The translations under genes were made by a program, and so were the position numbers. From Patescibacteria group bacterium (GTDB lineage: Bacteria > Patescibacteriota > Patescibacteriia > SG8-24 > DYFX01): a stretch of 64,000 nucleotides of DNA. A model generated the notes under the pieces. The model did not search any database and was not told the DNA's origin. It saw only the letters and a list, made by a program, of their open reading frames with translations. Within the stretch, counting starts at the first letter, position 1, and every line of letters begins with the position of its first letter. The DNA lies in NCBI GenBank assembly GCA_030583805.1, contig CP129476.1, positions 1,030,657 to 1,094,656 on the forward strand. The letters run 5' to 3'. Positions 1 through 64,000 of the stretch are shown piece after piece.

Positions 1-1896
1 GACATTTACCACTACTCTGCAGCGGGCAATGAAGGCCACTACGATAACGAGCGATACGCTTCAACAACGCCTCAATACAAGATCGTTATTCCGAACGATT
101 CTGACGAGAGTACAGCTGAGTGTCAACAGCAGTTTGGAGGTTCGTGCAGCGGATCGGGTTTCGGCTCGACGGTCTATCCGGACGGAAGCCGCATTGTCAC
201 GAACCCGCGCCAAGACGTCTTCGCGGACTGTAATGATGACGGCCAGGACAATATTGATAACTCTGAGGATGATGCGGGCGACTCACAACCTTTCACGGAG
301 GATGACGTCGTGAACGGGGTGACGACGGCACGCGGTCTCTACTACCTGAACCGCGCGAACAACTGGCAGGTCGACGCCTCCGACAACGAAGGCAAGATCG
401 GCTTCCAGGCACGCTTCGACACGAACGGCCTTTTGAAGGACATCGTGCTGTTGGCAGAAGCGGACGCGGGGGAGAACGGCGAAGGTACCTTCGGTATCAA
501 CGCGCTCGGATTCGTCTTCAAGCCTGGCTGCGAGCAGATCGCGCAGGTCGATCAACCCGGCGAGTTCGGCGCGACCGTCGCCTTCACGGACGTGATCAAC
601 AATGTCCGCATGTTTAATGGGTACAGCGGACAGACGGATACGTCGGACCAGCTATGGCAGCACGGACTCGCGTGCAAGCCCTACGGGGCGATTGGCGCGA
701 TCGCATTGCCGCCGCCCAATAAACCGTGGACGTACGTGACGGCGCGGCTTGCGACAGAGGCGGAACAATGCACGGTACTCGATTTCGTGCGCGGTGCTCG
801 TTACGACCTCACTCCGCCCGCGGATCCTGATGACAGAGACTCTATCCGAAAACTTTTCCGCAAGGTGTTTGCGGTGTGGGATTATGTGAAGCTGAACTTC
901 ACGGCCGGCGGCCACACGTACACGCAACGATCAAACGCGGCTGCGAATCCTGCGGATAACGGCCTTACGTATTACAACGAAGCCGGTACGGTCGATCCGA
1001 CGACGCTTGGAAATCGTCACGGAATCGCGGCGGTCTTCGGCAAGGTCTGGTATCCGCCGATCGTCGCGGCTGTCGATACGAGCAACTGCGACGTGAATGG
1101 ACGCTGCAGGGTATCGAGGACGGGCGCAATGACGGTGAACGGCAGCTCGCAAGGAATTCTGCTCGGCGCGGACGGCTCGCTCAACGTGACGGCGAAGTTC
1201 TACGCTTGGGCCTCGCACAACTCGATGCCGATTCTCCAGCGCACCGTGCTCTGGGGCGACTACACCGTCAAGGAACCTCCGGCAAAGGGCTGGTACAAGA
1301 ACCAAAAGCCGTTCTGCTCGCCGGATATCTCTGACGACAATGCGGTCGGCGAGTGCTCCATTAACGGATTGACGTGCGACACGGACGCGGATTGCCCGGG
1401 CGGCGGCACGTGCGGAAAGAACATCGGCAACCACTTCGGCAACACGCCAGGAGCCTGCAACACCGGAACCTTCCAGTTCGACCACACCTACACCTGCACG
1501 CTGCGCGACCTGCAAACGATGCCGGCGTGTACCGGTGCGGGCGATGCGGCCGAGAACGCTCCGTGCTACCGCATCCTCGACAGCGTACCGACCTGCGTCT
1601 ACCGGCCGAAGGTCCAGATCGTCGACAACTGGGGCTGGTGCAACTGCACGGGCGAAGGCTGCGACTATACGTTGAGCAACAACGGCGCGTATCGCGAAGG
1701 CTGCTCGCTCACCAACCCTCCCGCCGACGCCAAGCCGTGGACCGAGTATTCCGGAGAAATCCGTTTGTCACCCAGGGCACAAGACGCCGCAGCCTTCGTG
1801 CCCGGAGGCGGCGGTGGTGGCGGGGGAGGCGGCGGATCCTTCGACCCCGGCATCCTTCAACAGATTCTGACCGGAGGCGGTTTGTTCAGCCTCTGA
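1..1896 (+). CDS. Secreted cysteine-rich protein, 5'-truncated by window edge; C-terminal poly-Gly (G11) tail
   Basis: Frame 1 is open from nt 1 with no stop until 1894-1896. Many Cys/Gly/Asp residues; the run GGGGGGGGGGG sits near the C-terminus. Lies immediately upstream of the T4SS-like operon. Confidence 0.5.
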   Translation, partial: DIYHYSAAGNEGHYDNERYASTTPQYKIVIPNDSDESTAECQQQFGGSCSGSGFGSTVYPDGSRIVTNPRQDVFADCNDDGQDNIDNSEDDAGDSQPFTEDDVVNGVTTARGLYYLNRANNWQVDASDNEGKIGFQARFDTNGLLKDIVLLAEADAGENGEGTFGINALGFVFKPGCEQIAQVDQPGEFGATVAFTDVINNVRMFNGYSGQTDTSDQLWQHGLACKPYGAIGAIALPPPNKPWTYVTARLATEAEQCTVLDFVRGARYDLTPPADPDDRDSIRKLFRKVFAVWDYVKLNFTAGGHTYTQRSNAAANPADNGLTYYNEAGTVDPTTLGNRHGIAAVFGKVWYPPIVAAVDTSNCDVNGRCRVSRTGAMTVNGSSQGILLGADGSLNVTAKFYAWASHNSMPILQRTVLWGDYTVKEPPAKGWYKNQKPFCSPDISDDNAVGECSINGLTCDTDADCPGGGTCGKNIGNHFGNTPGACNTGTFQFDHTYTCTLRDLQTMPACTGAGDAAENAPCYRILDSVPTCVYRPKVQIVDNWGWCNCTGEGCDYTLSNNGAYREGCSLTNPPADAKPWTEYSGEIRLSPRAQDAAAFVPGGGGGGGGGGGSFDPGILQQILTGGGLFSL

Positions 1897-1900
1897 TCCT

Positions 1901-4822
1901 ATGAACACGCTCCAGCGCATCAAAGCCAAACTGTTCCTCCTCTTCTCAGGGAAGAGGGGGCTTTGGCGTTCGATGGCGCTGGGCGTTGTCGTGTTGGCGG
2001 CCATGGCGGTTCCGGCCGCCGTGCGCGCTGGAGAATGCGGCCTCGGCAGCCCGCATTCCTGCATCGCCATGATTTTCGTCTGGATCTTCCAGATCCTGAC
2101 GAGCCTCATGGGCTTCATCTTGATCATGGAAGTCGACGCCTTGATCCGCGTGGCCCAGTATTTCAACTTCGTGTCGCCTGGACCGACGGCGGTTCAGGTC
2201 GGCTGGGTCGTGACGCGGGACTTGGCGAACATGTTCTTCATCGTGTTCCTCATGATCATCGCCTTCAGCACGGTCATCGGGTACTCGAAGTACCATTATG
2301 AACAGACGCTGAAGAAGCTCCTGATCATGGCCGTCGTCATCAACTTCTCGAAGACGATCGTCGGCTTGATGATCGACGTGAGCCAGGTCGTGATGCTTTC
2401 TTTCGTGAACGGTTTCCGTGCCGCCGCGGCCGGCAACTTCATGAATGCGTTCCAGATCAACAAGCTGCTTCGGCTCGCCGACGGCGTGTCGGACTACAAC
2501 TTCGGCTTGGTGCTGGCCATGATGCTCGCCTTCATCCTGGCCGCGATCGCGGTGTGCGTCGTTCTCGTCATGCTGGTCATGCTCGTCTTCCGCGTGATCA
2601 TGCTTTGGGTGCTGATCATCCTTTCGCCGATCGCGTTCCTCACGGCCGCCTTCCCGCTCAGCGGCAATTATTACGCGCAGTGGTGGGCTGAACTCAAAAA
2701 ATACCTGGTCGGCGGCCCGGTGATCGCGTTTTTCTTGTGGCTGGCGCTGGCGACGGCTCAAGCGACGGGAGGAAATCTCTCGTCCGCACAGGAAGGCTGG
2801 GGTGTACAATCCACGGCTTCATCGCAAGAAGTGCAAGGACAGGCGGCGCGCCTCGAGCTCAACAGGCCGCAGATTCCGAGCGAGGCTGGGCGTACCGACA
2901 CTATTCTCAGCATGGTGATCGTCACCTGCATCATGTTCGCCGGATTGAAATTCGCGTCCGATCCGGCGATCGGTGGCATGGCGGCCGGTTTCGCCGGCAA
3001 GGTGAGGAGCAAGGCGGTATCCGCGCTTCGTGCGGGTACAGTTGGCGTTGCCGGCTATGGTTTGAAGCGCGCAGCTGAACCGCTTGCGACGGGCGTTGGC
3101 AGGGGTTTGGCGCGCGTTCCGCTCGTCGGCGGCGCCGGCCGCTACTTGGCGCTGACAGGCGAGAAGTGGAAGAAGGACCGCATCGCCAGCCGCGAAAAGA
3201 CCTTCGGCGGTCCGGAAGATTTCGCGCGTCTCAGCCCGGGCGCCTTCGTGCGGCAGATGAGTTCGCTGTCCCAGAAGCGCAAGCTTGATGATGTCGATAA
3301 GAAACGCCTGGACGGCATGCTTTCGACCGGTTTGAAAAATCCGGCTTTGGCGCAGAGTTTGACGAAGAGCGGACAAGGCCACGACACGCTCGACCAGCTT
3401 ATCCAGCAATCCAGCGGCAAGGGGTTGCAGGACATTGTCGGCACGGCGATTTCCGATAAGAACGCCAGTTCTTGGATGAAGGGCGACCCCGATCTCTTGA
3501 AGCGCACCTACGACAAGCTCCGATCGGAGTGGAAGGACAAAGATGGCAATGTGCTCGACCCGAACATGGCCAAGACGGTCGGAGAGTTCGAGCAAAAGTT
3601 CGCCGTGCCGCTGCACAAGAACGGATTGTTCAGCTCGATCCCTTCGGTCGCCGACGAAAAGCTGAAGCAGCTCGTGCCGAAGATGTCGTCCGACGATATC
3701 GGCGGTATTGCCAAGGATGACATGGGCTTCTTCATGAAGCACATGACCTCCGGTCAGCTCAAGAAGGTCATGTCCGACGGCAAGCCGGATCAGCTCGCCG
3801 GCGTCGGAGAAGAATTGAATAAGATGCCGCAGAAAGACGCGCTCGCCTTCATGCGCGAGAAGGGTTTCAGCGCGACGGATATCCCCACGAGCTGGTATTC
3901 CAGCAAGGATGAGAACGGCAAGGTGCAGTTCAGTAAAAATATCGCCGACTTCGTCTTGGCGTCGACAGCAGGAAACGCGGAGGCGCGCGCTAAGGTTATG
4001 GCGGATCCTGGACGCGCTGACGCATTGCGCAGCGCGGCGACGCGCGGCTTGAGTGGCGCTACGGCATTGAAGGACGACAACAAGATCGCTGCCGCTGCCG
4101 TTCAGGCGATGTCGGTTGGCGCCTTGAAAGTCGATGATCTGAAAAACGATTCGAAGCTGCTCGGCGTGCTTGGCAGCAGCATGGATACGGCGGCGCTTGC
4201 TCGCGGTATCAACAAGGATGATGCCGGACAATTGTCTGTCGCGCGCGAGGCGTTCAAGGCCGTTATGGCGCATGATCCGACCCGCGTACGCAACCTGAGT
4301 AAGAACGATCTCTACAACAAGCTTTTGCCGTCGAAGCAGGAAATCGACGCGGCGGTGGCCGCGCAGGCGGCCGGCGTGGCGCAGCAGAAAGCCGGAGAGC
4401 GTGTCGTTCAGAACAAGGGATTGGCTGACGAAGCATCAGAGCTCGTTGCCAATATGGATGCGCAACTGAAGACTCTTGCAAGAGAGATTGGAGAGGATAA
4501 ACTCGCGAGCCGGACCACGACAGCTAAGGAAGAACAGGAGGAAAGGTTGACGAAGGCATTGGAAAATCTCAGCCAAGCGACGCAGAAGCGCGGAGATGCT
4601 GAGAACGAGCTGGCGCGTCTTACGCAGCGTTTGACGGACGCACGCTCGAGTGGTGCGGATGCGGACAGTATCTCCGGCCTTGAAAGCGCGATCAAGGGCT
4701 TGGAGAGCAATATGCAAGAGTTGGAAGCTGGCTTGGCAAAGCAAGTCGCTCTTTCGAAAGGTATAAAAATCGATGAAGGCGGCGGCCGCAAGAACCGTCG
4801 TGGGGGAGGGGCGAACGTATGA
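1901..4822 (+). CDS. VirB6/TrbL-like polytopic membrane protein with long charged/coiled-coil C-terminal extension
   Basis: N-terminal ~330 aa contain 6-7 hydrophobic helices (e.g. IAMIFVWIFQILTSLMGFILI, MFFIVFLMIIAFSTVIGY). The remaining ~640 aa are K/D/A/E-rich and helical. Operon context with PrgI-like and VirB4 genes. Stop overlaps the next start (ATGA). Confidence 0.5.
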   Translation: MNTLQRIKAKLFLLFSGKRGLWRSMALGVVVLAAMAVPAAVRAGECGLGSPHSCIAMIFVWIFQILTSLMGFILIMEVDALIRVAQYFNFVSPGPTAVQVGWVVTRDLANMFFIVFLMIIAFSTVIGYSKYHYEQTLKKLLIMAVVINFSKTIVGLMIDVSQVVMLSFVNGFRAAAAGNFMNAFQINKLLRLADGVSDYNFGLVLAMMLAFILAAIAVCVVLVMLVMLVFRVIMLWVLIILSPIAFLTAAFPLSGNYYAQWWAELKKYLVGGPVIAFFLWLALATAQATGGNLSSAQEGWGVQSTASSQEVQGQAARLELNRPQIPSEAGRTDTILSMVIVTCIMFAGLKFASDPAIGGMAAGFAGKVRSKAVSALRAGTVGVAGYGLKRAAEPLATGVGRGLARVPLVGGAGRYLALTGEKWKKDRIASREKTFGGPEDFARLSPGAFVRQMSSLSQKRKLDDVDKKRLDGMLSTGLKNPALAQSLTKSGQGHDTLDQLIQQSSGKGLQDIVGTAISDKNASSWMKGDPDLLKRTYDKLRSEWKDKDGNVLDPNMAKTVGEFEQKFAVPLHKNGLFSSIPSVADEKLKQLVPKMSSDDIGGIAKDDMGFFMKHMTSGQLKKVMSDGKPDQLAGVGEELNKMPQKDALAFMREKGFSATDIPTSWYSSKDENGKVQFSKNIADFVLASTAGNAEARAKVMADPGRADALRSAATRGLSGATALKDDNKIAAAAVQAMSVGALKVDDLKNDSKLLGVLGSSMDTAALARGINKDDAGQLSVAREAFKAVMAHDPTRVRNLSKNDLYNKLLPSKQEIDAAVAAQAAGVAQQKAGERVVQNKGLADEASELVANMDAQLKTLAREIGEDKLASRTTTAKEEQEERLTKALENLSQATQKRGDAENELARLTQRLTDARSSGADADSISGLESAIKGLESNMQELEAGLAKQVALSKGIKIDEGGGRKNRRGGGANV

Positions 4823-6567
4823 TCGCGTCTGACGTCCTGCAGCGGAAGATCGATGCGCTGCCGGAGCCGGTGCTCGAGTACCTCTATTCGGAGCGCGCGG
4901 GCGCCCTGAATTTGGAAATCATCGAGCAGCACCAGCTGAACGAAAAACAGGAAGAAGCGTACTTCCAAATCCTGCGCGAACTGTTCGTCAAAGATCTTCC
5001 GCTTGAGCGCTTGCTGCTTGAGCTGAAATCCAAGCTCGGCCTCGATGACGCCAAGGCGAAAGCGCTGGCCATCGATATCGCGGGCAAGCGCCTCTTGCCG
5101 CTCGACAAGTGGCTCGCCGACGTTACGGCGTTTTTGCGCGCGCTCGGCGCCGACCCGAAAACGTTCCCGGATTTCCGCGTAACGATCGCGCGCCGCACGG
5201 TCGACGAGGCCGTGGAGGAGATTACGACGTCCGTCGCGTCCGAAGCGACCGGTCATCCGCAGCAGCGGTTGCAGAACGTCGTCGAGTCGGTGCTCGCCGG
5301 CGTGCGTACCGAAGCGCAGGCGCTCGACGTGCTGACCAGGCCGGAAAAAATCGGCGGTGTCGGTCTCGAGCCGAAAGCGGCCGAGCGCGTGCTTGAAGAG
5401 ATTCGCGAGGAATCGCATGCCGTCATTTTGGATCAGCGCGCGCCGCGGCACGAGAAAAAAGAGGAAGCCGCCCCGGCGAAAGCCAAGAACGTCGGGCTCG
5501 AATTGACGCCGGAGGACGCGCTCGAAGTCGCGCAGTTCAAGAAGGCGACGCCGGCCGTCGATATCGACGCGCTCGTGCAAGAAATTTATCTTGCGTCCGG
5601 CCTTGCTACGCAAGATGAGGCCATGGCGAAGCGCGTGAAGACGATTATCGGCAACCGCTTGCGCGACGTGCGCGACCAAATGGAAACGCTCGAGATCATG
5701 ATCCAGCCGAAAGAGCTGGGCGGTTTGAGCATGGGTCAGGACGCGGCACGCGCGCTCTTGAACCTCATTCAATCGCGTTTGCAAAAGACGGACACGGCGG
5801 CGCAAGCGAAGGTCCAGACGGAAAAGAAGAAGTGGGTGGAAACGGAGCGTTTGCAAAAAGCGCAGTCGGAAACCCAGGCGAACGTTGAGCAGAAAACGGA
5901 GCTTGAACAGCTGTACCAAAGCATCGTTTCAAAATCGAAAAAGGTCGCTCCGACGCCGGAGAAACCCGCCGCCGTAGCGACGATGTTGGACGGAAAGTCT
6001 GCCGCGCCGGCGAATCTTCCGATTTCTTCGGCCAGTCCCGTGCCTCCGGACTTCCGCGCGCCCGCCGCTCCGCCCGAAGAGCCCGCTGTTTCCGCCCCAG
6101 CCGCTCCGCCCGCCCGCCCGCCGCTTCCGCCCCCGGTCACGATGGTGAAGCCGATGCCCGCCCCCGCGCAGCCGCCGGCACCGGTTGCCGCGCCGGCATC
6201 ATTCGCGCAGCGGCCGAAACTCGACGACGTGAAAGCGTCGCCGAAATTGACCGGCCCGGTCGAAGAGCTTCGGGCGATCACCATCCTCGACTTCCGCCGC
6301 TTGTCCAGGGATCCGAAGGAAGCCTGCGTGAAGATCAAGGACAAGATCGATTTGCTCGGAGAGCAGTCGTACACCCGTCGGTCAGAGGGGATCGCTGCTT
6401 GGACCGCTTCCGAGGTGACCAGGACCTACCTCGAATTGATGCGGGAAAGCTTGAATGGCACGCCCCTTACGGAGGCGATCGCCGCTCGCGAAGCGGCCAA
6501 AAAGCCGGTACTTACGGCCGACGAGTTTCGGGCCGTGGCCGATTTGAGCCGGCAACTACGATATTAA
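4819..6567 (+). CDS. Hypothetical Pro/Ala-rich protein in T4SS-like operon
   Basis: 582 aa ORF translationally coupled to the upstream gene. Central proline-rich low-complexity segment (PPEEPAVSAPAAPPARPPLPPP). No recognisable catalytic motif. Confidence 0.45.
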   Translation: MIASDVLQRKIDALPEPVLEYLYSERAGALNLEIIEQHQLNEKQEEAYFQILRELFVKDLPLERLLLELKSKLGLDDAKAKALAIDIAGKRLLPLDKWLADVTAFLRALGADPKTFPDFRVTIARRTVDEAVEEITTSVASEATGHPQQRLQNVVESVLAGVRTEAQALDVLTRPEKIGGVGLEPKAAERVLEEIREESHAVILDQRAPRHEKKEEAAPAKAKNVGLELTPEDALEVAQFKKATPAVDIDALVQEIYLASGLATQDEAMAKRVKTIIGNRLRDVRDQMETLEIMIQPKELGGLSMGQDAARALLNLIQSRLQKTDTAAQAKVQTEKKKWVETERLQKAQSETQANVEQKTELEQLYQSIVSKSKKVAPTPEKPAAVATMLDGKSAAPANLPISSASPVPPDFRAPAAPPEEPAVSAPAAPPARPPLPPPVTMVKPMPAPAQPPAPVAAPASFAQRPKLDDVKASPKLTGPVEELRAITILDFRRLSRDPKEACVKIKDKIDLLGEQSYTRRSEGIAAWTASEVTRTYLELMRESLNGTPLTEAIAAREAAKKPVLTADEFRAVADLSRQLRY

Positions 6568-6607
6568 GGGGGGAGCGCGGCAGCGTAACCTGTGGTAAAA
6601 TACCGGC

Positions 6608-7036
6608 ATGCCCCAGTTCGTCGTCCCGCAATTCATCGACGTCGAGGACAAGATTCTCGGCCCGATCACGACACGGCAGTTCGTCATCCTGATGGTCGAC
6701 GGGCTCGTGATGTTTATCGTATACAAAATCCTGAGCCTGCCGTGGGCGATTCTGACCGACGTGTTGCTCCTGACGTCCGGTCTCGTGCTCGCGTTCGTGC
6801 GCATCAACGGGCAGCCCTTCCACTATTTCCTGCTGAATGTCCTTCAGACGTGGCGGCGTCCCCACGTGCGCGTGTGGAACAAGGAACTGAGCGACGCCGA
6901 AATCATCGCGCTTTCAAAAGTTGAACCGCCCCCGCCTCCGCCCGCCAAGCCGTACAAAGAGGCATTGACGACGTCGCGGCTTTCCGAGCTCGCGCTCGTC
7001 GTAAACACGGGCGGCGTCTACCAACCCGAAGAATGA
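6608..7036 (+). CDS. PrgI/VirB3-like small membrane protein of Gram-positive-type T4SS
   Basis: N-terminal QFVVPQFIDVEDKILGPITTRQFVILMV followed by two TM helices matches the PrgI family signature. Proline-rich tail (EPPPPPPAKP). Sits directly upstream of VirB4. Confidence 0.6.
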   Translation: MPQFVVPQFIDVEDKILGPITTRQFVILMVDGLVMFIVYKILSLPWAILTDVLLLTSGLVLAFVRINGQPFHYFLLNVLQTWRRPHVRVWNKELSDAEIIALSKVEPPPPPPAKPYKEALTTSRLSELALVVNTGGVYQPEE

Positions 7037-7055
7037 CCCGACCTTAGGAGGATCT

Positions 7056-7760
7056 ATGGCCCAGGCGAAACCACAACTCATGCAGAGCAAGAAGCTCGCG
7101 GGAGGGAAGCCGTCCAGCTCCACCCAGCAGTTTTTGGACGTCGCCGAGATCCGCGAAGACGTGGTCGTCATGAAGGATGGCACGATGCGCGCCGTGCTGC
7201 TCGTTTCCAGCCTGAACTTTTCGTTGAAGTCGGAAGACGAGCAGGAGGCGATCATCCAGGGCTACGTTTCCTTCCTGAATTCTCTGGAATCGCCGGTGCA
7301 GATCCAGATTCAATCGCGCAAGCTGAACGTCGACGACTATTTGAACCGGCTCAAGGAACAGGAAAAAACGCAGACGAACGAGCTCTTGCGCACGCAGATC
7401 GCCGACTATCGCCAGTTCGTGAAAGAGCTGGTCGATCTCGGCGAGATCATGCAGAAAAAGTTTTTCATCGTCGTGCCGTACAACCCGGCTTCGTCGAAGC
7501 GCAAGGGATTCTTCGCGCGCCTGTCGGAAGTCCTGACGCCGCTCGTTTCGGCCCGCTTGCGCGAAGAGCAGTTCCGTCAGCGCAAGAAGGATATTCTGGT
7601 GAAGGTCGATTCCATCCGCGCAGGCCTGAATTCGATGGGGCTCACGAGCGTCATGCTCGACACGCAGGGCCTGATCGAGCTGTATTACACGGCCTTCAAC
7701 CCGCAATCGATGGAGCGGCAGAAGCTTGAAAAAATGGACGCCTTACGCGTCGAAGCCTGA
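7056..7760 (+). CDS. VirB4/TraC-family N-terminal segment; in-frame with the downstream VirB4 ORF and separated from it only by a TGA
   Basis: Strong RBS (AGGAGG) 7 nt upstream. Sequence (FLDVAEIREDVVVMKDGTMRAVLLVSSLNFSLKSEDEQEAIIQGYVSFLNSL...) resembles the extreme N-terminus of Firmicutes-type VirB4. The stop at 7758-7760 is in the same frame as the ATG at 7764. Confidence 0.55.
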   Translation: MAQAKPQLMQSKKLAGGKPSSSTQQFLDVAEIREDVVVMKDGTMRAVLLVSSLNFSLKSEDEQEAIIQGYVSFLNSLESPVQIQIQSRKLNVDDYLNRLKEQEKTQTNELLRTQIADYRQFVKELVDLGEIMQKKFFIVVPYNPASSKRKGFFARLSEVLTPLVSARLREEQFRQRKKDILVKVDSIRAGLNSMGLTSVMLDTQGLIELYYTAFNPQSMERQKLEKMDALRVEA

Positions 7761-7763
7761 TTT

Positions 7764-9689
7764 ATGGCCTTCAATCCCATTACGGCCACGCGCGAGGCAG
7801 CCGCTCCGAAACCGGAGAAGCCGAAGCTGACCGCCGAAGAAAAAAAACGCCTTGCGCAGGAAGAGCGCATCAAGCTCGAGGAAGAGCGCATTTACCGCAA
7901 GGGCGTCGTCACGCTGCGCGATTTGATCGCGCCGGCGGCGTTTGAAGTCAAATCGAACCTCGTGCGGCTGGGCGACCTCTACGCGCGCACCGTTTTCGTC
8001 GTTACCTACCCGCGCTATCTTTCGCTCGGTTGGTTCACGCCGATCATCAATTTTTCGGCGACGATGGATATCGGCATGTTCTTCTATCCCGTCCAGCCGG
8101 AGATCATTTTGAAACAGCTGAAAAACAAAGTAGGTATTTTGGAAGCCCAGATCATCGGCGACGCCGAGAAAGGCGCCGCGCGCGATCCGCTCCGCGAAAC
8201 GGCGTTGCGCGACATTGAAAAGCTGCGCGACGACCTGACGCAGGGGATCGAGCACTTCTTCCAATTCGCGCTGTACGTGACGATTTTCGCGCCGTCCGAA
8301 AAGGAACTCGACGACCTGACCAACCAGGTCGAAGGCATGTTCGGTTCGAAGCTGATCTACACCAAGCGCGTGCTCTACCAGTCGGAACAGGGTTTCAACT
8401 CGACCCTGCCGTCCGGGAACGACGAGCTCATGATCACCTTCAACATGAACACGAGCCCGATCGCTTCGGGTTTCCCGTTCGTCTCGGCCGACCTGACGTC
8501 CGACAATGGCATCCTCTACGGCATCAACCGTCACAACAACAGCCTGATCTTGTTCGACCGCTTCTCGCTGCAGAACGCCAACGCGGTCGTCTTCGCCACG
8601 TCCGGCGCGGGTAAGAGCTACACCGTGAAGCTCGAGGTGCTCCGTTCGCTCATGCTCGGCATCGAGGTGATCATCATCGACCCGGAAATGGAGTACAAGC
8701 ACCTTTCTGACGCGGTCGGCGGCACCTACATCAATATCTCGCTCGCTTCCGAATCGAAGCTCAACATCTTCGATTTGCCGCGCCCGATGGGGGAGGAAGT
8801 GCGTTCCGAAGACATCATCCGCTCGGCCGTCATCACGGTGAAAGGCCTCATGCGCATCATGTTCGGCAGCGTCACTACAGCCGAAGACTCGATCATCGAC
8901 CGCGCGCTTTTGGAAACGTACGCGAAAAAGGACATTATCCCGGGCGTCGACCTCGCCACCATCGAGCCGCCGATCCTTTCCGATTTCCAGCAGGTGCTCG
9001 AAGGCATCACGGGCACGGAGGATTTGCAGATCAAGCTCCGCAAGTACACTGAAGGCACCTTCGCCGGACTTCTCAACTCGCCGACGACGGTCGAAATGAA
9101 CAACAAGCTCGTCGTCTTCAGCGTCCGCGACCTCGAAGACGAATTGCGCCCGCTTGGCGTCTACACGATCGTGAACTACATTTGGAACGTCGTCCGCTCG
9201 GAACGTAAAAAGCGCATCCTAGTGATCGACGAAGCCTGGTGGCTCATGCAGAACGACGACTCGGCGAAATTCATCTTCGCCCTGGTCAAGCGCTGCCGCA
9301 AATATTTCTTGGGCGTCACGACGATCACGCAGGACGTCAACGACTTCCTGCGCTCGCCTTACGGCCAGGCGATCGTCACCAACTCCGCGCTCCAGATCCT
9401 CCTCAAGCAGTCGGCAGCCTCGATCGATCTCGTCCAAAAGACGTTCTTGCTGACGGAAGGCGAGAAGTACCTGCTGCTCGAAGCCGGCGTCGGCGAAGGC
9501 ATTTTCTTCGCGGGTTCGCGGCACGCTGCCATCAAAGTCGTCGCTTCGTACGCCGAAGACCAAATCATTACGTCTGATCCCCGCCAGCTACTTGAGATCG
9601 AAAATGCCAAAAAAGAATTGGATGAACAGCTCATCCAGGCCTCCGAGAATCCCGGATCGCCTGCGAATCCCGCTCAACAACCCGCATAA
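7764..9689 (+). CDS. virB4: VirB4/TraC/CagE-family conjugal transfer ATPase (C-terminal ~3/4)
   Basis: Walker A (VVFATSGAGKSYTVK), Walker B (ILVIDEAWWLM), the LIAP...GWF region and a C-terminal ATPase core; typical VirB4 architecture. Confidence 0.85.
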   Translation: MAFNPITATREAAAPKPEKPKLTAEEKKRLAQEERIKLEEERIYRKGVVTLRDLIAPAAFEVKSNLVRLGDLYARTVFVVTYPRYLSLGWFTPIINFSATMDIGMFFYPVQPEIILKQLKNKVGILEAQIIGDAEKGAARDPLRETALRDIEKLRDDLTQGIEHFFQFALYVTIFAPSEKELDDLTNQVEGMFGSKLIYTKRVLYQSEQGFNSTLPSGNDELMITFNMNTSPIASGFPFVSADLTSDNGILYGINRHNNSLILFDRFSLQNANAVVFATSGAGKSYTVKLEVLRSLMLGIEVIIIDPEMEYKHLSDAVGGTYINISLASESKLNIFDLPRPMGEEVRSEDIIRSAVITVKGLMRIMFGSVTTAEDSIIDRALLETYAKKDIIPGVDLATIEPPILSDFQQVLEGITGTEDLQIKLRKYTEGTFAGLLNSPTTVEMNNKLVVFSVRDLEDELRPLGVYTIVNYIWNVVRSERKKRILVIDEAWWLMQNDDSAKFIFALVKRCRKYFLGVTTITQDVNDFLRSPYGQAIVTNSALQILLKQSAASIDLVQKTFLLTEGEKYLLLEAGVGEGIFFAGSRHAAIKVVASYAEDQIITSDPRQLLEIENAKKELDEQLIQASENPGSPANPAQQPA

Positions 9690-9694
9690 CGCCT

Positions 9695-10294
9695 ATGACT
9701 CCACGCCGCCGCGCCATCCTGATTATCGCGCTCGCCGCGCTCCTGCTCGGCGTGATTATCGTTGTCATCATTCTCGTGCGCCGCGCGGTGCCGAGCGCGC
9801 AGCCGCCGGCCGCCCAGCCGGTCGCGGAAGCGCCGACGCCGGAACAAGCCGCCGCCGCCGCGATCATCCAGAATCCCTTGGCGCCCGCCGTTACCGAGCC
9901 TGTCGGCCGCACGGCCGCGGCGCAGATGGGCGAGCTGTTCGCCGAGCGGTACGGCAGCTACTCGAACCAGGGCGACTACCAGAACGTGCGCGATCTTCTG
10001 CCCGTGATGACCGCCAAGTACCGCGCGCAGACGGAAGCGATGCTCGAAGACGTCGAACCGCAGCGCGAGCAGACGTTCGAGGGCGTGACGAGCGTAAAGA
10101 TTTCTTCCGAAGTGCGTTCCTATAACGAAGCGGCGGGCACCGCGGTCGTGGCCGTGACGCTTCAGCAAGAGAAAGTTTCCGGCGTCACGACGACGGTCGG
10201 GTACCGCACGCTCCGCATGGAATTGAAGCGGGAGGGGCAAGACTGGCGCGTCGACGCTTCACGCTGGGAGAATGAATTGACACCGATCAACTGA
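9695..10294 (+). CDS. Membrane-anchored periplasmic protein, possible VirB8/PrgL-like (NTF2-like fold) component
   Basis: Single N-terminal TM (ILIIALAALLLGVIIVVIILV), Pro/Ala linker, ~120 aa globular domain. Position immediately after VirB4. Assignment by context only. Confidence 0.3.
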   Translation: MTPRRRAILIIALAALLLGVIIVVIILVRRAVPSAQPPAAQPVAEAPTPEQAAAAAIIQNPLAPAVTEPVGRTAAAQMGELFAERYGSYSNQGDYQNVRDLLPVMTAKYRAQTEAMLEDVEPQREQTFEGVTSVKISSEVRSYNEAAGTAVVAVTLQQEKVSGVTTTVGYRTLRMELKREGQDWRVDASRWENELTPIN

Positions 10295-10314
10295 ATACCG
10301 TAGGACGCGCCCGT

Positions 10315-10968
10315 ATGTTCGGGCGCGTTTTTGATTTTCTCTTCCCGTTGGAGTGCATCGCCTGCGGCGCTTCAGGAGCGCATGCCTGCCGCGCGTGCCT
10401 CGCGAGCGTACCACTCGCGCCGCAAAGTTGGCGTTTGCCGGAGCTGCGCGCTTCGGCCGCTTTCGCCTACGGTCATCCGTTCGTGCGGCGGCTGCTGCAT
10501 GACGTGAAGTTCGAGCGCTGGACGTGCGCGCGTCCGGCTTTAGAGGCGCTGGCCGGACGATGGGCCGTGAAAGTCGGAAAGGGTTTTTGTCCTCCGGAAA
10601 CGGTCGTCGTGTCCGTGCCGTTGCACGCGAGAAAGCTTCGCGAGCGCGGGTTCAATCAAGCGGCGTTCTTGGCGGACGGCATCGCCGCCACGCTCGGTTT
10701 GCGTCGCGGCGACGCGTGGCTCTCCCGCGTCGTTCGCACGCGGCCGCAAACCGAAGCCGAGAACCGCGCGCGCAACGTGGTGGGCGCGTTTCATGCGCAG
10801 TCGTCCGTTTCGATGCGCGGACGGCCGGTTTTGCTCGTCGATGACGTCTGGACGACCGGCGCTACGATGCGGGAGTGCGCCAAGGCGTTGCGGCAAGCGG
10901 GCGCGGGGCAGGTGTTCGGTTTCGCCCTGGCCTGGGGGAGGGGAGAAAAAGAAAAGCTCCGCAGGTAG
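10315..10968 (+). CDS. comFC: ComF family protein (phosphoribosyltransferase-like competence protein ComFC)
   Basis: N-terminal Cys4 zinc finger (CIACG...CRAC), then PRTase-type fold with LLVDDVWTTGATM motif. Confidence 0.8.
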   Translation: MFGRVFDFLFPLECIACGASGAHACRACLASVPLAPQSWRLPELRASAAFAYGHPFVRRLLHDVKFERWTCARPALEALAGRWAVKVGKGFCPPETVVVSVPLHARKLRERGFNQAAFLADGIAATLGLRRGDAWLSRVVRTRPQTEAENRARNVVGAFHAQSSVSMRGRPVLLVDDVWTTGATMRECAKALRQAGAGQVFGFALAWGRGEKEKLRR

Positions 10969-10978
10969 CGGAGCGCGG

Positions 10979-11365
10979 TCAGGGCTTGCGGTCGTTGTGC
11001 TCGGGCGAAACGTACCGTTCCTCCGTGAGACCGATCAGGATCGTGTCGGCTTGGGCGCGGCCTTCGTGCATGACGCCGAGGGGGACGAGCAGTCGCTTCC
11101 CGGGCACCAGTACGAACTCGTTCGTCTCGTCGCCGCCGAGCGCGGTGAGCTTGAATGTGACTTGGCCGCGCAGGACGAAGAACAGCTCGCCGTACAGGTG
11201 ATAGTGCCTGCCCAGCACGATGTGCTCGCCCTGCTTCACCTCGGCCACCTTCACCTGCGCCGCCCCAGAGAAGCCGCGGACGTCGCCGTTGAACGGCGCA
11301 TAGAGCTTGCGACGGTGATCTTCGTGGCCTTCCGGAATATCTTCGAACACGACGCCATCGATCAT
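10979..11365 (-). CDS. Cupin-domain protein
   Basis: Beta-rich ~128 aa protein with cupin-like His pattern (HYHLYGELFFVLRGQ). RBS AAGGGAGGA lies 7 nt upstream of the second ATG (start chosen there). Confidence 0.45.
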   Translation of the reverse strand: MIDGVVFEDIPEGHEDHRRKLYAPFNGDVRGFSGAAQVKVAEVKQGEHIVLGRHYHLYGELFFVLRGQVTFKLTALGGDETNEFVLVPGKRLLVPLGVMHEGRAQADTILIGLTEERYVSPEHNDRKP

Positions 11366-11466
11366 CGGCATTCCTCCCTTCGGACGGGGCAAGAATAGCA
11401 GAAACGACCCAAAAGTCAACGCCCCGGTTTGCTTTCCCGCCGTTTTTGCGTAGGATGATGGAGCGT

Positions 11467-11554
11467 GGAGGGGTGGCCGAGCGGTTTAAGGCAGCGGTCT
11501 TGAAAACCGCCATTCCGCAAGGAATCGTGAGTTCGAATCTCACCCCCTCCGCCA
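11467..11554 (+). tRNA. tRNA-Ser (anticodon TGA), type II with long variable arm, CCA encoded
   Basis: Cloverleaf derived by hand: acceptor GGAGGGG/CCCCTCC, anticodon loop CTTGAAA, T-loop TTCGAAT, 3' GCCA. Confidence 0.85.
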
Positions 11555-11563
11555 GAGATTTCC

Positions 11564-11809
11564 ATGAAAAATTGGCACACCTACATCGTACGCTGCGCCG
11601 ACGGGAGTTTGTACGTCGGCATCACCACGGATCTCGAGGCGAGAATGTTGAAGCACAATGAAGGGAAGGGCGGAGCCTATACGCGCAGCCATAGGCCCGT
11701 CGTTTTGGTTTGGCATGAGACTGCTTCCTCCGAGTCGGCAGCGCGGAAAAGGGAAGCGGAGCTAAAGAAGTGGCCGAAGGCGAAAAAGGAGGAACTTGCC
11801 GGGGGATGA
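11564..11809 (+). CDS. GIY-YIG nuclease family protein (small stand-alone URI-domain protein)
   Basis: [18 protein letters not shown]...R...H motif typical of the GIY-YIG domain. 81 aa. Located 9 nt downstream of tRNA-Ser. Confidence 0.85.
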
Positions 11810-11894
11810 TGCCCCCCTTTGCCCTCTTGGCGCAGGCGAGGTATACTCCTGGCGATTTAAAATTAATCGATTCACTGAAGCTTTTTTATTTTGT

Positions 11895-14800
11895 ATGGTT
11901 ACGCTGAAGAAATCGAAAATTGTCCGTTTTTTGAGCGGTGTCGCCGTTGCGCTCCTGCTCGCCGTCTCTGCAAATACTATCCACACCCCTTCCGCACAGG
12001 CGGAGGTGCCGGACTTGGTTACGCATCTCAAGTTTGATAACGACGCGACCGACTCGGTGGGGGATAACGACTTCATTCTTCGCGGCACGACGAGCTTCAG
12101 CACGCAGGTTGCGCCCGTCGCGGGCAACGTCGCTTCGCTTCAGATCGGCGGAGTCGAGTCGCAGGCGCTCGGCGGTTGGGCTTTCTTCGACGGCTGGACG
12201 GGCGGCAGTCTCGCGTATTGGTTGCGCATCGATAGCGCAACAGCGCAGACATGGCCTGAAGGAAGCACGCGCGACTTGCTTTTCAAATACCAGATTCTTC
12301 AAACGAAAATCGTGAAGAACGCGGGTCAGCTCTGGCTCGTGACGACGCACGGCGACGGTACGTCGTTCGGCTCGAACACCTGGGTGACTTCCACGACCCC
12401 GCTTCCGGTGGACGCGTGGGTTCATGTCGTCACCACGCATACGGGCACGACCGCTTCCATCTACCTCAACGGCCAAGCGGCGGGTTCTGGTGACACGAAT
12501 AAAACGCTCGGCATCGCAAGCAGCGACATTTTCGAGATTCATCCGTACGACGGCGGTTTCGCCGGCCTGATCGATGAATTCCAAGCGTACAACCGCGCAA
12601 TCACGCAGGCTGAAGCGTCGGAATTGGCGGGAGGCGGCGGCGCTCCGACGACATTCACGGTTACGGCTTCCGCCGGCGCGAACGGTGCGATCACTCCGTC
12701 CGGCTCGGTCGTCGTGAACAGCGGCGCCAACCAGAGCTTCACGATCACGCCGAACGGCGGCTACCAGGTCGCGGACGTTTTGGTTGACGGCGTCTCGCAG
12801 GGTGCCGTTACGAGCTACACCTTCACGAACGTCACGGCCAACCACACGATCTCGGCTTCGTTCTCGGCGATTCCTCCGACGAACTACACGATCACCGCGA
12901 GCGCCGGCACGGGCGGTTCGATCACGCCGAGCGGTTCCGTTTCCGTATCCTCCGGACAGACCCAGGCCTTCACGATCACGCCGAACGGCGGTTATCAAAT
13001 CGCCAATGTCCTGGTGGACGGCGTTTCCGTCGGCGCGGTTTCGAGCTACGTTTTCTCGAACGTGAACGCCAACCACACGATTTCGGCGTCCTTCTCGACG
13101 GCGACGCCGCCGGAAGGCACGTTCCAGCTCGACGACCAATACATCACCGGACTCGCCAGCCCGACCGCGATGGCGTACGCACCGGACGGCCGCTTGTTCA
13201 TCACCGAACAGGCCGGCGCCGTGCGTATCGTCACGCCTGAAGGGCAGCTGCTCTCGCAGCCGTTCCTGGTCACGACCAACATGCGCAGCGATGAAGAGCG
13301 CGGTCTCTTGGGCATCGCCTTCGACCCGAACTTCACGACGAACAACTACGTCTACATCTTCTACACCGAGAACTCGCTCGGCGCGCGCCTCAGCCGCTTC
13401 ACGGCCAACGGCAACGTCGTCGTTCCGGGCAGCGAAGTCGTCCTGCTCGAGTACTACAACATCTCCGGCAACCATCGCGGCGGCGACGTGCACTTCGGTC
13501 CGGACGGCAAGCTGTACCTCGCTCTCGGCGACGCCGGCGAACCGCTCGAGTCGCAGTCGGTCACGACCTACAACGGCAAGATCCTTCGCTTGAACAGCGA
13601 CGGTTCGATTCCGAGCGACAACCCGACGACCTTCGTGGATAGCTCGGGCCAAACCTTGACTCCGGCCGGCCCGTACCGCGCCATCTGGGCGATGGGCCTC
13701 CGCAACCCGTACCGCTTCTCCTTCCACGCCACGACCGGAAAGATGCACATCAATGACGTCGGCGCGGGTCTTTGGGAAGAAGTGAACGTGGGCCAGGCTG
13801 GACGCAACTACGGCTGGCCGACCTGCGAAGGCTACTGCACGAGCCCGAATCCGAACGTTCAGGATCCGATCTACGTGCATGAGCGCGGCATCGAAGGCTG
13901 CGCCATCACGGGCGGCGCTTTCTACACGGGCAGCCAGTTCCCGGTCGAGTACCACAACGACTACTTCATCATCGACTACTGCAGCACCTGGCTTCGCTAC
14001 CTGAATGCGTCCGACGACGCTCAGGCGACGTTCCCGCTCTCGATCCCGATGTTCTCGGTCGACCTGAAGACCGCGACGGACGGCAGCCTTCTGATCGCCG
14101 GACACGGTTCCGGCACGATCTCCCGCCTTTCCTTCGTGAGCAGCAGCTCGAACAGCAATCCGGTCGCAAGCGCCTTGGCTACTCCGACGTCCGGACCTTC
14201 GCCGCTCTCGGTGTTGTTTGACGGTACCGGTTCGACGGATCCGGACAACGATCCGCTGACGTACAGCTGGGCGTTCGGCGACGGCGCAACCGGCACTGGC
14301 GCGACCGCAAACCACGTCTACGCGACGGGCGGCGCCTACACGGCCGTCCTGACCGTCACCGACGGCAACGGCGGCTCCGACACGGACAGTGTCCTGATTT
14401 CGGTCGGCGCTCCGCCCTCGGCCTCGATCCTCACGCCTTCCATTGGAACGCTCTACACGGCCGGCGATACGATCGCGTTCTCCGGATCGGCCACCGACCC
14501 GGATGATGGTGTCCTGCCCCCGAGTGCCTTCAGCTGGACCGTCGTGTTCCATCACGATGCGCACACGCACCCGCACCTCGGCCCTCTGACCGGCGTCGCG
14601 AGCAGCACCTTCACGATCCCGACGTTCGGCCACACGGAAGAAAATGTCTGGTACCGCATCAACCTGACAGTGACCGACTCGGCCGGCCTCCAGGCGACGG
14701 CATCGCGCGACGTCTATCCGCGCAAGGCGAACGTCACGCTTGATTCGAATATTCCGGGCACGCAGGTGCTTCTCGACGGCTCGCCCGTCGCGACCCCGTA

Positions 14801-15620
14801 CACGTTCGTCGGCGTCGTCGGTGTGCAGCGCACGATCGGCGTCACCTCGCCGCAAACGATCGGGGGACAGGGGTATGAATTCGGTTCCTGGTCCGACGGC
14901 GGCGCGCAGAGTCACACGATCGTGACGCCGAGTGCGACCACGACGTACGCCGTCGCCATGAATGTCCAAACGACGCCGACCTTGCCGGACCCTTCCCTTC
15001 ACTGGAAATTCGACAACAGTGAGATTGAAGAAGTCTTGGGCACGACGACGGTTCCGCGTGGAACGATCGTCTACACGACCGATACGGCGCCGACCGCCAG
15101 CGCAAATGCTGGCGCGGTCCAATTCAACGGAGCGGTTGGCACCTACTATGCGACGAACGGCACGAACATCCTGAACGCCTGGCCGGCCGCGACGAGCTCG
15201 GTCTGGGTGAAAATCACCGCCGCAACCGCCAATAGCTGGAACAACAACAGCTACCACGCCTTGCTGTTCAAATACCGCACGTTCCAGACCCGCATCCAGA
15301 AGACCTCGACGGGCTTGAAGTTCGTCGCCACGCATAGCGACGGCAGCGCACCCTTCAACACGCACATCACGTCGACAACTTCGATTCCGACCGATACCTG
15401 GGTCAACCTCGTGACGGTGCATGAAGGCACCACACTCACGATGTACATCAACGGCCAGCTGGCCGGCAGCGGCTCGACCGGCAGGACGTTCGGCGGCGCC
15501 AACACCGAAGGCCTTGACATCATCGGTCACGGCGGCAACTACACCGGACTGCTCGACGATCTCCGCTTCTACAACACCGCCTTCACCGAGGCGCAGGTAC
15601 AGCAGATCCCGCTGCAGTAA
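11895..15620 (+). CDS. Giant secreted multidomain protein: signal peptide, LamG/ConA-like lectin domains, InlB-type B-repeats, PQQ-dependent glucose/sorbosone-dehydrogenase-like beta-propeller, PKD domain
   Basis: Signal peptide [28 protein letters not shown]. Repeated ~75-aa [18 protein letters not shown]...[12 protein letters not shown] modules. SGDH-like propeller motifs ([30 protein letters not shown]). PKD-like segment ([28 protein letters not shown]). LamG-like N- and C-terminal domains. Confidence 0.7.
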
Positions 15621-15629
15621 ATCGGAAAA

Positions 15630-15661
15630 GAAAAAAGACCCGTTCATACGGGTCTTTTTTC
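15630..15661. terminator. Bidirectional intrinsic terminator
   Basis: AAAAAAGACCCGTTCATACGGGTCTTTTTT, a perfect GC-rich hairpin flanked by A and T runs. Lies between the giant gene and a convergent tRNA. Confidence 0.65.
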
Positions 15662-15662
15662 G

Positions 15663-15753
15663 TGGCGGAGGGTGTGGGGATCGAACCCACAAGACCAGTT
15701 GCCCGGTCGCAGTTTAGCAAACTGCTGCCTTACCATTCGGCGCAACCCTCCGC
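15663..15753 (-). tRNA. tRNA-Ser (anticodon GCT), type II
   Basis: Reverse complement folds with acceptor GCGGAGG/CCTCCGC, anticodon loop TTGCTAA, long variable arm, T-loop TTCGATC, CCA. Confidence 0.8.
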
Positions 15754-15916
15754 GTCGCTTACCGGCCTCGCTTCCGCAAGAACGCGCTCCGCGGTTCTTG
15801 CTCTCGCTCGGCCGCCGCTCCTCCTGCTCGCTGCGCTCGCATCATTCGGACGCCGGTAGGGCAGGGAGAGCTCGTGGCAGCCCTATCCTACGGTATTTAA
15901 AAAGCCTTGTAAAGCG

Positions 15917-15925
15917 TGGTATACT
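15917..15925 (+). promoter_or_regulatory. Extended -10 promoter element TGGTATACT; start codon 9 nt downstream (leaderless or near-leaderless)
   Basis: TGnTATACT motif. The ATG of the downstream gene lies at 15934. Confidence 0.45.
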
Positions 15926-15933
15926 GTCCCCAT

Positions 15934-16452
15934 ATGGCGGATGAATTGCTCGAAAGCGGTGCGGAGGCCGGCGTGCCCTACTACGGCGAGGAGGTCTTCG
16001 GCTGGATGGTCGACGAGTACGAACGGCACGAACGCGGGCCGATGTGGTACGCGATCGCCTTTTTGATCGGCCTTAGCTTCGTCATGTACGCGATCATCAC
16101 GCGCAACTTCCTTTTCGCGGTCATCGTGATCATGGCGGGCGTGATCGTCGCCCTTTCGGCCATGCGCGAACCGCAGAAGATCCCGTTCCTGATCACGACG
16201 CGCGGCGTGGCGCTCGGCCACCAGTTCGTTCCGTTCAAGGATCTCCGGAGTTTCTGGATCCTCTACGAGCCGCCGCACACCAAAAATCTCTACGTCGATT
16301 TCCGCAGCTCGGTCACGCCGCACCTCGTCATCCCGCTCGGCGAGCAGGATCCGGTCGAGTTGCGCCAGGCGCTGCTCGAATTCCTGGGCGAGAACGTGAC
16401 GCAGGAAGAGGAACCGCTCACGGACGTGCTCGGACGCTTCCTCAAGATCTGA
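15934..16452 (+). CDS. Hypothetical membrane protein
   Basis: Two to three TM helices (YAIAFLIGLSFVMYAIIT, LFAVIVIMAGVIVALSA). Start set at the ATG after the -10 element rather than the ORF-track ATG, which overlaps the -10. Confidence 0.45.
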   Translation: MADELLESGAEAGVPYYGEEVFGWMVDEYERHERGPMWYAIAFLIGLSFVMYAIITRNFLFAVIVIMAGVIVALSAMREPQKIPFLITTRGVALGHQFVPFKDLRSFWILYEPPHTKNLYVDFRSSVTPHLVIPLGEQDPVELRQALLEFLGENVTQEEEPLTDVLGRFLKI

Positions 16453-16465
16453 AGTTGGAGAAAGC

Positions 16466-16492
16466 AAAAACAGCGGGTAAACCGCTGTTTTT
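16466..16492. terminator. Bidirectional intrinsic terminator
   Basis: AAAAACAGCGGGTAAACCGCTGTTTTT. Confidence 0.6.
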
Positions 16493-16495
16493 GCA

Positions 16496-16572
16496 TGGTG
16501 CGACCGAGACGATTCGAACGTCTGACCTCAACCTCCGCAGGGTTGCGCTCTATCCAGCTGAGCTACGGTCGC
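16496..16572 (-). tRNA. tRNA-Arg (anticodon read as GCG)
   Basis: 77-nt cloverleaf: acceptor GCGACCG/CGGTCGC, D-stem GCTC/GAGC, anticodon stem CAACC/GGTTG with loop CTGCGGA, T-loop TTCGAAT, ACCA end. Confidence 0.75.
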
Positions 16573-16616
16573 CGACTACTCGCACAGCCTACCCCATGAG
16601 CCCCGGCCTGTCAACC

Positions 16617-16625
16617 TGCTATACT
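16617..16625 (+). promoter_or_regulatory. Extended -10 element TGCTATACT upstream of recG (ATG 11 nt downstream)
   Basis: TGnTATACT motif; implies a leaderless or very short leader recG mRNA. Confidence 0.4.
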
Positions 16626-16635
16626 GCCGCTATCT

Positions 16636-18663
16636 ATGGGACTTTCACCCGAATTGCCGATCTCCAAGCTGGGCGTCCTGGGCGCCCGCCTGGCCAAACC
16701 CCTGCGCGCCATGGGGCTGCTTACGGCCGGTGACCTGCTCCGCTATCTGCCGTTTCGGTACGAGGACTTGAGCCGAACCGTGCCGCTCGCCGGGCCGTCC
16801 GACGGCCTGGTGACGGTCCGGGCCAGGATCGACCTTATCCGCACGCGCCGCTCTGCCCGCCAAAACATGCTGCTGACCGAAGCGACGATCTCCGACGAGG
16901 TCGGGAGCGCCAAGGTCGTCTGGTTCCGCCAGCCGTATATTTCGAAAGTCTTGAAACCGGGCGACCGCGTGTTGTTGTCGGGAAAATTGGAATCGAAACC
17001 GTGGGGTTTGGAGATGGTGAGTCCCGCGTACGAAAAAGAGCATGCGGGCGCACCGGTGCATACGGGCCGCCTGGTTCCGGTGTATTCCATTTCCGGAGCC
17101 CTGACCACCAAGCAGATCCGCGCCGTGCTGCATCTCGCGCTGCCGGCCGCCGACGCTCTCGAAGAGACGCTCCCTGATTTCCTGCTCGCGCGCCACGGGC
17201 TGGAGCCGCTCGGTTCGGCGCTCCGAAAAATCCATTTTCCAGAATCGATGGAAGACGCCGAAGTCGCCGACCGCCGGTTCCGTTTCGAGGAGCTGTTCTT
17301 CTTCCAGCTGCGCGGCGCCTGGGCTCGCCGGGCGCTTGAGCGGAAGCGCGCGCTGGCCGTGCCGTTCGATCAGGCCGCCATCCGCGACTTCGTGGCTTCG
17401 TTGCCGTTCGCGCTGACCGACGACCAGAAGCGCGTTGCCTGGAGAATCCTGCAAGATCTCGAAGCGGGCCGTCCGATGCAGCGCCTGGTGGAAGGGGACG
17501 TCGGCAGCGGCAAGACAGTCGTCGCGGCCATGGCGATGTACGCCTGCGCCCTGGTCGGCTACCGGAGCCTGCTCATGGCGCCGACGGAAATCTTGGCCGA
17601 GCAGCATTACGCGACGATCTCGCGCCTCTTGGAGGGCACGCCGTTCCGCGCTGCTCTCCGCACGGCCTCGCGCAAGGAAGCACATGAAGACGCCTCGATC
17701 GTCGTCGGCACGCACGCCCTTCTGACGAAAGGCTTCCTGCCGAAATACGTAGCGCTCGTCGTCGTCGACGAGCAGCATCGGTTCGGCGTGGGGCAGAGGC
17801 AGACGCTGCTTTCGAAATTGCCGGACGGAGAAAAAGAGGAAATCCCGCACTTTTTGTCGATGACCGCCACGCCGATTCCGCGCTCCTTGGCGCTCGCGCT
17901 GTACGGCGACGTCGATTTTTCCGCGCTCCGCCAGATGCCGCCCGGCCGCCGTCCGGTCGAGACCTCCTTGATCGGGGAGCGGGACCGTGCCGCGATGATG
18001 GCGCATGTGCGCGCTGAGGCCGCCCACGGCCGCAAGACGTTCGTCGTCTGCCCGCTCATCGAGGCTTCCGATACGCTCGGTGTGAAGTCGGCCGAAGAAG
18101 AAGCTGAACGGTTGCGTGTGGAATTGTCGGGGCTCGAGATCGGGCTTTTGCACGGGCGCATGAAGTCGGATGCCAAGCGCGAGATCATGGAACGCTTCGC
18201 CGGGGGCGATCTGCACGTGCTCGTCTCGACGACGGTTATCGAAGTCGGCGTCGATGTGCCGATGGCCACCACGATGGTCATCGAAGGCGCCGAGCGTTTC
18301 GGCATGGCGCAGTTGCACCAGCTGCGCGGCCGCGTCGGCCGTTCGTCGCTTCCGTCGCGTTGCTACCTGGCCCCTTCGCACGGCGCGCCCCAGGTGATCG
18401 AGCGTTTGCGCGCCTTCGTCCAGGCCAAGGATTGTTTCGAATTGTCGGAACTCGACCTGCGCTTCCGCGGCCCCGGCAGCCTGTTCGGCGAAAGCCAATC
18501 CGGTTTTGCCGACCTGCAGCGTTTTCGTCCCGGCGACGCCGCCTTGATCGAAGAAACGCGCGAAGCCGTCCGCGCGCTGACCGAAGCCGATCCGGACCTC
18601 GAAGCGCATCCGCTTTTGAAAAAGAAAATCTCGGCTGAAGCCGAGAAGGTGCATTTGGAATAA
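16636..18663 (+). CDS. recG: ATP-dependent DNA helicase RecG
   Basis: Wedge domain, helicase motifs I (GDVGSGKT) and II (DEQH), RecG-specific C-terminal region. 675 aa. Confidence 0.9.
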   Translation: MGLSPELPISKLGVLGARLAKPLRAMGLLTAGDLLRYLPFRYEDLSRTVPLAGPSDGLVTVRARIDLIRTRRSARQNMLLTEATISDEVGSAKVVWFRQPYISKVLKPGDRVLLSGKLESKPWGLEMVSPAYEKEHAGAPVHTGRLVPVYSISGALTTKQIRAVLHLALPAADALEETLPDFLLARHGLEPLGSALRKIHFPESMEDAEVADRRFRFEELFFFQLRGAWARRALERKRALAVPFDQAAIRDFVASLPFALTDDQKRVAWRILQDLEAGRPMQRLVEGDVGSGKTVVAAMAMYACALVGYRSLLMAPTEILAEQHYATISRLLEGTPFRAALRTASRKEAHEDASIVVGTHALLTKGFLPKYVALVVVDEQHRFGVGQRQTLLSKLPDGEKEEIPHFLSMTATPIPRSLALALYGDVDFSALRQMPPGRRPVETSLIGERDRAAMMAHVRAEAAHGRKTFVVCPLIEASDTLGVKSAEEEAERLRVELSGLEIGLLHGRMKSDAKREIMERFAGGDLHVLVSTTVIEVGVDVPMATTMVIEGAERFGMAQLHQLRGRVGRSSLPSRCYLAPSHGAPQVIERLRAFVQAKDCFELSELDLRFRGPGSLFGESQSGFADLQRFRPGDAALIEETREAVRALTEADPDLEAHPLLKKKISAEAEKVHLE

Positions 18664-18713
18664 TGTCTTGACAAAACGTCATTTTTAGCCTAGCTTTGCC
18701 GCGAGGAGGTGTC

Positions 18714-19358
18714 ATGACGTTATCCGCAAAACCGCCCATCCTGGCAATCTTGTCGGACTTGGTGCAAGTCGTCGTCGACGAGGGCGACAACTGGCCGACG
18801 GCGCATCGTCTGGCCGAATATGCGGAGGTGGACGCGCAATCGATCCATCGCCACATGTTCGTCGATCATCCGGAGGTCTTCGGGGAGTACACCAGAGGGC
18901 GCATGACGCACGAGGCCTATCGCGCCCGGATCGTGGCGGAACTCGGCTTGCGTTGTACGGATGCGCAGTTCGACGCGGCCTTTTCCGAAGTGTTCGAGCC
19001 GATCGCGCCGATCGTCGCCTTGTGGCGACGCCTGCGCGCCGAACGCATCCGGCTCGTCGCCGCCTCGAACATCGAAGCGCATCGCTACGCCCGGTTGCGC
19101 ACGATGGGGATCCACGATCTTTTCGACGCGCACTGCCTTTCGTTCGAGATCGGCTGGAGCAAGCCGGCACCCGAATTCTTCAAGCGTGCCGTAGCGTTGG
19201 CGCGCGTTCCGGCATCTACGGCGCTGCTCGTCGACGACCGTCCGGCTAACGTCGAAGCCGCAATCCAAGCCGGCATGCACGCGATCCTCTACGACAAAGG
19301 CGATCACGCCGCGTTTGTCCGCGATCTCGAGATGCATGCCTTGATCCCGTCTCCCTGA
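18714..19358 (+). CDS. HAD-superfamily hydrolase
   Basis: HAD motifs (DD near C-terminus: LLVDDRPANVEAA). RBS GGAGG. Own promoter-like TTGACA-17-TAGCTT at 18668-18701. Terminator at 19357-19383. Confidence 0.6.
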   Translation: MTLSAKPPILAILSDLVQVVVDEGDNWPTAHRLAEYAEVDAQSIHRHMFVDHPEVFGEYTRGRMTHEAYRARIVAELGLRCTDAQFDAAFSEVFEPIAPIVALWRRLRAERIRLVAASNIEAHRYARLRTMGIHDLFDAHCLSFEIGWSKPAPEFFKRAVALARVPASTALLVDDRPANVEAAIQAGMHAILYDKGDHAAFVRDLEMHALIPSP

Positions 19359-19430
19359 CCGCCAGCGCTCGGCGGTCTTTTTGCGCGCAAAAAATCTCGG
19401 ACAAAGCCGAGAAGATGCATGTGGAATGGT

Positions 19431-19739
19431 TCAGCTGTTTACCGCGTCGAGGATACGAACCACTTCCTCCACGAGGTCCTCTTCGCGCATCCCTTGAAGC
19501 GCGGCGAGTTTCAGGGCGTCGATGACAAGTTTGGCCGTGGCCTCGCGATAGGCGTCCGTGTCCTGATGGCCATGATCATGTCCTTCGTGCTGTCCGGCCA
19601 GGACACCGACGGCCTTCATGGCGTGCAAGACGACATGGCGCCGCTCTGAAATACCATCCGCCACGTCGATATTCGGGTAGTTTTCCTTGTGGCAGCTCCA
19701 CGTCTTGTGGATGCGGCTGAGCAGTTCTTGGAGGTGCAT
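19431..19739 (-). CDS. MazG-like nucleotide pyrophosphohydrolase (small all-alpha)
   Basis: ~100 aa helical protein with EE..E..D acidic pattern reminiscent of MazG/HisE-like NTP-PPases; weak assignment. Confidence 0.35.
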   Translation of the reverse strand: MHLQELLSRIHKTWSCHKENYPNIDVADGISERRHVVLHAMKAVGVLAGQHEGHDHGHQDTDAYREATAKLVIDALKLAALQGMREEDLVEEVVRILDAVNS

Positions 19740-19744
19740 AGCGT

Positions 19745-21049
19745 CTAAAATAGCGCGGTCAAAGCATTTTTCAGGTGAGGAGAATTTTTCGGCGTGATGA
19801 CCTGGCTGAATTGAAGGCGCTTGGCTTCCGCTTCGCGCTTGTCGACGAACGTGACGGGCCGCAGCTCGCCGCCCAGCCCGACTTCGCCGAAAGCGGCGAG
19901 CGAGGAGGGGAGCGGCTTGCCGGAAAGCGCCGAGACGACGGCCAGGACGACGGCGGCATCGGCAGCGGGTTCTTTCACCTTGTAGCCGCCGGCCACGTTG
20001 ATATGGATGTCGTGGGTTTGCGTCGGTACGCCGAGGCGCTCGGACAATACGGCGAGCAGCACTTGCAGGCGATTGGCGTCGAAACCGGAAGCGCGGCGCT
20101 GTGGGTAGCCGAATGTCGTGCGGCTCGCGAGCGCTTGGATCTCGACCAGGATCGGTCGCGTGCCTTCCATGATGCAGGTGACGACGGAACCGGGAACGTC
20201 TTTCGAGCGATCATGCAAAAAGAAGGAAGACGGGTTGGCGACTTCTTTGAGACCGGCTGCCGTCATCTCGAAAACGCCGACTTCGTCGGTGGCGCCGAAG
20301 CGGTTTTTGGCGGTGCGGAGCAGGCGGTAGTTGGAGGAGCGGTCGCCTTCGAACGAGACCACGACGTCGACGAGGTGCTCGAGCGTTTTCGGACCTGCGA
20401 CGTCGCCGTCCTTCGTGACTTGTCCGACGAGCAGCATCGGTACGCCACTCCTCTTGGCGAACTCCATGAGCTGCGCGGTCAGGGCGCGGATCTGAGACGC
20501 GCCACCTTGGGCGCCTGCTGCTTCGGGGGAGGAGAGCGTCTGGATCGAGTCGATAATCACGAGCGAAGGCTTTTCGGCTTCGATCGTGGCGAGAATGGTC
20601 GAGATATCCGTTTCCGATTGGAACTTGAGGCTTGAGGCCGCCAAGCCGAGGCGCTCGAAACGCAGCGCGACCTGCTCGGCCGATTCTTCCCCGGAGGCAT
20701 AGAGCACGTTCGGTAGGGAAGAGGCGACTTGAAGGAGCAGCGTTGATTTGCCGATGCCCGGTTCTCCGGAGAGCAGGACGAGCGATCCCGGAACGACGCC
20801 GCCGCCCAGCACGCGGTCGAATTCGGCGATGCCTGTCGAACGATGAGCCGTTTTCGAGCCTTTTAACTCGGCAAGCGAGAATGTCTTTCCGGGGCGGCCT
20901 GCGGCAGCCGTCGGTTTTTTCGCTTGGGGAACGGATGCGGCCTCGGCCACGGTGCCCCAGCCTCCGCATTCCAAACAACGCCCGCTCCACTTGGTGGACT
21001 GGGCGTCGCATTTGGTGCAGATGAAGAGCGTTTTCGCGGCCGTTGTCAT
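19745..21049 (-). CDS. radA: DNA repair protein RadA/Sms
   Basis: N-terminal C4 zinc finger (CTKCDAQSTKWSGRCLECGGWG), Walker A GEPGIGKST, KNRFG motif, C-terminal Lon-protease-like domain. Confidence 0.9.
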   Translation of the reverse strand: MTTAAKTLFICTKCDAQSTKWSGRCLECGGWGTVAEAASVPQAKKPTAAAGRPGKTFSLAELKGSKTAHRSTGIAEFDRVLGGGVVPGSLVLLSGEPGIGKSTLLLQVASSLPNVLYASGEESAEQVALRFERLGLAASSLKFQSETDISTILATIEAEKPSLVIIDSIQTLSSPEAAGAQGGASQIRALTAQLMEFAKRSGVPMLLVGQVTKDGDVAGPKTLEHLVDVVVSFEGDRSSNYRLLRTAKNRFGATDEVGVFEMTAAGLKEVANPSSFFLHDRSKDVPGSVVTCIMEGTRPILVEIQALASRTTFGYPQRRASGFDANRLQVLLAVLSERLGVPTQTHDIHINVAGGYKVKEPAADAAVVLAVVSALSGKPLPSSLAAFGEVGLGGELRPVTFVDKREAEAKRLQFSQVITPKNSPHLKNALTALF

Positions 21050-21086
21050 GAGCGGAGCGTACCAGGAAATGCGGCGAACGTGTCAA

Positions 21087-22265
21087 CTAGTCCGGCGACC
21101 AGGCGCTGATCAAAGGGATGAGGCGCGAGCCGCACTCGCTTTTAACGCACCACGTGCCGCTGCGCGCGCGACTCTTCTCGTCACCTCGTCCGCCGCCGCC
21201 GCCCTGCACAACCTGCATTTTGCCGCCGGAAGCCCACCCCATGAAAATCACGGCGTGTGCGCCGACAAGGTCTTCGTTGCCATTATAGATAACGACGCGG
21301 TCGCCGGGCCGGAGTGAATTGGCCCAGCCATCAGGCCAGTTCGAAGGAAGTCTGCCGGCGGTTTTTTCGCTGTTCAAGTAGTCTCGGACTTTCGCAACGG
21401 CGGCCGAGGCCGTGTCGACGCATTCTCCGACCGGCCGCGCTTTCCCTGGGTACTCCTTGTTCACCCCGCAGCGCCAGCCGAAGAGGAATTTTCTTTGCGT
21501 TCGTGAAACGCTGAAAATGCTCCGGCCTTTTCCCAGATCGTTGCAGTTGCCGTCTTTGGAATTGAGGCAGGAAACGGTTCCGACGCCGGCGAGAGCGGTG
21601 ATGGTGCCGGCGGTGTTTCCGCAAGAACCCCAGTTGACGTTGCAGGCATCGGCAATGTCGGCGATCTGGATGACGCGGTCGCGCGGGTTCGTCGCTGTTA
21701 CGACGCCGGCCATTTTGCTCTGGAACTCCGTTTTTGAAGCTTTGCCGGTCGTCGCGAACAGTTGAATGGGGCAGTTCGAATAGCGCGCGGTGTAGCTGCC
21801 CGGGACAGGACCGCTTCCTCCGACGCTCTCCGCGCTGTCGCCGTCCTGGGCGGTTTCGACGTTCGTCGTGCCCAATGTTTCATAGTCTGCAACCTCGGTT
21901 TCGATGCTCAGCAGCCTCAAGCCGTTGAACTCCACCAGGGCGGGATTGATCGTATAGAGCGTCACGTACGAACCGAGCGCCAAGACGACGCCGATCAAGG
22001 CGTCGACGATACGCTTCCGCGCTTTGCCGATCTTCCCGGCGTCGCCAGCCGAGGTCAGGTATTGGAAACCGCCGATGATCATCATGACTGCTGCGACCAC
22101 GCCGATGATCGAAATCATGAACGTGTAGACGCCCGACACGTATTGTCCGATCCATGGAACCGAATAATTTCCCGGCTCCGTGATCGACGTGAGTGTTACG
22201 CCGGGGATCGGTATCTCAAGCCGAGGCGCTTCCGCTTGGGCAAGTTTGGTGAGCGTTTCGTTCAT
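21087..22265 (-). CDS. Membrane-anchored putative peptidoglycan hydrolase: N-terminal two-helix VirB2/TrbC-like hairpin + C-terminal CHAP/NlpC-P60-like domain
   Basis: Two hydrophobic helices separated by a short basic loop (FMISIIGVVAAVMMIIGGFQYLTSAGDAGKIGKARKRIVDALIGVVLALGSYV). Cys...His pattern in the C-terminus (GECVDTASAAV ... PGDRVVIY...GAHAVIFMGW). Gly-rich tail. Confidence 0.4.
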   Translation of the reverse strand: MNETLTKLAQAEAPRLEIPIPGVTLTSITEPGNYSVPWIGQYVSGVYTFMISIIGVVAAVMMIIGGFQYLTSAGDAGKIGKARKRIVDALIGVVLALGSYVTLYTINPALVEFNGLRLLSIETEVADYETLGTTNVETAQDGDSAESVGGSGPVPGSYTARYSNCPIQLFATTGKASKTEFQSKMAGVVTATNPRDRVIQIADIADACNVNWGSCGNTAGTITALAGVGTVSCLNSKDGNCNDLGKGRSIFSVSRTQRKFLFGWRCGVNKEYPGKARPVGECVDTASAAVAKVRDYLNSEKTAGRLPSNWPDGWANSLRPGDRVVIYNGNEDLVGAHAVIFMGWASGGKMQVVQGGGGGRGDEKSRARSGTWCVKSECGSRLIPLISAWSPD

Positions 22266-22267
22266 AC

Positions 22268-22912
22268 TCAGCGAGCAGCTTCAAGCAGCTCTTCGTACGT
22301 CAGGTTTCCGGTGTGTCGCTTGCCGTTGATGAAAAAGGTCGGCAGCGCGTCGATACCGAGCGCCAAGCCCTCGTCGATCGTCCGTTCGACGAACGGACGC
22401 ATGTCGTGCGACTGAAGGCATTCCGCGAACGCCTGGGCGTCGAGGCCGCTTTGTCCCGCCAAAAACGTGAGCGCCGTCTCGTTATAGGAGCCGGTATGCG
22501 CGAAGAGCGCCGTGTGGAACTCCCAGAAGGCGCCTTGTTTTCCCGCGCACATGCCCGCTTCCGCTGCCGTGTCGGCGTCGGGGTGAAGAGGGGACGGCAT
22601 GTCCTTCCAGACGAAACGCACGCGTCCGGGCTGCTCGGCGAGCAGGCGCCGTACCTGATCCTCCGAGGTGCGGCAGTAGGGGCACAGGTAATCGCCGAAC
22701 TCAACGATCGTCACTTCGGCGTCCTTCGGGCCAAGGATCTGGTCCACGAACGTGATGCTGGGTTCCTCAAGCGTTCGCACCGACTGCTCGTTCTTTTCAA
22801 TGACGGGCTCGTTGCCGGCGATCGTCGCGCGCACCACGTTCCAAAAAATGCCAAGCACGGCTCCTCCAAGCACGAGCGCGATAAGGATGACGAGAAAAAA
22901 CTTGCGCTGCAT
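22268..22912 (-). CDS. DsbA-family thiol:disulfide oxidoreductase, membrane anchored
   Basis: Thioredoxin-fold CPYC active site (FGDYLCPYCRT), N-terminal TM. Confidence 0.8.
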   Translation of the reverse strand: MQRKFFLVILIALVLGGAVLGIFWNVVRATIAGNEPVIEKNEQSVRTLEEPSITFVDQILGPKDAEVTIVEFGDYLCPYCRTSEDQVRRLLAEQPGRVRFVWKDMPSPLHPDADTAAEAGMCAGKQGAFWEFHTALFAHTGSYNETALTFLAGQSGLDAQAFAECLQSHDMRPFVERTIDEGLALGIDALPTFFINGKRHTGNLTYEELLEAAR

Positions 22913-22913
22913 A

Positions 22914-24146
22914 CTAGCGAAGAAGCATTTCTTTCAAGGAACCGTCCTGACCGACGTAATAGAGCCTCGTGCCGTCGGGGGAGACGGCGAGCGAGGTGAG
23001 GGGGGACGGCGTGTCCGGTTCGCCGACGAACGTGGAAGTTCCGCTCACGAGGTCGACTTTCATGACCACGTCGGAAAGCGTGTCGGCGATCGAGCGCTCG
23101 AGTCCGGCGGCCTGCGGCAGGTTTCTCGGCACCGCGCAGTAGAGCGTGCTGTCGCCCTGGAAGACGCACTTGTCCGCCCAGGTGTTGAGTCCGAGGCTGC
23201 GGCGACCGCCGCCGACCGTCTCGCTGCTGCCGTCCACGATCCAGAGCAGCGGCTTATAGTCGCTGAGCTGGCTGGCGGCGCTGTAGAGCAAGCGGCTGCC
23301 GCTCGGCGACCAGCTCGGGGTGAAGTCAAAGCCTTCGACCCGCAGCGCCGGGAAGTTTTCGTGATTTTGCCCGATGACCAGGAGATCGCGCGTGTCGAAA
23401 CCGACCGGATCGGACGTATCGGAAAAGGCGACGACGGACGTGTCGGGGGAAACGCTCACTGTCACTTTATCGCCGTTCTGACCCAGGGGTTCGATCAATT
23501 TGGCGCTCGATCCATCGGAAGCGGCGCTGATCAGCCATCGGTTGGCAGGATCGAGCGCCATCGATTTCGCGACGATCGTCGATCCGTCGTTGCTGAAGGT
23601 GATGTCCTGCCAATGGCTCGGCAGCGTGACCTGCTTCTGCGTGGTGAAATCGTAAATGATCTTCGAGTCGTTCGGGAACGTGATGGCGACCTTGTTGCCG
23701 GCGGGGGACCAGACGATTTCGCTGGCATCCGAAAACCGCTGCGTGTTCAGCGCCTGGCTTTCGCCGCTGGGGAGCAGGCGATAAAAACGCCCGTCGAGGC
23801 TGTTGTAATAACTGAGCGAACCGTTCGTGGAAATAGCCGGGCTCTTGATGTCGCCGGTCGCAACGGTGCCCGTCGAGCCGATCGTGCCCGGCGCGGCCCC
23901 CGTCGGGGCGGTCGGTGACGTGGGCGTGCCCGGCGAAGTCGGCAAGCCGCCCCCAACGTCGCCCGTACCCGTCGTCGGGCGTCCGCTTCCGGCGGTCGGC
24001 AAGCCGCCTCCGGTCGTCGGGGCGCCGCCTCCGGTCGTGGGCGGCGTCGTCACGGTCGGCGTACCGAAAAAGAAACGGTACAGTAAATAGCCGAGGCCGA
24101 TGGTGACGCCGATGAACAGGACGATGCTGGCGATTTTCTTGAACAT
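22914..24146 (-). CDS. TolB-like beta-propeller (PD40/WD40-like) protein with N-terminal TM and Thr/Pro/Gly-rich linker
   Basis: N-terminal anchor, low-complexity PTTGGG repeats, repeated D-G-S/T...Y motifs typical of PD40 blades. Confidence 0.5.
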   Translation of the reverse strand: MFKKIASIVLFIGVTIGLGYLLYRFFFGTPTVTTPPTTGGGAPTTGGGLPTAGSGRPTTGTGDVGGGLPTSPGTPTSPTAPTGAAPGTIGSTGTVATGDIKSPAISTNGSLSYYNSLDGRFYRLLPSGESQALNTQRFSDASEIVWSPAGNKVAITFPNDSKIIYDFTTQKQVTLPSHWQDITFSNDGSTIVAKSMALDPANRWLISAASDGSSAKLIEPLGQNGDKVTVSVSPDTSVVAFSDTSDPVGFDTRDLLVIGQNHENFPALRVEGFDFTPSWSPSGSRLLYSAASQLSDYKPLLWIVDGSSETVGGGRRSLGLNTWADKCVFQGDSTLYCAVPRNLPQAAGLERSIADTLSDVVMKVDLVSGTSTFVGEPDTPSPLTSLAVSPDGTRLYYVGQDGSLKEMLLR

Positions 24147-24166
24147 ACGATCTCAGGTAAGTGGCT

Positions 24167-25027
24167 CTAAAGGGCGCGGGCAACGTCGAGGATCGCACCG
24201 AGAATGAAGGCGATCGCGCCGAGCAGCAGAAGATCGAACGCGGCGACGAGAAACGTGATCAGAAACATCGCAACGTATTCGCCCAGCTTGATCGGAAGCA
24301 AGGCGTGCGCCGGTATTTTTTTTCCGAGCTCGCCTGGAAACCACTCTTTGCCGACCTCGGGGATGTATTGTCGCAAGTACTTCGAGGCCCAACCGGCGAA
24401 GAAGAGGATATCGATGATGTAGATGGAATGTCCGAAGGTGAGCCAGAGATTTCCCCACGATATTTTGATGAGCGCGTTGCCCACCATTTTTTTTGCCTCC
24501 TCGCCGCTCATGGGGATGCCGCCGGGGCCCGTTCCTCCCGACGGCGTCGCGAGTTTCATGGCGAGGCCGCCAGGCGTGGGATTCTTGGCGAGCGACATCG
24601 CGTCCCTCATCGAGAGACCGCTGGCTTGTTCGCTTGGGCGCTCTCGCAGTCGAGAGAGAGTTGCCCTTGCTTCTGCTCCGCGCGTACGGGGATCAAGACG
24701 TCGCAGCGTATCTTTGGCGTCCTGCTCGCGCTGCGCATCCTCGCGCCTGCGTTCCGCCATTCCGCCGCCAAGATTATTGACGCGCAGATCGCGTGTTCGC
24801 GTGATTTTGAGATTCGGCGTGTCGACCTCTCCGAGATCCCGAGCCTCATTTGAGCTCGCCGCGCGCGCCCGCCGCAGGGCCATATACCGGTTTTCTTCCT
24901 CTGATTTCCCAGGAAGATTGATGGGCGCACGGTTGGGCGCTTCGCTTTGACGCGCAGACCGCAAACGCTGCTCGTTCGCCGCTTGCGCAGCTGTTGGTCG
25001 ATTCGTTTGCGTCGGTGCATCGGCCAT
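24167..25027 (-). CDS. Hypothetical membrane protein
   Basis: Charged N-terminal half, C-terminal 3 TM helices. Confidence 0.35.
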   Translation of the reverse strand: MADAPTQTNRPTAAQAANEQRLRSARQSEAPNRAPINLPGKSEEENRYMALRRARAASSNEARDLGEVDTPNLKITRTRDLRVNNLGGGMAERRREDAQREQDAKDTLRRLDPRTRGAEARATLSRLRERPSEQASGLSMRDAMSLAKNPTPGGLAMKLATPSGGTGPGGIPMSGEEAKKMVGNALIKISWGNLWLTFGHSIYIIDILFFAGWASKYLRQYIPEVGKEWFPGELGKKIPAHALLPIKLGEYVAMFLITFLVAAFDLLLLGAIAFILGAILDVARAL

Positions 25028-25042
25028 AGCGCTTGAAAAAGG

Positions 25043-27601
25043 TTATGGCTTCACGACCAGCGTATCATCTTTGACCGTCAGCCGCACGGTGCCGCCGCCC
25101 GCGGAATCGCCCGTCAGCAGGCGCTCGGCGATGAGATTCTCGACCATCTCCTGGATGGTTTTGCGCACGCCGCGCGCGCCCTGGAGCGGGATGAAGCTCT
25201 TCTCGGCGATCAGTTTTTCGCCCTTGGCGGTCAGGGCCACCTTGATGCGGTGCTCTGCTTCCAAGCGGCGGTTCAGGTCGTTGATGTGCAGCGTCACGAT
25301 TTTCTGCAGGCTCTCGAGGTCGAGCGGGCGGAAGAGGATGACCTTGTCGATGCGGTTCACGAATTCCGGCTTGAAGTGGCGCTCGAGCTCCTGGAGCATC
25401 GGACCCTTGGCCTCGTTGAACTTGTCGCGGAGCGATTCGCTCTTGTTTGCCGACGCGTTGAAACCGACCGAAGCGGTGCGCAGATGCTGCGAACCGACGT
25501 TCGAGGTCATGATGATGATCGTGTTCTTGAAGTTGATCTTCCTGCCGGAGGCGTCGGTGAGGTGCCCGTCCTCGAAAATCTGGAGGAAAAGGTTCAGGAC
25601 GTCCGGGTGCGCCTTTTCGAGCTCGTCGAAGAGCACGACCGAATACGGGCGCCGCTTCACGGCGTCGGTGAACTTGTTGGAATCGCGGTAGCCGACGTAG
25701 CCGGCGGGGGAGCCGATCAGCTTCGAGATGTTGAAGCTCTCGGTGAACTCCGACATATCGACGCGGATGAAGGCTTCCTTGTCGCGGAAGACGGTTTCGG
25801 CGATCGCCTTGGCGAGCTCCGTCTTGCCGACGCCTGACGGGCCCATGAACAGGAACGAGGCGAGCGGGCGGTTGGGGTGCGCCAAGCCGAGCCGCGCGCG
25901 GCGGATGCTTTCGGCGACCGCTTTGACGGCTTCGTCCTGGCCGATCACGCGTTCGCGCAGTTTGTCTTCGAGTCCGGCGAGGTTACGCTTCTCTTCGAAA
26001 ACGATCTCTTCGACCGGAATGCCGGTCGAGCGGGCAAGCACCTTGGCCACGTCGGCGGCCGTAACTTCCGTGGCCGTCGCTTCAGCGCGGCCTTTTTCGA
26101 GCGACTCCATTTTCTTTTGGAGCGCCTTTTCGTGCTCTTTAAGTGTGAGCGCTTCGTCGAAATTATCGCTCACGACGGCTTGCTGCTTTTTGCTTCGAAC
26201 CTCGCTCAGTTTCGTTTCGACGTCGCGCGCCTCGCGCACTTCGGGATTCTGACCTTCGTTGACGCGCAGCATGGCGGCCGCTTCGTCAATCAGGTCGATC
26301 GCCTTGTCCGGGAGGAAGCGGTCTTGGATGTAGCGCACCGACATCTGCACGGCCGAGTCGATGGCGGCGTCGGAAATTTTCACGCCGTGGAAGTTCTCGA
26401 ACGATTCGCGGAGGCCGCGCAGGATGTCGGCCGCCTGCTCCGGCGTCGGTTCGGCGACTTGGACCGCTTGGAAGCGGCGTTCGAGCGCGCCGTCGGATTC
26501 GATGTGCTTCTTGTATTCGGCCAGGGTCGTCGCGCCGATGCAGCGGATCTCGCCGCGCGCGAGGGCGGGTTTCAAGATGTTGGCGGCGTCGATCGAGCCG
26601 GAGGCGGCGCCCGCGCCCATGATCATGTGGAGCTCGTCGATGAACAAGATGATTTCAGGATGCGATTTCACCTCGTCGATGATCTGCTTGAGGCGCGACT
26701 CGAACTCGCCGCGATAAATCGTGCCGGCGATGATCAGGCCGAGATCGATCGAGATGATGCGCTTGCCTTCGAGCGCCGGCGGCACTTCGCCGCTCGCGAC
26801 TTTCTTGGCGAGGCCTTCGACGATGGCGGTCTTGCCGACGCCCGGTTCGCCGAGGAGCACGGGGTTGTTTTTCGTCTTGCGGCAGAGAACTTGCGTCATG
26901 CGCTCGACTTCGCGCTCGCGGCCGATGACGGTTTCGAATTTCTCGACCAGCTTCTTGCTGGTCATGTCGACGCCGAAGAAATCGAGCGCCGGGGTCTTGG
27001 CGGCGGCGGGGGAGCCGCCTTTGGCCTGGACACCCGCTTTTTCTTTCGCGCCATCCTTCTTTCCCGCCCCCTTCTTGCTCTCCGTCTTCGCCTTGCCGTC
27101 GAACGTTTCCGTCATGTCCGGGAACTTCGAGGTGGACTTGAGAACGCTCGCGATCTGGTCCTTCACCATCTTGAGCGGGATGCCGCGCGATTCAAAATAC
27201 GGCTCGACGTCGTCGCCCGCGACCTGAAGGATGGCCGAGAGAAGATGCTCGGTGCCGACGTATTTGTGTTCGTGCAAATTGGCGGTCAGGACCGCTTTCT
27301 CGATCGTGCGCTTGGCTTCGCCGGAAAGTTTCGGCGAAGCTTCGGAGGCCGCCGCGTCCATTTTCGTCGCCTTGCCGGGCACGTTGCCCGCCACGTCGCC
27401 GACGAAGCGCTTGATGTCCTCCGACGAAGCGCCGAGCTTGCTCAGCACTTCCGAGGCGATCGAGCCTTTCTGCGCGGAGAGCGCGTACATGAGATGCGAC
27501 GGCTCGATCGACGATTGGCGAAGCTCCTGCGCCAAAGCGTAGGCGCGGACGAGCGCGTTCTTGAGATGCGTTGAGAACTTGTCGAGAATTTCCGCGTTCA
27601 T
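25043..27601 (-). CDS. clpC: Clp/Hsp100 AAA+ chaperone, ClpC-like (two AAA modules, short middle domain)
   Basis: Clp_N repeats. D1 Walker [17 protein letters not shown]2 Walker [14 protein letters not shown], sensor motifs. Linker too short for a ClpB M-domain. Confidence 0.85.
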
Positions 27602-27616
27602 AGGCGTATCGATGAG

Positions 27617-28498
27617 TTAAGCGCTCGTTCCCATCTGCCGCAGGGCGGCAATCCGTTTTTCGACGGGGGGATGCGTGGAGAAGAGTCCGGCCATGAACCC
27701 CTTCGGACCGAACGGGTTGGCGATGTAGAGATGCGCCGTGGCGGAGTGCGCGTGCCGCATCGGTTGCTCGTAGCTCGAGATCTTTTCGAGCGCGCGCGCC
27801 AGGCCTTCGGGGTAGCGGGTGAGGAGCGAGCCCGAGGCGTCGGCCAGATACTCGCGCCGCCGCGAGATCGCGAGCTTGACGATGTTCGCGATGATCGGCG
27901 CCAGGATGATGGCGATCAGGCCGAGTACCAGGATCACTGCGCCGCCGCCTTTCCTGTCGCCGCGTCCGTGCAGGCTGATCCGGAAGAAGATGTCCGAGAG
28001 GAAGGCGATGACGCCGACCAGGACGACGACGATCGTCATGACGCGGATGTCGTAATTTTTGATGTGCGAGAGCTCGTGAGCGGTCACGCCTTCCAGCTCC
28101 GTGCGGTCGAGGCGCTTGAGCAGGCCGGTCGTGAAGGCGACGGAGGAGGTTTCGGGCGTCCGTCCGGTCGCGAAGGCGTTCGGCGCCTCGTCCTCGATCA
28201 CGTAGATTTTCGGCATCGGCTGGCCGTTCGCGATGCAGAGATTCTCGACCGTCCGCCAAAGCTCCGGCGCGTGTTCTTTTTTGATTTCCTTGGCGCCCGA
28301 AGCCATGAGCGCCATCTTGTCGCCGGCGAAATACGAAACAAGCGCCGTGACCGAGGCGTAGATGAATGCGAGCGCGATAATCGCGCCGCCCGCGTCGTAA
28401 TAGGCGTCGATGATCCAGCCTAAACCGAGAATCAGCACGACGAACGAAGCGATGAGCGCAACGGTCTTTCTTTTGTTGGAAGTGATCTGTGAATACAT
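27617..28498 (-). CDS. htpX: Zinc metalloprotease HtpX (M48)
   Basis: HELSH zinc motif; four TM helices; C-terminal STHPP...R motif typical of HtpX. Confidence 0.9.
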   Translation of the reverse strand: MYSQITSNKRKTVALIASFVVLILGLGWIIDAYYDAGGAIIALAFIYASVTALVSYFAGDKMALMASGAKEIKKEHAPELWRTVENLCIANGQPMPKIYVIEDEAPNAFATGRTPETSSVAFTTGLLKRLDRTELEGVTAHELSHIKNYDIRVMTIVVVLVGVIAFLSDIFFRISLHGRGDRKGGGAVILVLGLIAIILAPIIANIVKLAISRRREYLADASGSLLTRYPEGLARALEKISSYEQPMRHAHSATAHLYIANPFGPKGFMAGLFSTHPPVEKRIAALRQMGTSA

Positions 28499-28615
28499 AG
28501 CCTTATTTTACCCTTTCTATAAGGAAGGGACAAACAGCTCTGCGGCCTTTTGCACAACATCGATTTTCGCCTTATGCTAGGTAAGATAAGGGTTGATGAT
28601 AACCATTGCGATTGT

Positions 28616-29767
28616 ATGCGAAGCGAGCGGTCTATGCGTCCGGAAAGCCTGGAGTCGGGAGCGGAAGCCATACCGGTTCCGGAGCGCGCCAGTGAACGCA
28701 GTCAAGAGATGGTGGAGCGTATGAGGCAACGCGAGGAGCAAGATCGCGAGCAGCTTGCGCTTGTCCGCACGTCGATCGGTACACCGCCTGTTTCAGGCGT
28801 AACGGGTCATTTTCGCGAGGATCTTTACGGCGATTTCGCACGGGAACAGCGTACGGACGGAAAAATTGTTCTGGAGGGAGAGGCGGCGTCTGCGGCTGGG
28901 AAGGCTGCGGAGGGTTTTCGTCGCGGCGCGAAGTACATGACGAATACGATCATTGGTGAAAAGATTGCCGCCGAGTACGACATTCGTACCAGAAATTTCA
29001 GTACGCAGACATCCATCGCCGAATTGCCGGACGGCCGCAAAGTGTTCATGGTCTACGATCATCGCGGTTCTTGGTTGCATCGCGGCCTCGACGGTTTGAT
29101 GAAGCGATTGAACGGCCTCAGAATGCGCAAAGTTTCGCGCAAGGAGTGGAAAGCGCAATTCGAGTCCAAGAGCACGATTCCGGTCATCGAAAACGAAGAC
29201 CCGGACACGGTGCTGATGCCGTTCCAACCAAACGTCAACGCGCACGACGTCTTCGCCAAGAACGCCGAGATCGAGAATTTCGGAGAGAATGGCTGGGCCA
29301 AAAACGTCGATTTGGAGGGGAAGATCGGTATGGCCGAATCGATTGTCGATGAAATGAAGCGTATTCACGGCACCGGCACGGCTTGGGGCGAACTCATTCT
29401 GCCGAACGTGATTTTCACCGACGAGAAAAAACCGATCGTATGCGATCCGGAAGTGCGCTTTGATAAAGATGTTCCGCTCAACGAAGCAAAAGCTCGCGAT
29501 CTCAAAGATCTCTGTCTTTCGGTTGCCGCAGCGCTCGAACACGCGCATGGCGAGAGCGATTACGGTCGTACAGCGAAAGCGATTCTTGGTCGCTACAATG
29601 ATCCGGTTGTGCTTGGTGAACTCAAAAAGCTCGCATCCAAAAAGCGCGGCGTGCTCGGGACGATCTTCTTCGGCTACGAACAGGCGCGTACCGGCACGAA
29701 AAGCAAGAAGCAATACGATGAGATCCTGAAAGCGATTCGCGAATACGAAGTTCCGGAAGCCGTCTAA
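28616..29767 (+). CDS. Hypothetical protein (possible kinase-like fold)
   Basis: 384 aa. Weak resemblance of HGTGTAWGELILPNVIF to APH/protein-kinase catalytic loop. Start uncertain (ORF opens at 28550). TGcTAGGTAAGAT -10-like element at 28575-28587. Confidence 0.35.
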   Translation: MRSERSMRPESLESGAEAIPVPERASERSQEMVERMRQREEQDREQLALVRTSIGTPPVSGVTGHFREDLYGDFAREQRTDGKIVLEGEAASAAGKAAEGFRRGAKYMTNTIIGEKIAAEYDIRTRNFSTQTSIAELPDGRKVFMVYDHRGSWLHRGLDGLMKRLNGLRMRKVSRKEWKAQFESKSTIPVIENEDPDTVLMPFQPNVNAHDVFAKNAEIENFGENGWAKNVDLEGKIGMAESIVDEMKRIHGTGTAWGELILPNVIFTDEKKPIVCDPEVRFDKDVPLNEAKARDLKDLCLSVAAALEHAHGESDYGRTAKAILGRYNDPVVLGELKKLASKKRGVLGTIFFGYEQARTGTKSKKQYDEILKAIREYEVPEAV

Positions 29768-29820
29768 AATACAACGCCGCCGGACCAGATGGCCGGCGGC
29801 TACGACGTGTTGAGCGTCGG

Positions 29821-30141
29821 TTAGAGGTGGAGGTAGACGAGAGGAAGGATGAAGGCGAGGCGCCAGTAGAACAGGAGGTTCAGGACGATTTCTGGCCAGT
29901 CGTGTCGGATGACCCACTCCGTGCCTCGCCACCTGGAGATCATTCCGCCGACGAGTGGCGTCATGCCCTCGGTGTAGAGGTAATACTCCCAGCCGAACCA
30001 GCAGGCCGCCACCGCCAGCGTGGCGATGATCGTGGCGATCGATCCGCCGATCACGCCGCAGATCACGAGGATCATGGCTGCCACGATGGCAACGAGAAGG
30101 AACAGCATGCCTTTGAGGCCGGAAACGAACAGGTCGAACAT
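29821..30141 (-). CDS. Small hypothetical membrane protein
   Basis: 106 aa, 3 predicted TM helices. Confidence 0.35.
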   Translation of the reverse strand: MFDLFVSGLKGMLFLLVAIVAAMILVICGVIGGSIATIIATLAVAACWFGWEYYLYTEGMTPLVGGMISRWRGTEWVIRHDWPEIVLNLLFYWRLAFILPLVYLHL

Positions 30142-30261
30142 GGATTCCTCCGATGGTGGTAGGACTGCGGTTTTTCAGGCTGCGTACCAGAGCGTTTGGT
30201 GACGGAAATATAGCATAAAAATGCGATTTTGTCAAGTGGTTCGGACATTTTTACCAGAAGA

Positions 30262-30291
30262 AAAACCGACCCTCTCGGGTCGGTTTTTCTC
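30262..30291. terminator. Intrinsic terminator (for lemA, minus strand)
   Basis: AAAAACCGACCCTCTCGGGTCGGTTTTTCTC. Confidence 0.55.
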
Positions 30292-30294
30292 TCG

Positions 30295-30852
30295 TTAGAA
30301 CTTCACCTCGACGTTCTTCTGCGCCTCGTCTCCGTCCGGAAGGTCGAAGAACTCGCGCTTCTTGAAGCCCAGCGACTGGGCGACCATGTTGTTCGGGAAG
30401 ACCTGCATCTTGATGTTCAGGTCGCGGGCGTTGGCGTTGTAGAAGCGGCGGGAGGCCTGGATCTTGTCTTCCGCGTCGCGCAGCTCGTGCTGCAAGTCGA
30501 GGAAGTTCTGGTTGGCCTTGAGATCCGGATAGGCTTCGGAAACCGCGAAGAGCGACTTGAGCGTGCTCGAGAGCATGTTTTCGGCCTGGGCATGCGCGCC
30601 GGGGGTCTGCGCGCCCATGGCGGCTGCGCGCGCCTGCGTGACTTTCTCGAAAACGCCGGATTCGTGCGTGGCGTAGCCCTTGACCGTGTTGACCAGGTTC
30701 GGGATCAGGTCGTAGCGGCGCTTGAGCTGAACCTCGATGTCGGACCAAGCTTCGTCCGTGCGGACGTTCAGCGTGACCAGTCCGTTGTAGATGGACCAGA
30801 GCCACAGAACCGCCAGCACCACGATGCCCAAAACGATGTACAGTGTCATCAT
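30295..30852 (-). CDS. lemA: LemA family protein
   Basis: N-terminal TM plus conserved LemA core (NGLVTL...EAWSDIEVQLKRRYDLIPNLV...PDLKANQNFLDLQ). Confidence 0.85.
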   Translation of the reverse strand: MMTLYIVLGIVVLAVLWLWSIYNGLVTLNVRTDEAWSDIEVQLKRRYDLIPNLVNTVKGYATHESGVFEKVTQARAAAMGAQTPGAHAQAENMLSSTLKSLFAVSEAYPDLKANQNFLDLQHELRDAEDKIQASRRFYNANARDLNIKMQVFPNNMVAQSLGFKKREFFDLPDGDEAQKNVEVKF

Positions 30853-30892
30853 AGTGGTACTTTTTTGAATGCGTGGTTAAGATGCTTCCAGT

Positions 30893-32242
30893 ATGGACTA
30901 TAACCCCTCGATTTTCAAGGCGTACGATATCCGCGGACTGGTCGGCAAGGATTTTGACAATGATTTTTGCGAGGCGCTTGGGCGCGCCTTCGTGGTGCAT
31001 ACGGGCGCCAAGGTGGTCGTGGCCGGGCGCGACATGCGCGGCAGCTCGCCGGGCTATTTCGCGGCGCTCACGCGCGGCATCATGAAGCAGGGCGCGGACG
31101 TGGTCGATATCGGCCTCGTTTCGACGCCGATGTTTTATTACGCCGCCGCCGAATACGACCTGCACGACGCCGGCATCATGGTGACGGCTTCGCACAACCC
31201 GTCCGAGTACAACGGCTTCAAAATGGTGCACGGCGACGCCATGCCGATCGGCAAGGGGAGCGGCATGGAAGAATTGAAAGCGCTCGTCGAGAAGAACGAT
31301 TTTCCCGACGCGCCGGAAGGCACGCTGATCGAAACCGACATCGTCGAAGAATATCTCGATCGGCTGTTCGAGCTCGTTCCGGCGGAGTCGATCAGGAATC
31401 TCACGGTTGCGGTCGACGCCGGCAACGGCATGGGCGGCGTGATCCTGCCGGAAATTTTCAAACGGCTCGAGGCCGTGAAGGTGCATCCGCTCTTTTGGGA
31501 ACCGGACGGCACGTTTCCGAACCATGAAGCGAACCCGCTCAAGACGGAAACGCTGAAGGACCTTCAAGCCAAAATCAAGGAAACGCGCGCCGACATCGGT
31601 ATCGCGCTCGACGGCGACGCCGACCGAATCGGCCTCGTCGACGAGAAGGGCGAGGTCGTTTCTGCCTCCGAAATCCTCGCCATGCTGGCGCACGTGCTGC
31701 TTCCGGGGCATACGGGCGAGGTCGCGACCTACAACGTGAGCTGCGGACGTGTCGCGCCGGAAGAGATCAAGGCGTCCGGCGGCGTGCCGCTGATGACGCC
31801 GACCGGCCACGCGCTCATCAAGCACATCATCAGCGAGCGCGACGCGATCTTCGGCGGCGAACTTTCCGGCCATTTCTATTTCCGAGACTTCGGCGGCGTC
31901 GAGAACACCGACTACGCCATGTTGCTCGTCCTGCAACTGCTCTCGCGCCAAGAAAAAACGCTTTCCGAACTCGTGGCGCCGTTCCGACGCTACGCGCATT
32001 CGGGAGAAATCAATTTCGAAGTCGACGACGCGAAGGCAAAAATGGCCGCCATTCGGGAACGCTTCGCTTCGGAAGCCGTGACGGTCACGGAAATCGACGG
32101 CTTGCGGATTGATTTTACCGATTGGTGGTTCGGCGTCCGCGCTTCGAATACCGAACCGCTGCTCCGATTGAACATCGAAGGCGCGACGCGCGAGCTCATG
32201 GAGGCGAAGAAGGCCGAGCTGATCGCCGTCATCCAGGAATAA
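30893..32242 (+). CDS. Phosphomannomutase/phosphoglucomutase family (alpha-D-phosphohexomutase)
   Basis: Active-site TASHNP, metal-binding DGDADR, sugar-binding GELSGH motifs. Confidence 0.85.
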   Translation: MDYNPSIFKAYDIRGLVGKDFDNDFCEALGRAFVVHTGAKVVVAGRDMRGSSPGYFAALTRGIMKQGADVVDIGLVSTPMFYYAAAEYDLHDAGIMVTASHNPSEYNGFKMVHGDAMPIGKGSGMEELKALVEKNDFPDAPEGTLIETDIVEEYLDRLFELVPAESIRNLTVAVDAGNGMGGVILPEIFKRLEAVKVHPLFWEPDGTFPNHEANPLKTETLKDLQAKIKETRADIGIALDGDADRIGLVDEKGEVVSASEILAMLAHVLLPGHTGEVATYNVSCGRVAPEEIKASGGVPLMTPTGHALIKHIISERDAIFGGELSGHFYFRDFGGVENTDYAMLLVLQLLSRQEKTLSELVAPFRRYAHSGEINFEVDDAKAKMAAIRERFASEAVTVTEIDGLRIDFTDWWFGVRASNTEPLLRLNIEGATRELMEAKKAELIAVIQE

Positions 32243-32338
32243 TCCGAGACCTCCGGACTGTGGACAGCCCGGAGGTCTTGTATTTCTGGGGACGCGTTGT
32301 AGTATTGCGCTTGCGCAATCTGCGCGAGGGGGACTGCG

Positions 32339-33052
32339 ATGGCACGCGACAAGTACGCACACGGCGTGTTCTATCCCGACGTCGAGCTGATCTGCTTCGA
32401 CGGCGACGGCACGCTCTGGAACACGGAAGAAGATCTGCTGTTTCCGGTTCATACGGAGATGCTCGCCGCGCGCGGCCATGTACTGACGGAAGAGCAGTAT
32501 CGCCGCGTCATCGGTCGCAGGGCGATCGAAGCCGCTTCTATCATGGTCGCGACGTTCGGGCTGGACGACACGCCCGAGGCGTACATGCAAGAACGGCGCG
32601 AGCGCGCCAACGGGCGCCTCGCCTCGATCGGCCTCATGCCCGGCGTGCAGGTGCTGCTCGACAGGCTCGTGCCCTGCGGCGCTTCGCTCGCCATCGTGAG
32701 TGCCGCCCAAGAAGCGCACATCACGGCGATCGCCGAGGCGCGCGACATCCGACGATACTTCAAGCTCGTCGTTTCGGAAGAAACGACGGGGGTGGAGCGC
32801 ACGAAGCCGCGCCCTGATCCCTATCTCTTCGCCGCCAGGCACTTCGGAGCGAAGGCTCACAAGTGCGTGGCCTTCGAGGATACGGCGCACGGCGCCGTCT
32901 CCGCCCGCGACGCGGGCATGAGGGTCGTCGGCGTGCCGCACCGCTTCTCGCCGCGCGAAGACCTCCTCAAGGTCTGTCACTACGTCTTGCCCGAGGGGCA
33001 GACGCTCGGCGACTTCGATCTCCGCCATATCGCTCGATTTCTCCCGCAATAA
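32339..33052 (+). CDS. HAD-IA family hydrolase (beta-phosphoglucomutase-like)
   Basis: Motif I FDGDGTL; motifs II-IV present. Adjacent to the phosphohexomutase gene. Confidence 0.7.
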   Translation: MARDKYAHGVFYPDVELICFDGDGTLWNTEEDLLFPVHTEMLAARGHVLTEEQYRRVIGRRAIEAASIMVATFGLDDTPEAYMQERRERANGRLASIGLMPGVQVLLDRLVPCGASLAIVSAAQEAHITAIAEARDIRRYFKLVVSEETTGVERTKPRPDPYLFAARHFGAKAHKCVAFEDTAHGAVSARDAGMRVVGVPHRFSPREDLLKVCHYVLPEGQTLGDFDLRHIARFLPQ

Positions 33053-33149
33053 TCCCGCGTCATCCGGCGCAGGATGCGGGAGTTTTTCATTTTTAAAAAA
33101 ACTCCCCGGCGAGGGAGTTGTCAGAATTCGATGTCGGGCGGCATGTGGT

Positions 33150-33461
33150 CTACCTCTTCTTCCGGCGTCGCGTGCGCACGGCTCGCTTCTTGCGGTCGAG
33201 GAACTTCTCGAGCCGATCGAGCGCCTCCTCGAGCAAAGTTGTCCGATCGGATGGCGCGTTGCTGTCCGCGACGAGCTGGAGATCCGCGAACTGTTCGAAC
33301 GTGAATGCGGAGAGCGGGAGCGGCTTCAGCCGCTCTTCCATCTTGTCGCGTCGGTCGTAGAGACGATCGCGCTCCGCACGCGAAGCTTCGAGATATCCAT
33401 CCATCGGATGACTCATGTCGTTCTCCTCCGCAAGCGCGCGCTTGCGGTACGAGGCTGCCAT
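33150..33461 (-). CDS. Hypothetical small basic protein
   Basis: ORF with basic C-terminal tail; convergent terminators at 33057-33125. Confidence 0.3.
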   Translation of the reverse strand: MAASYRKRALAEENDMSHPMDGYLEASRAERDRLYDRRDKMEERLKPLPLSAFTFEQFADLQLVADSNAPSDRTTLLEEALDRLEKFLDRKKRAVRTRRRKKR

Positions 33462-33482
33462 GAATTAGGCTACACTGTCAAT

Positions 33483-34277
33483 ATGATCGGCCTCTTTGAT
33501 TCCGGCATCGGCGGGCTCACTGTCGTCCGCGCGCTCCGCGCCGCGCGGCCGGAGTTGTCGTACGTCTATTTGGGCGACACGGCACGGACGCCCTACGGCC
33601 CGAAAAGCCCGGAAACGATCCGTCGCTACTCCGAAGAAGCCGTCGATTTTTTGAAAGCGAAAGGCGCCAAAGCGATCATCATCGCCTGCAACACCGCGTC
33701 GTCGCTGGCGGCGGACCATCTCCGCGCGACGTATCCGGAACTCCCGATCTTCGACGTCGTCGGGCCGGCCGTGCGCATGGCCGCGCGCGTTTCCGCCAAG
33801 AAAAACATCGGCCTGATCGCCACCCGCGCGACCGTCGCGAGCGGCGTGTACGAACGTCGTCTCAAAGAGATTGATTCCGCGATTGAGATTGTCGCCCGCC
33901 CGGCGCCGCTCCTCGTTTCGCTGGTGGAAGAAGGCTGGATCGATCAGCCGGAAACGGAAACGATCGTCGGAAAATATCTCGCGCCGATCCGCGAGGCGGA
34001 CGTCGACGCGCTCATCCTCGGCTGCACGCACTATCCGATTTTGAAAGACGCGATCGCCCGCGCGATGGGGGAGGGTGTGAAACTCGTCGACTCGGCCGAA
34101 GCCGTCGTGGCCGAGTTCTGTGCTACACTTGAAAGAGATGCGGCCCTTGCCGCGTCTCTTGCAAAAGACGGTCGCGCTTCGTATTTCACGACCGATCCCA
34201 CGCCCGCGTTTTCCGAGCTCGGCGCCCGCTGGCTCGGCGCCGAAATCGTCGTTTCTCACGCCACTCTTTCCGCATAA
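33483..34277 (+). CDS. murI: Glutamate racemase MurI
   Basis: IGLFDSGIGGLTV and IIACNTAS active-site motifs; start placed at the conserved MIGLFDSG. Confidence 0.85.
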   Translation: MIGLFDSGIGGLTVVRALRAARPELSYVYLGDTARTPYGPKSPETIRRYSEEAVDFLKAKGAKAIIIACNTASSLAADHLRATYPELPIFDVVGPAVRMAARVSAKKNIGLIATRATVASGVYERRLKEIDSAIEIVARPAPLLVSLVEEGWIDQPETETIVGKYLAPIREADVDALILGCTHYPILKDAIARAMGEGVKLVDSAEAVVAEFCATLERDAALAASLAKDGRASYFTTDPTPAFSELGARWLGAEIVVSHATLSA

Positions 34278-34279
34278 TC

Positions 34280-35410
34280 ATGGAAACCCTTCTCGTGCAC
34301 GGCTCGACCGTGCTGCTCTTCATCATCGTTCTCGCCGTCCTCGTGCTCGTGCATGAGCTCGGCCATTTTTTGACCGCGCGCTGGTTCGGCATCGACGTTG
34401 AAGAATTCGGTTTCGGCTTCCCGCCGCGCGTTTTCGGCGTCAAAAAGGGAAAAACGCTCTACACGCTGAACTGGATTCCGCTCGGCGGCTTCGTGAAAAT
34501 CAAAGGCGAGGACGACCCGACCGCCCACGGCCCCGGCACGTTTGCGCACAAACCCGCTTGGATCCGCGCGATCGTGATCGGCGCCGGCGTCTTCATGAAC
34601 CTCGTGCTGGCTTCGCTGCTTTTCGCGATCGGCCTCACGATCGGCATGCCGACGGCCGTCGAGAGCTTGCCGGAGAACGCGCGCGTCCGCGACCGCCAGG
34701 TGCAAATCGTCCAGGTGCTGGAAGGCACGCCGGCCGAACAAGCGGGATTCATGCCGGGCGACACGATCGTTTCGATCAACGGCCAAACCTTCACCGAAAT
34801 CGAAGACGTCCAGGCGCTCATCAACGAAGCCGAGCCGCCCGTTGCCGTCGAAATCCGCCGCGGCAAGAAAACGTTCACGCAAGAGCTCGCACCCGCGCTC
34901 GATCCGGGACTCGGCAAGCGCGTCATGGGCGTCGCTTTGGTTGAAGCGGCGACCGTTTCGTACCCTTGGTACATTGCGATCGTCAAAGGCGTGCAGACCA
35001 CCGGCTTCTATCTGAAAGAAATCCTGCTCTCCTTCGCCGACCTGTTCAAAGGCCTGTTCGTCGGACAAAAATCCGACGTCGAATTCTCCGGACCCGTCGG
35101 CATCGCGGTCCTCACCGGCCGCGCCGCGCGCCTCGGCTTCACCTACCTCCTGCAATTCGCGGCGCTGCTCTCGATCAACCTCGCCGTCATCAACGTCCTG
35201 CCGATCCCGGCGCTCGACGGCGGACGCCTCCTCTTCATCATCATCGAAAAATTCCGCGGCCGCGCCGTCCGCCCGGTCGTCGAAGCCGTCATCCACCGCA
35301 TCGCGTTCTTCCTGCTGCTCGGCCTCATCGTCATCGTCACGGCCCACGACCTCGGGCGCTACGGCAATCAGATTTTGAAAGCGTTGGGGAGTTTGATCGG
35401 GGTGAGTTGA
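34280..35410 (+). CDS. rseP: RIP site-2 metalloprotease RseP (M50) with PDZ domain
   Basis: HELGHF zinc motif in TM1, PDZ domain, C-terminal LDGG motif. Confidence 0.85.
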   Translation: METLLVHGSTVLLFIIVLAVLVLVHELGHFLTARWFGIDVEEFGFGFPPRVFGVKKGKTLYTLNWIPLGGFVKIKGEDDPTAHGPGTFAHKPAWIRAIVIGAGVFMNLVLASLLFAIGLTIGMPTAVESLPENARVRDRQVQIVQVLEGTPAEQAGFMPGDTIVSINGQTFTEIEDVQALINEAEPPVAVEIRRGKKTFTQELAPALDPGLGKRVMGVALVEAATVSYPWYIAIVKGVQTTGFYLKEILLSFADLFKGLFVGQKSDVEFSGPVGIAVLTGRAARLGFTYLLQFAALLSINLAVINVLPIPALDGGRLLFIIIEKFRGRAVRPVVEAVIHRIAFFLLLGLIVIVTAHDLGRYGNQILKALGSLIGVS

Positions 35411-35417
35411 ACATTTT

Positions 35418-35651
35418 ATGAACAAGCGCGGGATGGTCGCGGCCCTCATCGTAGGAATACTGATTGGATACTTCGCTCATCAGGATAAAAATGACGAGCT
35501 AAGTTACGGTTCAACAGGGCTTCCAAAAAACTGCCGAGCGATCATAAAGGCGAACATCGACGCGTATTACAATGACGAGTACTCGGCGGAAGAAATTATC
35601 AGCTCAATCAATCGAAATTGCGGAGAATTCGGTTACTCATGGAGTGAATAA
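35418..35651 (+). CDS. Small hypothetical protein with N-terminal TM; low-GC
   Basis: 77 aa ORF, markedly lower GC than surroundings. Confidence 0.3.
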   Translation: MNKRGMVAALIVGILIGYFAHQDKNDELSYGSTGLPKNCRAIIKANIDAYYNDEYSAEEIISSINRNCGEFGYSWSE

Positions 35652-35655
35652 TTTC

Positions 35656-35684
35656 ACCACCCCGGCGGAGGCCGGGGCCCAGCC
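35656..35684. repeat. 29-bp inverted repeat (left), itself a 7-bp-stem hairpin
   Basis: ACCACCCCGGCGGAGGCCGGGGCCCAGCC; reverse complement matches 35976-36004 at 28/29. Confidence 0.7.
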
Positions 35685-35685
35685 T

Positions 35686-35964
35686 TCAAAGGTCGTCATA
35701 CAAATCCCGCCAGGCGGGATTTTTCGATTCGATAAGATGCAGCTTCCAAATACGATTCCATTCCTTCATTCGTTTTTCACGCTGCAAAGCTGCTTCGAAA
35801 TCCTCAATTGCTTCATAGTAAACTAGTGTTTTTACACCGTACCGTTTCGTAAAACCCTCGACGATTCCTTCCTTGTGTTCATGAATGCGTTTCTTCAAAT
35901 CCGAAGTCTGTCCAATATAGATCGTGCCGTTTTTCTTGCTTGCGAGAATATAAACGTAATACAT
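35686..35964 (-). CDS. GIY-YIG nuclease family protein (low-GC)
   Basis: YYVYILASKKNGTIYIGQTSDL...R...E motif; 92 aa; ~43% GC. Confidence 0.85.
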   Translation of the reverse strand: MYYVYILASKKNGTIYIGQTSDLKKRIHEHKEGIVEGFTKRYGVKTLVYYEAIEDFEAALQREKRMKEWNRIWKLHLIESKNPAWRDLYDDL

Positions 35965-35975
35965 GGGACATCAGG

Positions 35976-36004
35976 GGCTGGACCCCGGCCTCCGCCGGGG
36001 TGGT
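35976..36004. repeat. 29-bp inverted repeat (right)
   Basis: GGCTGGACCCCGGCCTCCGCCGGGGTGGT. Confidence 0.7.
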
Positions 36005-36093
36005 AAGTGAGGGAAACTGCTTGGAATACCGCACAACAACCATTGATAAGGCAAGAAGGTGACAAAATCAGGTATTTCCCTTAAAGTACGGAT

Positions 36094-37152
36094 ATGAAAG
36101 AGCAGTTTGAACGGCTTCAGACCGAAGCCTCCGCCGCCTTCGCGGCAGCTAAAGATGCGGCTGAACTTGAAGCCGCGGAAATCAAATATCTCGGACGCAA
36201 GGGCGAAATGGCCTCCCTCATGCAAGGGATGGCTGGTTTGCCTTCGCATGAGCGCCCCGCGATGGGCAAGCTCGCCAACGAGGTGAAGATCGCGATCGAC
36301 CGCGCGCTCGCCGAACGCAAGAAGGAGCTCGAAGCCGAAAAGCTCGGCAAGCTCGCCACCGAAGAGTGGATCGATCTCACGGCGCCCGGCACGCGCCCGC
36401 CCGAAGGCCATCTCCATCTCGTGACCGACGCCATCGCGACCGTCACCGATATTTTTACGCGCCTCGGTTTTACGCGCGTGCGCTATCCGGAAGTCGAGTG
36501 GGATTGGTACGCCTTCGAAGCGCTCAACATGCCGAAGGACCACCCCGCGCGCGACGAATGGGAAACATTCTTCATCGACGCGCCCGAGCATCCGAAGCTC
36601 GGCAAAATGGTGCTCACCCCGCACACCTCGTCCGGCCAGGTGCGCGAAATGCAGAAAGGCGTCCTGCCGATCCGCATGATCAACATTTCGAAAACGTACC
36701 GCCGCCAAATCACGCAGCGTCATCTCCCGATGTTCCACCAGTTCGAGGGAATGATGATCGACAAGGACGTTTCCGTCACGCACCTCAAGGGCGTCCTCGA
36801 CCACTTCGCGCGGGAATTCTTCGGACCGACCCGGAAGACGCGCTTGCGCCCCTACCACTTCCAGTTCACCGAACCGTCGTTCGAAATCGACGTCACCTGC
36901 GACGTCTGCGGCGGCACCGGCCAGTACGGCAACGCCAAGTGCAAGCTCTGCAAGGAAGGTTGGCTCGAGCTCGGCGGCGCCGGCATGATCCACCCGAACG
37001 TCCTCAAGGCCGGCGGCGTCGATCCGGAGAAGTGGAGCGGCTTCGCCTTCGGCTGGGGCGTCGAGCGCACGATGATGATGCGCGAAGGCCTGAAGCTCGA
37101 CGACATCCGCCATCTTTATAAGAACGATTTCCGCTTCTTGCGGCAGTTCTAG
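36094..37152 (+). CDS. pheS: Phenylalanine--tRNA ligase alpha subunit, with Cys4 zinc-ribbon insertion
   Basis: Class II aaRS motifs (FRPYHFQFTEPSFEID, GWGVERTMMM); inserted CDVCGGTGQYGNAKCKLC. Confidence 0.9.
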   Translation: MKEQFERLQTEASAAFAAAKDAAELEAAEIKYLGRKGEMASLMQGMAGLPSHERPAMGKLANEVKIAIDRALAERKKELEAEKLGKLATEEWIDLTAPGTRPPEGHLHLVTDAIATVTDIFTRLGFTRVRYPEVEWDWYAFEALNMPKDHPARDEWETFFIDAPEHPKLGKMVLTPHTSSGQVREMQKGVLPIRMINISKTYRRQITQRHLPMFHQFEGMMIDKDVSVTHLKGVLDHFAREFFGPTRKTRLRPYHFQFTEPSFEIDVTCDVCGGTGQYGNAKCKLCKEGWLELGGAGMIHPNVLKAGGVDPEKWSGFAFGWGVERTMMMREGLKLDDIRHLYKNDFRFLRQF

Positions 37153-37155
37153 CCT

Positions 37156-37491
37156 ATGCATCCTGTTCTCAGCGTTTTCATCGCCCAGCTCTTCTTCACC
37201 ACGGCCGACGCCTTGCAGAAGTTTATTCTGAAAGGCCGCGGCTTTTCCTTCCAAACGCTGACAAACATCAAGTTCCTGCTCACGATCCCGGTCGCCGGCA
37301 TCGGCTTCGTCTTCCTGATGTACGCGCTGTCCAAGATGGACATCTCGCGCACGATCATTCTCCTGTCCGTCTTCGGCGTCGTCATGGCCGCCATCGCGGG
37401 CGTGGTTGTCTTCAAGGACGTCCTGCATCTCAAAAACTACGTCGGCATCCTCTTCGCGATCGCCGCCATCATTCTGGTGCACTCGAAATAG
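37156..37491 (+). CDS. Small DMT/SMR-like membrane protein
   Basis: 111 aa, 4 TM helices, EamA-like pattern. Confidence 0.4.
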   Translation: MHPVLSVFIAQLFFTTADALQKFILKGRGFSFQTLTNIKFLLTIPVAGIGFVFLMYALSKMDISRTIILLSVFGVVMAAIAGVVVFKDVLHLKNYVGILFAIAAIILVHSK

Positions 37492-37492
37492 C

Positions 37493-39898
37493 ATGAACCT
37501 CCTCGTCTCCTACAACTGGCTGAAACAGTACGTAAAACTGAAACAGTCGCCGCAGGAATTCGCGGCGCGGCTTTCGCTTTCCGGTCCGTCGGTCGAACGC
37601 ATCCATCCGCAAGGCGCCGCGCTTGAGAAGGTCGTTGTCGGCAAGATTGTGAAAGTGAAACCGCATCCGAACGCCGACAAGCTCCGCGTCGTCGAAACCG
37701 ATTTGGGTTCGATGACGAAAGACGTCGTTTGCGGCGGTTCCAATTTGAACGAAGGCCAGCTCGTCGCCGTCGCGCTCCCGGGTTCCTGGGTGAAGTGGCA
37801 CGGGGAAGGGGAGCCGGTCGAAATCAAGGAAGCGGCGCTCCGCGGCGTGAACTCCTACGGCATGATCTGCGGCGCCGACGAAATCGGCCTGCTCGATCGT
37901 TTTCCGAAGAAAGAAGAAAAAGAGATCGTCGATCTCACCGCCTTGAACCTCAAGCCCGGCACGCCGCTCGCCGAAGCGCTGGGTTTCGACGACGTCGTCT
38001 TCGACGTTGAAGTCACCTCGAACCGCCCCGACGCCTTCTGCATGGTCGGCATGGCGCTGGAAGCCTCGGCGATTTTGAACGCGCCGATGGTTTGGAAGGA
38101 ACCGAAAGCGCCGAAGATGAAAGCTGGCGCGAAAGCGCTGCCGCTCGCGGTGTCCGTCGAGGCGAAAAAACTCTGCCCGCGCTACCAGGCGCTCGTCATG
38201 AAAAACGTGAAGGTCGGTCCGAGCCCGGCCTGGATGAAGGAACGCCTCGCGTCCGCCGGCGTGCGCTCGATCAACAATCTTGTCGACATTACGAACTACA
38301 TCCGCCTCGAACTCGGGCAGCCGATGCACGTTTTCGACTACGACAAGCTCGGCGGCAAGAAGATCGTCGTGCGCGAAGCCAAAGCGGGGGAGAAGCTGGC
38401 TGCGCTGGACGGAAACGCCTACGACCTCAAAGCGGGACAACTCGTCATCGCCGACGCGGAGCGCCCGGTCGCCGTGGCCGGCGTCATGGGCGGCGAAGAG
38501 AGCGGCACGACCGAACGCACGACGACGATCGTTTTCGAGTCGGCGGCCTTTGAGCCGGTCTCCGTGCGCCGCACCGCCCGCGCCCTCAACCTGCATTCTG
38601 ATTCCTCCCAACTGTACGAAAAAGGCCTCTCGACCGAAGTCACGTCCCCGGCGCTTGCGCGCGCGGCAGAGCTTGCTGCCGAACTGGCCGGAGCGGAAAT
38701 CGCTTCGAAAGTCTTCGATGTGCGCGCCTCGGTCTACAAGCCGCTCGTCGTGCCGTTCCGCCCTTCGCGCGCATCCGCGTTGATCGGCGTCGACATCCCC
38801 GCCAAAGACATGCGCCGCACGCTGACGGCGCTCGGATTCAAAGTCGTCGGCACGGGAGAACGCTGGAAGGTGACGGTGCCGTCGTGGCGCGATCACGATA
38901 TCGAAGGCGAGCGCGATCTCGTCGAAGAAGTCGCGCGCGTCCACGGCTACGACAACCTGCCCTCGGTCGTGCCGGAAGGCCGTTTGCCGCTCGCGGCACC
39001 CGACCGCGCGCTCGTCTGGGAAGACCGCGCCAAACGCGCTTTGAAGGGGTGGGGCTTTACCGAGCTCATGACCTACTCCTTCGTGTCGAAAGACGTGGCC
39101 GAGAAGTCGAGCTGCGGCGAGCAGGAGATGCTCCGCGTTTCCAATCCGCTCACGGAAGAGTTTGAATACATGCGCGACCGCCTGATCGGCAGCGTTCTTA
39201 AAATCGTCGCGGAGAACCAGGAAGAGGCCGTCGAAGGGCGCGCTTTCGAGCTGGCGAACGTCTACAAACCGCGCAAAGGCGACCTGCCGCTCGAAACGCC
39301 GCGCCTCATGATCGTTTCCTGGAGCCGCCACGACGACGGCCGCGACGTGTTCGCGATCAAAGGCGCCGTCGAAGCGTTGCTCGAAGCCTTTGGCGTGCGC
39401 GGCGCGAAATTTGCGCGCGGCGAAGGCTCCGACGTCTGGCATCCGGGACGCAGCGGCGTCATCAATGTCGGCGATCAGATGCTCGGCGGTTTCGGCGAAT
39501 TCCATCCGCAATTCTTGAAGCGTTTCGGCATCGACCGCCGCGTCGCGGGCGTCTCGCTCGACTTCCCGATGCTCGCGTCCTGGGCCAACGAAGCCAAAGT
39601 CTTCTCGCCGATCCCCGAATTTCCGCGCGTAAAGCGCGACCTCGCCTTCGTCGTCGAACGGCATCTCGAGCACGCCGCCATCGCGGCCGCGCTCGAAAAC
39701 GCCGACGCGCTGATCGCGTCGGTCGAATTGTTCGACGTCTACGAAGGCAAGAGCCTCGGACAGGGCAAGAAGAGCATGGCCTATCACCTCGAGTTCGGCG
39801 CGAGCGACCGCACGCTCAAGGCCGAAGAAGTCGATCGCGTGCTTGAAACGCTCCGCACAAAACTCACGAGCGACTTCGGTGCCGAAGTCCGTTCATAA
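37493..39898 (+). CDS. pheT: Phenylalanine--tRNA ligase beta subunit
   Basis: N-terminal tRNA-binding (MNLLVSYNWLKQYV), B3/B4, B5 and FDX-ACB domains; start placed at conserved MNLL. Confidence 0.9.
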   Translation: MNLLVSYNWLKQYVKLKQSPQEFAARLSLSGPSVERIHPQGAALEKVVVGKIVKVKPHPNADKLRVVETDLGSMTKDVVCGGSNLNEGQLVAVALPGSWVKWHGEGEPVEIKEAALRGVNSYGMICGADEIGLLDRFPKKEEKEIVDLTALNLKPGTPLAEALGFDDVVFDVEVTSNRPDAFCMVGMALEASAILNAPMVWKEPKAPKMKAGAKALPLAVSVEAKKLCPRYQALVMKNVKVGPSPAWMKERLASAGVRSINNLVDITNYIRLELGQPMHVFDYDKLGGKKIVVREAKAGEKLAALDGNAYDLKAGQLVIADAERPVAVAGVMGGEESGTTERTTTIVFESAAFEPVSVRRTARALNLHSDSSQLYEKGLSTEVTSPALARAAELAAELAGAEIASKVFDVRASVYKPLVVPFRPSRASALIGVDIPAKDMRRTLTALGFKVVGTGERWKVTVPSWRDHDIEGERDLVEEVARVHGYDNLPSVVPEGRLPLAAPDRALVWEDRAKRALKGWGFTELMTYSFVSKDVAEKSSCGEQEMLRVSNPLTEEFEYMRDRLIGSVLKIVAENQEEAVEGRAFELANVYKPRKGDLPLETPRLMIVSWSRHDDGRDVFAIKGAVEALLEAFGVRGAKFARGEGSDVWHPGRSGVINVGDQMLGGFGEFHPQFLKRFGIDRRVAGVSLDFPMLASWANEAKVFSPIPEFPRVKRDLAFVVERHLEHAAIAAALENADALIASVELFDVYEGKSLGQGKKSMAYHLEFGASDRTLKAEEVDRVLETLRTKLTSDFGAEVRS

Positions 39899-39908
39899 CG
39901 TTTTTCCT

Positions 39909-40199
39909 ATGGCCACCCGCAGCGAATTCATCCAACGCCAGCACGACGAGGTTCGCGAGACGCTTGAGCGCCTGCGCGAGCACGCGATGGGCTTCGAGGA
40001 AAAGATTCAGGAGGGGGAGGAGGCCGAAGAATGGCAGCCGCTCGTCGACGAGGCGAAGGCCGGCGTCGCCGCGCTCGAACCGGTCTTGGCCGACTTCGAC
40101 AACGCTGGCGTCGATCCGGAAGAGCTCGTGCAATACGCGCAAGTTATCGAACATTGGCAGATGCGCGAAGCCGAGTTCGCCAAGTTGCTCCAGTCGTGA
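39909..40199 (+). CDS. Hypothetical acidic helical protein
   Basis: 96 aa ORF directly after pheT. Confidence 0.3.
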   Translation: MATRSEFIQRQHDEVRETLERLREHAMGFEEKIQEGEEAEEWQPLVDEAKAGVAALEPVLADFDNAGVDPEELVQYAQVIEHWQMREAEFAKLLQS

Positions 40200-40223
40200 T
40201 AGACTAAGGCCATAAAGGAGGAT

Positions 40224-40595
40224 ATGGTCATCGAATCGTCAAAAGACATCCTGTTCGTCGTCCTGGCGTTCTGCGCCGTCTGGTTTACGATTTTCGTTTG
40301 CTGGGCGTTGTATTACGTCATCGGGATGCTGCGCGACGCCTCGTACATCATGCGTGAGATCCACGACAAGATCTCGGCCATCGACAAGGCGATCCACGCC
40401 GTGCGCGAAAAGGTGGAAACCTCCTTCGGCTCGTTCGGCATCGCCGCCGCCGGACTCAAAATGCTGGGCGGCTATCTCGACAAACGCAAGGATAAAGTCG
40501 CCGCCAAGGCGGAAAAAGTCGCCGCAAAGCTGAAAAAGAAAGCGGCAAAGGTAAAGAAACGTATCAAGGAAGAACTGGAAGAAGATACGGACTGA
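40224..40595 (+). CDS. Hypothetical membrane protein with basic coiled-coil tail
   Basis: RBS AAAGGAGG; N-terminal TM; Lys/Ala-rich C-terminus. Confidence 0.35.
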   Translation: MVIESSKDILFVVLAFCAVWFTIFVCWALYYVIGMLRDASYIMREIHDKISAIDKAIHAVREKVETSFGSFGIAAAGLKMLGGYLDKRKDKVAAKAEKVAAKLKKKAAKVKKRIKEELEEDTD

Positions 40596-40684
40596 CGACA
40601 TGCGCAAACCCCCGGCCCCGCGGCCGGGGGTTTTGGTTTGCGGCGGAAGCTGCTATTCTTTGGGCGAAGATTCACTTTACGCTT

Positions 40685-41128
40685 ATGGAAACGCAACACG
40701 GACTCCCGGCGATCAGCTGTATGGATTTGAGGAAGCTGCAGGAAAGCGAAAAGAAGCACGTCCTGATCGACGTGCGCGACCTGGCCGACTACGAAGCCGG
40801 GCACGTCGAAGGCTCGATCCACGTGCCGCTTCGCGAACTCGAGACGAATATCGACGGCGTCGTGCCCGACAAGAACGAATACGTCATCGTCATCGGCGAA
40901 GAGCGCGGTTTCGCGCCGGAAACGTACGAGCATTTGAAGGGTAAAGGGTACACGAACGTCGAATTCCTGCTCGGCGGTTTCGACGAATGGTGCAAGCCCG
41001 CCGAGCCGGACATCTCCGACCTCAAAGAGGACGCGGAAATGGAAAAGGAGATCGCCGAGAACCGTTCGGAGCACGGCGAAGACCAGGACGACATCGAGCA
41101 AGGCACCCAGGACGAGCCCTTGATGTGA
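40685..41128 (+). CDS. Rhodanese-like domain protein (probably catalytically inactive; no active-site Cys)
   Basis: Rhodanese fold motifs (VLIDVRDLADYEAGHVEGSIHVP); the active-site loop lacks Cys (IVIGEERG). Confidence 0.55.
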   Translation: METQHGLPAISCMDLRKLQESEKKHVLIDVRDLADYEAGHVEGSIHVPLRELETNIDGVVPDKNEYVIVIGEERGFAPETYEHLKGKGYTNVEFLLGGFDEWCKPAEPDISDLKEDAEMEKEIAENRSEHGEDQDDIEQGTQDEPLM

Positions 41129-41184
41129 GGCGGGGAGGGGAATTGACAAAAAAGCCGATATTCATTGGCTCCTGCGCGAAGAGT

Positions 41185-41193
41185 TGCTATACT
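41185..41193 (+). promoter_or_regulatory. Extended -10 element TGCTATACT upstream of hup
   Basis: Same TGnTATACT motif as at 15917 and 16617. Confidence 0.4.
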
Positions 41194-41229
41194 TCCTAGC
41201 GTAATAACACTTATCCACAGAGAGAACGT

Positions 41230-41511
41230 ATGGCTAAGATGAGCAAGTCCCAGGTCGTCGCCGCGATGGCCGAAAAGAGCGGCCTGTCCAAGAAGGACGC
41301 CGGCATGTACCTCGAGAACCTCGCCAAGTTGGCGGAAACGGAAGTCAAGAAGGCCGGCGAGTTCGTTCTCCCGGGCTTCGGCAAGCTCGTGAAGATGCAC
41401 CGCAAGGAGCGCATGGGCCGCAACCCGGCCACCGGCCAGCCGGTCAAGATCGCCGCGAAGACGGTCGTGAAGTTCCGCCTCGCCAAGGCGATGAAGGACG
41501 CCGTTCTCTAG
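41230..41511 (+). CDS. hup: HU family DNA-binding protein
   Basis: Typical HU/IHF sequence (GFGKL...R...RNP.TG beta-arm); 93 aa. Confidence 0.9.
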   Translation: MAKMSKSQVVAAMAEKSGLSKKDAGMYLENLAKLAETEVKKAGEFVLPGFGKLVKMHRKERMGRNPATGQPVKIAAKTVVKFRLAKAMKDAVL

Positions 41512-41650
41512 TCGGCGTCCGAAACCGGCGATCTGCTTGGGCTTCGGCTCGTCGCACCGTTCCGGCGTACCGAGTACGCCTCACGGCTGCGACGGCCTCC
41601 AGCCCGGCGCATCTCATCCGGTTTCGAACGCCTCCATAGCATTGGAGATC

Positions 41651-41684
41651 GAAAAAAGACGGGCGAAAGCCCGTCTTTGTGTTC
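41651..41684. terminator. Intrinsic terminator (bidirectional)
   Basis: GAAAAAAGACGGGCGAAAGCCCGTCTTTGTGTT. Confidence 0.6.
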
Positions 41685-42130
41685 TAAGGCGTTTTGGGGT
41701 CTGCTCTGGCCGGCAGCCACCAAAAGGTTCCGGATTGCGTAATGGCGAGCCGATGTTCGCGCGTCCGCTGGCGAGGCGCCTCAAGCCACAAGGCGATGAG
41801 GGCGGATCGCAGGGCGACGGACATCTCCAGGGTGACGCGGCCATGTACTTCCACGTACAGGAGCGGCCCGCGCGTTCCGTTGCGGCTGCGTTCGTAGAAG
41901 GTCCTGATCTTCTCGGCGGCATCCCGTTTTTGGGTGATCTGCACGCCGATCGGATAGCGCAGCGCCGCCAGCGGCTCGATCTCCTGCACGAGGATATCGA
42001 TCTTGTAGACGTGATCGAGAGCGGTCGATTGCGTGAACTTCACGCCGAGCTCGCACAATCGATCCGACAGGCGAGCCTCGGTCGTTTCGCGGACGTAGCG
42101 CGGCGGTCTCTTTCGCGTGCGGCGGCTCAA
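41684..42130 (-). CDS. Hypothetical protein
   Basis: 148 aa ORF, no recognisable motif. Confidence 0.3.
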   Translation of the reverse strand: MSRRTRKRPPRYVRETTEARLSDRLCELGVKFTQSTALDHVYKIDILVQEIEPLAALRYPIGVQITQKRDAAEKIRTFYERSRNGTRGPLLYVEVHGRVTLEMSVALRSALIALWLEAPRQRTREHRLAITQSGTFWWLPARADPKTP

Positions 42131-42243
42131 GGGCGGCTCCTCGCAAGGGGATAGGCATACTCTAGCGTGTCGGCGTCCGGATGCAAGTTCCGGGGTTTCG
42201 GATTGACCGCAGGGGCCATATGGGATAGTTTGGAAAAACCTTT

Positions 42244-42630
42244 TTGCAAGGAGCCGCCGTGGATGACGAGGACAAGCGGCCTCCGCGGCTGCGACCGGAA
42301 GTCGAACTTCCTCCCGACTCGACCGACACGTTCCAGCTTTTCAAGACGCTGAAGAAAACCGACGGGCAGTACATCCGCTGGCGCCGCTTGCCGGCTCAGG
42401 GTTGGTACATGGGCGTTTGCGCCGGCCTGGCGAAGCGGTACGGCTTGCCGCGCTGGAAAGTGCGCCTCTATTTCTTGGCGGGACTTCTCGTTGCCGGCCT
42501 CCCGATCGTGTACTACGTGCTCGCCACGGCGTTCGTTCCCGCAGAAGGCGAAGACGGCGCGGCGAGCGCCGAAGGATACGAGGAAATCGAACTCGAAGAC
42601 GACTCAGCAGGCGAGGACCCGAAAACGTAG
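42244..42630 (+). CDS. PspC-domain membrane protein
   Basis: GWYMGVCAGLAKRYGLPRWKVRLYFL + TM helix is the PspC domain signature. Start may be the GTG at 42259 after AAGGAG. Confidence 0.6.
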   Translation: MQGAAVDDEDKRPPRLRPEVELPPDSTDTFQLFKTLKKTDGQYIRWRRLPAQGWYMGVCAGLAKRYGLPRWKVRLYFLAGLLVAGLPIVYYVLATAFVPAEGEDGAASAEGYEEIELEDDSAGEDPKT

Positions 42631-42704
42631 GGTCTTCTTTTCTTTTTCGGGGACGCTTGGTAGGCTCGGGGCAGTTCGAAACGCACCTTACGAAAGGATT
42701 CCCG

Positions 42705-43532
42705 ATGGAGACCCAACGCGCGACCGCGCTGCTCTCGGACGTGACGGAAAGCTACGACCGCCTGACGGAAGACGAGCTCAGGAATCTCGGCATCGTGCTG
42801 GGCGCCTACCGTTCGTTCCGAGGCAACCGCCGCGGCCTTCTGGCCTACGTCAGCATGCCGATCACGAGCGGCAAGAGGTACTTCGACGTGCTGACGGAGC
42901 ACGGCGTGACGAGCGCGGAAGAACTGGCCGCCAAGGCCGGCAAGGACGCGCTCTACGAGCTCGTCATCAAGCCGAACATCCGGGAAGGCGTCGCCTTCGC
43001 CGATCAGCTTGGCGAGACGCGCAAGGACCTTCTCTTCATCGCGCCCTCGGTGTTCGAGGCGAAGAAGTGGCGGTGGTCGCAGGACGCCTACATGTCGCTC
43101 TGGTACCGCGTGATCGGCGAGCTGACCGGCAAGCACTACCTCATGGACGGCTGGGAGTACTCGACCGGCGGCGTGAAGGAAGTCATGTTCACGGTTCTCA
43201 TGCAGAACCAGGCGTTTCTCGACGCCTTCCGCATGAAGGATTTCCTGCCCGACGTGCCGGAGGAACGTCTCCGTGAAGAGTACTGGGCGATGCGCGAGGT
43301 TCGCATCTACGACGCCCAGGGGCAAGATATCAACGTCATCAAGGCGGTCGAGATGATCGTTGCGGCAGTCGCGGATCTCAGGAAGCGCGGACTTCCGTGC
43401 CAGGAGCTCATTCCTCCGACGATCCGCATGGCCGACTCGGTCATCAGCTTGGACACGGGTCGGTTGCCGATTTCGTGGTACGACCGCCTCTTCGACGCGA
43501 AGGAAGCGTTGCTCAACAGCGCTCGATCGTGA
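42705..43532 (+). CDS. Hypothetical protein
   Basis: 275 aa, start chosen at METQRAT; intrinsic terminator 43536-43560. Confidence 0.4.
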   Translation: METQRATALLSDVTESYDRLTEDELRNLGIVLGAYRSFRGNRRGLLAYVSMPITSGKRYFDVLTEHGVTSAEELAAKAGKDALYELVIKPNIREGVAFADQLGETRKDLLFIAPSVFEAKKWRWSQDAYMSLWYRVIGELTGKHYLMDGWEYSTGGVKEVMFTVLMQNQAFLDAFRMKDFLPDVPEERLREEYWAMREVRIYDAQGQDINVIKAVEMIVAAVADLRKRGLPCQELIPPTIRMADSVISLDTGRLPISWYDRLFDAKEALLNSARS

Positions 43533-43591
43533 CAGCGACCCTCCTCGGGTCGTTTTTTCTTTTATGAAAAAACGGCCTCGTGCGAGACCGT

Positions 43592-43843
43592 TCAGTTGAG
43601 CATGTGCCGCGGCACGCGCGGCGTCTTCGGGCGATGGTCCATCATGTAGATCGCCGCCGGGAGGGCGAAGAGCCAGACGTAGGCCCAGATGGCGAATGAG
43701 ATGCCGATGCTGAGCGCGGGCGGCAGGGGGGTCGCCAGCACGAGCGGCAACGATGCGAAGAACGTCACGATCGCGAGGCCGATCAGGGCGGGGAGCGCGC
43801 CCTTCCGCCGATTGGCGAGAAAGTGCTTCCAGATCTCGAGCAT
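43592..43843 (-). CDS. Small hypothetical membrane protein
   Basis: Start at the ATG preceded by AAGGAGG; 2 TM helices. Confidence 0.35.
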   Translation of the reverse strand: MLEIWKHFLANRRKGALPALIGLAIVTFFASLPLVLATPLPPALSIGISFAIWAYVWLFALPAAIYMMDHRPKTPRVPRHMLN

Positions 43844-43946
43844 GGAACCTCCTTTTGGTTGCGTGGCGAGAGCATAGCGCGGATGCCCGCCCGCGTCCAG
43901 GTTCCAAGCCGGGAGACTTTCGTTTTTTCTGCTATGCTGTAAGCAC

Positions 43947-45002
43947 ATGATTCCTCTCGCGCCGGGGCCGCACAAAAAACTGATCGCCGCCGGGCTTGCC
44001 GCCGCCGCTTTGATCGGCAGCGGGATTTTGGTCGCGCGGTATTTTGCCGCCAGCGCGACGGACGCGCTCCTCGAGGTTTCGGAGCCGGAACCCGAGCCGA
44101 CCATCGACTTCGCCGACTACGACCGCCGCCTGCGCCGCTTGGCGCACGTCCCCGAAACCGCCAAGAATACCGACGGCCTGCTTTGGCCGGTCAAAGCCGC
44201 CTATCCCGAAGTCGGCGCGATCCTTCCCTGGAAGCGCATCGTCGCGTATTACGGCAACTTCTATTCCAGGGGCATGGGCGTGCTCGGCGAATATTCCGAG
44301 GACGTGATGCTTGAGAAATTCAGAAAAGAGATCGCCGCGTGGGAAGCCGCCGATCCGGAGACGCCGGTCATGCCGGCCGTCGACTACATCGCCATCGTGG
44401 CGCAGGCCGGAGCGGGGAGAGACGGAAAATACCGCGCGCGCATGCCGCACACGGAAATCGACAAAGCGCTCGCCGTCGCCGAAAAAGTGAACGGCATCGT
44501 CATTCTCGAAGTGCAAGCCGGACTCTCGGACGTCATGACGGAAATCAAGACGCTCGAGCCGTATCTCAAGCTGCCGAACGTGCATTTGGCGATCGATCCC
44601 GAGTTCGCGATGCTCCGCCGCAAGGTGCGCCCCGGCCTCATGGTCGGCACGGTCGACGCTTGGGAAGTGAACGCGGCTGCAGAATATCTCGCCGAACTCG
44701 TACGCGCGAACGATTTGCCGCCCAAGGTGCTCGTCGTCCACCGCTACACGCGCCCGATGGTCACGAACGCGGCCAAGATCGTCCCGCTTCCCGAAGTGCA
44801 GATCGTCATGGACATGGACGGCTGGGGCGGCATGGGCAACAAGATCAGCACCTACAACGCCTACATCCGCCCCGAACCCGTGCAATTCACCGGCTTCAAG
44901 CTGTTCTACAAGAACGACGTGAAGTGGAAAGGGTCGCGCATGCTGACGCCGAAAGAAATTTTGGATCTCACGCCTTCGCCGTCGTTCATCCAGTATCAAT
45001 AA
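43947..45002 (+). CDS. Hypothetical membrane-anchored protein (possible TIM-barrel glycoside-hydrolase-like fold)
   Basis: N-terminal TM; alternating beta/alpha pattern; no firm family assignment. Confidence 0.35.
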   Translation: MIPLAPGPHKKLIAAGLAAAALIGSGILVARYFAASATDALLEVSEPEPEPTIDFADYDRRLRRLAHVPETAKNTDGLLWPVKAAYPEVGAILPWKRIVAYYGNFYSRGMGVLGEYSEDVMLEKFRKEIAAWEAADPETPVMPAVDYIAIVAQAGAGRDGKYRARMPHTEIDKALAVAEKVNGIVILEVQAGLSDVMTEIKTLEPYLKLPNVHLAIDPEFAMLRRKVRPGLMVGTVDAWEVNAAAEYLAELVRANDLPPKVLVVHRYTRPMVTNAAKIVPLPEVQIVMDMDGWGGMGNKISTYNAYIRPEPVQFTGFKLFYKNDVKWKGSRMLTPKEILDLTPSPSFIQYQ

Positions 45003-45016
45003 CGGATGCCGCGAAG

Positions 45017-45274
45017 ATGAAAACAGTACAGGGAAAAACCGCCCGCGTGCCGCATCCCGTCGCGCCGGCTGACGTGAAGAAGATGCTGGCCGCCTCGCCG
45101 AAAGCGAAAGCGGTTTGGGATACGATCTCGCCGCTCGCCCGCAACGAATGGATCTGCTGGATGACCTCCGGCAAGATGGAAGGCACGAGAAAAATCCGCA
45201 TCGAGAAAGGGCGCTCGAAAATGGAGAGCGGCATGCGCCGCCCGTGCTGCTGGGCGGGGTGCCCTCACCGTTGA
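45017..45274 (+). CDS. YdeI/OmpD-associated family protein (short form)
   Basis: C-terminal ARNEWICWMTSGK...RPCCWAGCPHR motif characteristic of the YdeI family. Confidence 0.55.
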   Translation: MKTVQGKTARVPHPVAPADVKKMLAASPKAKAVWDTISPLARNEWICWMTSGKMEGTRKIRIEKGRSKMESGMRRPCCWAGCPHR

Positions 45275-45276
45275 AC

Positions 45277-45597
45277 ATGAAGAAGCGGAACCTGTTCAGC
45301 GAACGCGTCCTCGAGCTCGTCCTCTCGATCCCGAAAGGCCGCGTCACGACCTACGGCCGCATCGCCCGCCAAGCCGGCGGCGGCACCATGGCCGCCCAAA
45401 GCATCACCGCGATCCTCTGGAAAGCCGAACAGCGCGGGGTGAAGAATATTCCGTATCATCGCATCGTGTATGCGGATGGGAGGATTTGGGTTGATCCGAA
45501 GCGGAGGGGGGAGAGGTTGGCGTTGTATAAGAAGGAGGGGATTCAAATAGGCAAAGACGATAAGGTGGTGGATTTTAAGAAGAAATTGCCTCAATGA
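45277..45597 (+). CDS. MGMT-family protein (alkyltransferase-like DNA-binding domain; Cys replaced by Tyr: PYHRIV)
   Basis: IPKGRVTTYGRIA...NIPYHRIV matches the MGMT DNA-binding domain; canonical PCHRV is altered. Confidence 0.6.
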   Translation: MKKRNLFSERVLELVLSIPKGRVTTYGRIARQAGGGTMAAQSITAILWKAEQRGVKNIPYHRIVYADGRIWVDPKRRGERLALYKKEGIQIGKDDKVVDFKKKLPQ

Positions 45598-45601
45598 ACG
45601 T

Positions 45602-46276
45602 ATGGCTTATCTGAAATGGTTGGAGAATGGCTACTTAAAGAAGCAATCCGGGAAATACTACCTGCTGCTCATTGCGTTCTCTATAGCGGGATTTATTTTT
45701 TCTCGAAGCTCACTTTCCCAGAGGTTTCCATTCACGTTCGCATTGGTCGGTATATTTGTCGTTGTAGTTTATATCCTTGCGTACTTCAAATATTTCAAAA
45801 AGATTCTGCATTTTGAAAAAGGGATAGATGGAGAATGGGCTGTTGCCAAAGTCTTGTGTGACTTGCCAGAGTCGCACTTTGGCTTCCATGATGTACGCGT
45901 GCCAGGCATGTGGGGGAATATTGATTTTGTCGTCGTTACACCTACGCATGTTTTTGCACTCGAGGTAAAAAACACGCTGTGGTATTCAACAAAGTCTCAT
46001 GTCAAACAGGCAAAACAAGGAGCCATGTTCTTGAATAGGTGGCTGCGGCAACAGATTGGTCACGACATCTTCGTAAATCCAGTCGTCGTGTTTTCTCATA
46101 GTAAAAATAAGTGGCGGCATACCGGCATTCATGATCGTGCCGGGGTGGTAAGACTGGACGGCCTCAACGCCTTTGTTTTGGATAAATCCGGACGGTCTTA
46201 TGACACAGGTCTGATGATCCCGGTCGTGCAAGCGCTTAAAAGGTTTACGCCTGTTCATAAGGTTGTTTGCGACTAA
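45602..46276 (+). CDS. NERD (nuclease-related domain) protein with N-terminal TM
   Basis: EWAVAKVL...HDVRVPG..GNIDFVVVTPTHVFALEVKN pattern of the NERD domain. Confidence 0.65.
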   Translation: MAYLKWLENGYLKKQSGKYYLLLIAFSIAGFIFSRSSLSQRFPFTFALVGIFVVVVYILAYFKYFKKILHFEKGIDGEWAVAKVLCDLPESHFGFHDVRVPGMWGNIDFVVVTPTHVFALEVKNTLWYSTKSHVKQAKQGAMFLNRWLRQQIGHDIFVNPVVVFSHSKNKWRHTGIHDRAGVVRLDGLNAFVLDKSGRSYDTGLMIPVVQALKRFTPVHKVVCD

Positions 46277-46316
46277 AAGGAAGTGAGCAGGCGCAAGCCC
46301 GTACTTAAATCTAGCC

Positions 46317-46354
46317 TTTGCCCCGTTCGCCCTTCTTCCTGTAGGATCGGGTAC
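46317..46354. repeat. 38-bp direct repeat copy 1 (duplicate of dnaE promoter region)
   Basis: TTTGCCCCGTTCGCCCTTCTTCCTGTAGGATCGGGTAC; 36/38 identical to 48656-48693. Confidence 0.75.
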
Positions 46355-46465
46355 GTCGTTAGTGAACCTTAATAAATCCCTTTGGTGCCAGGTACGGATA
46401 ACCGTGAATTTTAGAAAAAACATGCTACACTAAATCTAGTTGTGAAGTGTTAATTCGCACACACT

Positions 46466-46861
46466 ATGAATCCAGTGGTCAAAAAGTTTGGAATCGCGAT
46501 TGGTGCCATTGTAGTTCTGTTTATCGTTCTCAGTAGATTTTCAATCGTGGAATCTAGGTATGTATGCCTGGGGGATTTAACAAGTGATACCGGAGTTCGG
46601 TCTACTAATGTCTATTTAAAACTCCAGAAGTATAGGTGGTGGGTTCATCTATGGAATGATTCCTACGGTGCATTGAATTGGGAAATTCCAAATACCTGGA
46701 CTGAGTACTACGAGCGTATTGAAGACGTTGGAGATCATCTTCAATTTTTTGAAATGTATCCCAGTAGGAAATCCAAGGGAAATTTCTCGCTACTCAGCGG
46801 AGCGATCAAAATTGTAACTCCTTTGGGAAATTTTCAAGGAGATTGCAGGATTGCTGAGTAA
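46466..46861 (+). CDS. Hypothetical protein with N-terminal TM (island cargo)
   Basis: 131 aa, low-GC. Confidence 0.4.
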   Translation: MNPVVKKFGIAIGAIVVLFIVLSRFSIVESRYVCLGDLTSDTGVRSTNVYLKLQKYRWWVHLWNDSYGALNWEIPNTWTEYYERIEDVGDHLQFFEMYPSRKSKGNFSLLSGAIKIVTPLGNFQGDCRIAE

Positions 46862-46961
46862 CATACTAACTTAAAAATTTGAAAGCCACTCCCAGATAGG
46901 GATCTTTCCCCGTTAGTGCCAGGCACTGGCAAAAAATGGCACTATGGGGATGTTCTAGTAT

Positions 46962-48137
46962 ATGCGTGGAAAAGCAGCGATAAATCCAAAAATTTTGGTC
47001 TGGGCGAGGGAGGATTTTGGTATTTCTATTGAAGCAGTGGCCAAAGGGATTGGACAAAAAAATAAAAAAATCATTGAGCTTTGGGAGAAGGGTGAAGATG
47101 CCCCATCATTTGCTCAACTGGAATCACTTGCTAGATTTTATAAAAGACCGACAGCCTTTTTCTATTTACCCGAACCCCCAACCCCGACAAAATTACCAAA
47201 CGACTTTCGGACAGCGCTATCAAAAAATGTTGAAATTTTACATAAAGAAACCAGACTTGCGGTTCGTAGAGCTGAGTATGTCCAGCAAGTTTTGAAAGAG
47301 ATCGAGCAAGAAGGTCTCGAAGAATTTAAGCTAAAGACGACACTGGCCGATGATTCAAACCTCCTCGTTAGGGAAGTTGAAATCCTGGGCAATTTAGATA
47401 GGGAACACTTTCGAAAAAGCACACAGGATTCAAGAACGGCTCTTGCATTCTGGAGAAACTTTATTGAAGAAAAAATTGGTGTCATTACGCTATCTCTCCC
47501 TTTCCCTCTTAAAGAGGCGAGAGGTTTTTCATTGTTTGATGCGACGCATCCTGTAGTTGTTATTAATTCTCATGACACTGAAAACGGAAAAATATTTTCG
47601 TTATTCCATGAACTAGGACATCTTGCATTAAGAGGCTCGGGTATCTGCCTGCCTTCCGAGGTGGGAACCAGCAACAGTTTTCCTTCAAAAATTGAGCAGT
47701 TTTGTAACTCCTTCGCAGGAAGTTTTTTGGTACCAAATAACTCGTTAAATAACTATAAGCAAAAAAAATCCTTTGACGTTGAGAATTTTGATTCAACTAT
47801 TGATTCTACAGCCAAGTATTTCAGAGTAAGCAAGTTTGTAATTTTGGCTAGATTACTGCAGCTACATGAAATTAACAAGAATATTTTTTCTGAAAAAACA
47901 CAGCAATATAGAGAAGAATATGAAAAAATTAAAAATCTTGTAGAAAAGAAGAAGTTTGCGGTTAAGCAAGAGTATCTTTGTGTAAGTGCGAACGGACCCC
48001 GCTTCACCACAAAAGTATTAGCCAGCTACAACGAGAAGAAGATCACTTTGAGTGATGTTTCACGTTTGTTAAACGTGGGTGTTCGGCATATTAAAAATGT
48101 CGAAAGCTATATTTATAAACGAGCGCGGAATACGTAA
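46962..48137 (+). CDS. XRE-family HTH domain fused to ImmA/IrrE-type zinc metallopeptidase (COG2856-like)
   Basis: N-terminal HTH (ILVWAREDFGISIEAVAKGIG); HEXXH motif FSLFHELGHLAL. Confidence 0.7.
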   Translation: MRGKAAINPKILVWAREDFGISIEAVAKGIGQKNKKIIELWEKGEDAPSFAQLESLARFYKRPTAFFYLPEPPTPTKLPNDFRTALSKNVEILHKETRLAVRRAEYVQQVLKEIEQEGLEEFKLKTTLADDSNLLVREVEILGNLDREHFRKSTQDSRTALAFWRNFIEEKIGVITLSLPFPLKEARGFSLFDATHPVVVINSHDTENGKIFSLFHELGHLALRGSGICLPSEVGTSNSFPSKIEQFCNSFAGSFLVPNNSLNNYKQKKSFDVENFDSTIDSTAKYFRVSKFVILARLLQLHEINKNIFSEKTQQYREEYEKIKNLVEKKKFAVKQEYLCVSANGPRFTTKVLASYNEKKITLSDVSRLLNVGVRHIKNVESYIYKRARNT

Positions 48138-48139
48138 GT

Positions 48140-48652
48140 ATGATTGAGCTCAAAACGGCTCAACAACCAGCAGCTCGTTATTGCTTAGATGCTTGTGCAC
48201 TTATTGATTTTGATAAGGTAAGGTTCCCACACGATCACTTTGAGGTTGTCTGGAAAGAGCTCAATTCTTTGGTAGAAAGTGGCGCTATGATTTCTCCGCG
48301 TGAGGTACGGAGAGAAGTTGTTACGGAAGTAAAAGAAAAGGACTGGGTTAACAAGTGGGCTAGTACCAGGAAACAAATGTTTATTAATCCGGATGAAGAA
48401 CAGGAAAAGATTGTTACTCTCGTTCTCACCAAATTTCCTAAAATGTTAAATAAGTACCAAAGCGGGCCCTTTGCTGATCCATGGGTTGTGGCTTTGGCCA
48501 AAGCAAGGAATCTGACCGTTATTACGTCAGAACTACCTGGAGGGAAAGGTGCGTGGAAAATCCCAGATATTTGTCGTGAGTTAGGTGTTGCATGCTTTGA
48601 CATTACTGATTTGATTCGGGCAGAAAACTGGAAATTTAATGCGAAAATTTAG
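48140..48652 (+). CDS. DUF4411-like PIN-type putative nuclease, partner of the HTH-ImmA gene
   Basis: 170 aa; acidic residues in a PIN-like arrangement (YCLDACALID...D); 3-nt spacing to the upstream gene. Confidence 0.5.
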   Translation: MIELKTAQQPAARYCLDACALIDFDKVRFPHDHFEVVWKELNSLVESGAMISPREVRREVVTEVKEKDWVNKWASTRKQMFINPDEEQEKIVTLVLTKFPKMLNKYQSGPFADPWVVALAKARNLTVITSELPGGKGAWKIPDICRELGVACFDITDLIRAENWKFNAKI

Positions 48653-48655
48653 TGT

Positions 48656-48693
48656 TTTGCCCCGTTCGCCCTTCCTCCTGTAAGATCGGGTAC
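48656..48693. repeat. 38-bp direct repeat copy 2 / dnaE promoter region (TGTAAGAT extended -10)
   Basis: TTTGCCCCGTTCGCCCTTCCTCCTGTAAGATCGGGTAC, 10 nt upstream of the dnaE ATG. Confidence 0.75.
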
Positions 48694-48702
48694 ACTTGAT
48701 CT

Positions 48703-51700
48703 ATGGGCACCAAATTCACCCACCTCCACACCCACTCCCACTACAGCCTCCTCGAGGCCTTGCCTCAGGTTGATAAGTTGGTGAAATTCGCCAAGGTCCA
48801 GGGGGCGACGGCGGTGGGGCTGACGGATAACGGGAACATGTTCGGGGTGATCGAATTCGTGCAGGAGTGCCAGAAGGCGGAGATAAAACCCATAATAGGT
48901 TACGACGCTTTTGTTGCAGTTGAGACGATTGAATTGAAAAGACATAGAATTGATGACAAAAATACCCGCCTCGTTTTATTAGCCGAGACGATGGAGGGGT
49001 ACAAGAATTTGATGAAGCTCGCTTCGGCGGCGTACTTGGACGGCTTCTACTATCGTCCGCGTATCGACCGGAACCTGCTCCGCCAGCACGGGAAGGGGAT
49101 CATCGCCCTCGCGGGGCCGCGCAGCGATATCGGCAAGGCGCTCACCGACGGCGACATGGAAAAGGCGCGGGAGCGTGCCAAGGAGTACGTCGAGATTCTC
49201 GGCAAGGACAATTTTTTCTTCGAGCTTTTGTACCAGCCCGACAACCCGACGCAGAAGGAAACGAACGACGCCTTCGTCGCGCTCGGCAAAGAGCTCGGCA
49301 TCGGCGTCGTCGCCTCGCGCAACGTTTATTATTTGAAACCGGAGCAAGCCGAGGCGCGCTCGCTGCTTTTGTGCATCAAGGACAACCGCACGCTCGAAGA
49401 GCGAGAGCGGTCGGTCGCGGCCGACAACGATCTTTCGATGTCGTCGCCGGAGGAAATCGAAGAAGCGTTCAAGGAGATTCCCGAAGCGCTCGAGAACAAC
49501 GCCCGCATCGTCGAGCGCTGCAACGTCCAGCTCGAGCTCGGCAAATGGAACTTCCCGATCTACGAAATTCCCGACGGGCTCACGGCCATCGACTACCTGA
49601 GAAAAATTTCTTTCGAGCGGCTGCCGCGCCTGCTCAAGCGCCCGCTCGAGCAGCGCGAGATCGACCGCTTGAATTACGAAATCGATATTGTCGAGAAGAA
49701 GGGCTACGCCACGTACTTCCTGGTCGTGGCCGACTACGGTTCGTGGGCGCGCAGCCAGGGCATCGTGCTGACCACGCGAGGTTCGGCTGCCGGCTCTCTC
49801 ATGGCCTACGCGATCGGCATCGTCACGGTCAATCCGCTCGACTACAATCTGCCGTTCGAGCGCTTCCTGAACCCGCAGCGACCGTCGGCGCCTGATATCG
49901 ATATGGACTTCGCCGACCACCGTCGCGGCGAGGTGTTGGAATACGTGAAAAGGAAATACGGGGCCGACCACGTGGCGCAGATCTGTACCTTCGGAACGAT
50001 GGCCGCGCGCGCTTCGATGCGCGACGTCGGCCGTGCCTTGGGTTATCCGGTCGCGTTTTGCGATCAAATCGCCAAGACGATCCCGTTCGGCCAGCAAGGC
50101 TTCGCCATGACGATCGACCGCGCCTTGAACGAGACGCCTGATTTCAAGCGTCGCTACGACACCGAGCCGGAAGTGAAACGCCTCGTCGACCTGGCCAAGC
50201 AGATCGAGGGCAACGCGCGGCACTGCTCGGTCCACGCCGCCGGCGTCGTCATCTCCGACAAGCCGCTCGTCGAATACACACCGCTGCAGCGCGAAGCGGG
50301 CGGCGAAGCCATCATCACTCAATACGAAATGCATGCGGTCGAAGACGCCGGCGTGCTCAAGATGGACTTCCTGGGCATCCGCAACCTCTCGATTTTGGAA
50401 TACGCGATCGCGCTCGCCAAGCGCACCAAAGGCGTCGAAGTCGATTTGGTGCACATGGATTTGAAGGACAAGAAAACGTTCGACATGCTCGCCGCCGGAA
50501 AAACGATGGGCCTCTTCCAGCTGAACGGCGACGGCATGACCAAGTACCTGATGCAGCTCAAGCCCACGGTCATCGAAGACATCATGGCTATGGTCGCGCT
50601 CTACCGTCCGGGCCCGATCGACATCATCCCGGAGTTCATCAGGCGCAAGCAGAACCCGAGGCTCATCACGTACCTCGATCCGCGCATGAAGGAATATTTG
50701 GGCATGTCGTACGGCATGCTCGTCTATCAGGACGACGTGCTCATGACCGCCATCAACCTGGCGGGTTACGACTGGCTCGAAGCCGACAAGTTCCGCAAGG
50801 CCATGGGCAAGAAGATTCCGGAAGAAATGGCCAAGCAGGAAATCAAGTTCAAGGAAGGCTGCGTCGAGCACGGCATGACCAAGGCCAAGACGGAAGAGCT
50901 TTGGGAACTCATCAAGCCGTTCGCGGCCTACGGCTTCAACAAGGCGCACGCCGCCTCGTACGGCATCGTCGCGTATCAAACGGCCTACATGAAGGCCAAC
51001 TTTCCGGCCGAGTACATGACGGCGCTCATGACGGCGGAATCCGGCGATCTCGACACCATCGCCCTCGCGGTCAAAGAGTGCAACGCGCTCGGCATCAACG
51101 TCTTGCCGCCGGACGTGAACAGCTCCGAGGCCGATTTCACGTACATCGACGACCACACGATCCGCTTCGGTCTCGGCGTCATCAAGGGCCTCGGCATCGA
51201 TACGGTCAACGCCATCATCGAGGAACGCAAGGCGAGCGGCGCCTTTAAAGACCTCGCCGATTTCGCGGGACGCATTCCCGGCAAGGCGTTCAACAAGAAG
51301 TCGCTCGAAGCCCTGGCCAAGTCCGGCGCGCTCGACGCGCTCGGCGAACGCAACCAGATCGTCGAGAACTCCGACGTCCTCACGACCTACAACAAGAATC
51401 TCCTCAAGGAACGCGACAACGGCCAGTCGAATCTTTTCGCCTTCGTGGTGCCCGCCGGCACCGAGCTCGTGCCGACGCTCGGCCTCCGCAACGTCCCGCC
51501 GGCCACGCAGCGCAAGAGGCTTGATTGGGAAAAGGAACTGCTCGGCCTCTACGTCAGCGCGCATCCGTTCGAAGAGATGGCGAAGGAGTTCGACAAGCTG
51601 CTCATGCCGATTTCCCAGGCGTTCACGCTGCCGGAAAAATCTCCGATCAGGGTCGGCGGCACCGTCACGGCGGTCAAGCAAATCGTCACCAAAAAATCGG

Positions 51701-52215
51701 GCGAGCCGATGCTCTTCGCGACGATCACCGACCCGACCGGCACGGTCGAGTGCTTGGTGTTCCCGAGCGTCTTCAAGGAGAACGGCACGGCCTGGGTCGA
51801 GGGCGCGAACTTGGCGGTTACCGGACGCGTCTCGCGCAAGGACGACGAGTTCAAGATCCTCGCCGACCGCGGCTGGCCGCTCACGAGCGAAACGATCCCG
51901 GTCTACAAAGCGCATTTCAACGGCGAGGCGGTCAGCTCCGACATGATGCTTTCCATGCAGCGCCCGCGCGCCAAGCCGGGGAGCGGGGAAGTGCGCATCG
52001 TCCTGCCGTCCAAGATGCCGCCGTCCGCCGTGGCGGCGCTCAAGGCCGCGCTGGCGAAGTACCCCGGCGCCACCCACGTCGCGCTCGACGTCCGTTCCGA
52101 GGGCGGCTACCAGCGCGTCGAGACGTCGTTCCAAATCGACCCTTCCCCGGACGCCGTCGCCGCCATCGAAAAGCAAGTCGGCATGGGCAACGTGAAGGTC
52201 CAGCTTCCTGTATAA
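48703..52215 (+). CDS. dnaE: DNA polymerase III subunit alpha
   Basis: PHP domain (THLHTHSHYSLLE), polymerase core, OB-fold; 1170 aa. Confidence 0.95.
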   Translation: MGTKFTHLHTHSHYSLLEALPQVDKLVKFAKVQGATAVGLTDNGNMFGVIEFVQECQKAEIKPIIGYDAFVAVETIELKRHRIDDKNTRLVLLAETMEGYKNLMKLASAAYLDGFYYRPRIDRNLLRQHGKGIIALAGPRSDIGKALTDGDMEKARERAKEYVEILGKDNFFFELLYQPDNPTQKETNDAFVALGKELGIGVVASRNVYYLKPEQAEARSLLLCIKDNRTLEERERSVAADNDLSMSSPEEIEEAFKEIPEALENNARIVERCNVQLELGKWNFPIYEIPDGLTAIDYLRKISFERLPRLLKRPLEQREIDRLNYEIDIVEKKGYATYFLVVADYGSWARSQGIVLTTRGSAAGSLMAYAIGIVTVNPLDYNLPFERFLNPQRPSAPDIDMDFADHRRGEVLEYVKRKYGADHVAQICTFGTMAARASMRDVGRALGYPVAFCDQIAKTIPFGQQGFAMTIDRALNETPDFKRRYDTEPEVKRLVDLAKQIEGNARHCSVHAAGVVISDKPLVEYTPLQREAGGEAIITQYEMHAVEDAGVLKMDFLGIRNLSILEYAIALAKRTKGVEVDLVHMDLKDKKTFDMLAAGKTMGLFQLNGDGMTKYLMQLKPTVIEDIMAMVALYRPGPIDIIPEFIRRKQNPRLITYLDPRMKEYLGMSYGMLVYQDDVLMTAINLAGYDWLEADKFRKAMGKKIPEEMAKQEIKFKEGCVEHGMTKAKTEELWELIKPFAAYGFNKAHAASYGIVAYQTAYMKANFPAEYMTALMTAESGDLDTIALAVKECNALGINVLPPDVNSSEADFTYIDDHTIRFGLGVIKGLGIDTVNAIIEERKASGAFKDLADFAGRIPGKAFNKKSLEALAKSGALDALGERNQIVENSDVLTTYNKNLLKERDNGQSNLFAFVVPAGTELVPTLGLRNVPPATQRKRLDWEKELLGLYVSAHPFEEMAKEFDKLLMPISQAFTLPEKSPIRVGGTVTAVKQIVTKKSGEPMLFATITDPTGTVECLVFPSVFKENGTAWVEGANLAVTGRVSRKDDEFKILADRGWPLTSETIPVYKAHFNGEAVSSDMMLSMQRPRAKPGSGEVRIVLPSKMPPSAVAALKAALAKYPGATHVALDVRSEGGYQRVETSFQIDPSPDAVAAIEKQVGMGNVKVQLPV

Positions 52216-52224
52216 TGGAGGTCT

Positions 52225-53289
52225 ATGACCAGGAAAGAGCAGGAGCAGCTGATTGCGCGGGCTTACGAGGCGGCGCATTTCGACGAGCGCACGCCCGAGG
52301 AGCGCGGTTTCGGCGAACGTTTTGAAAAGGAATTCAAGCCGAAGCTCATTGCGGGCATCGGCTTCAATCTTGATGTCGCCGAAGCGCGCCTGAAACGGAA
52401 GAAAAAGTTCTACGCGCTAATGATCGCTTTCGCGATCCTCACGTCTCCGGCCGTCATTTTCTTGCAGAATGTAGAAGCACAGCGCGCGGTTGAATTCTGG
52501 ATCTACGCCCTCGTGCTGCTGGGAATCGGCGGCTGGTCGTATATCGCGCGGAAGCGGCCGAACGAAGAAGATCCGAATCACGCCCTCTTGCTCGGAGCGG
52601 TACTCGAACGCTTCGGCTGCGCGATCGGTTCCGGAGCCGCGCTCGATCACGCCGCCGGCAAGAATGCCACGATCCGTCCGGACCATACCTCGCTGCGGAT
52701 CCTCCCTGAATACGTCAAAGGCACATTCGACGGGCACGTGCCCTTTACCGCCTGGCGCGCGCTCGCCAGGAAGAAGCAGGGTAAAAGCAGTACGACGATA
52801 TTTAAAGGCTGGCATCTCGCAGTCGATCTGCCTTTTACGTTCGTCGGAACGACGGTGGTCTACGAGCGTGGCGCGCGGGCGCTGTATCGAAAAAGCGGGA
52901 TGTCAGACGTCTCGTTGGAGGACCCTGATTTTTCCAGGCGGTTCGGCGTGCTTTCAAGCGACCAAGTTGAGGCGCGTATGATCCTTGCTCCCGACGTCAT
53001 GCACCATTTATCGGAAACGAGCCAGCGTTTCAAAGAAGGTCAGCGGATCCGTTTCGGCTCTTTGCTGCTCGGCTTTTCCGGAAATTCGGCGCATGTCTGG
53101 ATTCCGTCTTGGGAAACGTCGCTCTCTTCTTGGCGGCCGCTCGAGCCAGCCGTACTCATCGAGAGTCTTCATGATGTCTACGAAGAGCTCGCGAATCTCC
53201 GCGCCTTTCTCCGCGACATCGACGTCATCGCCGAGTCGGAAGGCTTCCGCGCCCAGGCCGCCAAAAACGGGGCAGCCAAGGCGTCTTGA
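52225..53289 (+). CDS. Hypothetical membrane protein
   Basis: 354 aa, two central TM helices. Confidence 0.35.
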   Translation: MTRKEQEQLIARAYEAAHFDERTPEERGFGERFEKEFKPKLIAGIGFNLDVAEARLKRKKKFYALMIAFAILTSPAVIFLQNVEAQRAVEFWIYALVLLGIGGWSYIARKRPNEEDPNHALLLGAVLERFGCAIGSGAALDHAAGKNATIRPDHTSLRILPEYVKGTFDGHVPFTAWRALARKKQGKSSTTIFKGWHLAVDLPFTFVGTTVVYERGARALYRKSGMSDVSLEDPDFSRRFGVLSSDQVEARMILAPDVMHHLSETSQRFKEGQRIRFGSLLLGFSGNSAHVWIPSWETSLSSWRPLEPAVLIESLHDVYEELANLRAFLRDIDVIAESEGFRAQAAKNGAAKAS

Positions 53290-53388
53290 CATCCGCCCCG
53301 TTTTCCCCTAAGGTCACCTGTCCTGAATCGGGGAGGTCCCCGCGCAGGGGTTCCTTTCTCGAATCTAACCCACCACGGAGCGCACGGT

Positions 53389-53550
53389 ATGAGCGACCCC
53401 GGATCCAAACGGCCCCTCTATCGGCCGGTCCAACCTACGCCAGACCAGGAAGAGCAGATCGCTTCCTTGCTTGATCGCCTCGGCACGGCCTCCGACGAGC
53501 CGTCCGCTTCCGAGATCCCGGCCGACCCCGCGGCGCCGACGGCGCCCTAG
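53389..53550 (+). CDS. Small ORF (53 aa) of unknown function
   Basis: ATG after ACGGAG; followed by hairpin terminator 53583-53602; not in ORF track (<60 aa). Confidence 0.25.
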   Translation: MSDPGSKRPLYRPVQPTPDQEEQIASLLDRLGTASDEPSASEIPADPAAPTAP

Positions 53551-53582
53551 CGTTGTCCCGGCTCGACTTTCCGTGGTAAATT

Positions 53583-53602
53583 GTGAGCGCAAGCTCACTT
53601 TT
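53583..53602 (+). terminator. Intrinsic terminator
   Basis: GTGAGCGCAAGCTCACTTTTTT. Confidence 0.45.
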
Positions 53603-53615
53603 TTCGTATCTTCGT

Positions 53616-54857
53616 ATGCAGGAAAACGAACGCTCCAGGGAACGCGCGGAGCGCCTGAACCAGGTCTTCGAATCACTGCTCAAAGGCCGCCAGGCCGAAC
53701 GCGCCGAGCAGCAGGAAGGCGGAGAAGCCTGGCTCGAAGAACGGATCGGCAACCTGCCCGAACGGGCGCAGGGCGAGATTCGGGCGTTCGAGCGCAAGCT
53801 CGCCGACGCGGGCATTGCGAATCCTGCCAAGCGCGCCGAGCTCACCGAGGAAAAGATCATCGCCTTCGAGCAGACGTACCAAGATCGCCGATTCACGGTG
53901 GGCGAGGGCAAGCACATGCTCAATAAGGCTTTTGCCAAAGAACACGCCGTCACCTGGCTCAAGGAAATTCTCGGCGATTCGCCGACGCCGGAAGATTTGA
54001 AAAAAATCGGCCTGCTCAACGCCGACGCCAACGGCCTCAAGGCCGTAAACGACCTTTCCAGCTCTCATGAAAAAGGGACGGAGTACCTGAGGCGCATCGC
54101 CGAGGTGCTCGCGGATGACGAGAATCCGGAAGCGAAGCGGTTGAAGGAGCTCGGCGTCGAGATCCGATTGCCCCACACGGCCGGCGGCGACGAATTCGGC
54201 GTGCTCCTCTTTTCCGAAAAGGCCATCGAGCCGGAAACGATGGAGGAAGCGATCCGCTTATACGAAAGCGCGACGGCAAAAGTCGACGCCTCCGACCTCG
54301 TCGATTTTTCGGATGAAGGCACGCTTCTTCGCTACATGGGTATCTCGGAGCGCCAACACGATCTGATGGACGAGACGCAGCGCCGAGAGCGTCTCGATGC
54401 GGCACGCGCCGAAGTGCCTAAGGGTTTTCAGATGCGCGCCAGCGCCTCATTCGGCGCCGCGACGCTCTATGACGGCATGATCTCCGCGCTCGAGCATCAG
54501 TCGAAGCCGCTGAGCAGCGAGGACGACTTCAACCGCGCCGTCGACAAGATCGTCGGCGGCATGTGGGACGCGGCCGACAAAGCTGCGATGGAGAACAAGA
54601 CGGCCTATAAGGAATCGCTGCGTGCCGAAAACGCTTCGGGCCAGGACAAGTTTTTCTCCAAAGTGCTGGCGCGTACGAGCGAAGCGCGCGTGCTCGAGGC
54701 TAAGCTCGATGCCATGACGATGGAACTCAAGAAGAACGAAACGATGGAGTCCGAACTCGCCAAGCTTGATGCGCTCATGGAGCAGGGGCTCATGGATGAT
54801 GCGGCATACGGCAAGAATATGCGGGAGATCCGCAAAAAGTATCGTACGGTCTCTTAA
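53616..54857 (+). CDS. GGDEF-domain protein (putative diguanylate cyclase; degenerate RxGGDEF)
   Basis: DANGLKAVND and HTAGGDEFGVLL motifs; start set at the ATG downstream of the terminator hairpin. Confidence 0.5.
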   Translation: MQENERSRERAERLNQVFESLLKGRQAERAEQQEGGEAWLEERIGNLPERAQGEIRAFERKLADAGIANPAKRAELTEEKIIAFEQTYQDRRFTVGEGKHMLNKAFAKEHAVTWLKEILGDSPTPEDLKKIGLLNADANGLKAVNDLSSSHEKGTEYLRRIAEVLADDENPEAKRLKELGVEIRLPHTAGGDEFGVLLFSEKAIEPETMEEAIRLYESATAKVDASDLVDFSDEGTLLRYMGISERQHDLMDETQRRERLDAARAEVPKGFQMRASASFGAATLYDGMISALEHQSKPLSSEDDFNRAVDKIVGGMWDAADKAAMENKTAYKESLRAENASGQDKFFSKVLARTSEARVLEAKLDAMTMELKKNETMESELAKLDALMEQGLMDDAAYGKNMREIRKKYRTVS

Positions 54858-54877
54858 CGTGTTATACTGAGATTGCT

Positions 54878-56401
54878 ATGCCGCCTAGGAGGAAAAAAAC
54901 CGAGAGCGAAGCCGAATCGCAGGATTTGGACGCGCTTTCGCCGGAGGCAGCGAAACCGAAGCCGAAACCGAAGCGCGCGCCGCGGGCCAAAAAGCCGGCG
55001 GAAGTGAAGCCTTCGGAGCCGGAACCGGTCGTGAAACCGCCGGAACGTATTCCCGCTATCATTCCGATCAAGACGCCGCTCACGCCGGCGCCGCGTATTT
55101 CGATCGAACCGGATATCCTTCCCGGCCAGCAAGAGGAAGAGCCGTGGAAGCCGATGCTGAGCAAGAGCGCCGATCTTTCGCTGCCCCCGAAACCGCTCAT
55201 GCAGAACAAGAAGGTCACGGCCCAGGATGTCGAAGACATCATGGCGGCCGACGACGATGAAGATCCGGAATACCGCAGCACGTTCCAAATGCCGGTGCGT
55301 ACCGGCATCTACCGCAAGATCGCGCTCGGCTTCGCCGTGCTGGCCCTCGTGGTCGGCGCCGGCGTCGCCTACGTGGTCTACGCGCAAGCGACGGTTTCCG
55401 TCTTTCCCCAAAAAGCTGAAGTGACGACCGAGCGCGTGCTGACCGTCACGGCCACGCCGCAGAACGCCGATGAAATTCCGGGCCAGGTCGCGGAAGTAAC
55501 CGTGGCCGGCGAAAAGACGGGCGTTCCGGAAACGTCGACCAAGACCGACGGTATCGCGACGGGAACCGTCACCCTCATCAACGAAACGTCGAGCGACCAG
55601 GTACTCATCCCGACCACGCGCCTGCTGAGCAATGAGGGAATTCTTTTCCGCCTCAAGGCGCGCGTGAACGTGCCGGCGAAAGGCCGGGTCCAAGCCGAGG
55701 CCTACGCCGACAAGGCCGGAGAAAGCGGCAATATCGCGCCGACGCGCTTCACGATTCCGGGTCTTAACGCCGCGCTGCAGGAATCGATTTACGCCGAATC
55801 CGAAGCGGCCATGACTGGCGGCATCGTGACGGTCGGAACGATTTCATCCGCTGATATCGAAAAAACGGAAAATGCGTTGCGGCAAGAGCTGATCGCCCAA
55901 GCGCGCGCGGAATTTGCCGAAGAGACCGAGAATCCTTGGACGGGCCACGCGCTCGTCGCCGAAACGATGGCGCGCAACGTCAGCGCCGGCCCCGGCGAGA
56001 CGGCGAACGGCGTGACGGTGCGGCTTACGCTGCGCGTCCGTGCCGTGGACTTCGACCGCGTCAAAGCTGTCGCCGCTTCGGCCGAAGACCTGAAGCGCAG
56101 CCTGACGTCCGACCGCGAGCTGATCGGCGTCAAAGTCGATGATTCTTCCTTCACGATCGACAAAGCCGATGCCAAAGCCGGAACGGCTTCCCTGCGCGTC
56201 GCGCTTACGGGACAAACGCGCGTTTCCCTGGAAAGCCCGCTGTTCGACGCTGAAAAACTCCGCGGTCTCGGCCTGGAAGACGTGCAAACCTACTTCGAAG
56301 GCATCGAGGGCGTCGAGCGCGTCGACGTGAAATTCCGCCCCTTCTGGCTCAAACGGATGCCGCTTCTGCCGGATCGCATCGAATTCCAAGTTGAGAAATA
56401 A
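54878..56401 (+). CDS. Hypothetical membrane protein (Lys/Pro-rich N-terminus, single TM, large extracytoplasmic domain)
   Basis: 507 aa; TM IALGFAVLALVVGAGVAYVVY. Confidence 0.4.
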   Translation: MPPRRKKTESEAESQDLDALSPEAAKPKPKPKRAPRAKKPAEVKPSEPEPVVKPPERIPAIIPIKTPLTPAPRISIEPDILPGQQEEEPWKPMLSKSADLSLPPKPLMQNKKVTAQDVEDIMAADDDEDPEYRSTFQMPVRTGIYRKIALGFAVLALVVGAGVAYVVYAQATVSVFPQKAEVTTERVLTVTATPQNADEIPGQVAEVTVAGEKTGVPETSTKTDGIATGTVTLINETSSDQVLIPTTRLLSNEGILFRLKARVNVPAKGRVQAEAYADKAGESGNIAPTRFTIPGLNAALQESIYAESEAAMTGGIVTVGTISSADIEKTENALRQELIAQARAEFAEETENPWTGHALVAETMARNVSAGPGETANGVTVRLTLRVRAVDFDRVKAVAASAEDLKRSLTSDRELIGVKVDDSSFTIDKADAKAGTASLRVALTGQTRVSLESPLFDAEKLRGLGLEDVQTYFEGIEGVERVDVKFRPFWLKRMPLLPDRIEFQVEK

Positions 56402-56404
56402 GCC

Positions 56405-56432
56405 TAAAGCCCCTCGAACGAGGGGCTTTTCG
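56405..56432 (+). terminator. Intrinsic terminator
   Basis: AAAGCCCCTCGAACGAGGGGCTTTTCG. Confidence 0.6.
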
Positions 56433-56488
56433 ATTTCCAACCCGTCATGTTAAGGTGGAGCCTGTACAACAACCCTGAAACCCTTGTT

Positions 56489-58321
56489 ATGGCCGCGAAA
56501 AAACCCGCCGAGTACGACGAACTGGACCGGATGCGCCACTCGGCCGCCCACCTCCTGGCGGCCGCCGTCACGAAGATGTTCCCCGAAGCCAAGCTCGGCG
56601 TGGGGCCCGTCATCGAGAACGGTTTTTATTACGACATGCAGCTTCCGCGCGCGCTCGGTCCAGAGGACTTCGCCGCGCTCGAGAAGACGATTGAAGGCCT
56701 CAAAAAGGAGAACGCTGAATTCCGCCGCGAGGAGATGCCGATCGATCAGGCGATCGAGTTTTTCCGCTCCCGCAACCAGGATTTCAAAGTCGAGCTCTTG
56801 AGCGACCTCAAGGCGCACGGCACAACGAACTTGAAAGACGAAGACGCGCAGGACGTCGACGGCTCCGGCACGGCTTCGCTCTATTGGACGGGGGATTTCG
56901 TCGACCTCTGCCGCGGCCCGCACGTCGAGCGCTCCGGCGAAGTCGGCGCCATCAAGCTGAAATCGGTCGCGGGCGCCTACTGGCGCGGCAAGGCCGAGAA
57001 CGCTCAGATGCAGCGCGTGTACGGCTGGGCCTTCCGCACGAAGGAAGAGCTTGAAGCGCATCTCAAGATGCTCGAAGAGGCCGAGAAGCGCGATCACCGC
57101 AAGCTCGGCAAGGACATGGGCCTGTTCGTGTTTTCCGAACTCGTCGGACCCGGCCTTCCGCTTTGGACGCCGCGCGGCACGATGCTTCGCGAAACGCTGA
57201 ACGAGTATGTCTGGGAGCTGCGCCGCGCGCACGGCTACCAGCGCGTGACGATTCCGCACATCACCAAGAAAGACCTGTACGAAACGTCCGGTCACTGGGC
57301 GAAATACGGCGACGATCTTTTCAAGATCAAGACGCGCGAAGAGCATCTTTTCGCGATGAAGCCGATGAACTGCCCGCATCACACGCAGATCTTCGACAGC
57401 GAGCCGCGCAGCTACCGCCAGATGCCGGTGCGCTATTGCGAGACGACCATGGTGTACCGCGACGAGCAGTCCGGCGAGCTTTCCGGCCTCTCCCGCGTGC
57501 TTTCCATCACGCAGGACGACGCGCACGTCTTCTGCCGCATGAACCAGGTCCGCGAGGAAGCCGAGAAGGTCTGGGATATCATCGAGACGTTCTACAAGAC
57601 GTTCGGTTTCGAGCTGAGCCTGCGTCTTTCGCGCCGCGATCCCGCGCAGCCGGAAAAGTACCTCGGCGCGCCGGAAGATTGGGATGCCGCCGAAAACGCC
57701 CTTCGCGAGATCCTCGACGCGCATAAGGTCGAATGGGTCGACGGCGTGGGTGAGGCCGCCTTCTACGGCCCCAAGATCGACTTCATGGCCAAAGATTCGA
57801 TCGGCCGCGTCTGGCAGGTCGCCACGATCCAACTCGATTTCAACCAGCCGAAAAACTTCGGCCTGAGCTGCACCAACGAAAAGGGGGAGAAGGAGCAGAT
57901 TCTCATGATCCACTGCGCCATCATGGGCTCGATCGAGCGTTTCATGAGCGTGATTATCGAGCATTTCGCCGGCGCGTTTCCTCTTTGGCTCGCGGCGGAA
58001 CAGATCGCGCTCTTGCCGGTGGGGGAGAAGCACCGCGAACCGTGCCGCGCGCTCGAAGCCAAACTGCGCGCGCTCGGTGCGCGGCCCTGGCTCGACGAAT
58101 CGGATGAATCCGTCGGCAAGAAAGTGCGGGGCGCCGAAAAGATGAAAATTCCGTACAGCCTCGTGCTCGGCGACAAGGAAATCCCCGCCGACGGCGATTG
58201 GAACGACGACGTGAAGCTGGCCGTGCGCGTTCGCGGCACCAAGGATGCCGTCGAGATGACGCTCGGCGAACTCTCCGCCCGCATCAAGGAAGAAATCGCG
58301 ACGAGGAAACTCGCTCCGTAA
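56489..58321 (+). CDS. thrS: Threonine--tRNA ligase (lacks N-terminal TGS domain)
   Basis: Editing-domain HSAAHLL motif, class II catalytic motifs, anticodon-binding domain. Confidence 0.9.
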   Translation: MAAKKPAEYDELDRMRHSAAHLLAAAVTKMFPEAKLGVGPVIENGFYYDMQLPRALGPEDFAALEKTIEGLKKENAEFRREEMPIDQAIEFFRSRNQDFKVELLSDLKAHGTTNLKDEDAQDVDGSGTASLYWTGDFVDLCRGPHVERSGEVGAIKLKSVAGAYWRGKAENAQMQRVYGWAFRTKEELEAHLKMLEEAEKRDHRKLGKDMGLFVFSELVGPGLPLWTPRGTMLRETLNEYVWELRRAHGYQRVTIPHITKKDLYETSGHWAKYGDDLFKIKTREEHLFAMKPMNCPHHTQIFDSEPRSYRQMPVRYCETTMVYRDEQSGELSGLSRVLSITQDDAHVFCRMNQVREEAEKVWDIIETFYKTFGFELSLRLSRRDPAQPEKYLGAPEDWDAAENALREILDAHKVEWVDGVGEAAFYGPKIDFMAKDSIGRVWQVATIQLDFNQPKNFGLSCTNEKGEKEQILMIHCAIMGSIERFMSVIIEHFAGAFPLWLAAEQIALLPVGEKHREPCRALEAKLRALGARPWLDESDESVGKKVRGAEKMKIPYSLVLGDKEIPADGDWNDDVKLAVRVRGTKDAVEMTLGELSARIKEEIATRKLAP

Positions 58322-58323
58322 AA

Positions 58324-58356
58324 GAAAAAACTCTCCCGAACGGGAGAGTTTTTTTG
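58324..58356. terminator. Bidirectional intrinsic terminator
   Basis: AAAAAACTCTCCCGAACGGGAGAGTTTTTTT. Confidence 0.65.
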
Positions 58357-59373
58357 TTACTTCTTGCCGAACAGTCGGGCGAAGAAGCCGGGTTTGTGTA
58401 TCGTCGTGCCGCTGCCTTCTTTGAGGTCTTTGTGGATCGACGTGCCGCTGCCTTCGGGAAGGCGCGATGCGTGCTGCCACGGAGCTTGCGGCGGTTTCGC
58501 GGCTTGTTCGCGGTCGTCACGCCGTTCGGCGTACACCCGCATGATCTGCTGTTCGTAATCGGCCAAGCTCTTTTGCGTTTCGCGCAGCTCAGCGCGCAGC
58601 TTGCGGGCCTGCCACCAACCGGCGCTTTCCAACTCGCGGTCGAGACGCGCCTTTTCAATCAAGAGGTATCGGTAGTCCTTGGCGTTGAAGACTTCGGAGT
58701 TCAGCTCGTTCCGTGCCAGCATCTCCTCGGCCTGCGCGGCCGCGGCCTCGACCTCTTCGTCCGTGTCGATGACCGTGTCCGTTTTCTTGCTGTCGTACGA
58801 TGCGGCGATCTGTTTGCGCACCTCGCCCATCTTGAGCGCGTCTTCGGCTTGCTGGCTCTCCGCCAACGCGGCGACATGCGAAGCGTCCTCGCCTTTTTTG
58901 AACCACGCTTCTTCCTCTTCGGTTTCCATGGCCGCATCCACGCGGGTTCCCATGTCGGCCATGCGCTTTTCCTTCGCTGCCGCCTTGGCGGCCGCGTCGT
59001 CGGCCGAGGCCTTCTTCGCAAGCGTTTCGGAGGACATCTCGACCCTGCGGGCGCGCTTCTTGCGCGGCGCGGCCGCCGGCACAGCCTCAGCCGCAGGCGT
59101 GATCGTCAGTTCGGCGTAGGGTTCGTTGTCGTTCATCGGTTCGTCGACCGTCATTTCCTTGAGATCGGCGTCCGTGAGCTCGATCTCGCCCGAGACTTCT
59201 TTCCTCGTTTCAGACGTTACGGGACTCTTGGAAGAAGCTTTCCTGCGCGTTTTTTTCGCGGGCGTGACGGGCATCTCGACGGGCTGCGTGTCGCTCAAAT
59301 CCCAACCCATGCCTTTTTCCGCGGCGGGTTCGACGGGCATGTGTTGTTCTGAAGTGCGGCGAGCGCGTGGCAT
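58357..59373 (-). CDS. Hypothetical acidic protein
   Basis: Start at MPRARR; Glu/Ala/Lys-rich. Confidence 0.35.
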   Translation of the reverse strand: MPRARRTSEQHMPVEPAAEKGMGWDLSDTQPVEMPVTPAKKTRRKASSKSPVTSETRKEVSGEIELTDADLKEMTVDEPMNDNEPYAELTITPAAEAVPAAAPRKKRARRVEMSSETLAKKASADDAAAKAAAKEKRMADMGTRVDAAMETEEEEAWFKKGEDASHVAALAESQQAEDALKMGEVRKQIAASYDSKKTDTVIDTDEEVEAAAAQAEEMLARNELNSEVFNAKDYRYLLIEKARLDRELESAGWWQARKLRAELRETQKSLADYEQQIMRVYAERRDDREQAAKPPQAPWQHASRLPEGSGTSIHKDLKEGSGTTIHKPGFFARLFGKK

Positions 59374-59445
59374 AGTGTGCGTGTGTGGATGAATGCAAGA
59401 AGAGTATAACATAAAACCCCGCACCAGTCGGTGCGGGGTCGCTCG

Positions 59446-59802
59446 TTACAGGGCTTTGCGCTTGCGCTCTTCCTCGAGAATGGTTTCAGCCATCGCGTCG
59501 AGGTTCCGGTGTTCCTGCTCGATCTCGGGACTTTTTGGGGTTTGGACCCCATACGATTCCGGCGTGCGCAGTTCCGGGTCGACAGCAGCCGTCATGTCCT
59601 CGATCATGTCATCCTCAAGCTTTGCCAGCTGACTTTCGTAGCTGCGAAGCTTTTCTTTGAGGAATCCGTGCTCGGGAGCATCGGCCGGAAGTTCGGCCAG
59701 TTCAGCCTCCGTTTTGCGGATTTCTTCACGGAGCATATCTGCCTCGGTGCCTGGTTGTTCGAGATTGGGAGTTTCAAGGCTCATAGTAAAGGAGAGTGTC
59801 AC
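59446..59802 (-). CDS. Hypothetical acidic coiled-coil protein
   Basis: 118 aa ORF. Confidence 0.3.
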   Translation of the reverse strand: MTLSFTMSLETPNLEQPGTEADMLREEIRKTEAELAELPADAPEHGFLKEKLRSYESQLAKLEDDMIEDMTAAVDPELRTPESYGVQTPKSPEIEQEHRNLDAMAETILEEERKRKAL

Positions 59803-59839
59803 TTGCCACTTTAGCCTAAAAATGCGAATTTGTCAACGT

Positions 59840-60748
59840 ATGAAACCGCTTCCGCGCATCATCGTCATTGTTGGACCGACGGCCTCCGGCAAGTCGTCTT
59901 TGGCGCTGAAGCTCGCGAAAGCGCTCGACGGCGAGATTGTTTCGGCGGATTCGCGGCTGCTGTATCGAGGCATGGATATCGGAACGGCGAAGCCAACGCG
60001 CAAAGAGCGGGAGAAAGTTCCGCATCACCTGATCGACGTCGTTCCTCCCTCCAAGACGCTGACGCTCGCCGAGTACAAGCGCAAAGCGCTCCAGGCGATT
60101 CGCGGAATCGTGAAGCGCGGGCGCCTGCCGATCGTCGTTGGCGGAACCGGGCTGTATGTCCGCGCGCTCGTCGAAAATTTGGAAATACCGGAAGTGCCTC
60201 CGGATCCCGAGTTTCGCGCTTCTTTGCGGAAAAAGGGAACTGCCTGGATTTTGGCGCGGGTGAAGAAGTTGGATCCGGAATACGCCGCGCGGATCGGTCC
60301 GAACCCGCGCTTCGCGACGCGGGCGCTCGAGGTGATCAAGGCGACGGGAAAACCGTTCAGCGCGCAGCAGGGCAGGGGGGCCGCGCTGTTCGACGCGCTC
60401 GTGCTCGGCCTCGATCCCGGCAAGGCCGTGCTGAAACGACGCATCGTGTCGCGGGTCGCCTCCATGTTCCGCTCGGGTTTGGCGGCGGAAGCAAAGCGGC
60501 TTGCGGACGCGTATGACGAAGCGCTGCCGAGCATGAGCGGGATCGGATATCGCGAGCTCTGGCCGTACGTGCGCGGAGAAATTTCACTGGCCGAAGCGAA
60601 AAAAACGATCGCAAAGAATACGGAGGCCTATGCCAAGCGCCAGATGACCTGGTGGCGCGGCATGGAGGGGATCGCATGGCATGAGCGCCCTGAAACCGCG
60701 ATGCGAGCTGCTAAAAAATGGCTAATGTCAGCCAAAGTATCGAAATAG
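59840..60748 (+). CDS. miaA: tRNA dimethylallyltransferase
   Basis: P-loop GPTASGKS; IVGGTGLY motif. Confidence 0.9.
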   Translation: MKPLPRIIVIVGPTASGKSSLALKLAKALDGEIVSADSRLLYRGMDIGTAKPTRKEREKVPHHLIDVVPPSKTLTLAEYKRKALQAIRGIVKRGRLPIVVGGTGLYVRALVENLEIPEVPPDPEFRASLRKKGTAWILARVKKLDPEYAARIGPNPRFATRALEVIKATGKPFSAQQGRGAALFDALVLGLDPGKAVLKRRIVSRVASMFRSGLAAEAKRLADAYDEALPSMSGIGYRELWPYVRGEISLAEAKKTIAKNTEAYAKRQMTWWRGMEGIAWHERPETAMRAAKKWLMSAKVSK

Positions 60749-60820
60749 GCCTTCTCAAAAGGCTTATTTTATGGCATAATAAGCTCAGAATTCTTAACGT
60801 CCCACCGTATGGAACCCGTC

Positions 60821-60979
60821 ATGGGCTACTGCGTGAAGTGCAAGGACAAGCGCGAAATCAAAGACGCGCAAGAGGTACAGATGCCCGCCAAGGGCGGTAA
60901 GACCCGCCCGGCGCTCAAGGGCGTCTGCCCGACCTGCGGCACCGGCATCTTCAAGATCCTGCCTTCCAAAGCGGCGTAA
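60821..60979 (+). CDS. Small zinc-ribbon protein (52 aa)
   Basis: CVKC...CPTCG Cys4; TGgCATAAT -10 upstream; terminator follows. Below ORF-track size cutoff. Confidence 0.45.
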   Translation: MGYCVKCKDKREIKDAQEVQMPAKGGKTRPALKGVCPTCGTGIFKILPSKAA

Positions 60980-60980
60980 G

Positions 60981-61012
60981 CCGGACTCCTCCCGAACGGG
61001 AGGAGTTTTCAT
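60981..61012 (+). terminator. Intrinsic terminator
   Basis: GGACTCCTCCCGAACGGGAGGAGTTTTC. Confidence 0.65.
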
Positions 61013-61064
61013 TTATGCACATGCGCATCTTGTCGGTCCCATTGCCCGATGCTAAAATCGGTTT

Positions 61065-61214
61065 TTCGCCAGAGAGCCGCAGGGGATTTTTCGACGGTGC
61101 TACTTCTCACGCACGTACGAAATCTCTCAGAGGGACTGCCGCGCCGCGTCGCGTCTGTCCAGCGCCCCTGCGGCTCCTTGGCGGAAACAAAAAAGCCCCG
61201 GACGGGGCTTTTTC
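61065..61214 (+). ncRNA. Candidate small structured RNA (own promoter + terminator, no plausible ORF)
   Basis: TGCTAAAAT extended -10 at 61050-61058; 12-bp long-range helix 61074-61085/61165-61176; terminator 61186-61214. Confidence 0.3.
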
Positions 61215-61216
61215 GA

Positions 61217-61699
61217 TTACTTTCCGCCGAACCAGCCTTTGATGCGGCTGAGCAAAGAGGTCTTCGGCTTGGTGCTGCGGGCAATCGTGTTGTCCATCGG
61301 GTAGACTTCGTCGGCGCTTCGTACCTGGGCTTTCCGCGCCGAGGCTGCCGTCAGTTCTTCGACGCGATCGCCTTCATCCATGAGACGCGCTTCCTGCGTC
61401 ATGTCCGGAATGGCTTCGAGGTTCTTCCGGGCTTCTTGCATTGCCGCCTCGTCCTTGATCCGCCGGGCTTCATGCGTCAGATCTTCGATTTCTTCGAGAT
61501 CGCTCTCCTTGAGTTCGGTGACGTCTTCCGTATCTTCCTTCGCTTCATGCGTCAGATCTTCGATCTCCTCGAGGTCGCTGTCCTTGAGCTGGATCTCTTC
61601 GGTGTTCTCAACCAGCTTTAAGTGCTTTTTCTTCTTCTCCGGCTTGGCAGCTTTCGGTTCAGGGACAGGCATCGCTTCGGCGGCATTGTGGCGCGGCAT
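61217..61699 (-). CDS. Hypothetical acidic protein with internal tandem repeat (SDLEEIEDLTHEA x2)
   Basis: 160 aa; ~78-bp DNA-level tandem duplication at 61458-61614. Confidence 0.4.
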   Translation of the reverse strand: MPRHNAAEAMPVPEPKAAKPEKKKKHLKLVENTEEIQLKDSDLEEIEDLTHEAKEDTEDVTELKESDLEEIEDLTHEARRIKDEAAMQEARKNLEAIPDMTQEARLMDEGDRVEELTAASARKAQVRSADEVYPMDNTIARSTKPKTSLLSRIKGWFGGK

Positions 61700-61710
61700 A
61701 GAAGAAAAGG

Positions 61711-63246
61711 TTAAAGCTTCCCAAGTTTCGCTTCGAGGATCTCGCGAACGAGATCGGGTTTTGCCTTGCCTTTGGTTTCCTTCATGACCTGGCCGACCAG
61801 GAACATGATTGCCGCTTGTTTGCCGGCCTTATAGTCGCCGACCACCTTTTCGTTGGCGAGAATGACGTTGTCCACGGCGAGTTCGAGGTCGCCGAGGTCG
61901 GAGACCTGCTCGAGCCCGCGTTCAGCCACGATTTGCGAGGGGTCCTGGCCGCTTTCGAGCATGGCGCGCAGGACTTCCTGCGCCGACGTCGAGTTGATTT
62001 TTCCGGCGTGGAGCAGCGTCAGGAATTCCGCGAAGTTCTCAGGCGTGAGTTTGGCGATGCGGATATCGGTTTTGATTTCCGCCATGAGACCGAGAAGCTT
62101 CGAGAGCAGCCAGCCGGAGACGAGCTTGGCGAACTTCGGTTTGACCGCGTCCCATTCTTCCTTTTCGCCGCTCGACGAGAGCCATTCCCTGAGCTCGGAG
62201 AAGGTCTGTTCGGTGAAGTCGGCGAGGCCGGGCGTTTCGACGATTTGTTTGGCATCGGCGGTTCCGAGCGCATACTCTTCGCGGAAGCGCTGGCGCTTGG
62301 CCTCCGGCAGCTCGGGCATCGTCCGGCGCACGGCGTTCTCCAGTTCGGCGAGTTCGAGCGGCGGCAGGTCGGGCTCGGGGAAGTAGCGGTAGTCGGCGGA
62401 GTCTTCTTTCACGCGCTGTTCGACGGTGATTTGCTTGTCTTCGTCCCAGCCGCGCGTCGTTGTGACCATGGGCGGCGTGCCGATCTCCCAGAGCTTCGTT
62501 TGGCGCAGGATTTCGTATTCGAGGGCGCGCTCGACGGCCTTGAAGGAGTTCAGGTTCTTCACTTCCGTTTTCGGGTTGAAGCGCGCGACGGATTCTTTCT
62601 CGACGGCCGGATCGTCGATGACTTGGCGCAGGCTGACGTTGGCGTCGCAGCGCAGGTGACCCTTTTCCATGTCGGCGTCCGAAACGCCGAGCGTGCGCAT
62701 GATGAGGCGCAGCTCTTGCAGGAAAGCCTTGGCTTCGGAGGCGGAAGCGAAGTCGGGCTCCGTGACGATTTCCGCGAGCGGCGTGCCGGCGCGGTTGAAG
62801 TCGACGAGGGAAGCGCGCCCGCCTTCGGCGTGCTGGAGTTTGGCAGCGTCTTCTTCAAGATGGAGGCGCGTGATGCCGATCGTGAAGACCGTGCGCTCGT
62901 TGCCTTTGGCGTACGGATTCTCGAGCGTCATCTTGCCGTCGACGCCGACCGGTTTGTCGAATTGCGAAATCTGATACCCCTTCGGCAGGTCGGGGTAGAA
63001 ATAGTTTTTACGGTCGAACTTCGATTGCGGCGTGATGCGGCAGCCGATGGCCAAAGACGCCAAAATGCCGTAATTGATCGCTTGCGCGTTGGCGACGGGC
63101 AGGGTGCCGGGATGCCCCATGCAAATCGGGCAGACGGCGGTATTCGGCGGCGCGTCTTCGGCGCGGTTGTCGCAGCCGCAGAACATCTTCGATTTTGTTT
63201 TGAGCTGGACGTGGATTTCCAGCCCGATCACGGGCTCCAAAGTCAT
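61711..63246 (-). CDS. gatB: Asp-tRNA(Asn)/Glu-tRNA(Gln) amidotransferase subunit B
   Basis: N-terminal IGLEIHVQL motif, GatB/YqeY C-terminal domain. Confidence 0.9.
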   Translation of the reverse strand: MTLEPVIGLEIHVQLKTKSKMFCGCDNRAEDAPPNTAVCPICMGHPGTLPVANAQAINYGILASLAIGCRITPQSKFDRKNYFYPDLPKGYQISQFDKPVGVDGKMTLENPYAKGNERTVFTIGITRLHLEEDAAKLQHAEGGRASLVDFNRAGTPLAEIVTEPDFASASEAKAFLQELRLIMRTLGVSDADMEKGHLRCDANVSLRQVIDDPAVEKESVARFNPKTEVKNLNSFKAVERALEYEILRQTKLWEIGTPPMVTTTRGWDEDKQITVEQRVKEDSADYRYFPEPDLPPLELAELENAVRRTMPELPEAKRQRFREEYALGTADAKQIVETPGLADFTEQTFSELREWLSSSGEKEEWDAVKPKFAKLVSGWLLSKLLGLMAEIKTDIRIAKLTPENFAEFLTLLHAGKINSTSAQEVLRAMLESGQDPSQIVAERGLEQVSDLGDLELAVDNVILANEKVVGDYKAGKQAAIMFLVGQVMKETKGKAKPDLVREILEAKLGKL

Positions 63247-63293
63247 AGTACGCCCATCCTAGCAGGTGTTTCCGCATAAAAAAAGCCCCCGAT

Positions 63294-63818
63294 CTAGGAC
63301 TTGGCGGGGGTGGGCTGAGGCATTCCGACATGCTCCCGCGCCTTTTCGGCGGGCGGGTTCATGGGGGTTTTTTTGAGGTACTCGTGCGCCAAGGCACAGA
63401 CGAAGAAATGTCCGAAGCATACGGCGATACTGGCGGGCTTATCTATGAAAGCGGCCGTAGTGACGATCCCGGAGATCAGCCATGCGACCTTGGCGGAATC
63501 GTAAGCGCCGATGTCGGCTTCAGACCCTGTCCGGATCGAGCTCTCCGCTTGCCGGTCCTTTTCAAGGTCGCCCGCCTGCTCGATCATGATGGTGAGCGCG
63601 CAGAGGGCAGCGATGACGCTGAAGAGCAGTGGATGGCTGTACCATATGCCGAGCTGCAGGAAGGCCGAGGCAAGCGCGGTTGCCGCAAGGGCGGCGATGG
63701 CATACCGGATCATCGACTTCCGCACGCCGAAGCGGCGCATGAGGAAGAAGCAGATCGAGTCGAAACGCTTCTGGACCGCGGCATCGAGCTTGGTAAGGAG
63801 CGAGAGGATATATCCCAC
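63294..63818 (-). CDS. Hypothetical membrane protein
   Basis: 174 aa, 4 TM helices. Confidence 0.35.
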   Translation of the reverse strand: MGYILSLLTKLDAAVQKRFDSICFFLMRRFGVRKSMIRYAIAALAATALASAFLQLGIWYSHPLLFSVIAALCALTIMIEQAGDLEKDRQAESSIRTGSEADIGAYDSAKVAWLISGIVTTAAFIDKPASIAVCFGHFFVCALAHEYLKKTPMNPPAEKAREHVGMPQPTPAKS

Positions 63819-63868
63819 GGGTACCTCCTTTGCGGGACGTCAAAACGTACAACGCCCTGACCGTGAAG

Positions 63869-64000
63869 TCAAGGCGTTGCGGGTGCGATTTCGAGGGCGC
63901 GAGCGACGTGCGGCCAGACGAGGTCGTGGCAGGCTTCGATCGATGGAAGTTCGCCTTCGGCCGTCACGCAGTCGACGAGGACGTAGTTGGGAAACTGATC
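63869..64000 (-). CDS. 3' end of an unidentified gene (truncated by window edge)
   Basis: Open frame on the minus strand ending at a TGA (63869-63871). Confidence 0.3.
   Translation of the reverse strand, partial: DQFPNYVLVDCVTAEGELPSIEACHDLVWPHVARALEIAPATP

Follow-up and report, generated by a model that had tools for sequence, protein, structure and literature searches.

The window analysed here, a stretch of 64,000 nucleotides from a Patescibacteria group bacterium, carries at positions 1901-10968 a block of seven co-directional genes (g1-g7), all on the plus strand and either 3-40 nt apart or overlapping:

1901-4822, + strand: g1, 973 aa, extended VirB6/TrbL-like candidate
4819-6567, + strand: g2, 582 aa, orphan protein; overlaps g1 by 4 nt (ATGA)
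6608-7036, + strand: g3, 142 aa, PrgI family (VirB3-like)
7056-7760, + strand: g4, 234 aa, predicted TrsD-like protein
7764-9689, + strand: g5, 641 aa, predicted VirB4 ATPase
9695-10294, + strand: g6, 199 aa, putative VirB8-like protein
10315-10968, + strand: g7, 217 aa, ComF

The tightly spaced or overlapping, co-directional gene set described in the initial annotation is confirmed, with every ORF found exactly where it had been placed, but its count of eight genes is reached only if the ORF ending 4 nt upstream of g1 is added to these seven.

The gene order is common to 80 species-level Patescibacteria genomes. Counted per gene over the assessable loci among these genomes, the order is kept for the TrsD-like gene in 78/78, for PrgI in 76/77, for g2 in 68/71, for g1 in 52/58, for ComF in 62/70 and for g6 in 54/76 loci, the last figure probably reflecting under-detection because g6 retains only ~28% identity in the tblastn search from which it was obtained. 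Each ORF of the block has protein-level homologues in unchanged order, and the arrangement, which persists over deep divergence, is conserved far beyond chance. Across the 80 species VirB4 is 69-92% identical, while g1, g2, g6 and ComF have drifted to ~28-37%. The locus is surrounded by housekeeping genes (ksgA, recG, radA, clpB, pgm, pheT, dnaE, thrS, miaA and gatB), with which it shares a uniform GC content of ~60%. It is a native locus under selection. Synteny inside one class could partly be due to inheritance instead of selection.

The PrgI/VirB3-like identity proposed for g3 holds, as the protein, which has 2-3 hydrophobic segments by hydropathy, scores above the gathering score of Pfam PF12666 (3e-9, 37.7 bits vs GA 27) and is encoded next to virB4. 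The g4 product matches TrsD/TraD and the VirB4 N-terminus, with hits to NF041427 TrsD (3.2e-9, 36.9 bits vs a curated cutoff of 200) and NF045975 (8.3e-10, also below the curated cutoff), and is on record with the TraC-like family PF26593; judged by these profiles, it appears to be a TrsD-like protein corresponding to a free-standing VirB4 N-terminal domain. For g5, matches to NF045971 (CD1110 family; 5.6e-104, 348.9 bits vs a cutoff of 325) and P-loop_TraG (7.3e-28), together with intact Walker A (GAGKS) and Walker B (VIDEAW) motifs, indicate a VirB4 ATPase of the CD1110/MPF-FATA type. The protein also matches the archaeal DNA importer CedB weakly (2.3e-11).

Together, g4 and g5 tile PrgJ of pCF10, covering its residues 65-135 and 222-772, respectively. 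VirB4 had been annotated as lying in two pieces, and two ORFs are indeed present; however, the same order recurs in the 80 species-level genomes, so that the "split" VirB4 represents the normal TrsD plus VirB4 arrangement, native and conserved in 78/78 loci, and no pseudogene. Two ORFs only 3 nt apart, in a window that at 60% GC holds many long spurious antisense ORFs, could also be read as a decaying locus in which a frameshift has split VirB4 and the ORFs on either side are high-GC artefacts. The TrsD family match, the confident AF2 models for g2 and g6, the intact Walker motifs and the ordered homologues of every ORF make decay vanishingly improbable, and with the two-ORF form at every assessable locus it is effectively refuted.

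The g6 product had been described as a TM plus globular, possibly VirB8-like protein, which is borne out by its AF2 model (pLDDT 91.4). The model predicts a bitopic topology with a short N-terminus, one TM helix (residues 3-31), a linker and an extracytoplasmic, NTF2-like alpha+beta cone at residues 70-191. The top PDB match in Foldseek is the VirB8 domain of PrgL (7aed, 2.2e-4), and further matches are to CagV, TraH, IcmL-like proteins and R388 VirB8 (8rtd_Y). Comparison with PrgL by hhalign gives a probability of 89.4% (E of 2e-6 for a single comparison), while the profile search against the PDB finds PrgL at E=0.14. Among the orthologues, matches to the NTF2, VirB8 and TcpC Pfam families are scattered, with VirB8 and TcpC in one orthologue each (~2-3e-3). 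On the predicted structure, g6 would be a bitopic VirB8-like protein with the PrgL VirB8 domain as its best structural match. Against this stand the generic nature of the NTF2 fold and the modest E-values (2e-4) of the Foldseek matches.

The conserved block begins with g1, which encodes a polytopic protein beside virB3/virB4, with ~7-8 hydrophobic segments in residues 25-352 followed by a charged tail of ~620 aa (hydropathy). The polytopic region and the long charged extension agree with the initial annotation, whereas the VirB6 call is weakly supported. The protein itself has no Pfam match at E<=0.1, including TrbL, its hhalign comparisons with PrgH and TrwI were negative, the PDB profile search found no VirB6, and tblastn against plasmids returned nothing. 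TrbL matches do occur in 10/53 orthologues (sub-threshold, best 1.1e-5) and in 4 of 8 homologues from the database (best 25.1 bits vs GA 25.9), where they cover positions ~2-190 of the 215 in the model; they weakly point to a candidate channel subunit of an extended VirB6/TrbL-like type. Even between close relatives the tail shows little conservation, and its K/R-rich start suggests that it is cytoplasmic. A polytopic VirB6-type N-terminal region combined with a large hydrophilic extension is likewise found in the extended VirB6 proteins of T4SSs from Rickettsiales and elsewhere, although the g1 tail shows no sequence relationship to the Rickettsiales-type extensions.

The g2 product is a cytoplasmic protein without TM segment or signal peptide. 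It had been called Pro-rich, a description that applies only to the disordered linker at residues ~377-478, as the remainder is confidently helical in the AF2 model (pLDDT 83.5). The two helical domains, at residues 1-205 and 231-374, have an internal repeat in common (R1/R2, with a GG(L/V)G loop), and residues 480-581 form a helical C-domain that is conserved. A VirB8/TcpC-type NTF2 fold had been considered for this protein, but no fold match was found, and searches of Pfam, PDB sequences, PDB folds and viral folds gave no match. The family comprises 1,973 cluster representatives at E<=1e-30 (about 2,000), and the presence of g2 in the operon is as constant as that of VirB3. It thus belongs to a large, unannotated orphan family without known relative.

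The last gene, g7, encodes a ComF(C)-type protein, in line with the annotation. Its product contains an N-terminal 4-Cys zinc ribbon (CxxC-x7-CxxC) and a phosphoribosyltransferase (type-I PRT) domain with the PRPP loop VLLVDDVWTTGAT (Pribosyltran 30.9 bits vs GA 26.3), and aligns over its full length with the comF/GntX models TIGR00201 (8.2e-21) and PRK11595 (1.1e-22), both below their curated cutoffs. Profile matches to T4SS families, the predicted VirB8 fold and the synteny support the reading of the block as a T4SS-like operon.

The core of the operon is colinear with that of the Prg/Pcf system of the Enterococcus plasmid pCF10 (MPF-FATA), which is made up of prgH (VirB6), prgI (VirB3), prgJ (VirB4) and prgL (VirB8). 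The VirB4 of the window is 25% identical to that of pCF10 over 564 aligned columns, and g6 matches the PrgL structure best. In contrast to pCF10, whose VirB4 is one undivided protein, the window locus has a split VirB4, an inserted g2 and a 620-aa VirB6 tail, and it lacks the PrgK hydrolase, the PcfC coupling protein, the PcfG relaxase and the PrgB adhesin. The order VirB6-VirB3-VirB4-VirB8, colinear with prgH-I-J-(K)-L, and the derivation of this VirB4 lineage from monoderm conjugation systems would suit a remnant of a conjugative element or ICE, with relaxase and coupling protein encoded elsewhere or lost. Such a remnant is nevertheless very unlikely. The operon had been annotated as free of relaxase and coupling protein, which is correct, and neither a relaxase nor a T4CP/VirD4/TcpA was found among the scanned genes of the 64-kb window; a PrgK-type cell-wall hydrolase and an integrase are likewise absent from the operon and the other scanned window genes. 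The housekeeping context, the uniform GC content and the same placement in 80 species with a highly similar VirB4 also speak against mobility, as does the finding that for 99% of patescibacterial VirB4s the nearest relative belongs to the same class (PMC12102498).

A T4SS clade of Patescibacteria with abundant TrsD and without relaxases has been described, with rare VirB8 hits, nearly all in ABY1, and with comF, recG and radA in the ABY1 T4SS loci (Quinonero-Coronel et al. 2025, PMC12102498). The window locus has in common with this ABY1 system the CD1110/MPF-FATA-type VirB4 (seen here by profile match), the adjoining TrsD and PrgI, a candidate VirB6-like gene, a putative VirB8-like protein, the chromosomal location, the absence of a relaxase and the neighbourhood of comF, recG and radA, all three of which lie in the window; nothing essential differs. 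The locus is a real, intact copy of the known relaxase-free Patescibacteria T4SS cluster in its ABY1 layout, a clean and complete example from a 1.17-Mb contig and not a new system or anything categorically new. Since both the system and its comF linkage in ABY1 are already published (PMC12102498), it is less novel than had been assumed. The 582-aa gene and most VirB8/VirB6 assignments were left unannotated in that work (PMC12102498). New here are the VirB8-like fold predicted for the 199-aa protein, the size of the g2 family, which has neither Pfam model nor fold match, and the tie between the T4SS locus and a pilin-DsbA-propeller module further downstream, listed here with the linked DNA-processing genes recG and radA:

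16636-18663, + strand: recG helicase, linked in 20 other loci
19745-21049, - strand: radA/sms, linked in 17 other loci, rearranged ones included
21087-22265, - strand: 392-aa VirB2-like pilin-domain protein (PF18895, 1.3e-6, 28.8 bits vs GA 26.6)
22268-22912, - strand: DsbA-like thiol-disulfide oxidoreductase, co-conserved with the pilin-domain gene
22914-24146, - strand: PD40/WD40-type beta-propeller protein, co-conserved with the pilin and DsbA genes

Two TM helices lie in the N-terminal T4SS_pilin domain of the 392-aa protein, which continues as a Cys-rich C-terminal domain of ~290 aa. No pilin is encoded in the operon itself, as had been noted, but this VirB2-like pilin-domain gene lies 10 kb downstream in a linked module. 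In 13 loci this gene is found in linkage with the T4SS, and in L029 it directly follows the VirB8-like gene; in L011, L029 and L036, where ComF does not adjoin, the pilin-DsbA-propeller-radA block is found directly 3' of the VirB8-like gene. The parts list is sharpened by the VirB8-fold subunit (confident model), the g2 family and this co-travelling pilin/DsbA/propeller/RadA module, which provide concrete targets on whether the system moves DNA.

On the other side of the block, the annotated Cys-rich secreted protein with a poly-Gly tail was recovered:

1-1896, + strand: upstream ORF, C-terminal 631 aa of a giant Cys-rich secreted protein (2970 aa)

The complete protein has a signal peptide, a CBM_4_9 domain, 3.6% Cys and the poly-Gly tail. 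Only ~12 relatives have a giant ORF directly adjoining g1, with pth or prmC at this position in other genomes, and the giant is a lineage-specific neighbour outside the conserved block. The genes linked to the locus include those for giant surface proteins of Cys-rich or LamG/PKD type.

T4SS genes are among the few known essential functions for the epibiotic life of Patescibacteria. As to identity and architecture, we consider it about 80% probable that the locus encodes a non-conjugative envelope T4SS, with an MPF-FATA-lineage VirB4 and separate TrsD, PrgI, a VirB8-fold protein, a polytopic, weakly TrbL-like protein and comF. In such a system, g1, g3 and g6 would form a translocon in the cytoplasmic membrane, with TrsD and VirB4 docking on its inner face and powering it. 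The presumably cytoplasmic g1 tail and the orphan g2 may make up a platform that replaces the coupling protein, which is missing. The external part would be constituted by the VirB2-like pilin-domain protein, probably with disulfides made by DsbA, possibly joined by the giant Cys-rich surface protein.

For the substrate, we tentatively propose, at somewhat less than even odds, that nucleic acid moves inward at host contact and is passed as ssDNA to ComF and then to RadA/RecG, i.e. ComB/Ced-like import and not conjugative export. The adjoining ComF at most loci and, in the loci without it, the radA-containing block after the VirB8-like gene are consistent with import, as are the ComB precedent and the weak CedB match of VirB4. 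The ComB uptake system of H. pylori is a T4SS that is not known to include a relaxase or T4CP. ComB (with ComEC/ComFC) and the archaeal Ced system are both T4SS-derived and, like the window locus, are not known to include a relaxase or a coupling protein; their function is connected with ComF-type ssDNA handling or DNA import, to which the window locus may be likened by analogy. However, ComB is built from a diderm VirB2-10 set whose genes do not adjoin comF, and Ced uses unrelated CedA proteins. An extended version of the import proposal, in which the ABY1 T4SS is a monoderm machine that brings DNA of the host or the surroundings via VirB6/VirB3/VirB8 to ComF and RadA/RecG, with g2 and the VirB6 tail as a new receiving/coupling module in place of VirD4, is unlikely in its entirety.

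In Southlakia epibionticum, the only patescibacterium tested, the T4SS (SEML1_0006-0019) proved essential and ComEC, ComF and DprA did not, so that this T4SS acts other than in Com-dependent uptake (Wang et al. 2023, PMC10633639). Like the window locus, it is monoderm-type and chromosomal, with VirB2-like pilins and without recognisable relaxase or coupling protein; unlike it, the Southlakia system belongs to the class Saccharimonadia, has within its cluster an array of pilins together with peptidase/lysozyme genes, is not located beside comF and has no VirB8 structural homologue that was found (PMC10633639). Its essentiality was shown experimentally (PMC10633639).

The ABY1 locus might accordingly serve host interaction, through a pilus or adhesive structure or through protein export onto or into the host bacterium, with DNA entering via T4P/ComEC and with comF, recG and radA adjoining by co-regulation (e.g. 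host-contact induction) or inherited synteny. This possibility, to which we give a little under an even chance, draws on the Saccharibacteria T4SS, which is essential for epibiotic growth independently of ComEC, ComF and DprA and for which protein export or another role was suggested (PMC10633639), and on the linked genes for the pilin-domain protein, DsbA and the giant surface proteins of Cys-rich or LamG/PKD type. However, most effector-translocating T4SSs need a coupling protein, which was not found among the scanned window genes, and the large secreted proteins encoded nearby, having Sec-type signal peptides, do not need the T4SS for their secretion. The linkage to transformation-type DNA genes, moreover, survives rearrangement. 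A role in host interaction would also fit the terminator-like hairpin that parts g6 from comF:

10302-10331, + strand: GC-rich hairpin of 12 bp, then a T-run, with the comF ATG in the loop

Owing to this hairpin, comF may be regulated separately, and the element is a candidate attenuator or translational control element. The hairpin is also present in two other loci, L002 and L003, with changed stem bases.

The co-directional, tightly packed block described in the initial annotation at 1901-10968 was recovered as seven plus-strand ORFs, and the eight genes counted there are reached only if the upstream ORF, whose stop lies 4 nt before g1, is included. HMM scans, structure predictions and a synteny comparison confirm that observation and support overall its interpretation as a type IV secretion system (T4SS) operon ending in comF.

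Genes of the T4SS block
1901-4822, plus strand: g1, 973-aa ORF, polytopic and weakly VirB6-like
4819-6567, plus strand: g2, 582-aa ORF, orphan family
6608-7036, plus strand: g3, 142-aa ORF, PrgI/VirB3
7056-7760, plus strand: g4, 234-aa ORF, TrsD-like
7764-9689, plus strand: g5, 641-aa ORF, VirB4
9695-10294, plus strand: g6, 199-aa ORF, VirB8-like
10315-10968, plus strand: g7, 217-aa ORF, ComF

Genes g1 and g2 overlap in an ATGA, and the remaining intergenic gaps measure 3-40 nt. Since the window has a GC content of ~60% and is rich in long antisense ORFs, the coding frames needed checking. All seven proteins have protein-level homologues elsewhere in preserved order, and confident AlphaFold models were obtained for g2 and g6. 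Within the block, neither a sigma-70-like promoter nor a convincing terminator was found, except for a hairpin at the g6/comF junction. This GC-rich 12-bp hairpin (10302-10331) is followed by a T-run, and its loop contains the start codon of comF. It recurs with altered stem bases in two related loci (L002 and L003), while the same junction in a third (L005) bears a different terminator-like hairpin. The element may act as an attenuator or gate of comF expression.

A genome-collection scan yielded >500 relatives, and the synteny counts rest on the best 80 species-level loci, in which VirB4 identity is 69-92%. Taking the assessable loci for each gene as denominator, PrgI occupies the same position in 76/77 loci (median identity 50%), g2 in 68/71 (30%), g1 in 52/58 (37%), ComF in 62/70 (32%) and g6, which is probably under-detected, in 54/76 (28%). 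The gene order has therefore outlived most of the sequence similarity. In other genomes the region 5' of g1 holds pth, prmC or unrelated ORFs, so the conserved block begins with g1, and the giant upstream protein is a neighbour specific to this lineage. The small ORFs at this position were considered as pilins and rejected, being pth, prmC or unknowns. The giant protein (2970 aa; window 1-1896, and 1084-9996 of L085, which carries the full ORF) was correctly described as Cys-rich, secreted and poly-Gly-tailed: it has a signal peptide, 107 Cys, one CBM_4_9 domain and the poly-Gly tail. Comparable giant ORFs adjoin g1 in just ~12 related genomes. Many contigs bearing the operon (VirB4 70-92% identity) carry the titles 'uncultured Gammaproteobacteria', Methylomirabilis or Binatia (L003-L005, L009-L012, L030, L061 and others); mislabelling or mis-binning of these MAG records is the probable cause.

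The PrgI/VirB3-like gene proposed initially is indeed a PrgI family member, as g3 scores 37.7 bits against a Pfam gathering score of 27. The g5 protein matches the NCBIfam model 'VirB4-like conjugal transfer ATPase, CD1110 family' (348.9 against a curated cutoff of 325) as well as Pfam P-loop_TraG, and retains both Walker A (GAGKS) and Walker B (VIDEAW). The g4 protein matches TrsD/TraD models and the N-terminus of VirB4 models. In BLASTP against PrgJ of the Enterococcus conjugation plasmid pCF10, residues 65-135 are covered by g4 and residues 222-772 by g5, so that the two together tile one VirB4. The description of VirB4 in two pieces thus holds as far as the two ORFs are concerned, but not as a sign of a pseudogene, because a separate TrsD-like ORF of 224-251 aa precedes virB4 in 78/78 assessable loci. 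Among the T4SS-associated proteins of Patescibacteria, TrsD is reported to be the most abundant (PMC12102498). The trsD-like gene and virB4 are separated by 5-8 kb of extra genes in four loci (L044 2308-10000, L047 1132-6040, L051 and L056) and by only a few nucleotides elsewhere. The ComFC-type last gene was likewise borne out: g7 contains a CxxC-x7-CxxC motif and a PRPP-binding loop, and aligns full-length to comF and GntX models with scores under the curated cutoffs.

On its own, g6 has no Pfam and no PDB sequence match. Its orthologues show scattered weak Pfam matches, all of them NTF2-type and including VirB8 and TcpC. The AlphaFold model, built from a 61-sequence alignment (pLDDT 91.4), predicts a TM helix (3-31) and, after a linker, three helices with a curved sheet of four strands. 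The first Foldseek match in the PDB is the VirB8 domain of pCF10 PrgL (2.2e-4), followed by CagV, pIP501 TraH, an IcmL-like protein and an R388 VirB8 chain, with generic NTF2 proteins interspersed; in hhalign, the orthologue profile aligns with PrgL at 89% probability. Sequence evidence alone would be insufficient, but fold, topology and gene position agree with the VirB8-like membrane-anchored globular protein that had been suspected. The few VirB8 matches published for Patescibacteria lie nearly all within the class ABY1 (PMC12102498), a concentration that the predicted fold of g6 fits.

The g1 protein has 7-8 hydrophobic segments in residues 25-352, followed by a ~620-aa K/D/E/S-rich tail, which the K/R-rich stretch immediately after the last TM helix suggests to be cytoplasmic. 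A Pfam scan of g1 itself gave no TrbL match. Such matches, spanning most of the model, occur in 10/53 orthologues and 4/8 database homologues, the best score falling just under the gathering score, and precomputed Pfam records on homologues name PF04610 and PF19590. In hhalign, the orthologue profile reaches probabilities of 2% with pCF10 PrgH and 0.7% with R388 TrwI; a profile search of the PDB was negative, and none of 72,556 plasmids was matched by the TM core in tblastn. The polytopic topology and charged tail of the initial annotation stand, while the VirB6 assignment is weak; g1 is tentatively classed as a probable extended VirB6.

The g2 protein has neither a TM segment nor a signal peptide. 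Its AlphaFold model (pLDDT 83.5) consists of two helical domains (1-205 and 231-374), the second terminating in a 68-residue helix, a disordered Pro-rich linker (377-478) and a well-conserved helical C-terminal domain (480-581). An internal repeat (residues ~146-205 and ~267-330) carries a GG(L/V)G loop in each copy; given the loop length of ~11 residues and the lack of any scoring HhH family, helix-hairpin-helix DNA-binding motifs were considered but are not claimed. No consistent family emerged when the protein, its four segments, the family consensus and 66 orthologues were scanned against Pfam and NCBIfam, and sequence and profile searches of the PDB gave nothing. Foldseek found no fold match (best E 1.4 against the PDB and 0.074 against viral structures), sigma-70, TFIIB and RuvA being faint look-alikes only. 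When 1.84 billion representatives were scanned in full with HMMER, 1,973 relatives passed E<=1e-30 and 3,417 passed E<=1e-3, the 150 matches listed being 272-838 aa long, and g2 therefore represents a large unnamed family. Roughly half of the related loci have g2 directly adjoining g1, and the rest have 1-4 kb between the two. In four loci (L018, L025, L052 and L061) this gap encodes a separate g2-like ORF, mostly resembling the N-terminal half, which makes g2 modular or partly duplicated.

The absence of a relaxase and coupling protein noted for the operon extends to all window genes scanned, among which no relaxase, VirD4/TcpA or integrase was found. A pilin is likewise missing from the operon itself, but a pilin-domain gene is present in the wider conserved neighbourhood, on the minus strand ~10 kb downstream, together with radA.

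21087-24146, minus strand: 392-aa pilin-domain protein, DsbA-like oxidoreductase and PD40 beta-propeller

The N-terminus of the 392-aa protein matches Pfam T4SS_pilin (VirB2-like; 28.8 against a threshold of 26.6), has two TM helices and is fused to a Cys-rich ~290-aa domain; a CHAP/NlpC-like hydrolase considered there (GD..V..G.H motif) has no Pfam support. Parts of the pilin/DsbA/propeller/radA module, recG and a 172-aa ORF are T4SS-linked in 13-20 other loci, and in several genomes the trio stays with radA and the T4SS despite rearrangement. Three loci (L011, L029 and L036) have the module immediately after the VirB8-like gene and lack ComF at that position.

The locus belongs to an already published kind of T4SS. 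In a survey of 3,035 Patescibacteria genomes, VirB4 formed a monophyletic clade within MPF-FATA, genes for TrsD, PrgI, VirB6-like and VirB2-like proteins were abundant, relaxases were almost absent, and comF, recG and radA were among the genes that T4SS loci of ABY1 'commonly include' (Quinonero-Coronel et al. 2025, PMC12102498); a 2025 review counts these systems as a new T4SS branch. The core order is also colinear with prgH-prgI-prgJ-(prgK)-prgL of pCF10, from which the locus differs in the missing hydrolase, the inserted g2 and the split VirB4. New and useful here are the VirB8 fold assigned to g6, the recognition of g2 as an orphan family and the link between the locus and the pilin/DsbA/propeller module.

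Mechanistically, the VirB6-, VirB3- and VirB8-like proteins would form a membrane translocon powered by TrsD and VirB4, with g2 and the VirB6 tail as a putative cytoplasmic platform substituting for the coupling protein and the pilin-domain protein supplying the external part. The ComB uptake system is a T4SS without relaxase and without coupling protein. This precedent, and the linkage to transformation-type genes that persists through rearrangement, lean toward imported DNA as the substrate, passed to ComF, RadA and RecG, for which we estimate a probability of roughly 40%. Equal weight is given to a role as pilus, in adhesion or in export, with comF merely co-regulated, a reading favoured by the hairpin between g6 and comF and by Tn-seq in the Saccharimonadia patescibacterium Southlakia, where epibiotic growth requires the T4SS but not ComEC, ComF or DprA (Wang et al. 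2023, PMC10633639).

The locus resides in a chromosomal housekeeping context, with ksgA upstream and tRNA-Ser, recG, a HAD hydrolase gene, radA, clpB and phosphoglucomutase after the block, and pheT, HU, dnaE, thrS, miaA and gatB further along. Conservation and context effectively exclude both an ICE remnant and a decaying or pseudogene locus. The tRNA-Ser is flanked by a cupin-domain ORF (10979-11365, minus strand, 128 aa, weak Pfam match) and an 81-aa GIY-YIG protein (11564-11809), both between comF and the gene for a 1241-aa protein with LamG, PKD and glucose/sorbosone dehydrogenase-like domains (11796-15620), another large surface protein beside the T4SS. Just upstream of dnaE, a low-GC island (~46000-48700; 0.41 against ~0.60) encodes HTH_3/Peptidase_M78 (ImmA/IrrE-like) and DUF4411 proteins, and looks like a horizontally acquired two-gene module.

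What the first reader, a model, noticed from the sequence alone, without database searches (positions are those of the whole stretch)
7056..9689. VirB4 ATPase interrupted by a single in-frame TGA (7758-7760)
ORFs 7056-7760 and 7764-9689 are in the same reading frame, separated only by TGA + TTT. Together they reconstitute an ~875-aa VirB4. The first ORF resembles the extreme N-terminus of Firmicutes-type VirB4; the second carries the LIAP/GWF region and both Walker motifs. Candidate explanations are a natural split gene, a recent nonsense mutation (pseudogenisation), programmed readthrough/selenocysteine-type recoding, or a sequencing error. Both pieces keep good start context: AGGAGG before the first, ATG 3 nt after the stop.
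Basis: seen in the sequence. Interest (0 to 1): 0.55.

Follow-up and report, generated by a model that had tools for sequence, protein, structure and literature searches.

The report
Normal two-gene TrsD plus VirB4 pair
The apparent stop codon inside a VirB4 secretion ATPase is the normal boundary between two separate genes, a small TrsD-like protein and a short VirB4, an arrangement found across Patescibacteria and already published, so the finding is ordinary.

Summary
ORF1 (7056-7760, 234 aa) and ORF2 (7764-9689, 641 aa) lie in one frame, separated by TGA and TTT.

The reading as an interrupted gene is not supported.
- All 120 listed database homologues of ORF1 (97-61% identity) are stand-alone proteins of 224-251 aa.
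- All 150 best 50%-cluster representatives are 443 aa or shorter, and none carries ORF2 sequence.
- In 77 loci, mostly species representatives and largely labelled as Patescibacteria, ORF1 ends in a real stop (TAA 51, TAG 18, TGA 8). ORF2 then starts at its own ATG, usually 1-10 nt later.
- The relative frame of the two ORFs is 0, 1 or 2 in 23, 26 and 28 loci. In the 97%-identical relative the gap is 4 nt, so the ORFs are out of frame. The in-frame layout here is chance.

The order PrgI/VirB3, ORF1, ORF2 mirrors trsC-trsD-trsE of Staphylococcus plasmid pSK41. ORF1 aligns with TrsD (hhalign E 2.6e-6) and ORF2 with TrsE (E 3e-40).

Against a fused Bacillota VirB4 the two ORFs cover complementary, non-overlapping parts.

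A 2025 paper (PMC12102498) already reports TrsD next to VirB4 as the most abundant type IV secretion component in Patescibacteria.

I found no sign of recoding, pseudogenisation or sequencing error. Interest is low.

The parts
6608..7036 (+). PrgI/VirB3-like small membrane protein (142 aa, 2 hydrophobic segments). It holds the position that trsC holds in pSK41.
   Evidence: Pfam PF12666 PrgI, E 3e-9. Hydrophobic segments at aa 20-38 and 41-59. The same gene sits directly upstream of ORF1 in L002, L003 and L004.
7046..7051 (+). Shine-Dalgarno-like AGGAGG serving ORF1
   Evidence: Read from the sequence. GGAGGA is also present upstream of ORF1 in L001, L002 and L005.
7056..7760 (+). ORF1: a stand-alone TrsD-like / 'TraC-like' protein (234 aa). 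It corresponds to the first subdomain of the VirB4 N-terminal domain plus a conserved helical tail.
   Evidence: 4700 homologues; the 120 listed are all 224-251 aa and carry PF26593. NCBIfam hits to TrsD/TraD and to the N-termini of two VirB4 families. hhalign against pSK41 TrsD: probability 88.7%, E 2.6e-6. BLASTP against the fused Carboxydocella VirB4: aa 17-142 match 5-129, E 3e-19. In a Foldseek search with the AlphaFold model, the top 14 hits are all TrwK/VirB4.
7758..7760 (+). Genuine TGA stop codon of ORF1
   Evidence: The equivalent position is a stop in 77 of 77 loci (TAA 51, TAG 18, TGA 8). TGA ends 14 of 44 long ORFs in the window.
7761..7763 (+). 3-nt intercistronic spacer (TTT)
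   Evidence: In relatives the spacer is mostly 1-10 nt and ranges from -1 to 717 nt, in all three frame relations. It is 4 nt in the 97%-identical L001.
7764..9689 (+). ORF2: a short VirB4/TrsE-type ATPase (641 aa). It comprises the remainder of the N-terminal domain and the C-terminal ATPase domain.
   Evidence: NCBIfam CD1110 VirB4, E 5.6e-104, 348.9 bits against a cutoff of 325, model positions 167-729 of 752. Pfam P-loop_TraG, AAA_10 and DUF87. PDB 4ag5 VirB4 C-terminal domain, E 3e-45. pSK41 TrsE, E 3e-40.
8598..8624 (+). Walker A (TSGAGKSYT)
   Evidence: aligned to the P-loop of 4ag5
9216..9239 (+). Walker B (ILVIDEAW)
   Evidence: aligned to 4ag5
1901..6567 (+). Two conserved upstream genes of the cluster: a 973-aa polytopic membrane protein (about 9 hydrophobic segments) and a 582-aa protein. 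Neither has a Pfam hit.
   Evidence: genes of similar size lie upstream of PrgI in L002 and L004
9695..10968 (+). Conserved downstream genes: a 199-aa single-pass membrane protein and a 217-aa protein with zinc-ribbon and phosphoribosyltransferase domains (ComFC-like by my own recognition of that domain pair)
   Evidence: same order in L001, L002 and L004

Best explanation
These are two separate, intact genes of the chromosomal type IV secretion cluster typical of Patescibacteria. ORF1 is a TrsD-like protein and ORF2 is a short VirB4 (TrsE-type) ATPase.

Together they hold the sequence that other monoderm systems encode as one VirB4 polypeptide. ORF1 supplies the first roughly 130 residues of the N-terminal domain plus a conserved helical tail. 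ORF2 supplies the rest of the N-terminal domain and the ATPase domain.

The TGA at 7758-7760 is the normal ORF1 stop. ORF2 starts at its own ATG 3 nt later. That the two are in frame is coincidence.

Inferred, not shown:
- The two proteins assemble non-covalently into a VirB4-like unit docked on the PrgI/VirB3 membrane protein.
- ORF2, which has no Shine-Dalgarno motif of its own in this lineage, is translated by coupling to ORF1 through termination and reinitiation.
For: 1. Stand-alone size is conserved. The 120 listed homologues (97-61% identity) are 224-251 aa. The best 150 of 2509 50%-cluster representatives are all 443 aa or shorter. The longer ones carry low-complexity tails, and none matches ORF2.

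2. Junction survey of 77 loci (76 relatives plus this window). ORF1 always ends in a stop (TAA 51, TAG 18, TGA 8). ORF2 always has an ATG, commonly opening M-A-F or M-A-I. The gap is mostly 1-10 nt but reaches 717 nt. The frame relation 0/1/2 is 23/26/28. Complete ORF2 copies are 618-739 aa.

3. In the closest relative, L001 (97% identity), the junction reads TGAACCTATG. The gap is 4 nt, so the ORFs are out of frame.

4. The two ORFs are complementary.
   - Against the fused 754-aa Carboxydocella VirB4, ORF1 aa 17-142 match 5-129 and ORF2 aa 26-612 match 158-750.
   - Against the NCBIfam CD1110 model, ORF1 matches positions 2-120 and ORF2 matches 167-729.

5. The architecture matches pSK41 trsC-trsD-trsE (135, 227 and 672 aa). 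The ORF1 profile against TrsD gives E 2.6e-6 over 184 columns. ORF2 against TrsE gives E 3e-40. A Pontibacillus plasmid shows the same split.

6. The AlphaFold model of ORF1 (pLDDT 72) finds only R388 TrwK/VirB4 chains as its top 14 hits.

7. Literature, PMC12102498: TrsD homologues number 2,272 in Patescibacteria, and 1,664 are associated with virB4. The copy in Ca. Southlakia epibionticum ML1 is listed as essential.
Against: - No experiment here shows that ORF1 and ORF2 proteins interact, or that ORF2 translation is coupled to ORF1.
- The TrsD NCBIfam score (36.9 bits) is far below the family cutoff (200), so the TrsD relationship is remote homology, not curated membership.
- The local Pfam copy reported no family for ORF1, although precomputed annotation lists PF26593 for its relatives.
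- The Foldseek matches are modest (E about 1e-3, TM about 0.4).
Confidence: 0.95

Rival explanations
1. A recent nonsense mutation has pseudogenised a formerly continuous 877-aa VirB4 gene.
For: The two ORFs are in frame and only TGA and TTT separate them. Fused VirB4 genes exist in some Bacillota.
Against: - The stop falls at the same place in all 77 loci surveyed, down to 51% identity, and all three stop codons are used.
- ORF2 has a conserved ATG and a conserved M-A-F N-terminus.
- Both ORFs are well conserved. L001 is 97% identical in both ORFs.
- No fused form appears among the 270 closest proteins.
Confidence: 0.01
2. Programmed stop-codon readthrough, selenocysteine insertion or an alternative genetic code (TGA read as sense) yields a fused VirB4.
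For: An in-frame TGA is the codon used for selenocysteine, and some Patescibacteria-related lineages reassign TGA (my own knowledge).
Against: - TGA terminates 14 of 44 long ORFs in the window, including four neighbours. Coding coverage is 90% under the standard code.
- Relatives use TAA or TAG at this site, and two thirds are out of frame.
- The 97% relative is out of frame.
- The region 7740-7860 folds no better than shuffles (z = -0.59).
- No tRNA-Sec was found among the three tRNAs in the window.
Confidence: 0.02
3. A sequencing or assembly error created a false stop codon.
For: None specific. A single-base miscall could create a TGA.
Against: Independent assemblies from many projects and samples show the same stop-plus-ATG junction. 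A protein 97% identical to ORF1 and of the same 234-aa length is present in ENA data.
Confidence: 0.01

Closest known systems
TrsD-VirB4 gene pair of the Patescibacteria type IV secretion system (Quinonero-Coronel et al. 2025, PMC12102498)
   Same: - A TrsD homologue lies directly upstream of a short VirB4, next to PrgI/VirB3, on the chromosome.
- The closest genome records are Patescibacteria MAGs, including Uhrbacteria, Magasanikbacteria and Falkowbacteria.
- Gene order is conserved in L001, L002 and L004.
   Different: Nothing substantive. This window is one more instance. The in-frame TGA-TTT-ATG junction is a lineage-specific accident.
trsC-trsD-trsE of Staphylococcus conjugative plasmids pSK41/pGO1 (MPF_FATA, pGO1 subclass)
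   Same: - The order is the same and the sizes are nearly the same: 135, 227 and 672 aa against 142, 234 and 641 aa.
- The ORF1 profile aligns collinearly with TrsD over 184 columns.
- ORF2 aligns with TrsE from near both N-termini.
   Different: - Homology is remote: 25% identity to TrsD and 24% to TrsE.
- The TrsD NCBIfam score is below the cutoff.
- The locus is chromosomal rather than on a conjugative plasmid. No relaxase or coupling protein was seen among the ORFs examined at 29-18663.
Single-chain monoderm VirB4 (CD1110 family), for example the 754-aa protein of Carboxydocella plasmid pCCELLA01
   Same: ORF1 and ORF2 together cover it end to end without overlap. ORF2 passes the CD1110 NCBIfam cutoff.
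   Different: It is one polypeptide, with a linker of about 28 aa (residues 130-157). Here that linker is replaced by the tail of ORF1 (about 92 aa, residues 143-234), the stop, and the first 25 residues of ORF2.
R388 TrwK / VirB4 (cryo-EM structures 7O41-7O43, 8RTB, 8RTD)
   Same: The ORF1 model matches TrwK chains as its top 14 structural hits, with 190-208 aligned columns.
   Different: TrwK is a diderm, single-chain VirB4. Sequence identity is 12-18% and TM-score about 0.4.

Membership tests
Patescibacteria-type TrsD + VirB4 split pair | A stand-alone protein of about 230 aa, homologous to the VirB4 N-terminus, encoded directly upstream of virB4 | tested here: met
   77 of 77 loci show the pair. 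ORF1 is 222-238 aa in 74 of the 75 loci where its length could be measured (the outlier, L073, is a failure of the script's ORF1 call). ORF2 is 618-739 aa.
Patescibacteria-type TrsD + VirB4 split pair | VirB3/PrgI gene adjacent to the pair | tested here: met
   Pfam PrgI, E 3e-9, for 6608-7036; the same gene is present in L002-L004
Patescibacteria-type TrsD + VirB4 split pair | Host genome is a Patescibacteria (CPR) member | tested here: inconclusive
   The closest genome records are titled as Patescibacteria, Uhrbacteria and similar (best match 78% identity). The window itself has no rRNA or other marker that I analysed. Its GC of about 60% seems high to me for the group (my own knowledge, not tested).
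TrsD/TraD family (NCBIfam NF041427) | Score at or above the curated cutoff (200 bits) | tested here: not met
   36.9 bits, E 3.2e-9. This is remote homology only. hhalign against pSK41 TrsD gives probability 88.7%, E 2.6e-6.
VirB4-like conjugal transfer ATPase, CD1110 family (NF045971) | Score at or above the curated cutoff (325 bits) | tested here: met
   ORF2 scores 348.9 bits, E 5.6e-104, but covers only model positions 167-729 of 752. ORF1 covers positions 2-120.
VirB4-like conjugal transfer ATPase, CD1110 family (NF045971) | Walker A and Walker B motifs intact | tested here: met
   TSGAGKSYT at aa 279-287 and ILVIDEAW at aa 485-492; both align to the 4ag5 VirB4 C-terminal domain
Selenoprotein / recoded gene | SECIS-like hairpin just downstream of an in-frame TGA, with the in-frame TGA conserved in orthologues | tested here: not met
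   Fold z-score -0.59. Orthologues use TAA or TAG, and 54 of 77 loci are out of frame.
Pseudogene (nonsense-disrupted VirB4) | Intact single-ORF orthologues in close relatives | tested here: not met
   No fused form among the 120 listed homologues, the 150 representatives or the 77 loci

The most novel reading that the evidence does not exclude
In this lineage the accidental in-frame TGA-TTT-ATG junction may allow low-level natural readthrough of the leaky TGA. That would produce a minor covalently fused TrsD-VirB4 alongside the two separate proteins, an incipient gene fusion resembling the single-chain Bacillota VirB4. Nothing here tests this directly. It is not conserved even in the 97%-identical relative.
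Probability: 0.03. Interest if true: 0.3.

Novelty: already known. Interest (0 to 1): 0.08.

Why it matters
It matters mainly as a caution for annotation. A TrsD-like gene followed by a short VirB4 gene is the normal state of the Patescibacteria type IV secretion cluster. It should not be flagged as a pseudogene, merged into one gene or treated as a recoding event.

The complementarity shown here gives a simple working hypothesis for TrsD, a protein the literature describes as having no assigned function. TrsD plus the short VirB4 equals one full monoderm VirB4. TrsD would then be the detached first subdomain of the VirB4 N-terminal domain.

Tried and rejected
- **SECIS or readthrough structure.** I folded 7740-7860 as RNA. 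The z-score was -0.59, so there is no special structure.
- **Alternative genetic code.** I compared ORF statistics with TGA as stop and as sense. TGA is a normal stop for 14 of 44 long ORFs.
- **Hidden fused forms.** I checked whether the longer ORF1 homologues (270-443 aa) were truncated fused VirB4 proteins. Their extra sequence is low-complexity tail rich in P, Q, S and T, and none matches ORF2.
- **Own Shine-Dalgarno site for ORF2.** ORF2 has none in the window or in L001, L002 and L005. Across the 77 loci such motifs are rare upstream of both ORFs (14 and 11 loci), so this neither proves nor excludes coupling.
- **Sequence search of ORF1 against solved structures.** It gave only a chance-level hit, E 0.17. 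The link to VirB4 structures came from the fold search.
- **Guglielmini et al. 2014 (PMC4027160).** A text search for 'TrsD' found nothing in the main text. The statement on TrsD homology is therefore cited from PMC12102498.
- **Searches not run.** I did not run a database search with ORF2. The adjacency data made it unnecessary.

Full report
**Observation**

The sequence is as described.
- ORF1 runs from ATG 7056 to TGA 7758-7760 (234 aa).
- TTT follows at 7761-7763.
- ORF2 runs from ATG 7764 to TAA 9687-9689 (641 aa), in the same frame.
- AGGAGG sits at 7046-7051, 4 nt before the ORF1 start.
- ORF2 contains LIAPAAF, LGWF, Walker A (TSGAGKSYT, aa 279-287) and Walker B (ILVIDEAW, aa 485-492).
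- ORF2 has no Shine-Dalgarno-like motif of its own.

**What the two ORFs are**

ORF2 is a VirB4-type ATPase.
- It passes the NCBIfam cutoff for the monoderm 'CD1110' VirB4 family (348.9 bits against 325, E 5.6e-104). It covers only model positions 167-729 of 752.
- It hits Pfam P-loop_TraG, AAA_10 and DUF87.
- It matches the solved C-terminal domain of a Thermoanaerobacter VirB4, 4ag5, at E 3e-45.

ORF1 corresponds to the start of VirB4.
- It has no hit in the local Pfam copy.
- In NCBIfam it matches the N-terminal ends of two VirB4 families: CD1110 positions 2-120 and the Mbov_0397 family positions 92-233. It also matches the stand-alone TrsD/TraD family. All three scores are below the curated cutoffs.
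- Its relatives carry the precomputed Pfam label PF26593 'TraC-like'.

**Is the split real and conserved?**

Yes.
- ORF1 has 4700 database homologues. The 120 listed (97-61% identity) are all 224-251 aa.
- An exhaustive HMMER search of 50%-identity cluster representatives found 2509 relatives. The best 150, down to about 33% identity, are all 443 aa or shorter.
- The longer ones carry low-complexity tails rich in P, Q, S and T, and none of them matches ORF2.
- In three look-ups of encoding contigs, the ORF1 homologue is followed directly by a 631-641-aa DUF87/P-loop_TraG protein. The gene order is PrgI, ORF1, ORF2, a protein of about 195 aa, then a phosphoribosyltransferase-domain protein.

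**Junction survey**

A scan of one genome per species returned at least 587 species with an ORF1 relative. I kept the best 80. Many record titles name Patescibacteria lineages such as Uhrbacteria, Magasanikbacteria, Falkowbacteria, Buchananbacteria and Nomurabacteria. Many others carry generic or other labels.

In 77 loci where both genes were present:
- ORF1 always ends with a stop codon (TAA 51, TAG 18, TGA 8).
- ORF2 always begins with an ATG, commonly encoding M-A-F or M-A-I.
- The gap is mostly 1-10 nt but ranges from -1 to 717 nt. Two further loci have ORF2 starting before the ORF1 stop.
- The frame of ORF2 relative to ORF1 is 0, 1 or 2 in 23, 26 and 28 loci.
- In the closest relative (L001, 97% identity in both ORFs) the junction is TGAACCTATG. 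The gap is 4 nt, so the ORFs are out of frame.

The in-frame arrangement in this window therefore has no conserved meaning.

**Rivals excluded**

- Recoding. TGA is an ordinary stop in this window. It ends 14 of 44 long ORFs, including four neighbours, and coding coverage is 90% under the standard code.
- SECIS-like hairpin. The RNA around and after the TGA folds no better than shuffles (z = -0.59). Only tRNA-Ser (two) and tRNA-Arg were found in the window.
- Recent nonsense mutation or sequencing error. Neither can explain a junction shared by independent assemblies of dozens of species.

**Where the junction falls**

Bacillota plasmids hold both forms.
- A Pontibacillus megaplasmid has a 274-aa 'hypothetical protein' that overlaps by 11 nt a 621-aa gene annotated as CD1110-family VirB4. 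This is the split form.
- Carboxydocella plasmid pCCELLA01 has a single 754-aa protein. This is the fused form.

Against the fused protein, ORF1 aa 17-142 align to residues 5-129 (E 3e-19). ORF2 aa 26-612 align to residues 158-750 (E 3e-64). The two ORFs are thus complementary and do not overlap.

The break lies in a linker of about 28 residues in the fused protein. That linker is replaced here by the tail of ORF1 (about 92 aa, residues 143-234) and the first 25 residues of ORF2. The tail is conserved: L201 and N215 are invariant in both alignments, and T203, L209 and Y214 are at least nearly so.

An AlphaFold model of ORF1 has mean pLDDT 71.9 and a beta-alpha core followed by a long helix. 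Its top 14 Foldseek hits in the PDB are all TrwK/VirB4 chains of plasmid R388. They have probability 0.99-1.00, 177-208 aligned columns and TM-scores of about 0.4.

**Closest known systems**

*pSK41.* This Staphylococcus plasmid carries trsC (135 aa), trsD (227 aa, annotated as TrsD/TraD family) and trsE (672 aa, DUF87) in the same order and with nearly the same sizes.
- The ORF1 family profile aligns with TrsD over 184 columns. ORF1 residues 15-216 match TrsD residues 26-217, with probability 88.7% and E 2.6e-6.
- ORF2 aligns with TrsE from residue 53 to residue 36 onward, at E 3e-40.

*Literature.* Quinonero-Coronel et al. 2025 (PMC12102498) state the following.
- It was the most abundant type IV secretion component found in Patescibacteria, with 2,272 homologues in 2,221 assemblies.
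- 1,664 of these were associated with virB4.
- The copy in Ca. Southlakia epibionticum ML1 is listed as essential.

**Mechanism**

Shown here: two intact, conserved cistrons whose products together cover a whole monoderm VirB4.

Inferred:
- The ORF1 protein binds the ORF2 protein non-covalently to complete the N-terminal domain. In solved systems that domain contacts VirB3 (my own knowledge of the R388 structures).
- ORF2 is translated by termination-reinitiation coupling. In this lineage it lies 3 nt after the ORF1 stop and has no Shine-Dalgarno motif, whereas ORF1 has AGGAGG.

**Verdict**

Novelty: already known. Interest: low.

Noticed in passing
window 46000-48650: A low-GC islet (GC 0.41 against about 0.60 elsewhere) lies just upstream of a DNA polymerase III alpha gene (48703-52215). 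It encodes an HTH_3 plus Peptidase_M78 (IrrE/ImmA-like) protein at 46962-48137 and a DUF4411 protein at 48140-48652, with a NERD nuclease-domain protein at 45602-46276 beside it. It looks like a horizontally acquired toxin-antitoxin or defence-like module.
   Followed up: partly
window 1901-6567 and 9695-10968: Conserved partners flank the PrgI-TrsD-VirB4 core. Upstream are a 973-aa protein with about 9 hydrophobic segments and a 582-aa protein, neither with a Pfam hit. Downstream are a 199-aa single-pass membrane protein and a zinc-ribbon plus phosphoribosyltransferase protein, which I read as ComFC-like. Genes of similar size, in the same order, flank the core in L002 and L004; L001 shows the downstream pair.
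   Followed up: partly
proteins P0145, P0189, P0197, P0232, P0233 and others: Some TrsD-like homologues carry C-terminal tails of 100-200 aa that are rich in P, Q, S, T and A and look disordered. The window's copy has no such tail. The purpose of these tails is unknown.
   Followed up: partly
L038 about 4170-4360; also L056 and L010: A few species have long spacers between the TrsD-like gene and virB4 (140-509 nt). In L038 the spacer begins with tandem CGCATAA repeats directly after the stop. L073's 717-nt value goes with a 3-aa ORF1 call and is probably a script artefact.
   Followed up: no
record titles (e.g. L006, L010, L014, L063): Many genome records carrying this Patescibacteria-type locus are titled 'uncultured Gammaproteobacteria bacterium' (binchicken and SRP co-assembly MAGs). 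One is titled Candidatus Methylomirabilis. These titles look like placeholder or wrong taxonomic labels.
   Followed up: no
window 11796-15620 (+) / 11886-15692 (-); 16636-18663 (+) / 16645-18654 (-): Very long antisense 'shadow' ORFs (1268 aa and 669 aa) mirror real genes: a GSDH/PKD/Laminin_G_3 surface protein and RecG. I take them to be mechanical by-products of the high-GC sequence rather than genes (my own reading, not tested).
   Followed up: no
window 7056-7757 (ORF1): The local Pfam-A copy reports no family for ORF1 at E 0.01 or better. Precomputed annotation gives PF26593 'TraC-like' for all of its homologues, including the 97%-identical P0001. The model is probably missing from the local library.
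   Followed up: no
window 11467-11554, 15663-15751, 16496-16572: Three tRNA genes lie between the secretion cluster and recG: tRNA-Ser(TGA) on the plus strand, and tRNA-Ser(GCT) and tRNA-Arg(GCG) on the minus strand.
   Followed up: no

Follow-up and report, generated by a model that had tools for sequence, protein, structure and literature searches.

The closest described system is the SRM-ssn-SRM module of the Ssn family of single-stranded DNA (ssDNA) nucleases, in which an ssn gene lies between hairpins termed Ssn-related motifs (SRMs) (Chenal et al. 2025, Nat Commun 16:2388, PMC11893778). SsnA of N. meningitidis (NMV_0044), a 94-aa protein with a single GIY-YIG domain of CDD family cd10448, binds the hairpin repeat NTS (CGTCATTCCCGCGMAVGCGGGAATCYRG) as ssDNA only and cuts a few nucleotides 5' of it; the reverse strand, double-stranded DNA (dsDNA) and RNA are not substrates (PMC11893778). 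Binding needs the C that follows the palindrome, cleavage needs the three nucleotides that precede it, and mutation of Y6, Y17 or E64 abolishes cleavage (PMC11893778). In Neisseria, SsnA lowers transformation by NTS-bearing DNA (PMC11893778). Characterised Ssn enzymes include those of Neisseria and Wolbachia, SRM-flanked homologues occur in many phyla, and each of four homologues cleaves the motif that belongs to it; an SRM lies on one side or more of the gene for 71% of SsnA homologues and on both sides for 42% (PMC11893778). The authors describe NTS-ssnA-NTS as insertion-sequence-like, liken it to the REP/RAYT system and propose domestication, and Patescibacteria are absent from the groups that they mention (PMC11893778). 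Our literature search returned no later Ssn paper, and a search pairing GIY-YIG with repetitive extragenic palindromic sequences returned nothing.

The window (the whole 64-kb stretch of DNA analysed here), from a Patescibacteria (CPR) lineage, contains a 349-bp unit that, judged by its sequence, is a member of this already described system with a variant recognition hairpin. It would place an Ssn/SRM module with head ACC and loop GGAG in Patescibacteria. The features of the unit and its immediate neighbour are as follows, with the basis of each assignment in brackets (R1 is the covariance model described below).

35418..35651, plus strand: 77-aa open reading frame (ORF), a neighbour outside the module (hydrophobic N-terminus, GC-poor)
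35656..35684, plus strand: downstream SRM hairpin (inverted-repeat arm, model R1, ssDNA fold)
35686..35964, minus strand: ssn, encoding a 92-aa single-domain GIY-YIG protein (Pfam PF01541, Ssn homology)
35702..35722, no strand assigned: 9-bp hairpin inside the 3' end of the ssn coding sequence (perfect palindrome)
35965..35975, minus strand: 11-nt spacer between the upstream SRM and the ATG (read from the sequence)
35976..36004, minus strand, which is the sense strand of ssn: upstream SRM hairpin (inverted-repeat arm, model R1, ssDNA fold)

The two arms (35656-35684 and 35976-36004) form a 29-nt inverted repeat, complementary at 28/29 positions. With up to three mismatches allowed, the repeat has two matches in the window, compared with 0 in 100 dinucleotide-preserving shuffles. 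The upstream SRM is composed of the head ACC, an 8-bp stem (ACCCCGGC/GCCGGGGT), the loop GGAG and the tail CCAG(CC), and folds as ssDNA at -10.8 kcal/mol; its head points away from the gene and its tail ends 11 nt before the ATG. The downstream SRM repeats this plan with a 7-bp stem (CCCCGGC/GCCGGGG, the eighth pair being an A.C mismatch) and the same head, loop and tail, folds at -10.1 kcal/mol and likewise points its head away from the gene, leaving 1 nt between its tail end and the stop codon. The unit is too tightly packed to hold a promoter of its own, and ssn transcription must therefore start outside or read through. To the left lie the gene for an M50/RseP-type protease (34280-35410, plus strand) and then the 77-aa ORF, which has no Pfam or NCBIfam match; to the right lies pheS (36094-37152, plus strand).

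The preliminary description of this DNA had reported 29-bp inverted repeats with a 28/29 match flanking a single 92-aa GIY-YIG gene and nothing else, and both points hold, the 92-aa ORF being the only credible gene between the arms. It had also described each repeat as a perfect 7-bp-stem hairpin with no T-tract, which is right about the T-tract and about the downstream arm but not about the upstream arm, whose stem has 8 bp. The search for further copies of the repeat that it proposed, run here on the 64 kb, yields these two and no extra ones. Its GC values need revision: we measure 59.8% rather than 63% for the surrounding DNA (the window), 49% rather than about 43% for the unit and 46% rather than about 43% for the 77-aa ORF, although the sequence between the arms does come to 42% and the ssn coding sequence to 41%. 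The GC-poor stretch runs from about 35400 to 36100.

The Pfam GIY-YIG family (PF01541) matches residues 1-72 of the 92-aa protein with an E value of 3.4e-18, and the only other Pfam match, to the related T5orf172 family, falls on the same stretch. The protein thus has the format of the Ssn family, with a single GIY-YIG domain, a length within about 90-100 aa and no extra DNA-binding domain. For comparison with SsnA we used as a proxy the ORF of the N. gonorrhoeae ssnA locus rather than the biochemically studied N. meningitidis protein; the source record, listed by PLSDB as a plasmid but in fact an N. gonorrhoeae chromosome, gives the ORF no in-frame ATG. The window protein is 57% identical to this proxy over 89 aa (pairwise E 2e-39, tblastn E 3e-28), far below the E value of 1e-10 that the Ssn paper sets for homology to SsnA. 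Residues Y5, Y16 and E63 are invariant in our family alignment (A2) and are also aligned in the gonococcal pairwise comparison; we infer that they correspond, each one residue earlier, to Y6, Y17 and E64 of N. meningitidis SsnA. Together these similarities point to an Ssn-family member with a predicted site-specific endonuclease activity on ssDNA. Among the NCBIfam models none is specific for the protein, whose sole match (TIGR01453) lies below the cut-off of that model, and a search of the PDB returned distant UPF0213 structures (E 1e-5) and no SsnA structure.

Two other groups of GIY-YIG proteins resemble the 92-aa protein in part. The homing endonucleases, such as I-TevI, share the catalytic domain and a small, GC-poor gene of patchy distribution. 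In contrast to them, the window protein is 92 aa in all and has no DNA-binding extension, its gene lies outside any intron or phage, and its characterised Ssn relatives cut ssDNA only, with no dsDNA homing site. The UPF0213 proteins (EF2693, BH0048; PDB 1ywl, 1zg2) are similar in size and catalytic domain, but they match the 92-aa protein weakly (E 1e-5) and lack its Ssn-type C-terminal segment, W-x-R-x-W-K...N-P-x-W-x-D-L.

Inverted hairpins accompany this protein family well beyond the window. A scan of a collection with one genome per species, which includes no member of the source lineage (best match 69% identical), yielded 80 loci encoding proteins of about 95 aa that are 55-69% identical to the window protein, in Patescibacteria, Pseudomonadota, Planctomycetota, Chloroflexota, Ignavibacteria, Omnitrophota and others. 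When the 120 nt upstream of each gene were searched for inverted repeats against the 120 nt downstream, most loci gave arms with a consensus near TGTCA-TTCCCGC-GAAG-GCGGGAA-TCCAG. A stricter census of 95 homologous genes places an SRM-like hairpin on both sides of 57/95 and on one side of 30/95. The arms of the window align in register with the common form, ACC-ACCCCGGC-GGAG-GCCGGGG(T/C)-CCAG versus GTC-ATTCCCGC-GAAG-GCGGGAAT-CCAG, and share its plan of a 3-nt head, an 8-bp stem, a 4-nt G-rich loop and a C-Y-R-G tail. Among 84 distinct hairpins, 7 of the 8 stem pairs have changed on both sides, where the high fraction of paired cells stems in part from selection, perfect stems having been required.

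We built the covariance model R1 from 84 hairpins beside homologues in other phyla, with the lineage of the window excluded. R1 recovers the upstream arm at 35976-36006 on the minus strand (36.2 bits, E 1.1e-7) and the downstream arm at 35654-35684 on the plus strand (33.1 bits, E 7.9e-7). These are its only two significant sites in the 64 kb, the next best having an E value of 0.17. The geometry of the window is also the majority arrangement among family loci: for the 82 ssn genes at the 80 loci of the genome collection, the upstream motif nearest the gene is head-outward in 53 cases and head-inward in 13, and the corresponding downstream motif is head-outward in 58 and head-inward in 10. The gonococcal ssnA locus, which carries 11 strong R1 matches (canonical NTS copies) within 3.3 kb, differs in this respect, since its nearest motifs point their heads towards the gene, whereas those of the window point them outward.

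The window hairpins depart from the described motif in two parts. Where the published motif has the head GTC and the loop GMAV, they have ACC and GGAG, so that the published search pattern, HGTCWYN(0-2)YYVSBRHN(0-5)WNVSBRGN(0-2)RNCYNB, misses both arms, which have ACC at the head and G as the second loop base. The published SRM/NTS patterns do match the window twice, at 11123 and 32227, against a shuffle background of 0.54 matches on average and at most 3, and neither match is a hairpin. This pattern is a heuristic for searching, variants (NTSvar) are reported in the paper too, and the heads ACC, ATC, GTT and GCC are also found among other family members. In both arms the C of the CCAG tail, 3' of the palindrome and critical for binding by SsnA, is kept; the head is conserved within the lineage, but as ACC and not GTC. 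Since the arms fall outside the published pattern, the specificity of the window enzyme presumably differs from that of the enzymes tested. Since the pattern misses such hairpins, the published counts of SRM association are lower bounds.

The position of the hairpins, in the 5' untranslated region and right after the stop codon, means that they would be transcribed, and both stems are stable and GC-rich, which raises the question of whether they are ordinary expression signals (terminators, mRNA-stabilising stem-loops or an operator) unrelated to a nuclease substrate. We consider this highly improbable. No T-tract follows either arm, a terminator scan of 35300-36200 is empty, and Rfam models give chance matches only over 35300-36300, none near a gathering score. 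Conservation across phyla extends to the unpaired head and tail and to their orientation, the motif is dispersed as genomic repeats in other genomes, the characterised enzyme binds it as ssDNA and not as RNA, and the invariance of the sequence goes far beyond what a stem alone would need. An intrinsic terminator can be rejected for the same lack of a T-run after the GC-rich stems. The preliminary description had likewise taken the repeats to be something other than simple terminators and to form one functional unit with the gene, and it is upheld on both by the recurrence of the same architecture, hairpins flanking a homologous gene, across many phyla.

A second GIY-YIG ORF (11564-11809) starts 9 nt after tRNA-Ser(tga) (11467-11554), as had been noted, and this position had been offered as support for mobility. 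That support falls away. The ORF belongs to the UPF0213 subfamily (PDB 1ywl and 1zg2, E about 1e-13), shares 31% identity with the 92-aa protein, has near-genomic GC and lacks the Ssn C-terminal segment, and the R1 scan of the window places no SRM hairpin near it. We reject it as a sister copy of ssn on these grounds of identity, subfamily, GC and missing SRM.

The comparison with relatives bears on the history of the unit. A large protein collection contains no identical protein, but relatives at 73-95% protein identity are present, one of them named 'Patescibacteria group bacterium' by NCBI. All those looked up occupy the same locus, beside the M50 gene and, where the contig reaches that far, pheS. 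The unit is 349 bp long in each of six lineages measured. In five other lineages the upstream SRM is identical at 27-28/29 positions and the downstream SRM at 27-29/29, compared with 5-7/11 for the spacer, while third codon positions of ssn are only 56-60% identical in the more distant lineages. Near-invariant arms beside diverged synonymous sites show that the hairpins are far more constrained than the coding sequence. Purifying selection this strong is an argument that the hairpins are important to ssn itself, beyond serving as marks across the genome.

Similarity between lineages ends exactly at the outer hairpin ends. The slot between the M50 gene and the outer end of the downstream hairpin, filled in the window by the 77-aa ORF, varies between lineages, which have there either small hydrophobic ORFs without homology to one another (77, 86, 65 or 129 aa) or no called ORF. 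The 77-aa ORF is therefore rejected as a companion of the module, being absent in one relative (L001) and replaced by unrelated ORFs in others. A metagenome scan with the M50 protein identifies murI-M50-pheS as an old synteny in Patescibacteria, with the M50-pheS gap down to about 10-40 nt in distant relatives. Identity of M50, MurI and PheS divides the contigs into clade A (the window, L001 and L093) and clade B (L009-L011, L094 and L095), which are about 70% identical to each other in M50. The window, L001 and L009-L012 carry the module; L093, L094 and L095 lack it, their M50-pheS gaps holding other sequence and no such hairpin. The M50-pheS site is thus polymorphic for the presence of the module in both clades, a point that the preliminary description had proposed to check by comparison with related strains.

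Several observations would suit an autonomous miniature mobile element, a 349-bp unit that transposes or homes by itself, its GIY-YIG protein cutting at the hairpin termini. One is this patchy presence at a single site in both sister clades, with carriers (the window, L001, L009) alongside non-carriers (L093, L094, L095). The architecture is insertion-sequence-like, as the Ssn authors also remarked. The third-position GC content (GC3) of the module is 0.2-0.35 below that of its neighbours, and the homology between lineages stops at the outer hairpin ends. In addition, L011 and L009 match at 100% over 1965 bp starting with the CCA at the upstream head, with unrelated sequence on the left side, which puts the breakpoint of the L011 rearrangement at the outer end of the upstream hairpin, although the junction is possibly an assembly join at another copy of the motif. 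Neither aspS nor the ybaK-like gene on the left flank of L011 has a homologue in the window.

Set against these points, however, is the constancy of the unit and its site. All sampled relatives at 73-95% identity carry it at the M50/pheS locus, though the host M50 proteins have diverged to 70%, and no direct repeat that could be a target-site duplication flanks the unit. The GC3 of ssn tracks that of the host: the three values are 0.46 (the window, host genes 0.75-0.83), 0.48 and 0.76 (L009, host genes 0.82-0.95). That it follows the host, with a lag, indicates long residence. Neither the 64 kb nor the flanks of the relatives' copies (3-5 kb) contain a second copy of ssn, and the 18-nt hairpin core CCCCGGCGGAGGCCGGGG has no further copy in the same sequence, whether as a solo hairpin or as a doublet. 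The unit also has no internal space for a promoter. GIY-YIG enzymes are hydrolytic nucleases that are not known to carry out strand transfer or to form a covalent intermediate. We therefore find it unlikely that the 349-bp unit is an autonomous mobile element. The proposal of a mobile element in the preliminary description accordingly keeps part of its basis (the absence from the M50-pheS gaps of three relatives, the low GC and the L011 breakpoint) and loses another part, given the shared locus of the 73-95% relatives, the constant 349 bp, and the lack of a target-site duplication and of a second copy.

As an insertion sequence or DNA transposon, the unit does have terminal inverted repeats at the exact ends of its conserved part, but it encodes a GIY-YIG domain only and no transposase (DDE, HUH or serine/tyrosine recombinase), lacks a target-site duplication, occurs once in 64 kb and shares its locus with the other carriers (the L011 left flank differing). 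RAYT/REPIN systems resemble the unit in part: a single-copy gene lies between two inverted copies of a hairpin recognised as ssDNA, gene-less inverted doublets occur in other genomes, and the gene is inherited vertically over long times. The enzyme is nevertheless a GIY-YIG hydrolase and not an HUH/Y1 transposase, and the segment has no amplified repeats; the flanks are analogous, but the difference in enzyme class and the lack of dispersed copies in the window lead us to reject this assignment as well.

Signs of movement do exist at the level of the family, whose members keep 55-69% identity even between phyla that are far apart. Several loci, Neisseria included, have gene-less hairpin doublets with their heads outward, and closely spaced SRM-like sites form 67 inverted against 20 direct pairs; on the mobile-element reading such doublets would be non-autonomous derivatives, as in RAYT/REPIN or IS/MITE pairs. 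In a deltaproteobacterial metagenome-assembled genome, two contigs (L017 and L045) share a discrete 515-bp unit at 91% identity, with a short direct repeat flanking each copy. This 515-bp unit has its own, different 17-nt outer inverted repeats around SRM-ssn-SRM, so the ssn module may be a passenger in it. These observations suggest that the idea of a mobile origin stays alive for the family, without thereby showing that the unit in the window has moved. We think it doubtful that this unit is, or recently was, a self-contained mobile element spreading through ssDNA intermediates that arise when Ssn cuts just beyond the two outward heads. If it were, it would be the smallest autonomous mobile element known, the head-outward doublets would be REPIN-like derivatives, and the variable small ORFs and the breakpoints at the outer hairpin ends would be footprints of Ssn cutting.

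The relatives show long residence of the module at one locus in a Patescibacteria lineage, with near-invariant hairpins and occasional loss. We favour an old insertion that has been inherited vertically and lost several times, because the site is shared by all carriers, including those with only 73% Ssn identity, and because the unit keeps a constant length and ssn a GC3 that follows the host.

Taken as a whole, the evidence makes it very probable that the 349-bp unit is an SRM-ssn-SRM module acting as the Ssn family does. The gene would encode an Ssn-family nuclease and lie between two inverted copies of the nuclease's own NTS-like recognition hairpin, with their 5' heads outward. If it acts like its Neisseria and Wolbachia homologues, the 92-aa protein would bind the hairpin only in ssDNA, would recognise the stem sequence together with the C that directly follows it and the 3 nt that precede it, and would cut a few nucleotides 5' of the motif, on the strand that bears it. 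The known enzyme cuts 5' of the head; an enzyme of this kind would thus cut immediately beyond each end of the unit and once per strand, hitting the sense strand upstream of ssn and the antisense strand downstream of it. Both the nuclease activity and this cleavage position are extrapolated from the characterised enzymes. The predicted cuts would fit the similarity that ends at the outer hairpin ends, the variable ORFs of the slot and the L011/L009 junction. The most likely role would be sequence-marked cleavage of ssDNA, for example of incoming transforming DNA, by a domesticated or self-preserving module, and active transposition is less likely than this.

Compared with the described modules, that of the window shares a single GIY-YIG domain in a protein of about 92-94 aa and an inverted motif on either side of the gene. 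It differs in its motif repertoire: Neisseria genomes carry hundreds of NTS copies each, whereas the 64 kb has none beyond the two arms. With no dispersed SRM in the 64 kb or in the flanks of the relatives' copies, the role in Neisseria, which involves hundreds of NTS, is not simply transferable. A minimal module of one gene and two hairpins can evidently persist without dispersed repeats in the 64 kb examined, and its outer hairpin ends coincide with borders of variable DNA, as fits the reported cut position. For the development of ssDNA tools, the locus offers one more pair of enzyme and motif, presumably of distinct specificity.

A promoter-like site for pheS lies at 36059-36087, to the right of the unit.

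The lineage of the window has one further hairpin that the described Ssn/SRM modules do not, inside the ssn coding sequence. This 9-bp palindrome covers the codons for K-N-P-A-W-R-D-L, is followed on the plus strand by TTTTT and folds as ssDNA at -9.1 and -9.4 kcal/mol (z about -4). It occurs in all 92-aa relatives; as a third motif of the family it was considered and rejected, because 0/82 other family members tested have it. Third-position identity reaches 0.74-0.78 in the last 81 nt of the ssn coding sequence, compared with 0.47-0.55. The internal hairpin may serve as a terminator for the convergent transcript of the M50 gene and the 77-aa ORF.

Beyond the SRM hairpins that flank ssn in the window, the Ssn-related motif is found within larger bounded units and in pairs that enclose no gene. 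Two contigs of a single deltaproteobacterial MAG (hereinafter L017 and L045) carry copies, 91% identical to each other, of a discrete 515-bp unit:

L017 2884-3398, 515-bp unit
L045 2884-3371, second copy of the unit

Inverted repeats of its own, 17 nt long (CATAAGCGCTAACTTAA ... TTAAGTTAGCGCTTATG), delimit the unit and enclose the SRM-ssn-SRM arrangement. Short direct repeats lie on either side of each copy (GGGTTGGAAGGG and GGGTTGGGAGGG at one, CCCCAGCCC twice at the other) and resemble target-site duplications.

SRM hairpin pairs lacking a gene retain the head-outward arrangement seen around ssn, measure ~70-120 bp overall and resemble REPINs. Such pairs lie in both contigs of the deltaproteobacterial MAG, in a further locus (L036) and in the Neisseria gonorrhoeae ssnA locus (L173):

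L017 390-509, gene-less SRM pair
L045 6133-6214, gene-less SRM pair
L036 1927-1998 and 3405-3479, gene-less SRM pairs
L173 765-875, 1017-1127, 1279-1388, 1849-1959 and 2005-2110, gene-less SRM pairs

Across the 80 loci encoding Ssn homologues, closely spaced SRM-like sites form 67 inverted pairs versus 20 direct ones.

The N. gonorrhoeae locus corresponds to NZ_CP119142.1, 1880219-1883485, a record listed as a plasmid in PLSDB although it is a 2.17-Mb chromosome. The NTS copies (the Neisseria version of the motif) nearest to the ssnA-like gene point their heads towards it, opposite to the majority geometry. The ssnA-like reading frame of this record (L173 1501-1773) lacks an in-frame ATG, the one close by at 1494 lying in a different frame, which suggests that the gene is frameshifted or a pseudogene, or that the assembly is in error.

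Two relatives' contigs from sister samples share 1965 bp at 100% identity (from 2053 in L011 and 4962 in L009), and the CCA of the upstream hairpin head marks the precise start of the identity. Left of this junction the contigs bear no resemblance to each other, one carrying aspS and a ybaK-like gene and the other pheS. Either the DNA was genuinely rearranged at the motif, or the assembly was joined at an additional copy of it.

On the other side of ssn, the M50 gene and the downstream hairpin's outer end delimit a slot that is occupied, in the window and three relatives, by small, mutually unrelated ORFs with hydrophobic N-termini:

window 35418-35651, 77-aa ORF
L009 5315-5575, 86-aa ORF
L174 1109-1306, 65-aa ORF
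L175 951-1340, 129-aa ORF

No ORF is called in the slot of three further relatives (L001, L178 and L179). The slot, which abuts the hairpin head, forms a minor hot spot for gene turnover.

In L094, a close relative without ssn, the M50-pheS gap contains a different palindromic element (1960-2085), formed by a 26-nt inverted repeat whose arms (CCGCGGCTAACGAGACCCCTCCAGCC and its complement) match at 21/26 positions and enclose two short hairpins. Just upstream of pheS, the block GATGACAAAAT...TTCCCTTAAAGT is conserved in all relatives, whether or not the ssn module is present, and matches a sigma-70-like promoter (GTGACA, 17 nt, TAAAGT):

window 36059-36087, pheS-upstream block
L093 (also without ssn) near 3636, corresponding block
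L094 near 2100, corresponding block

The ssn coding sequence itself contains a hairpin:

window 35702-35722, 9-bp perfect hairpin AAATCCCGC-CAG-GCGGGATTT

It is specified by the codons K-N-P-A-W-R-D-L, with TTTTT after it on the plus strand. All 92-aa relatives have kept it, and it occurs in 0/82 other family members. Over the final 81 nt of the CDS, third positions are more strongly conserved (0.74-0.78 versus 0.47-0.55). The hairpin may serve as a terminator of the convergent M50 transcript.

Elsewhere in the window, the third-best match of the covariance model built from SRM hairpins of other phyla (16325-16356, CGTCATCCCGCTCGGCGAGCAGGATCCGG; 13.9 bits, E 0.17) has an imperfect stem, is non-significant and probably arose by chance. 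The window also encodes a second small GIY-YIG protein:

window 11564-11809, 81-aa ORF starting 9 nt after tRNA-Ser(tga)

No SRM was found near this ORF, which is of the UPF0213 type (PDB 1ywl and 1zg2, E about 1e-13) and has a GC content of 56.5%.
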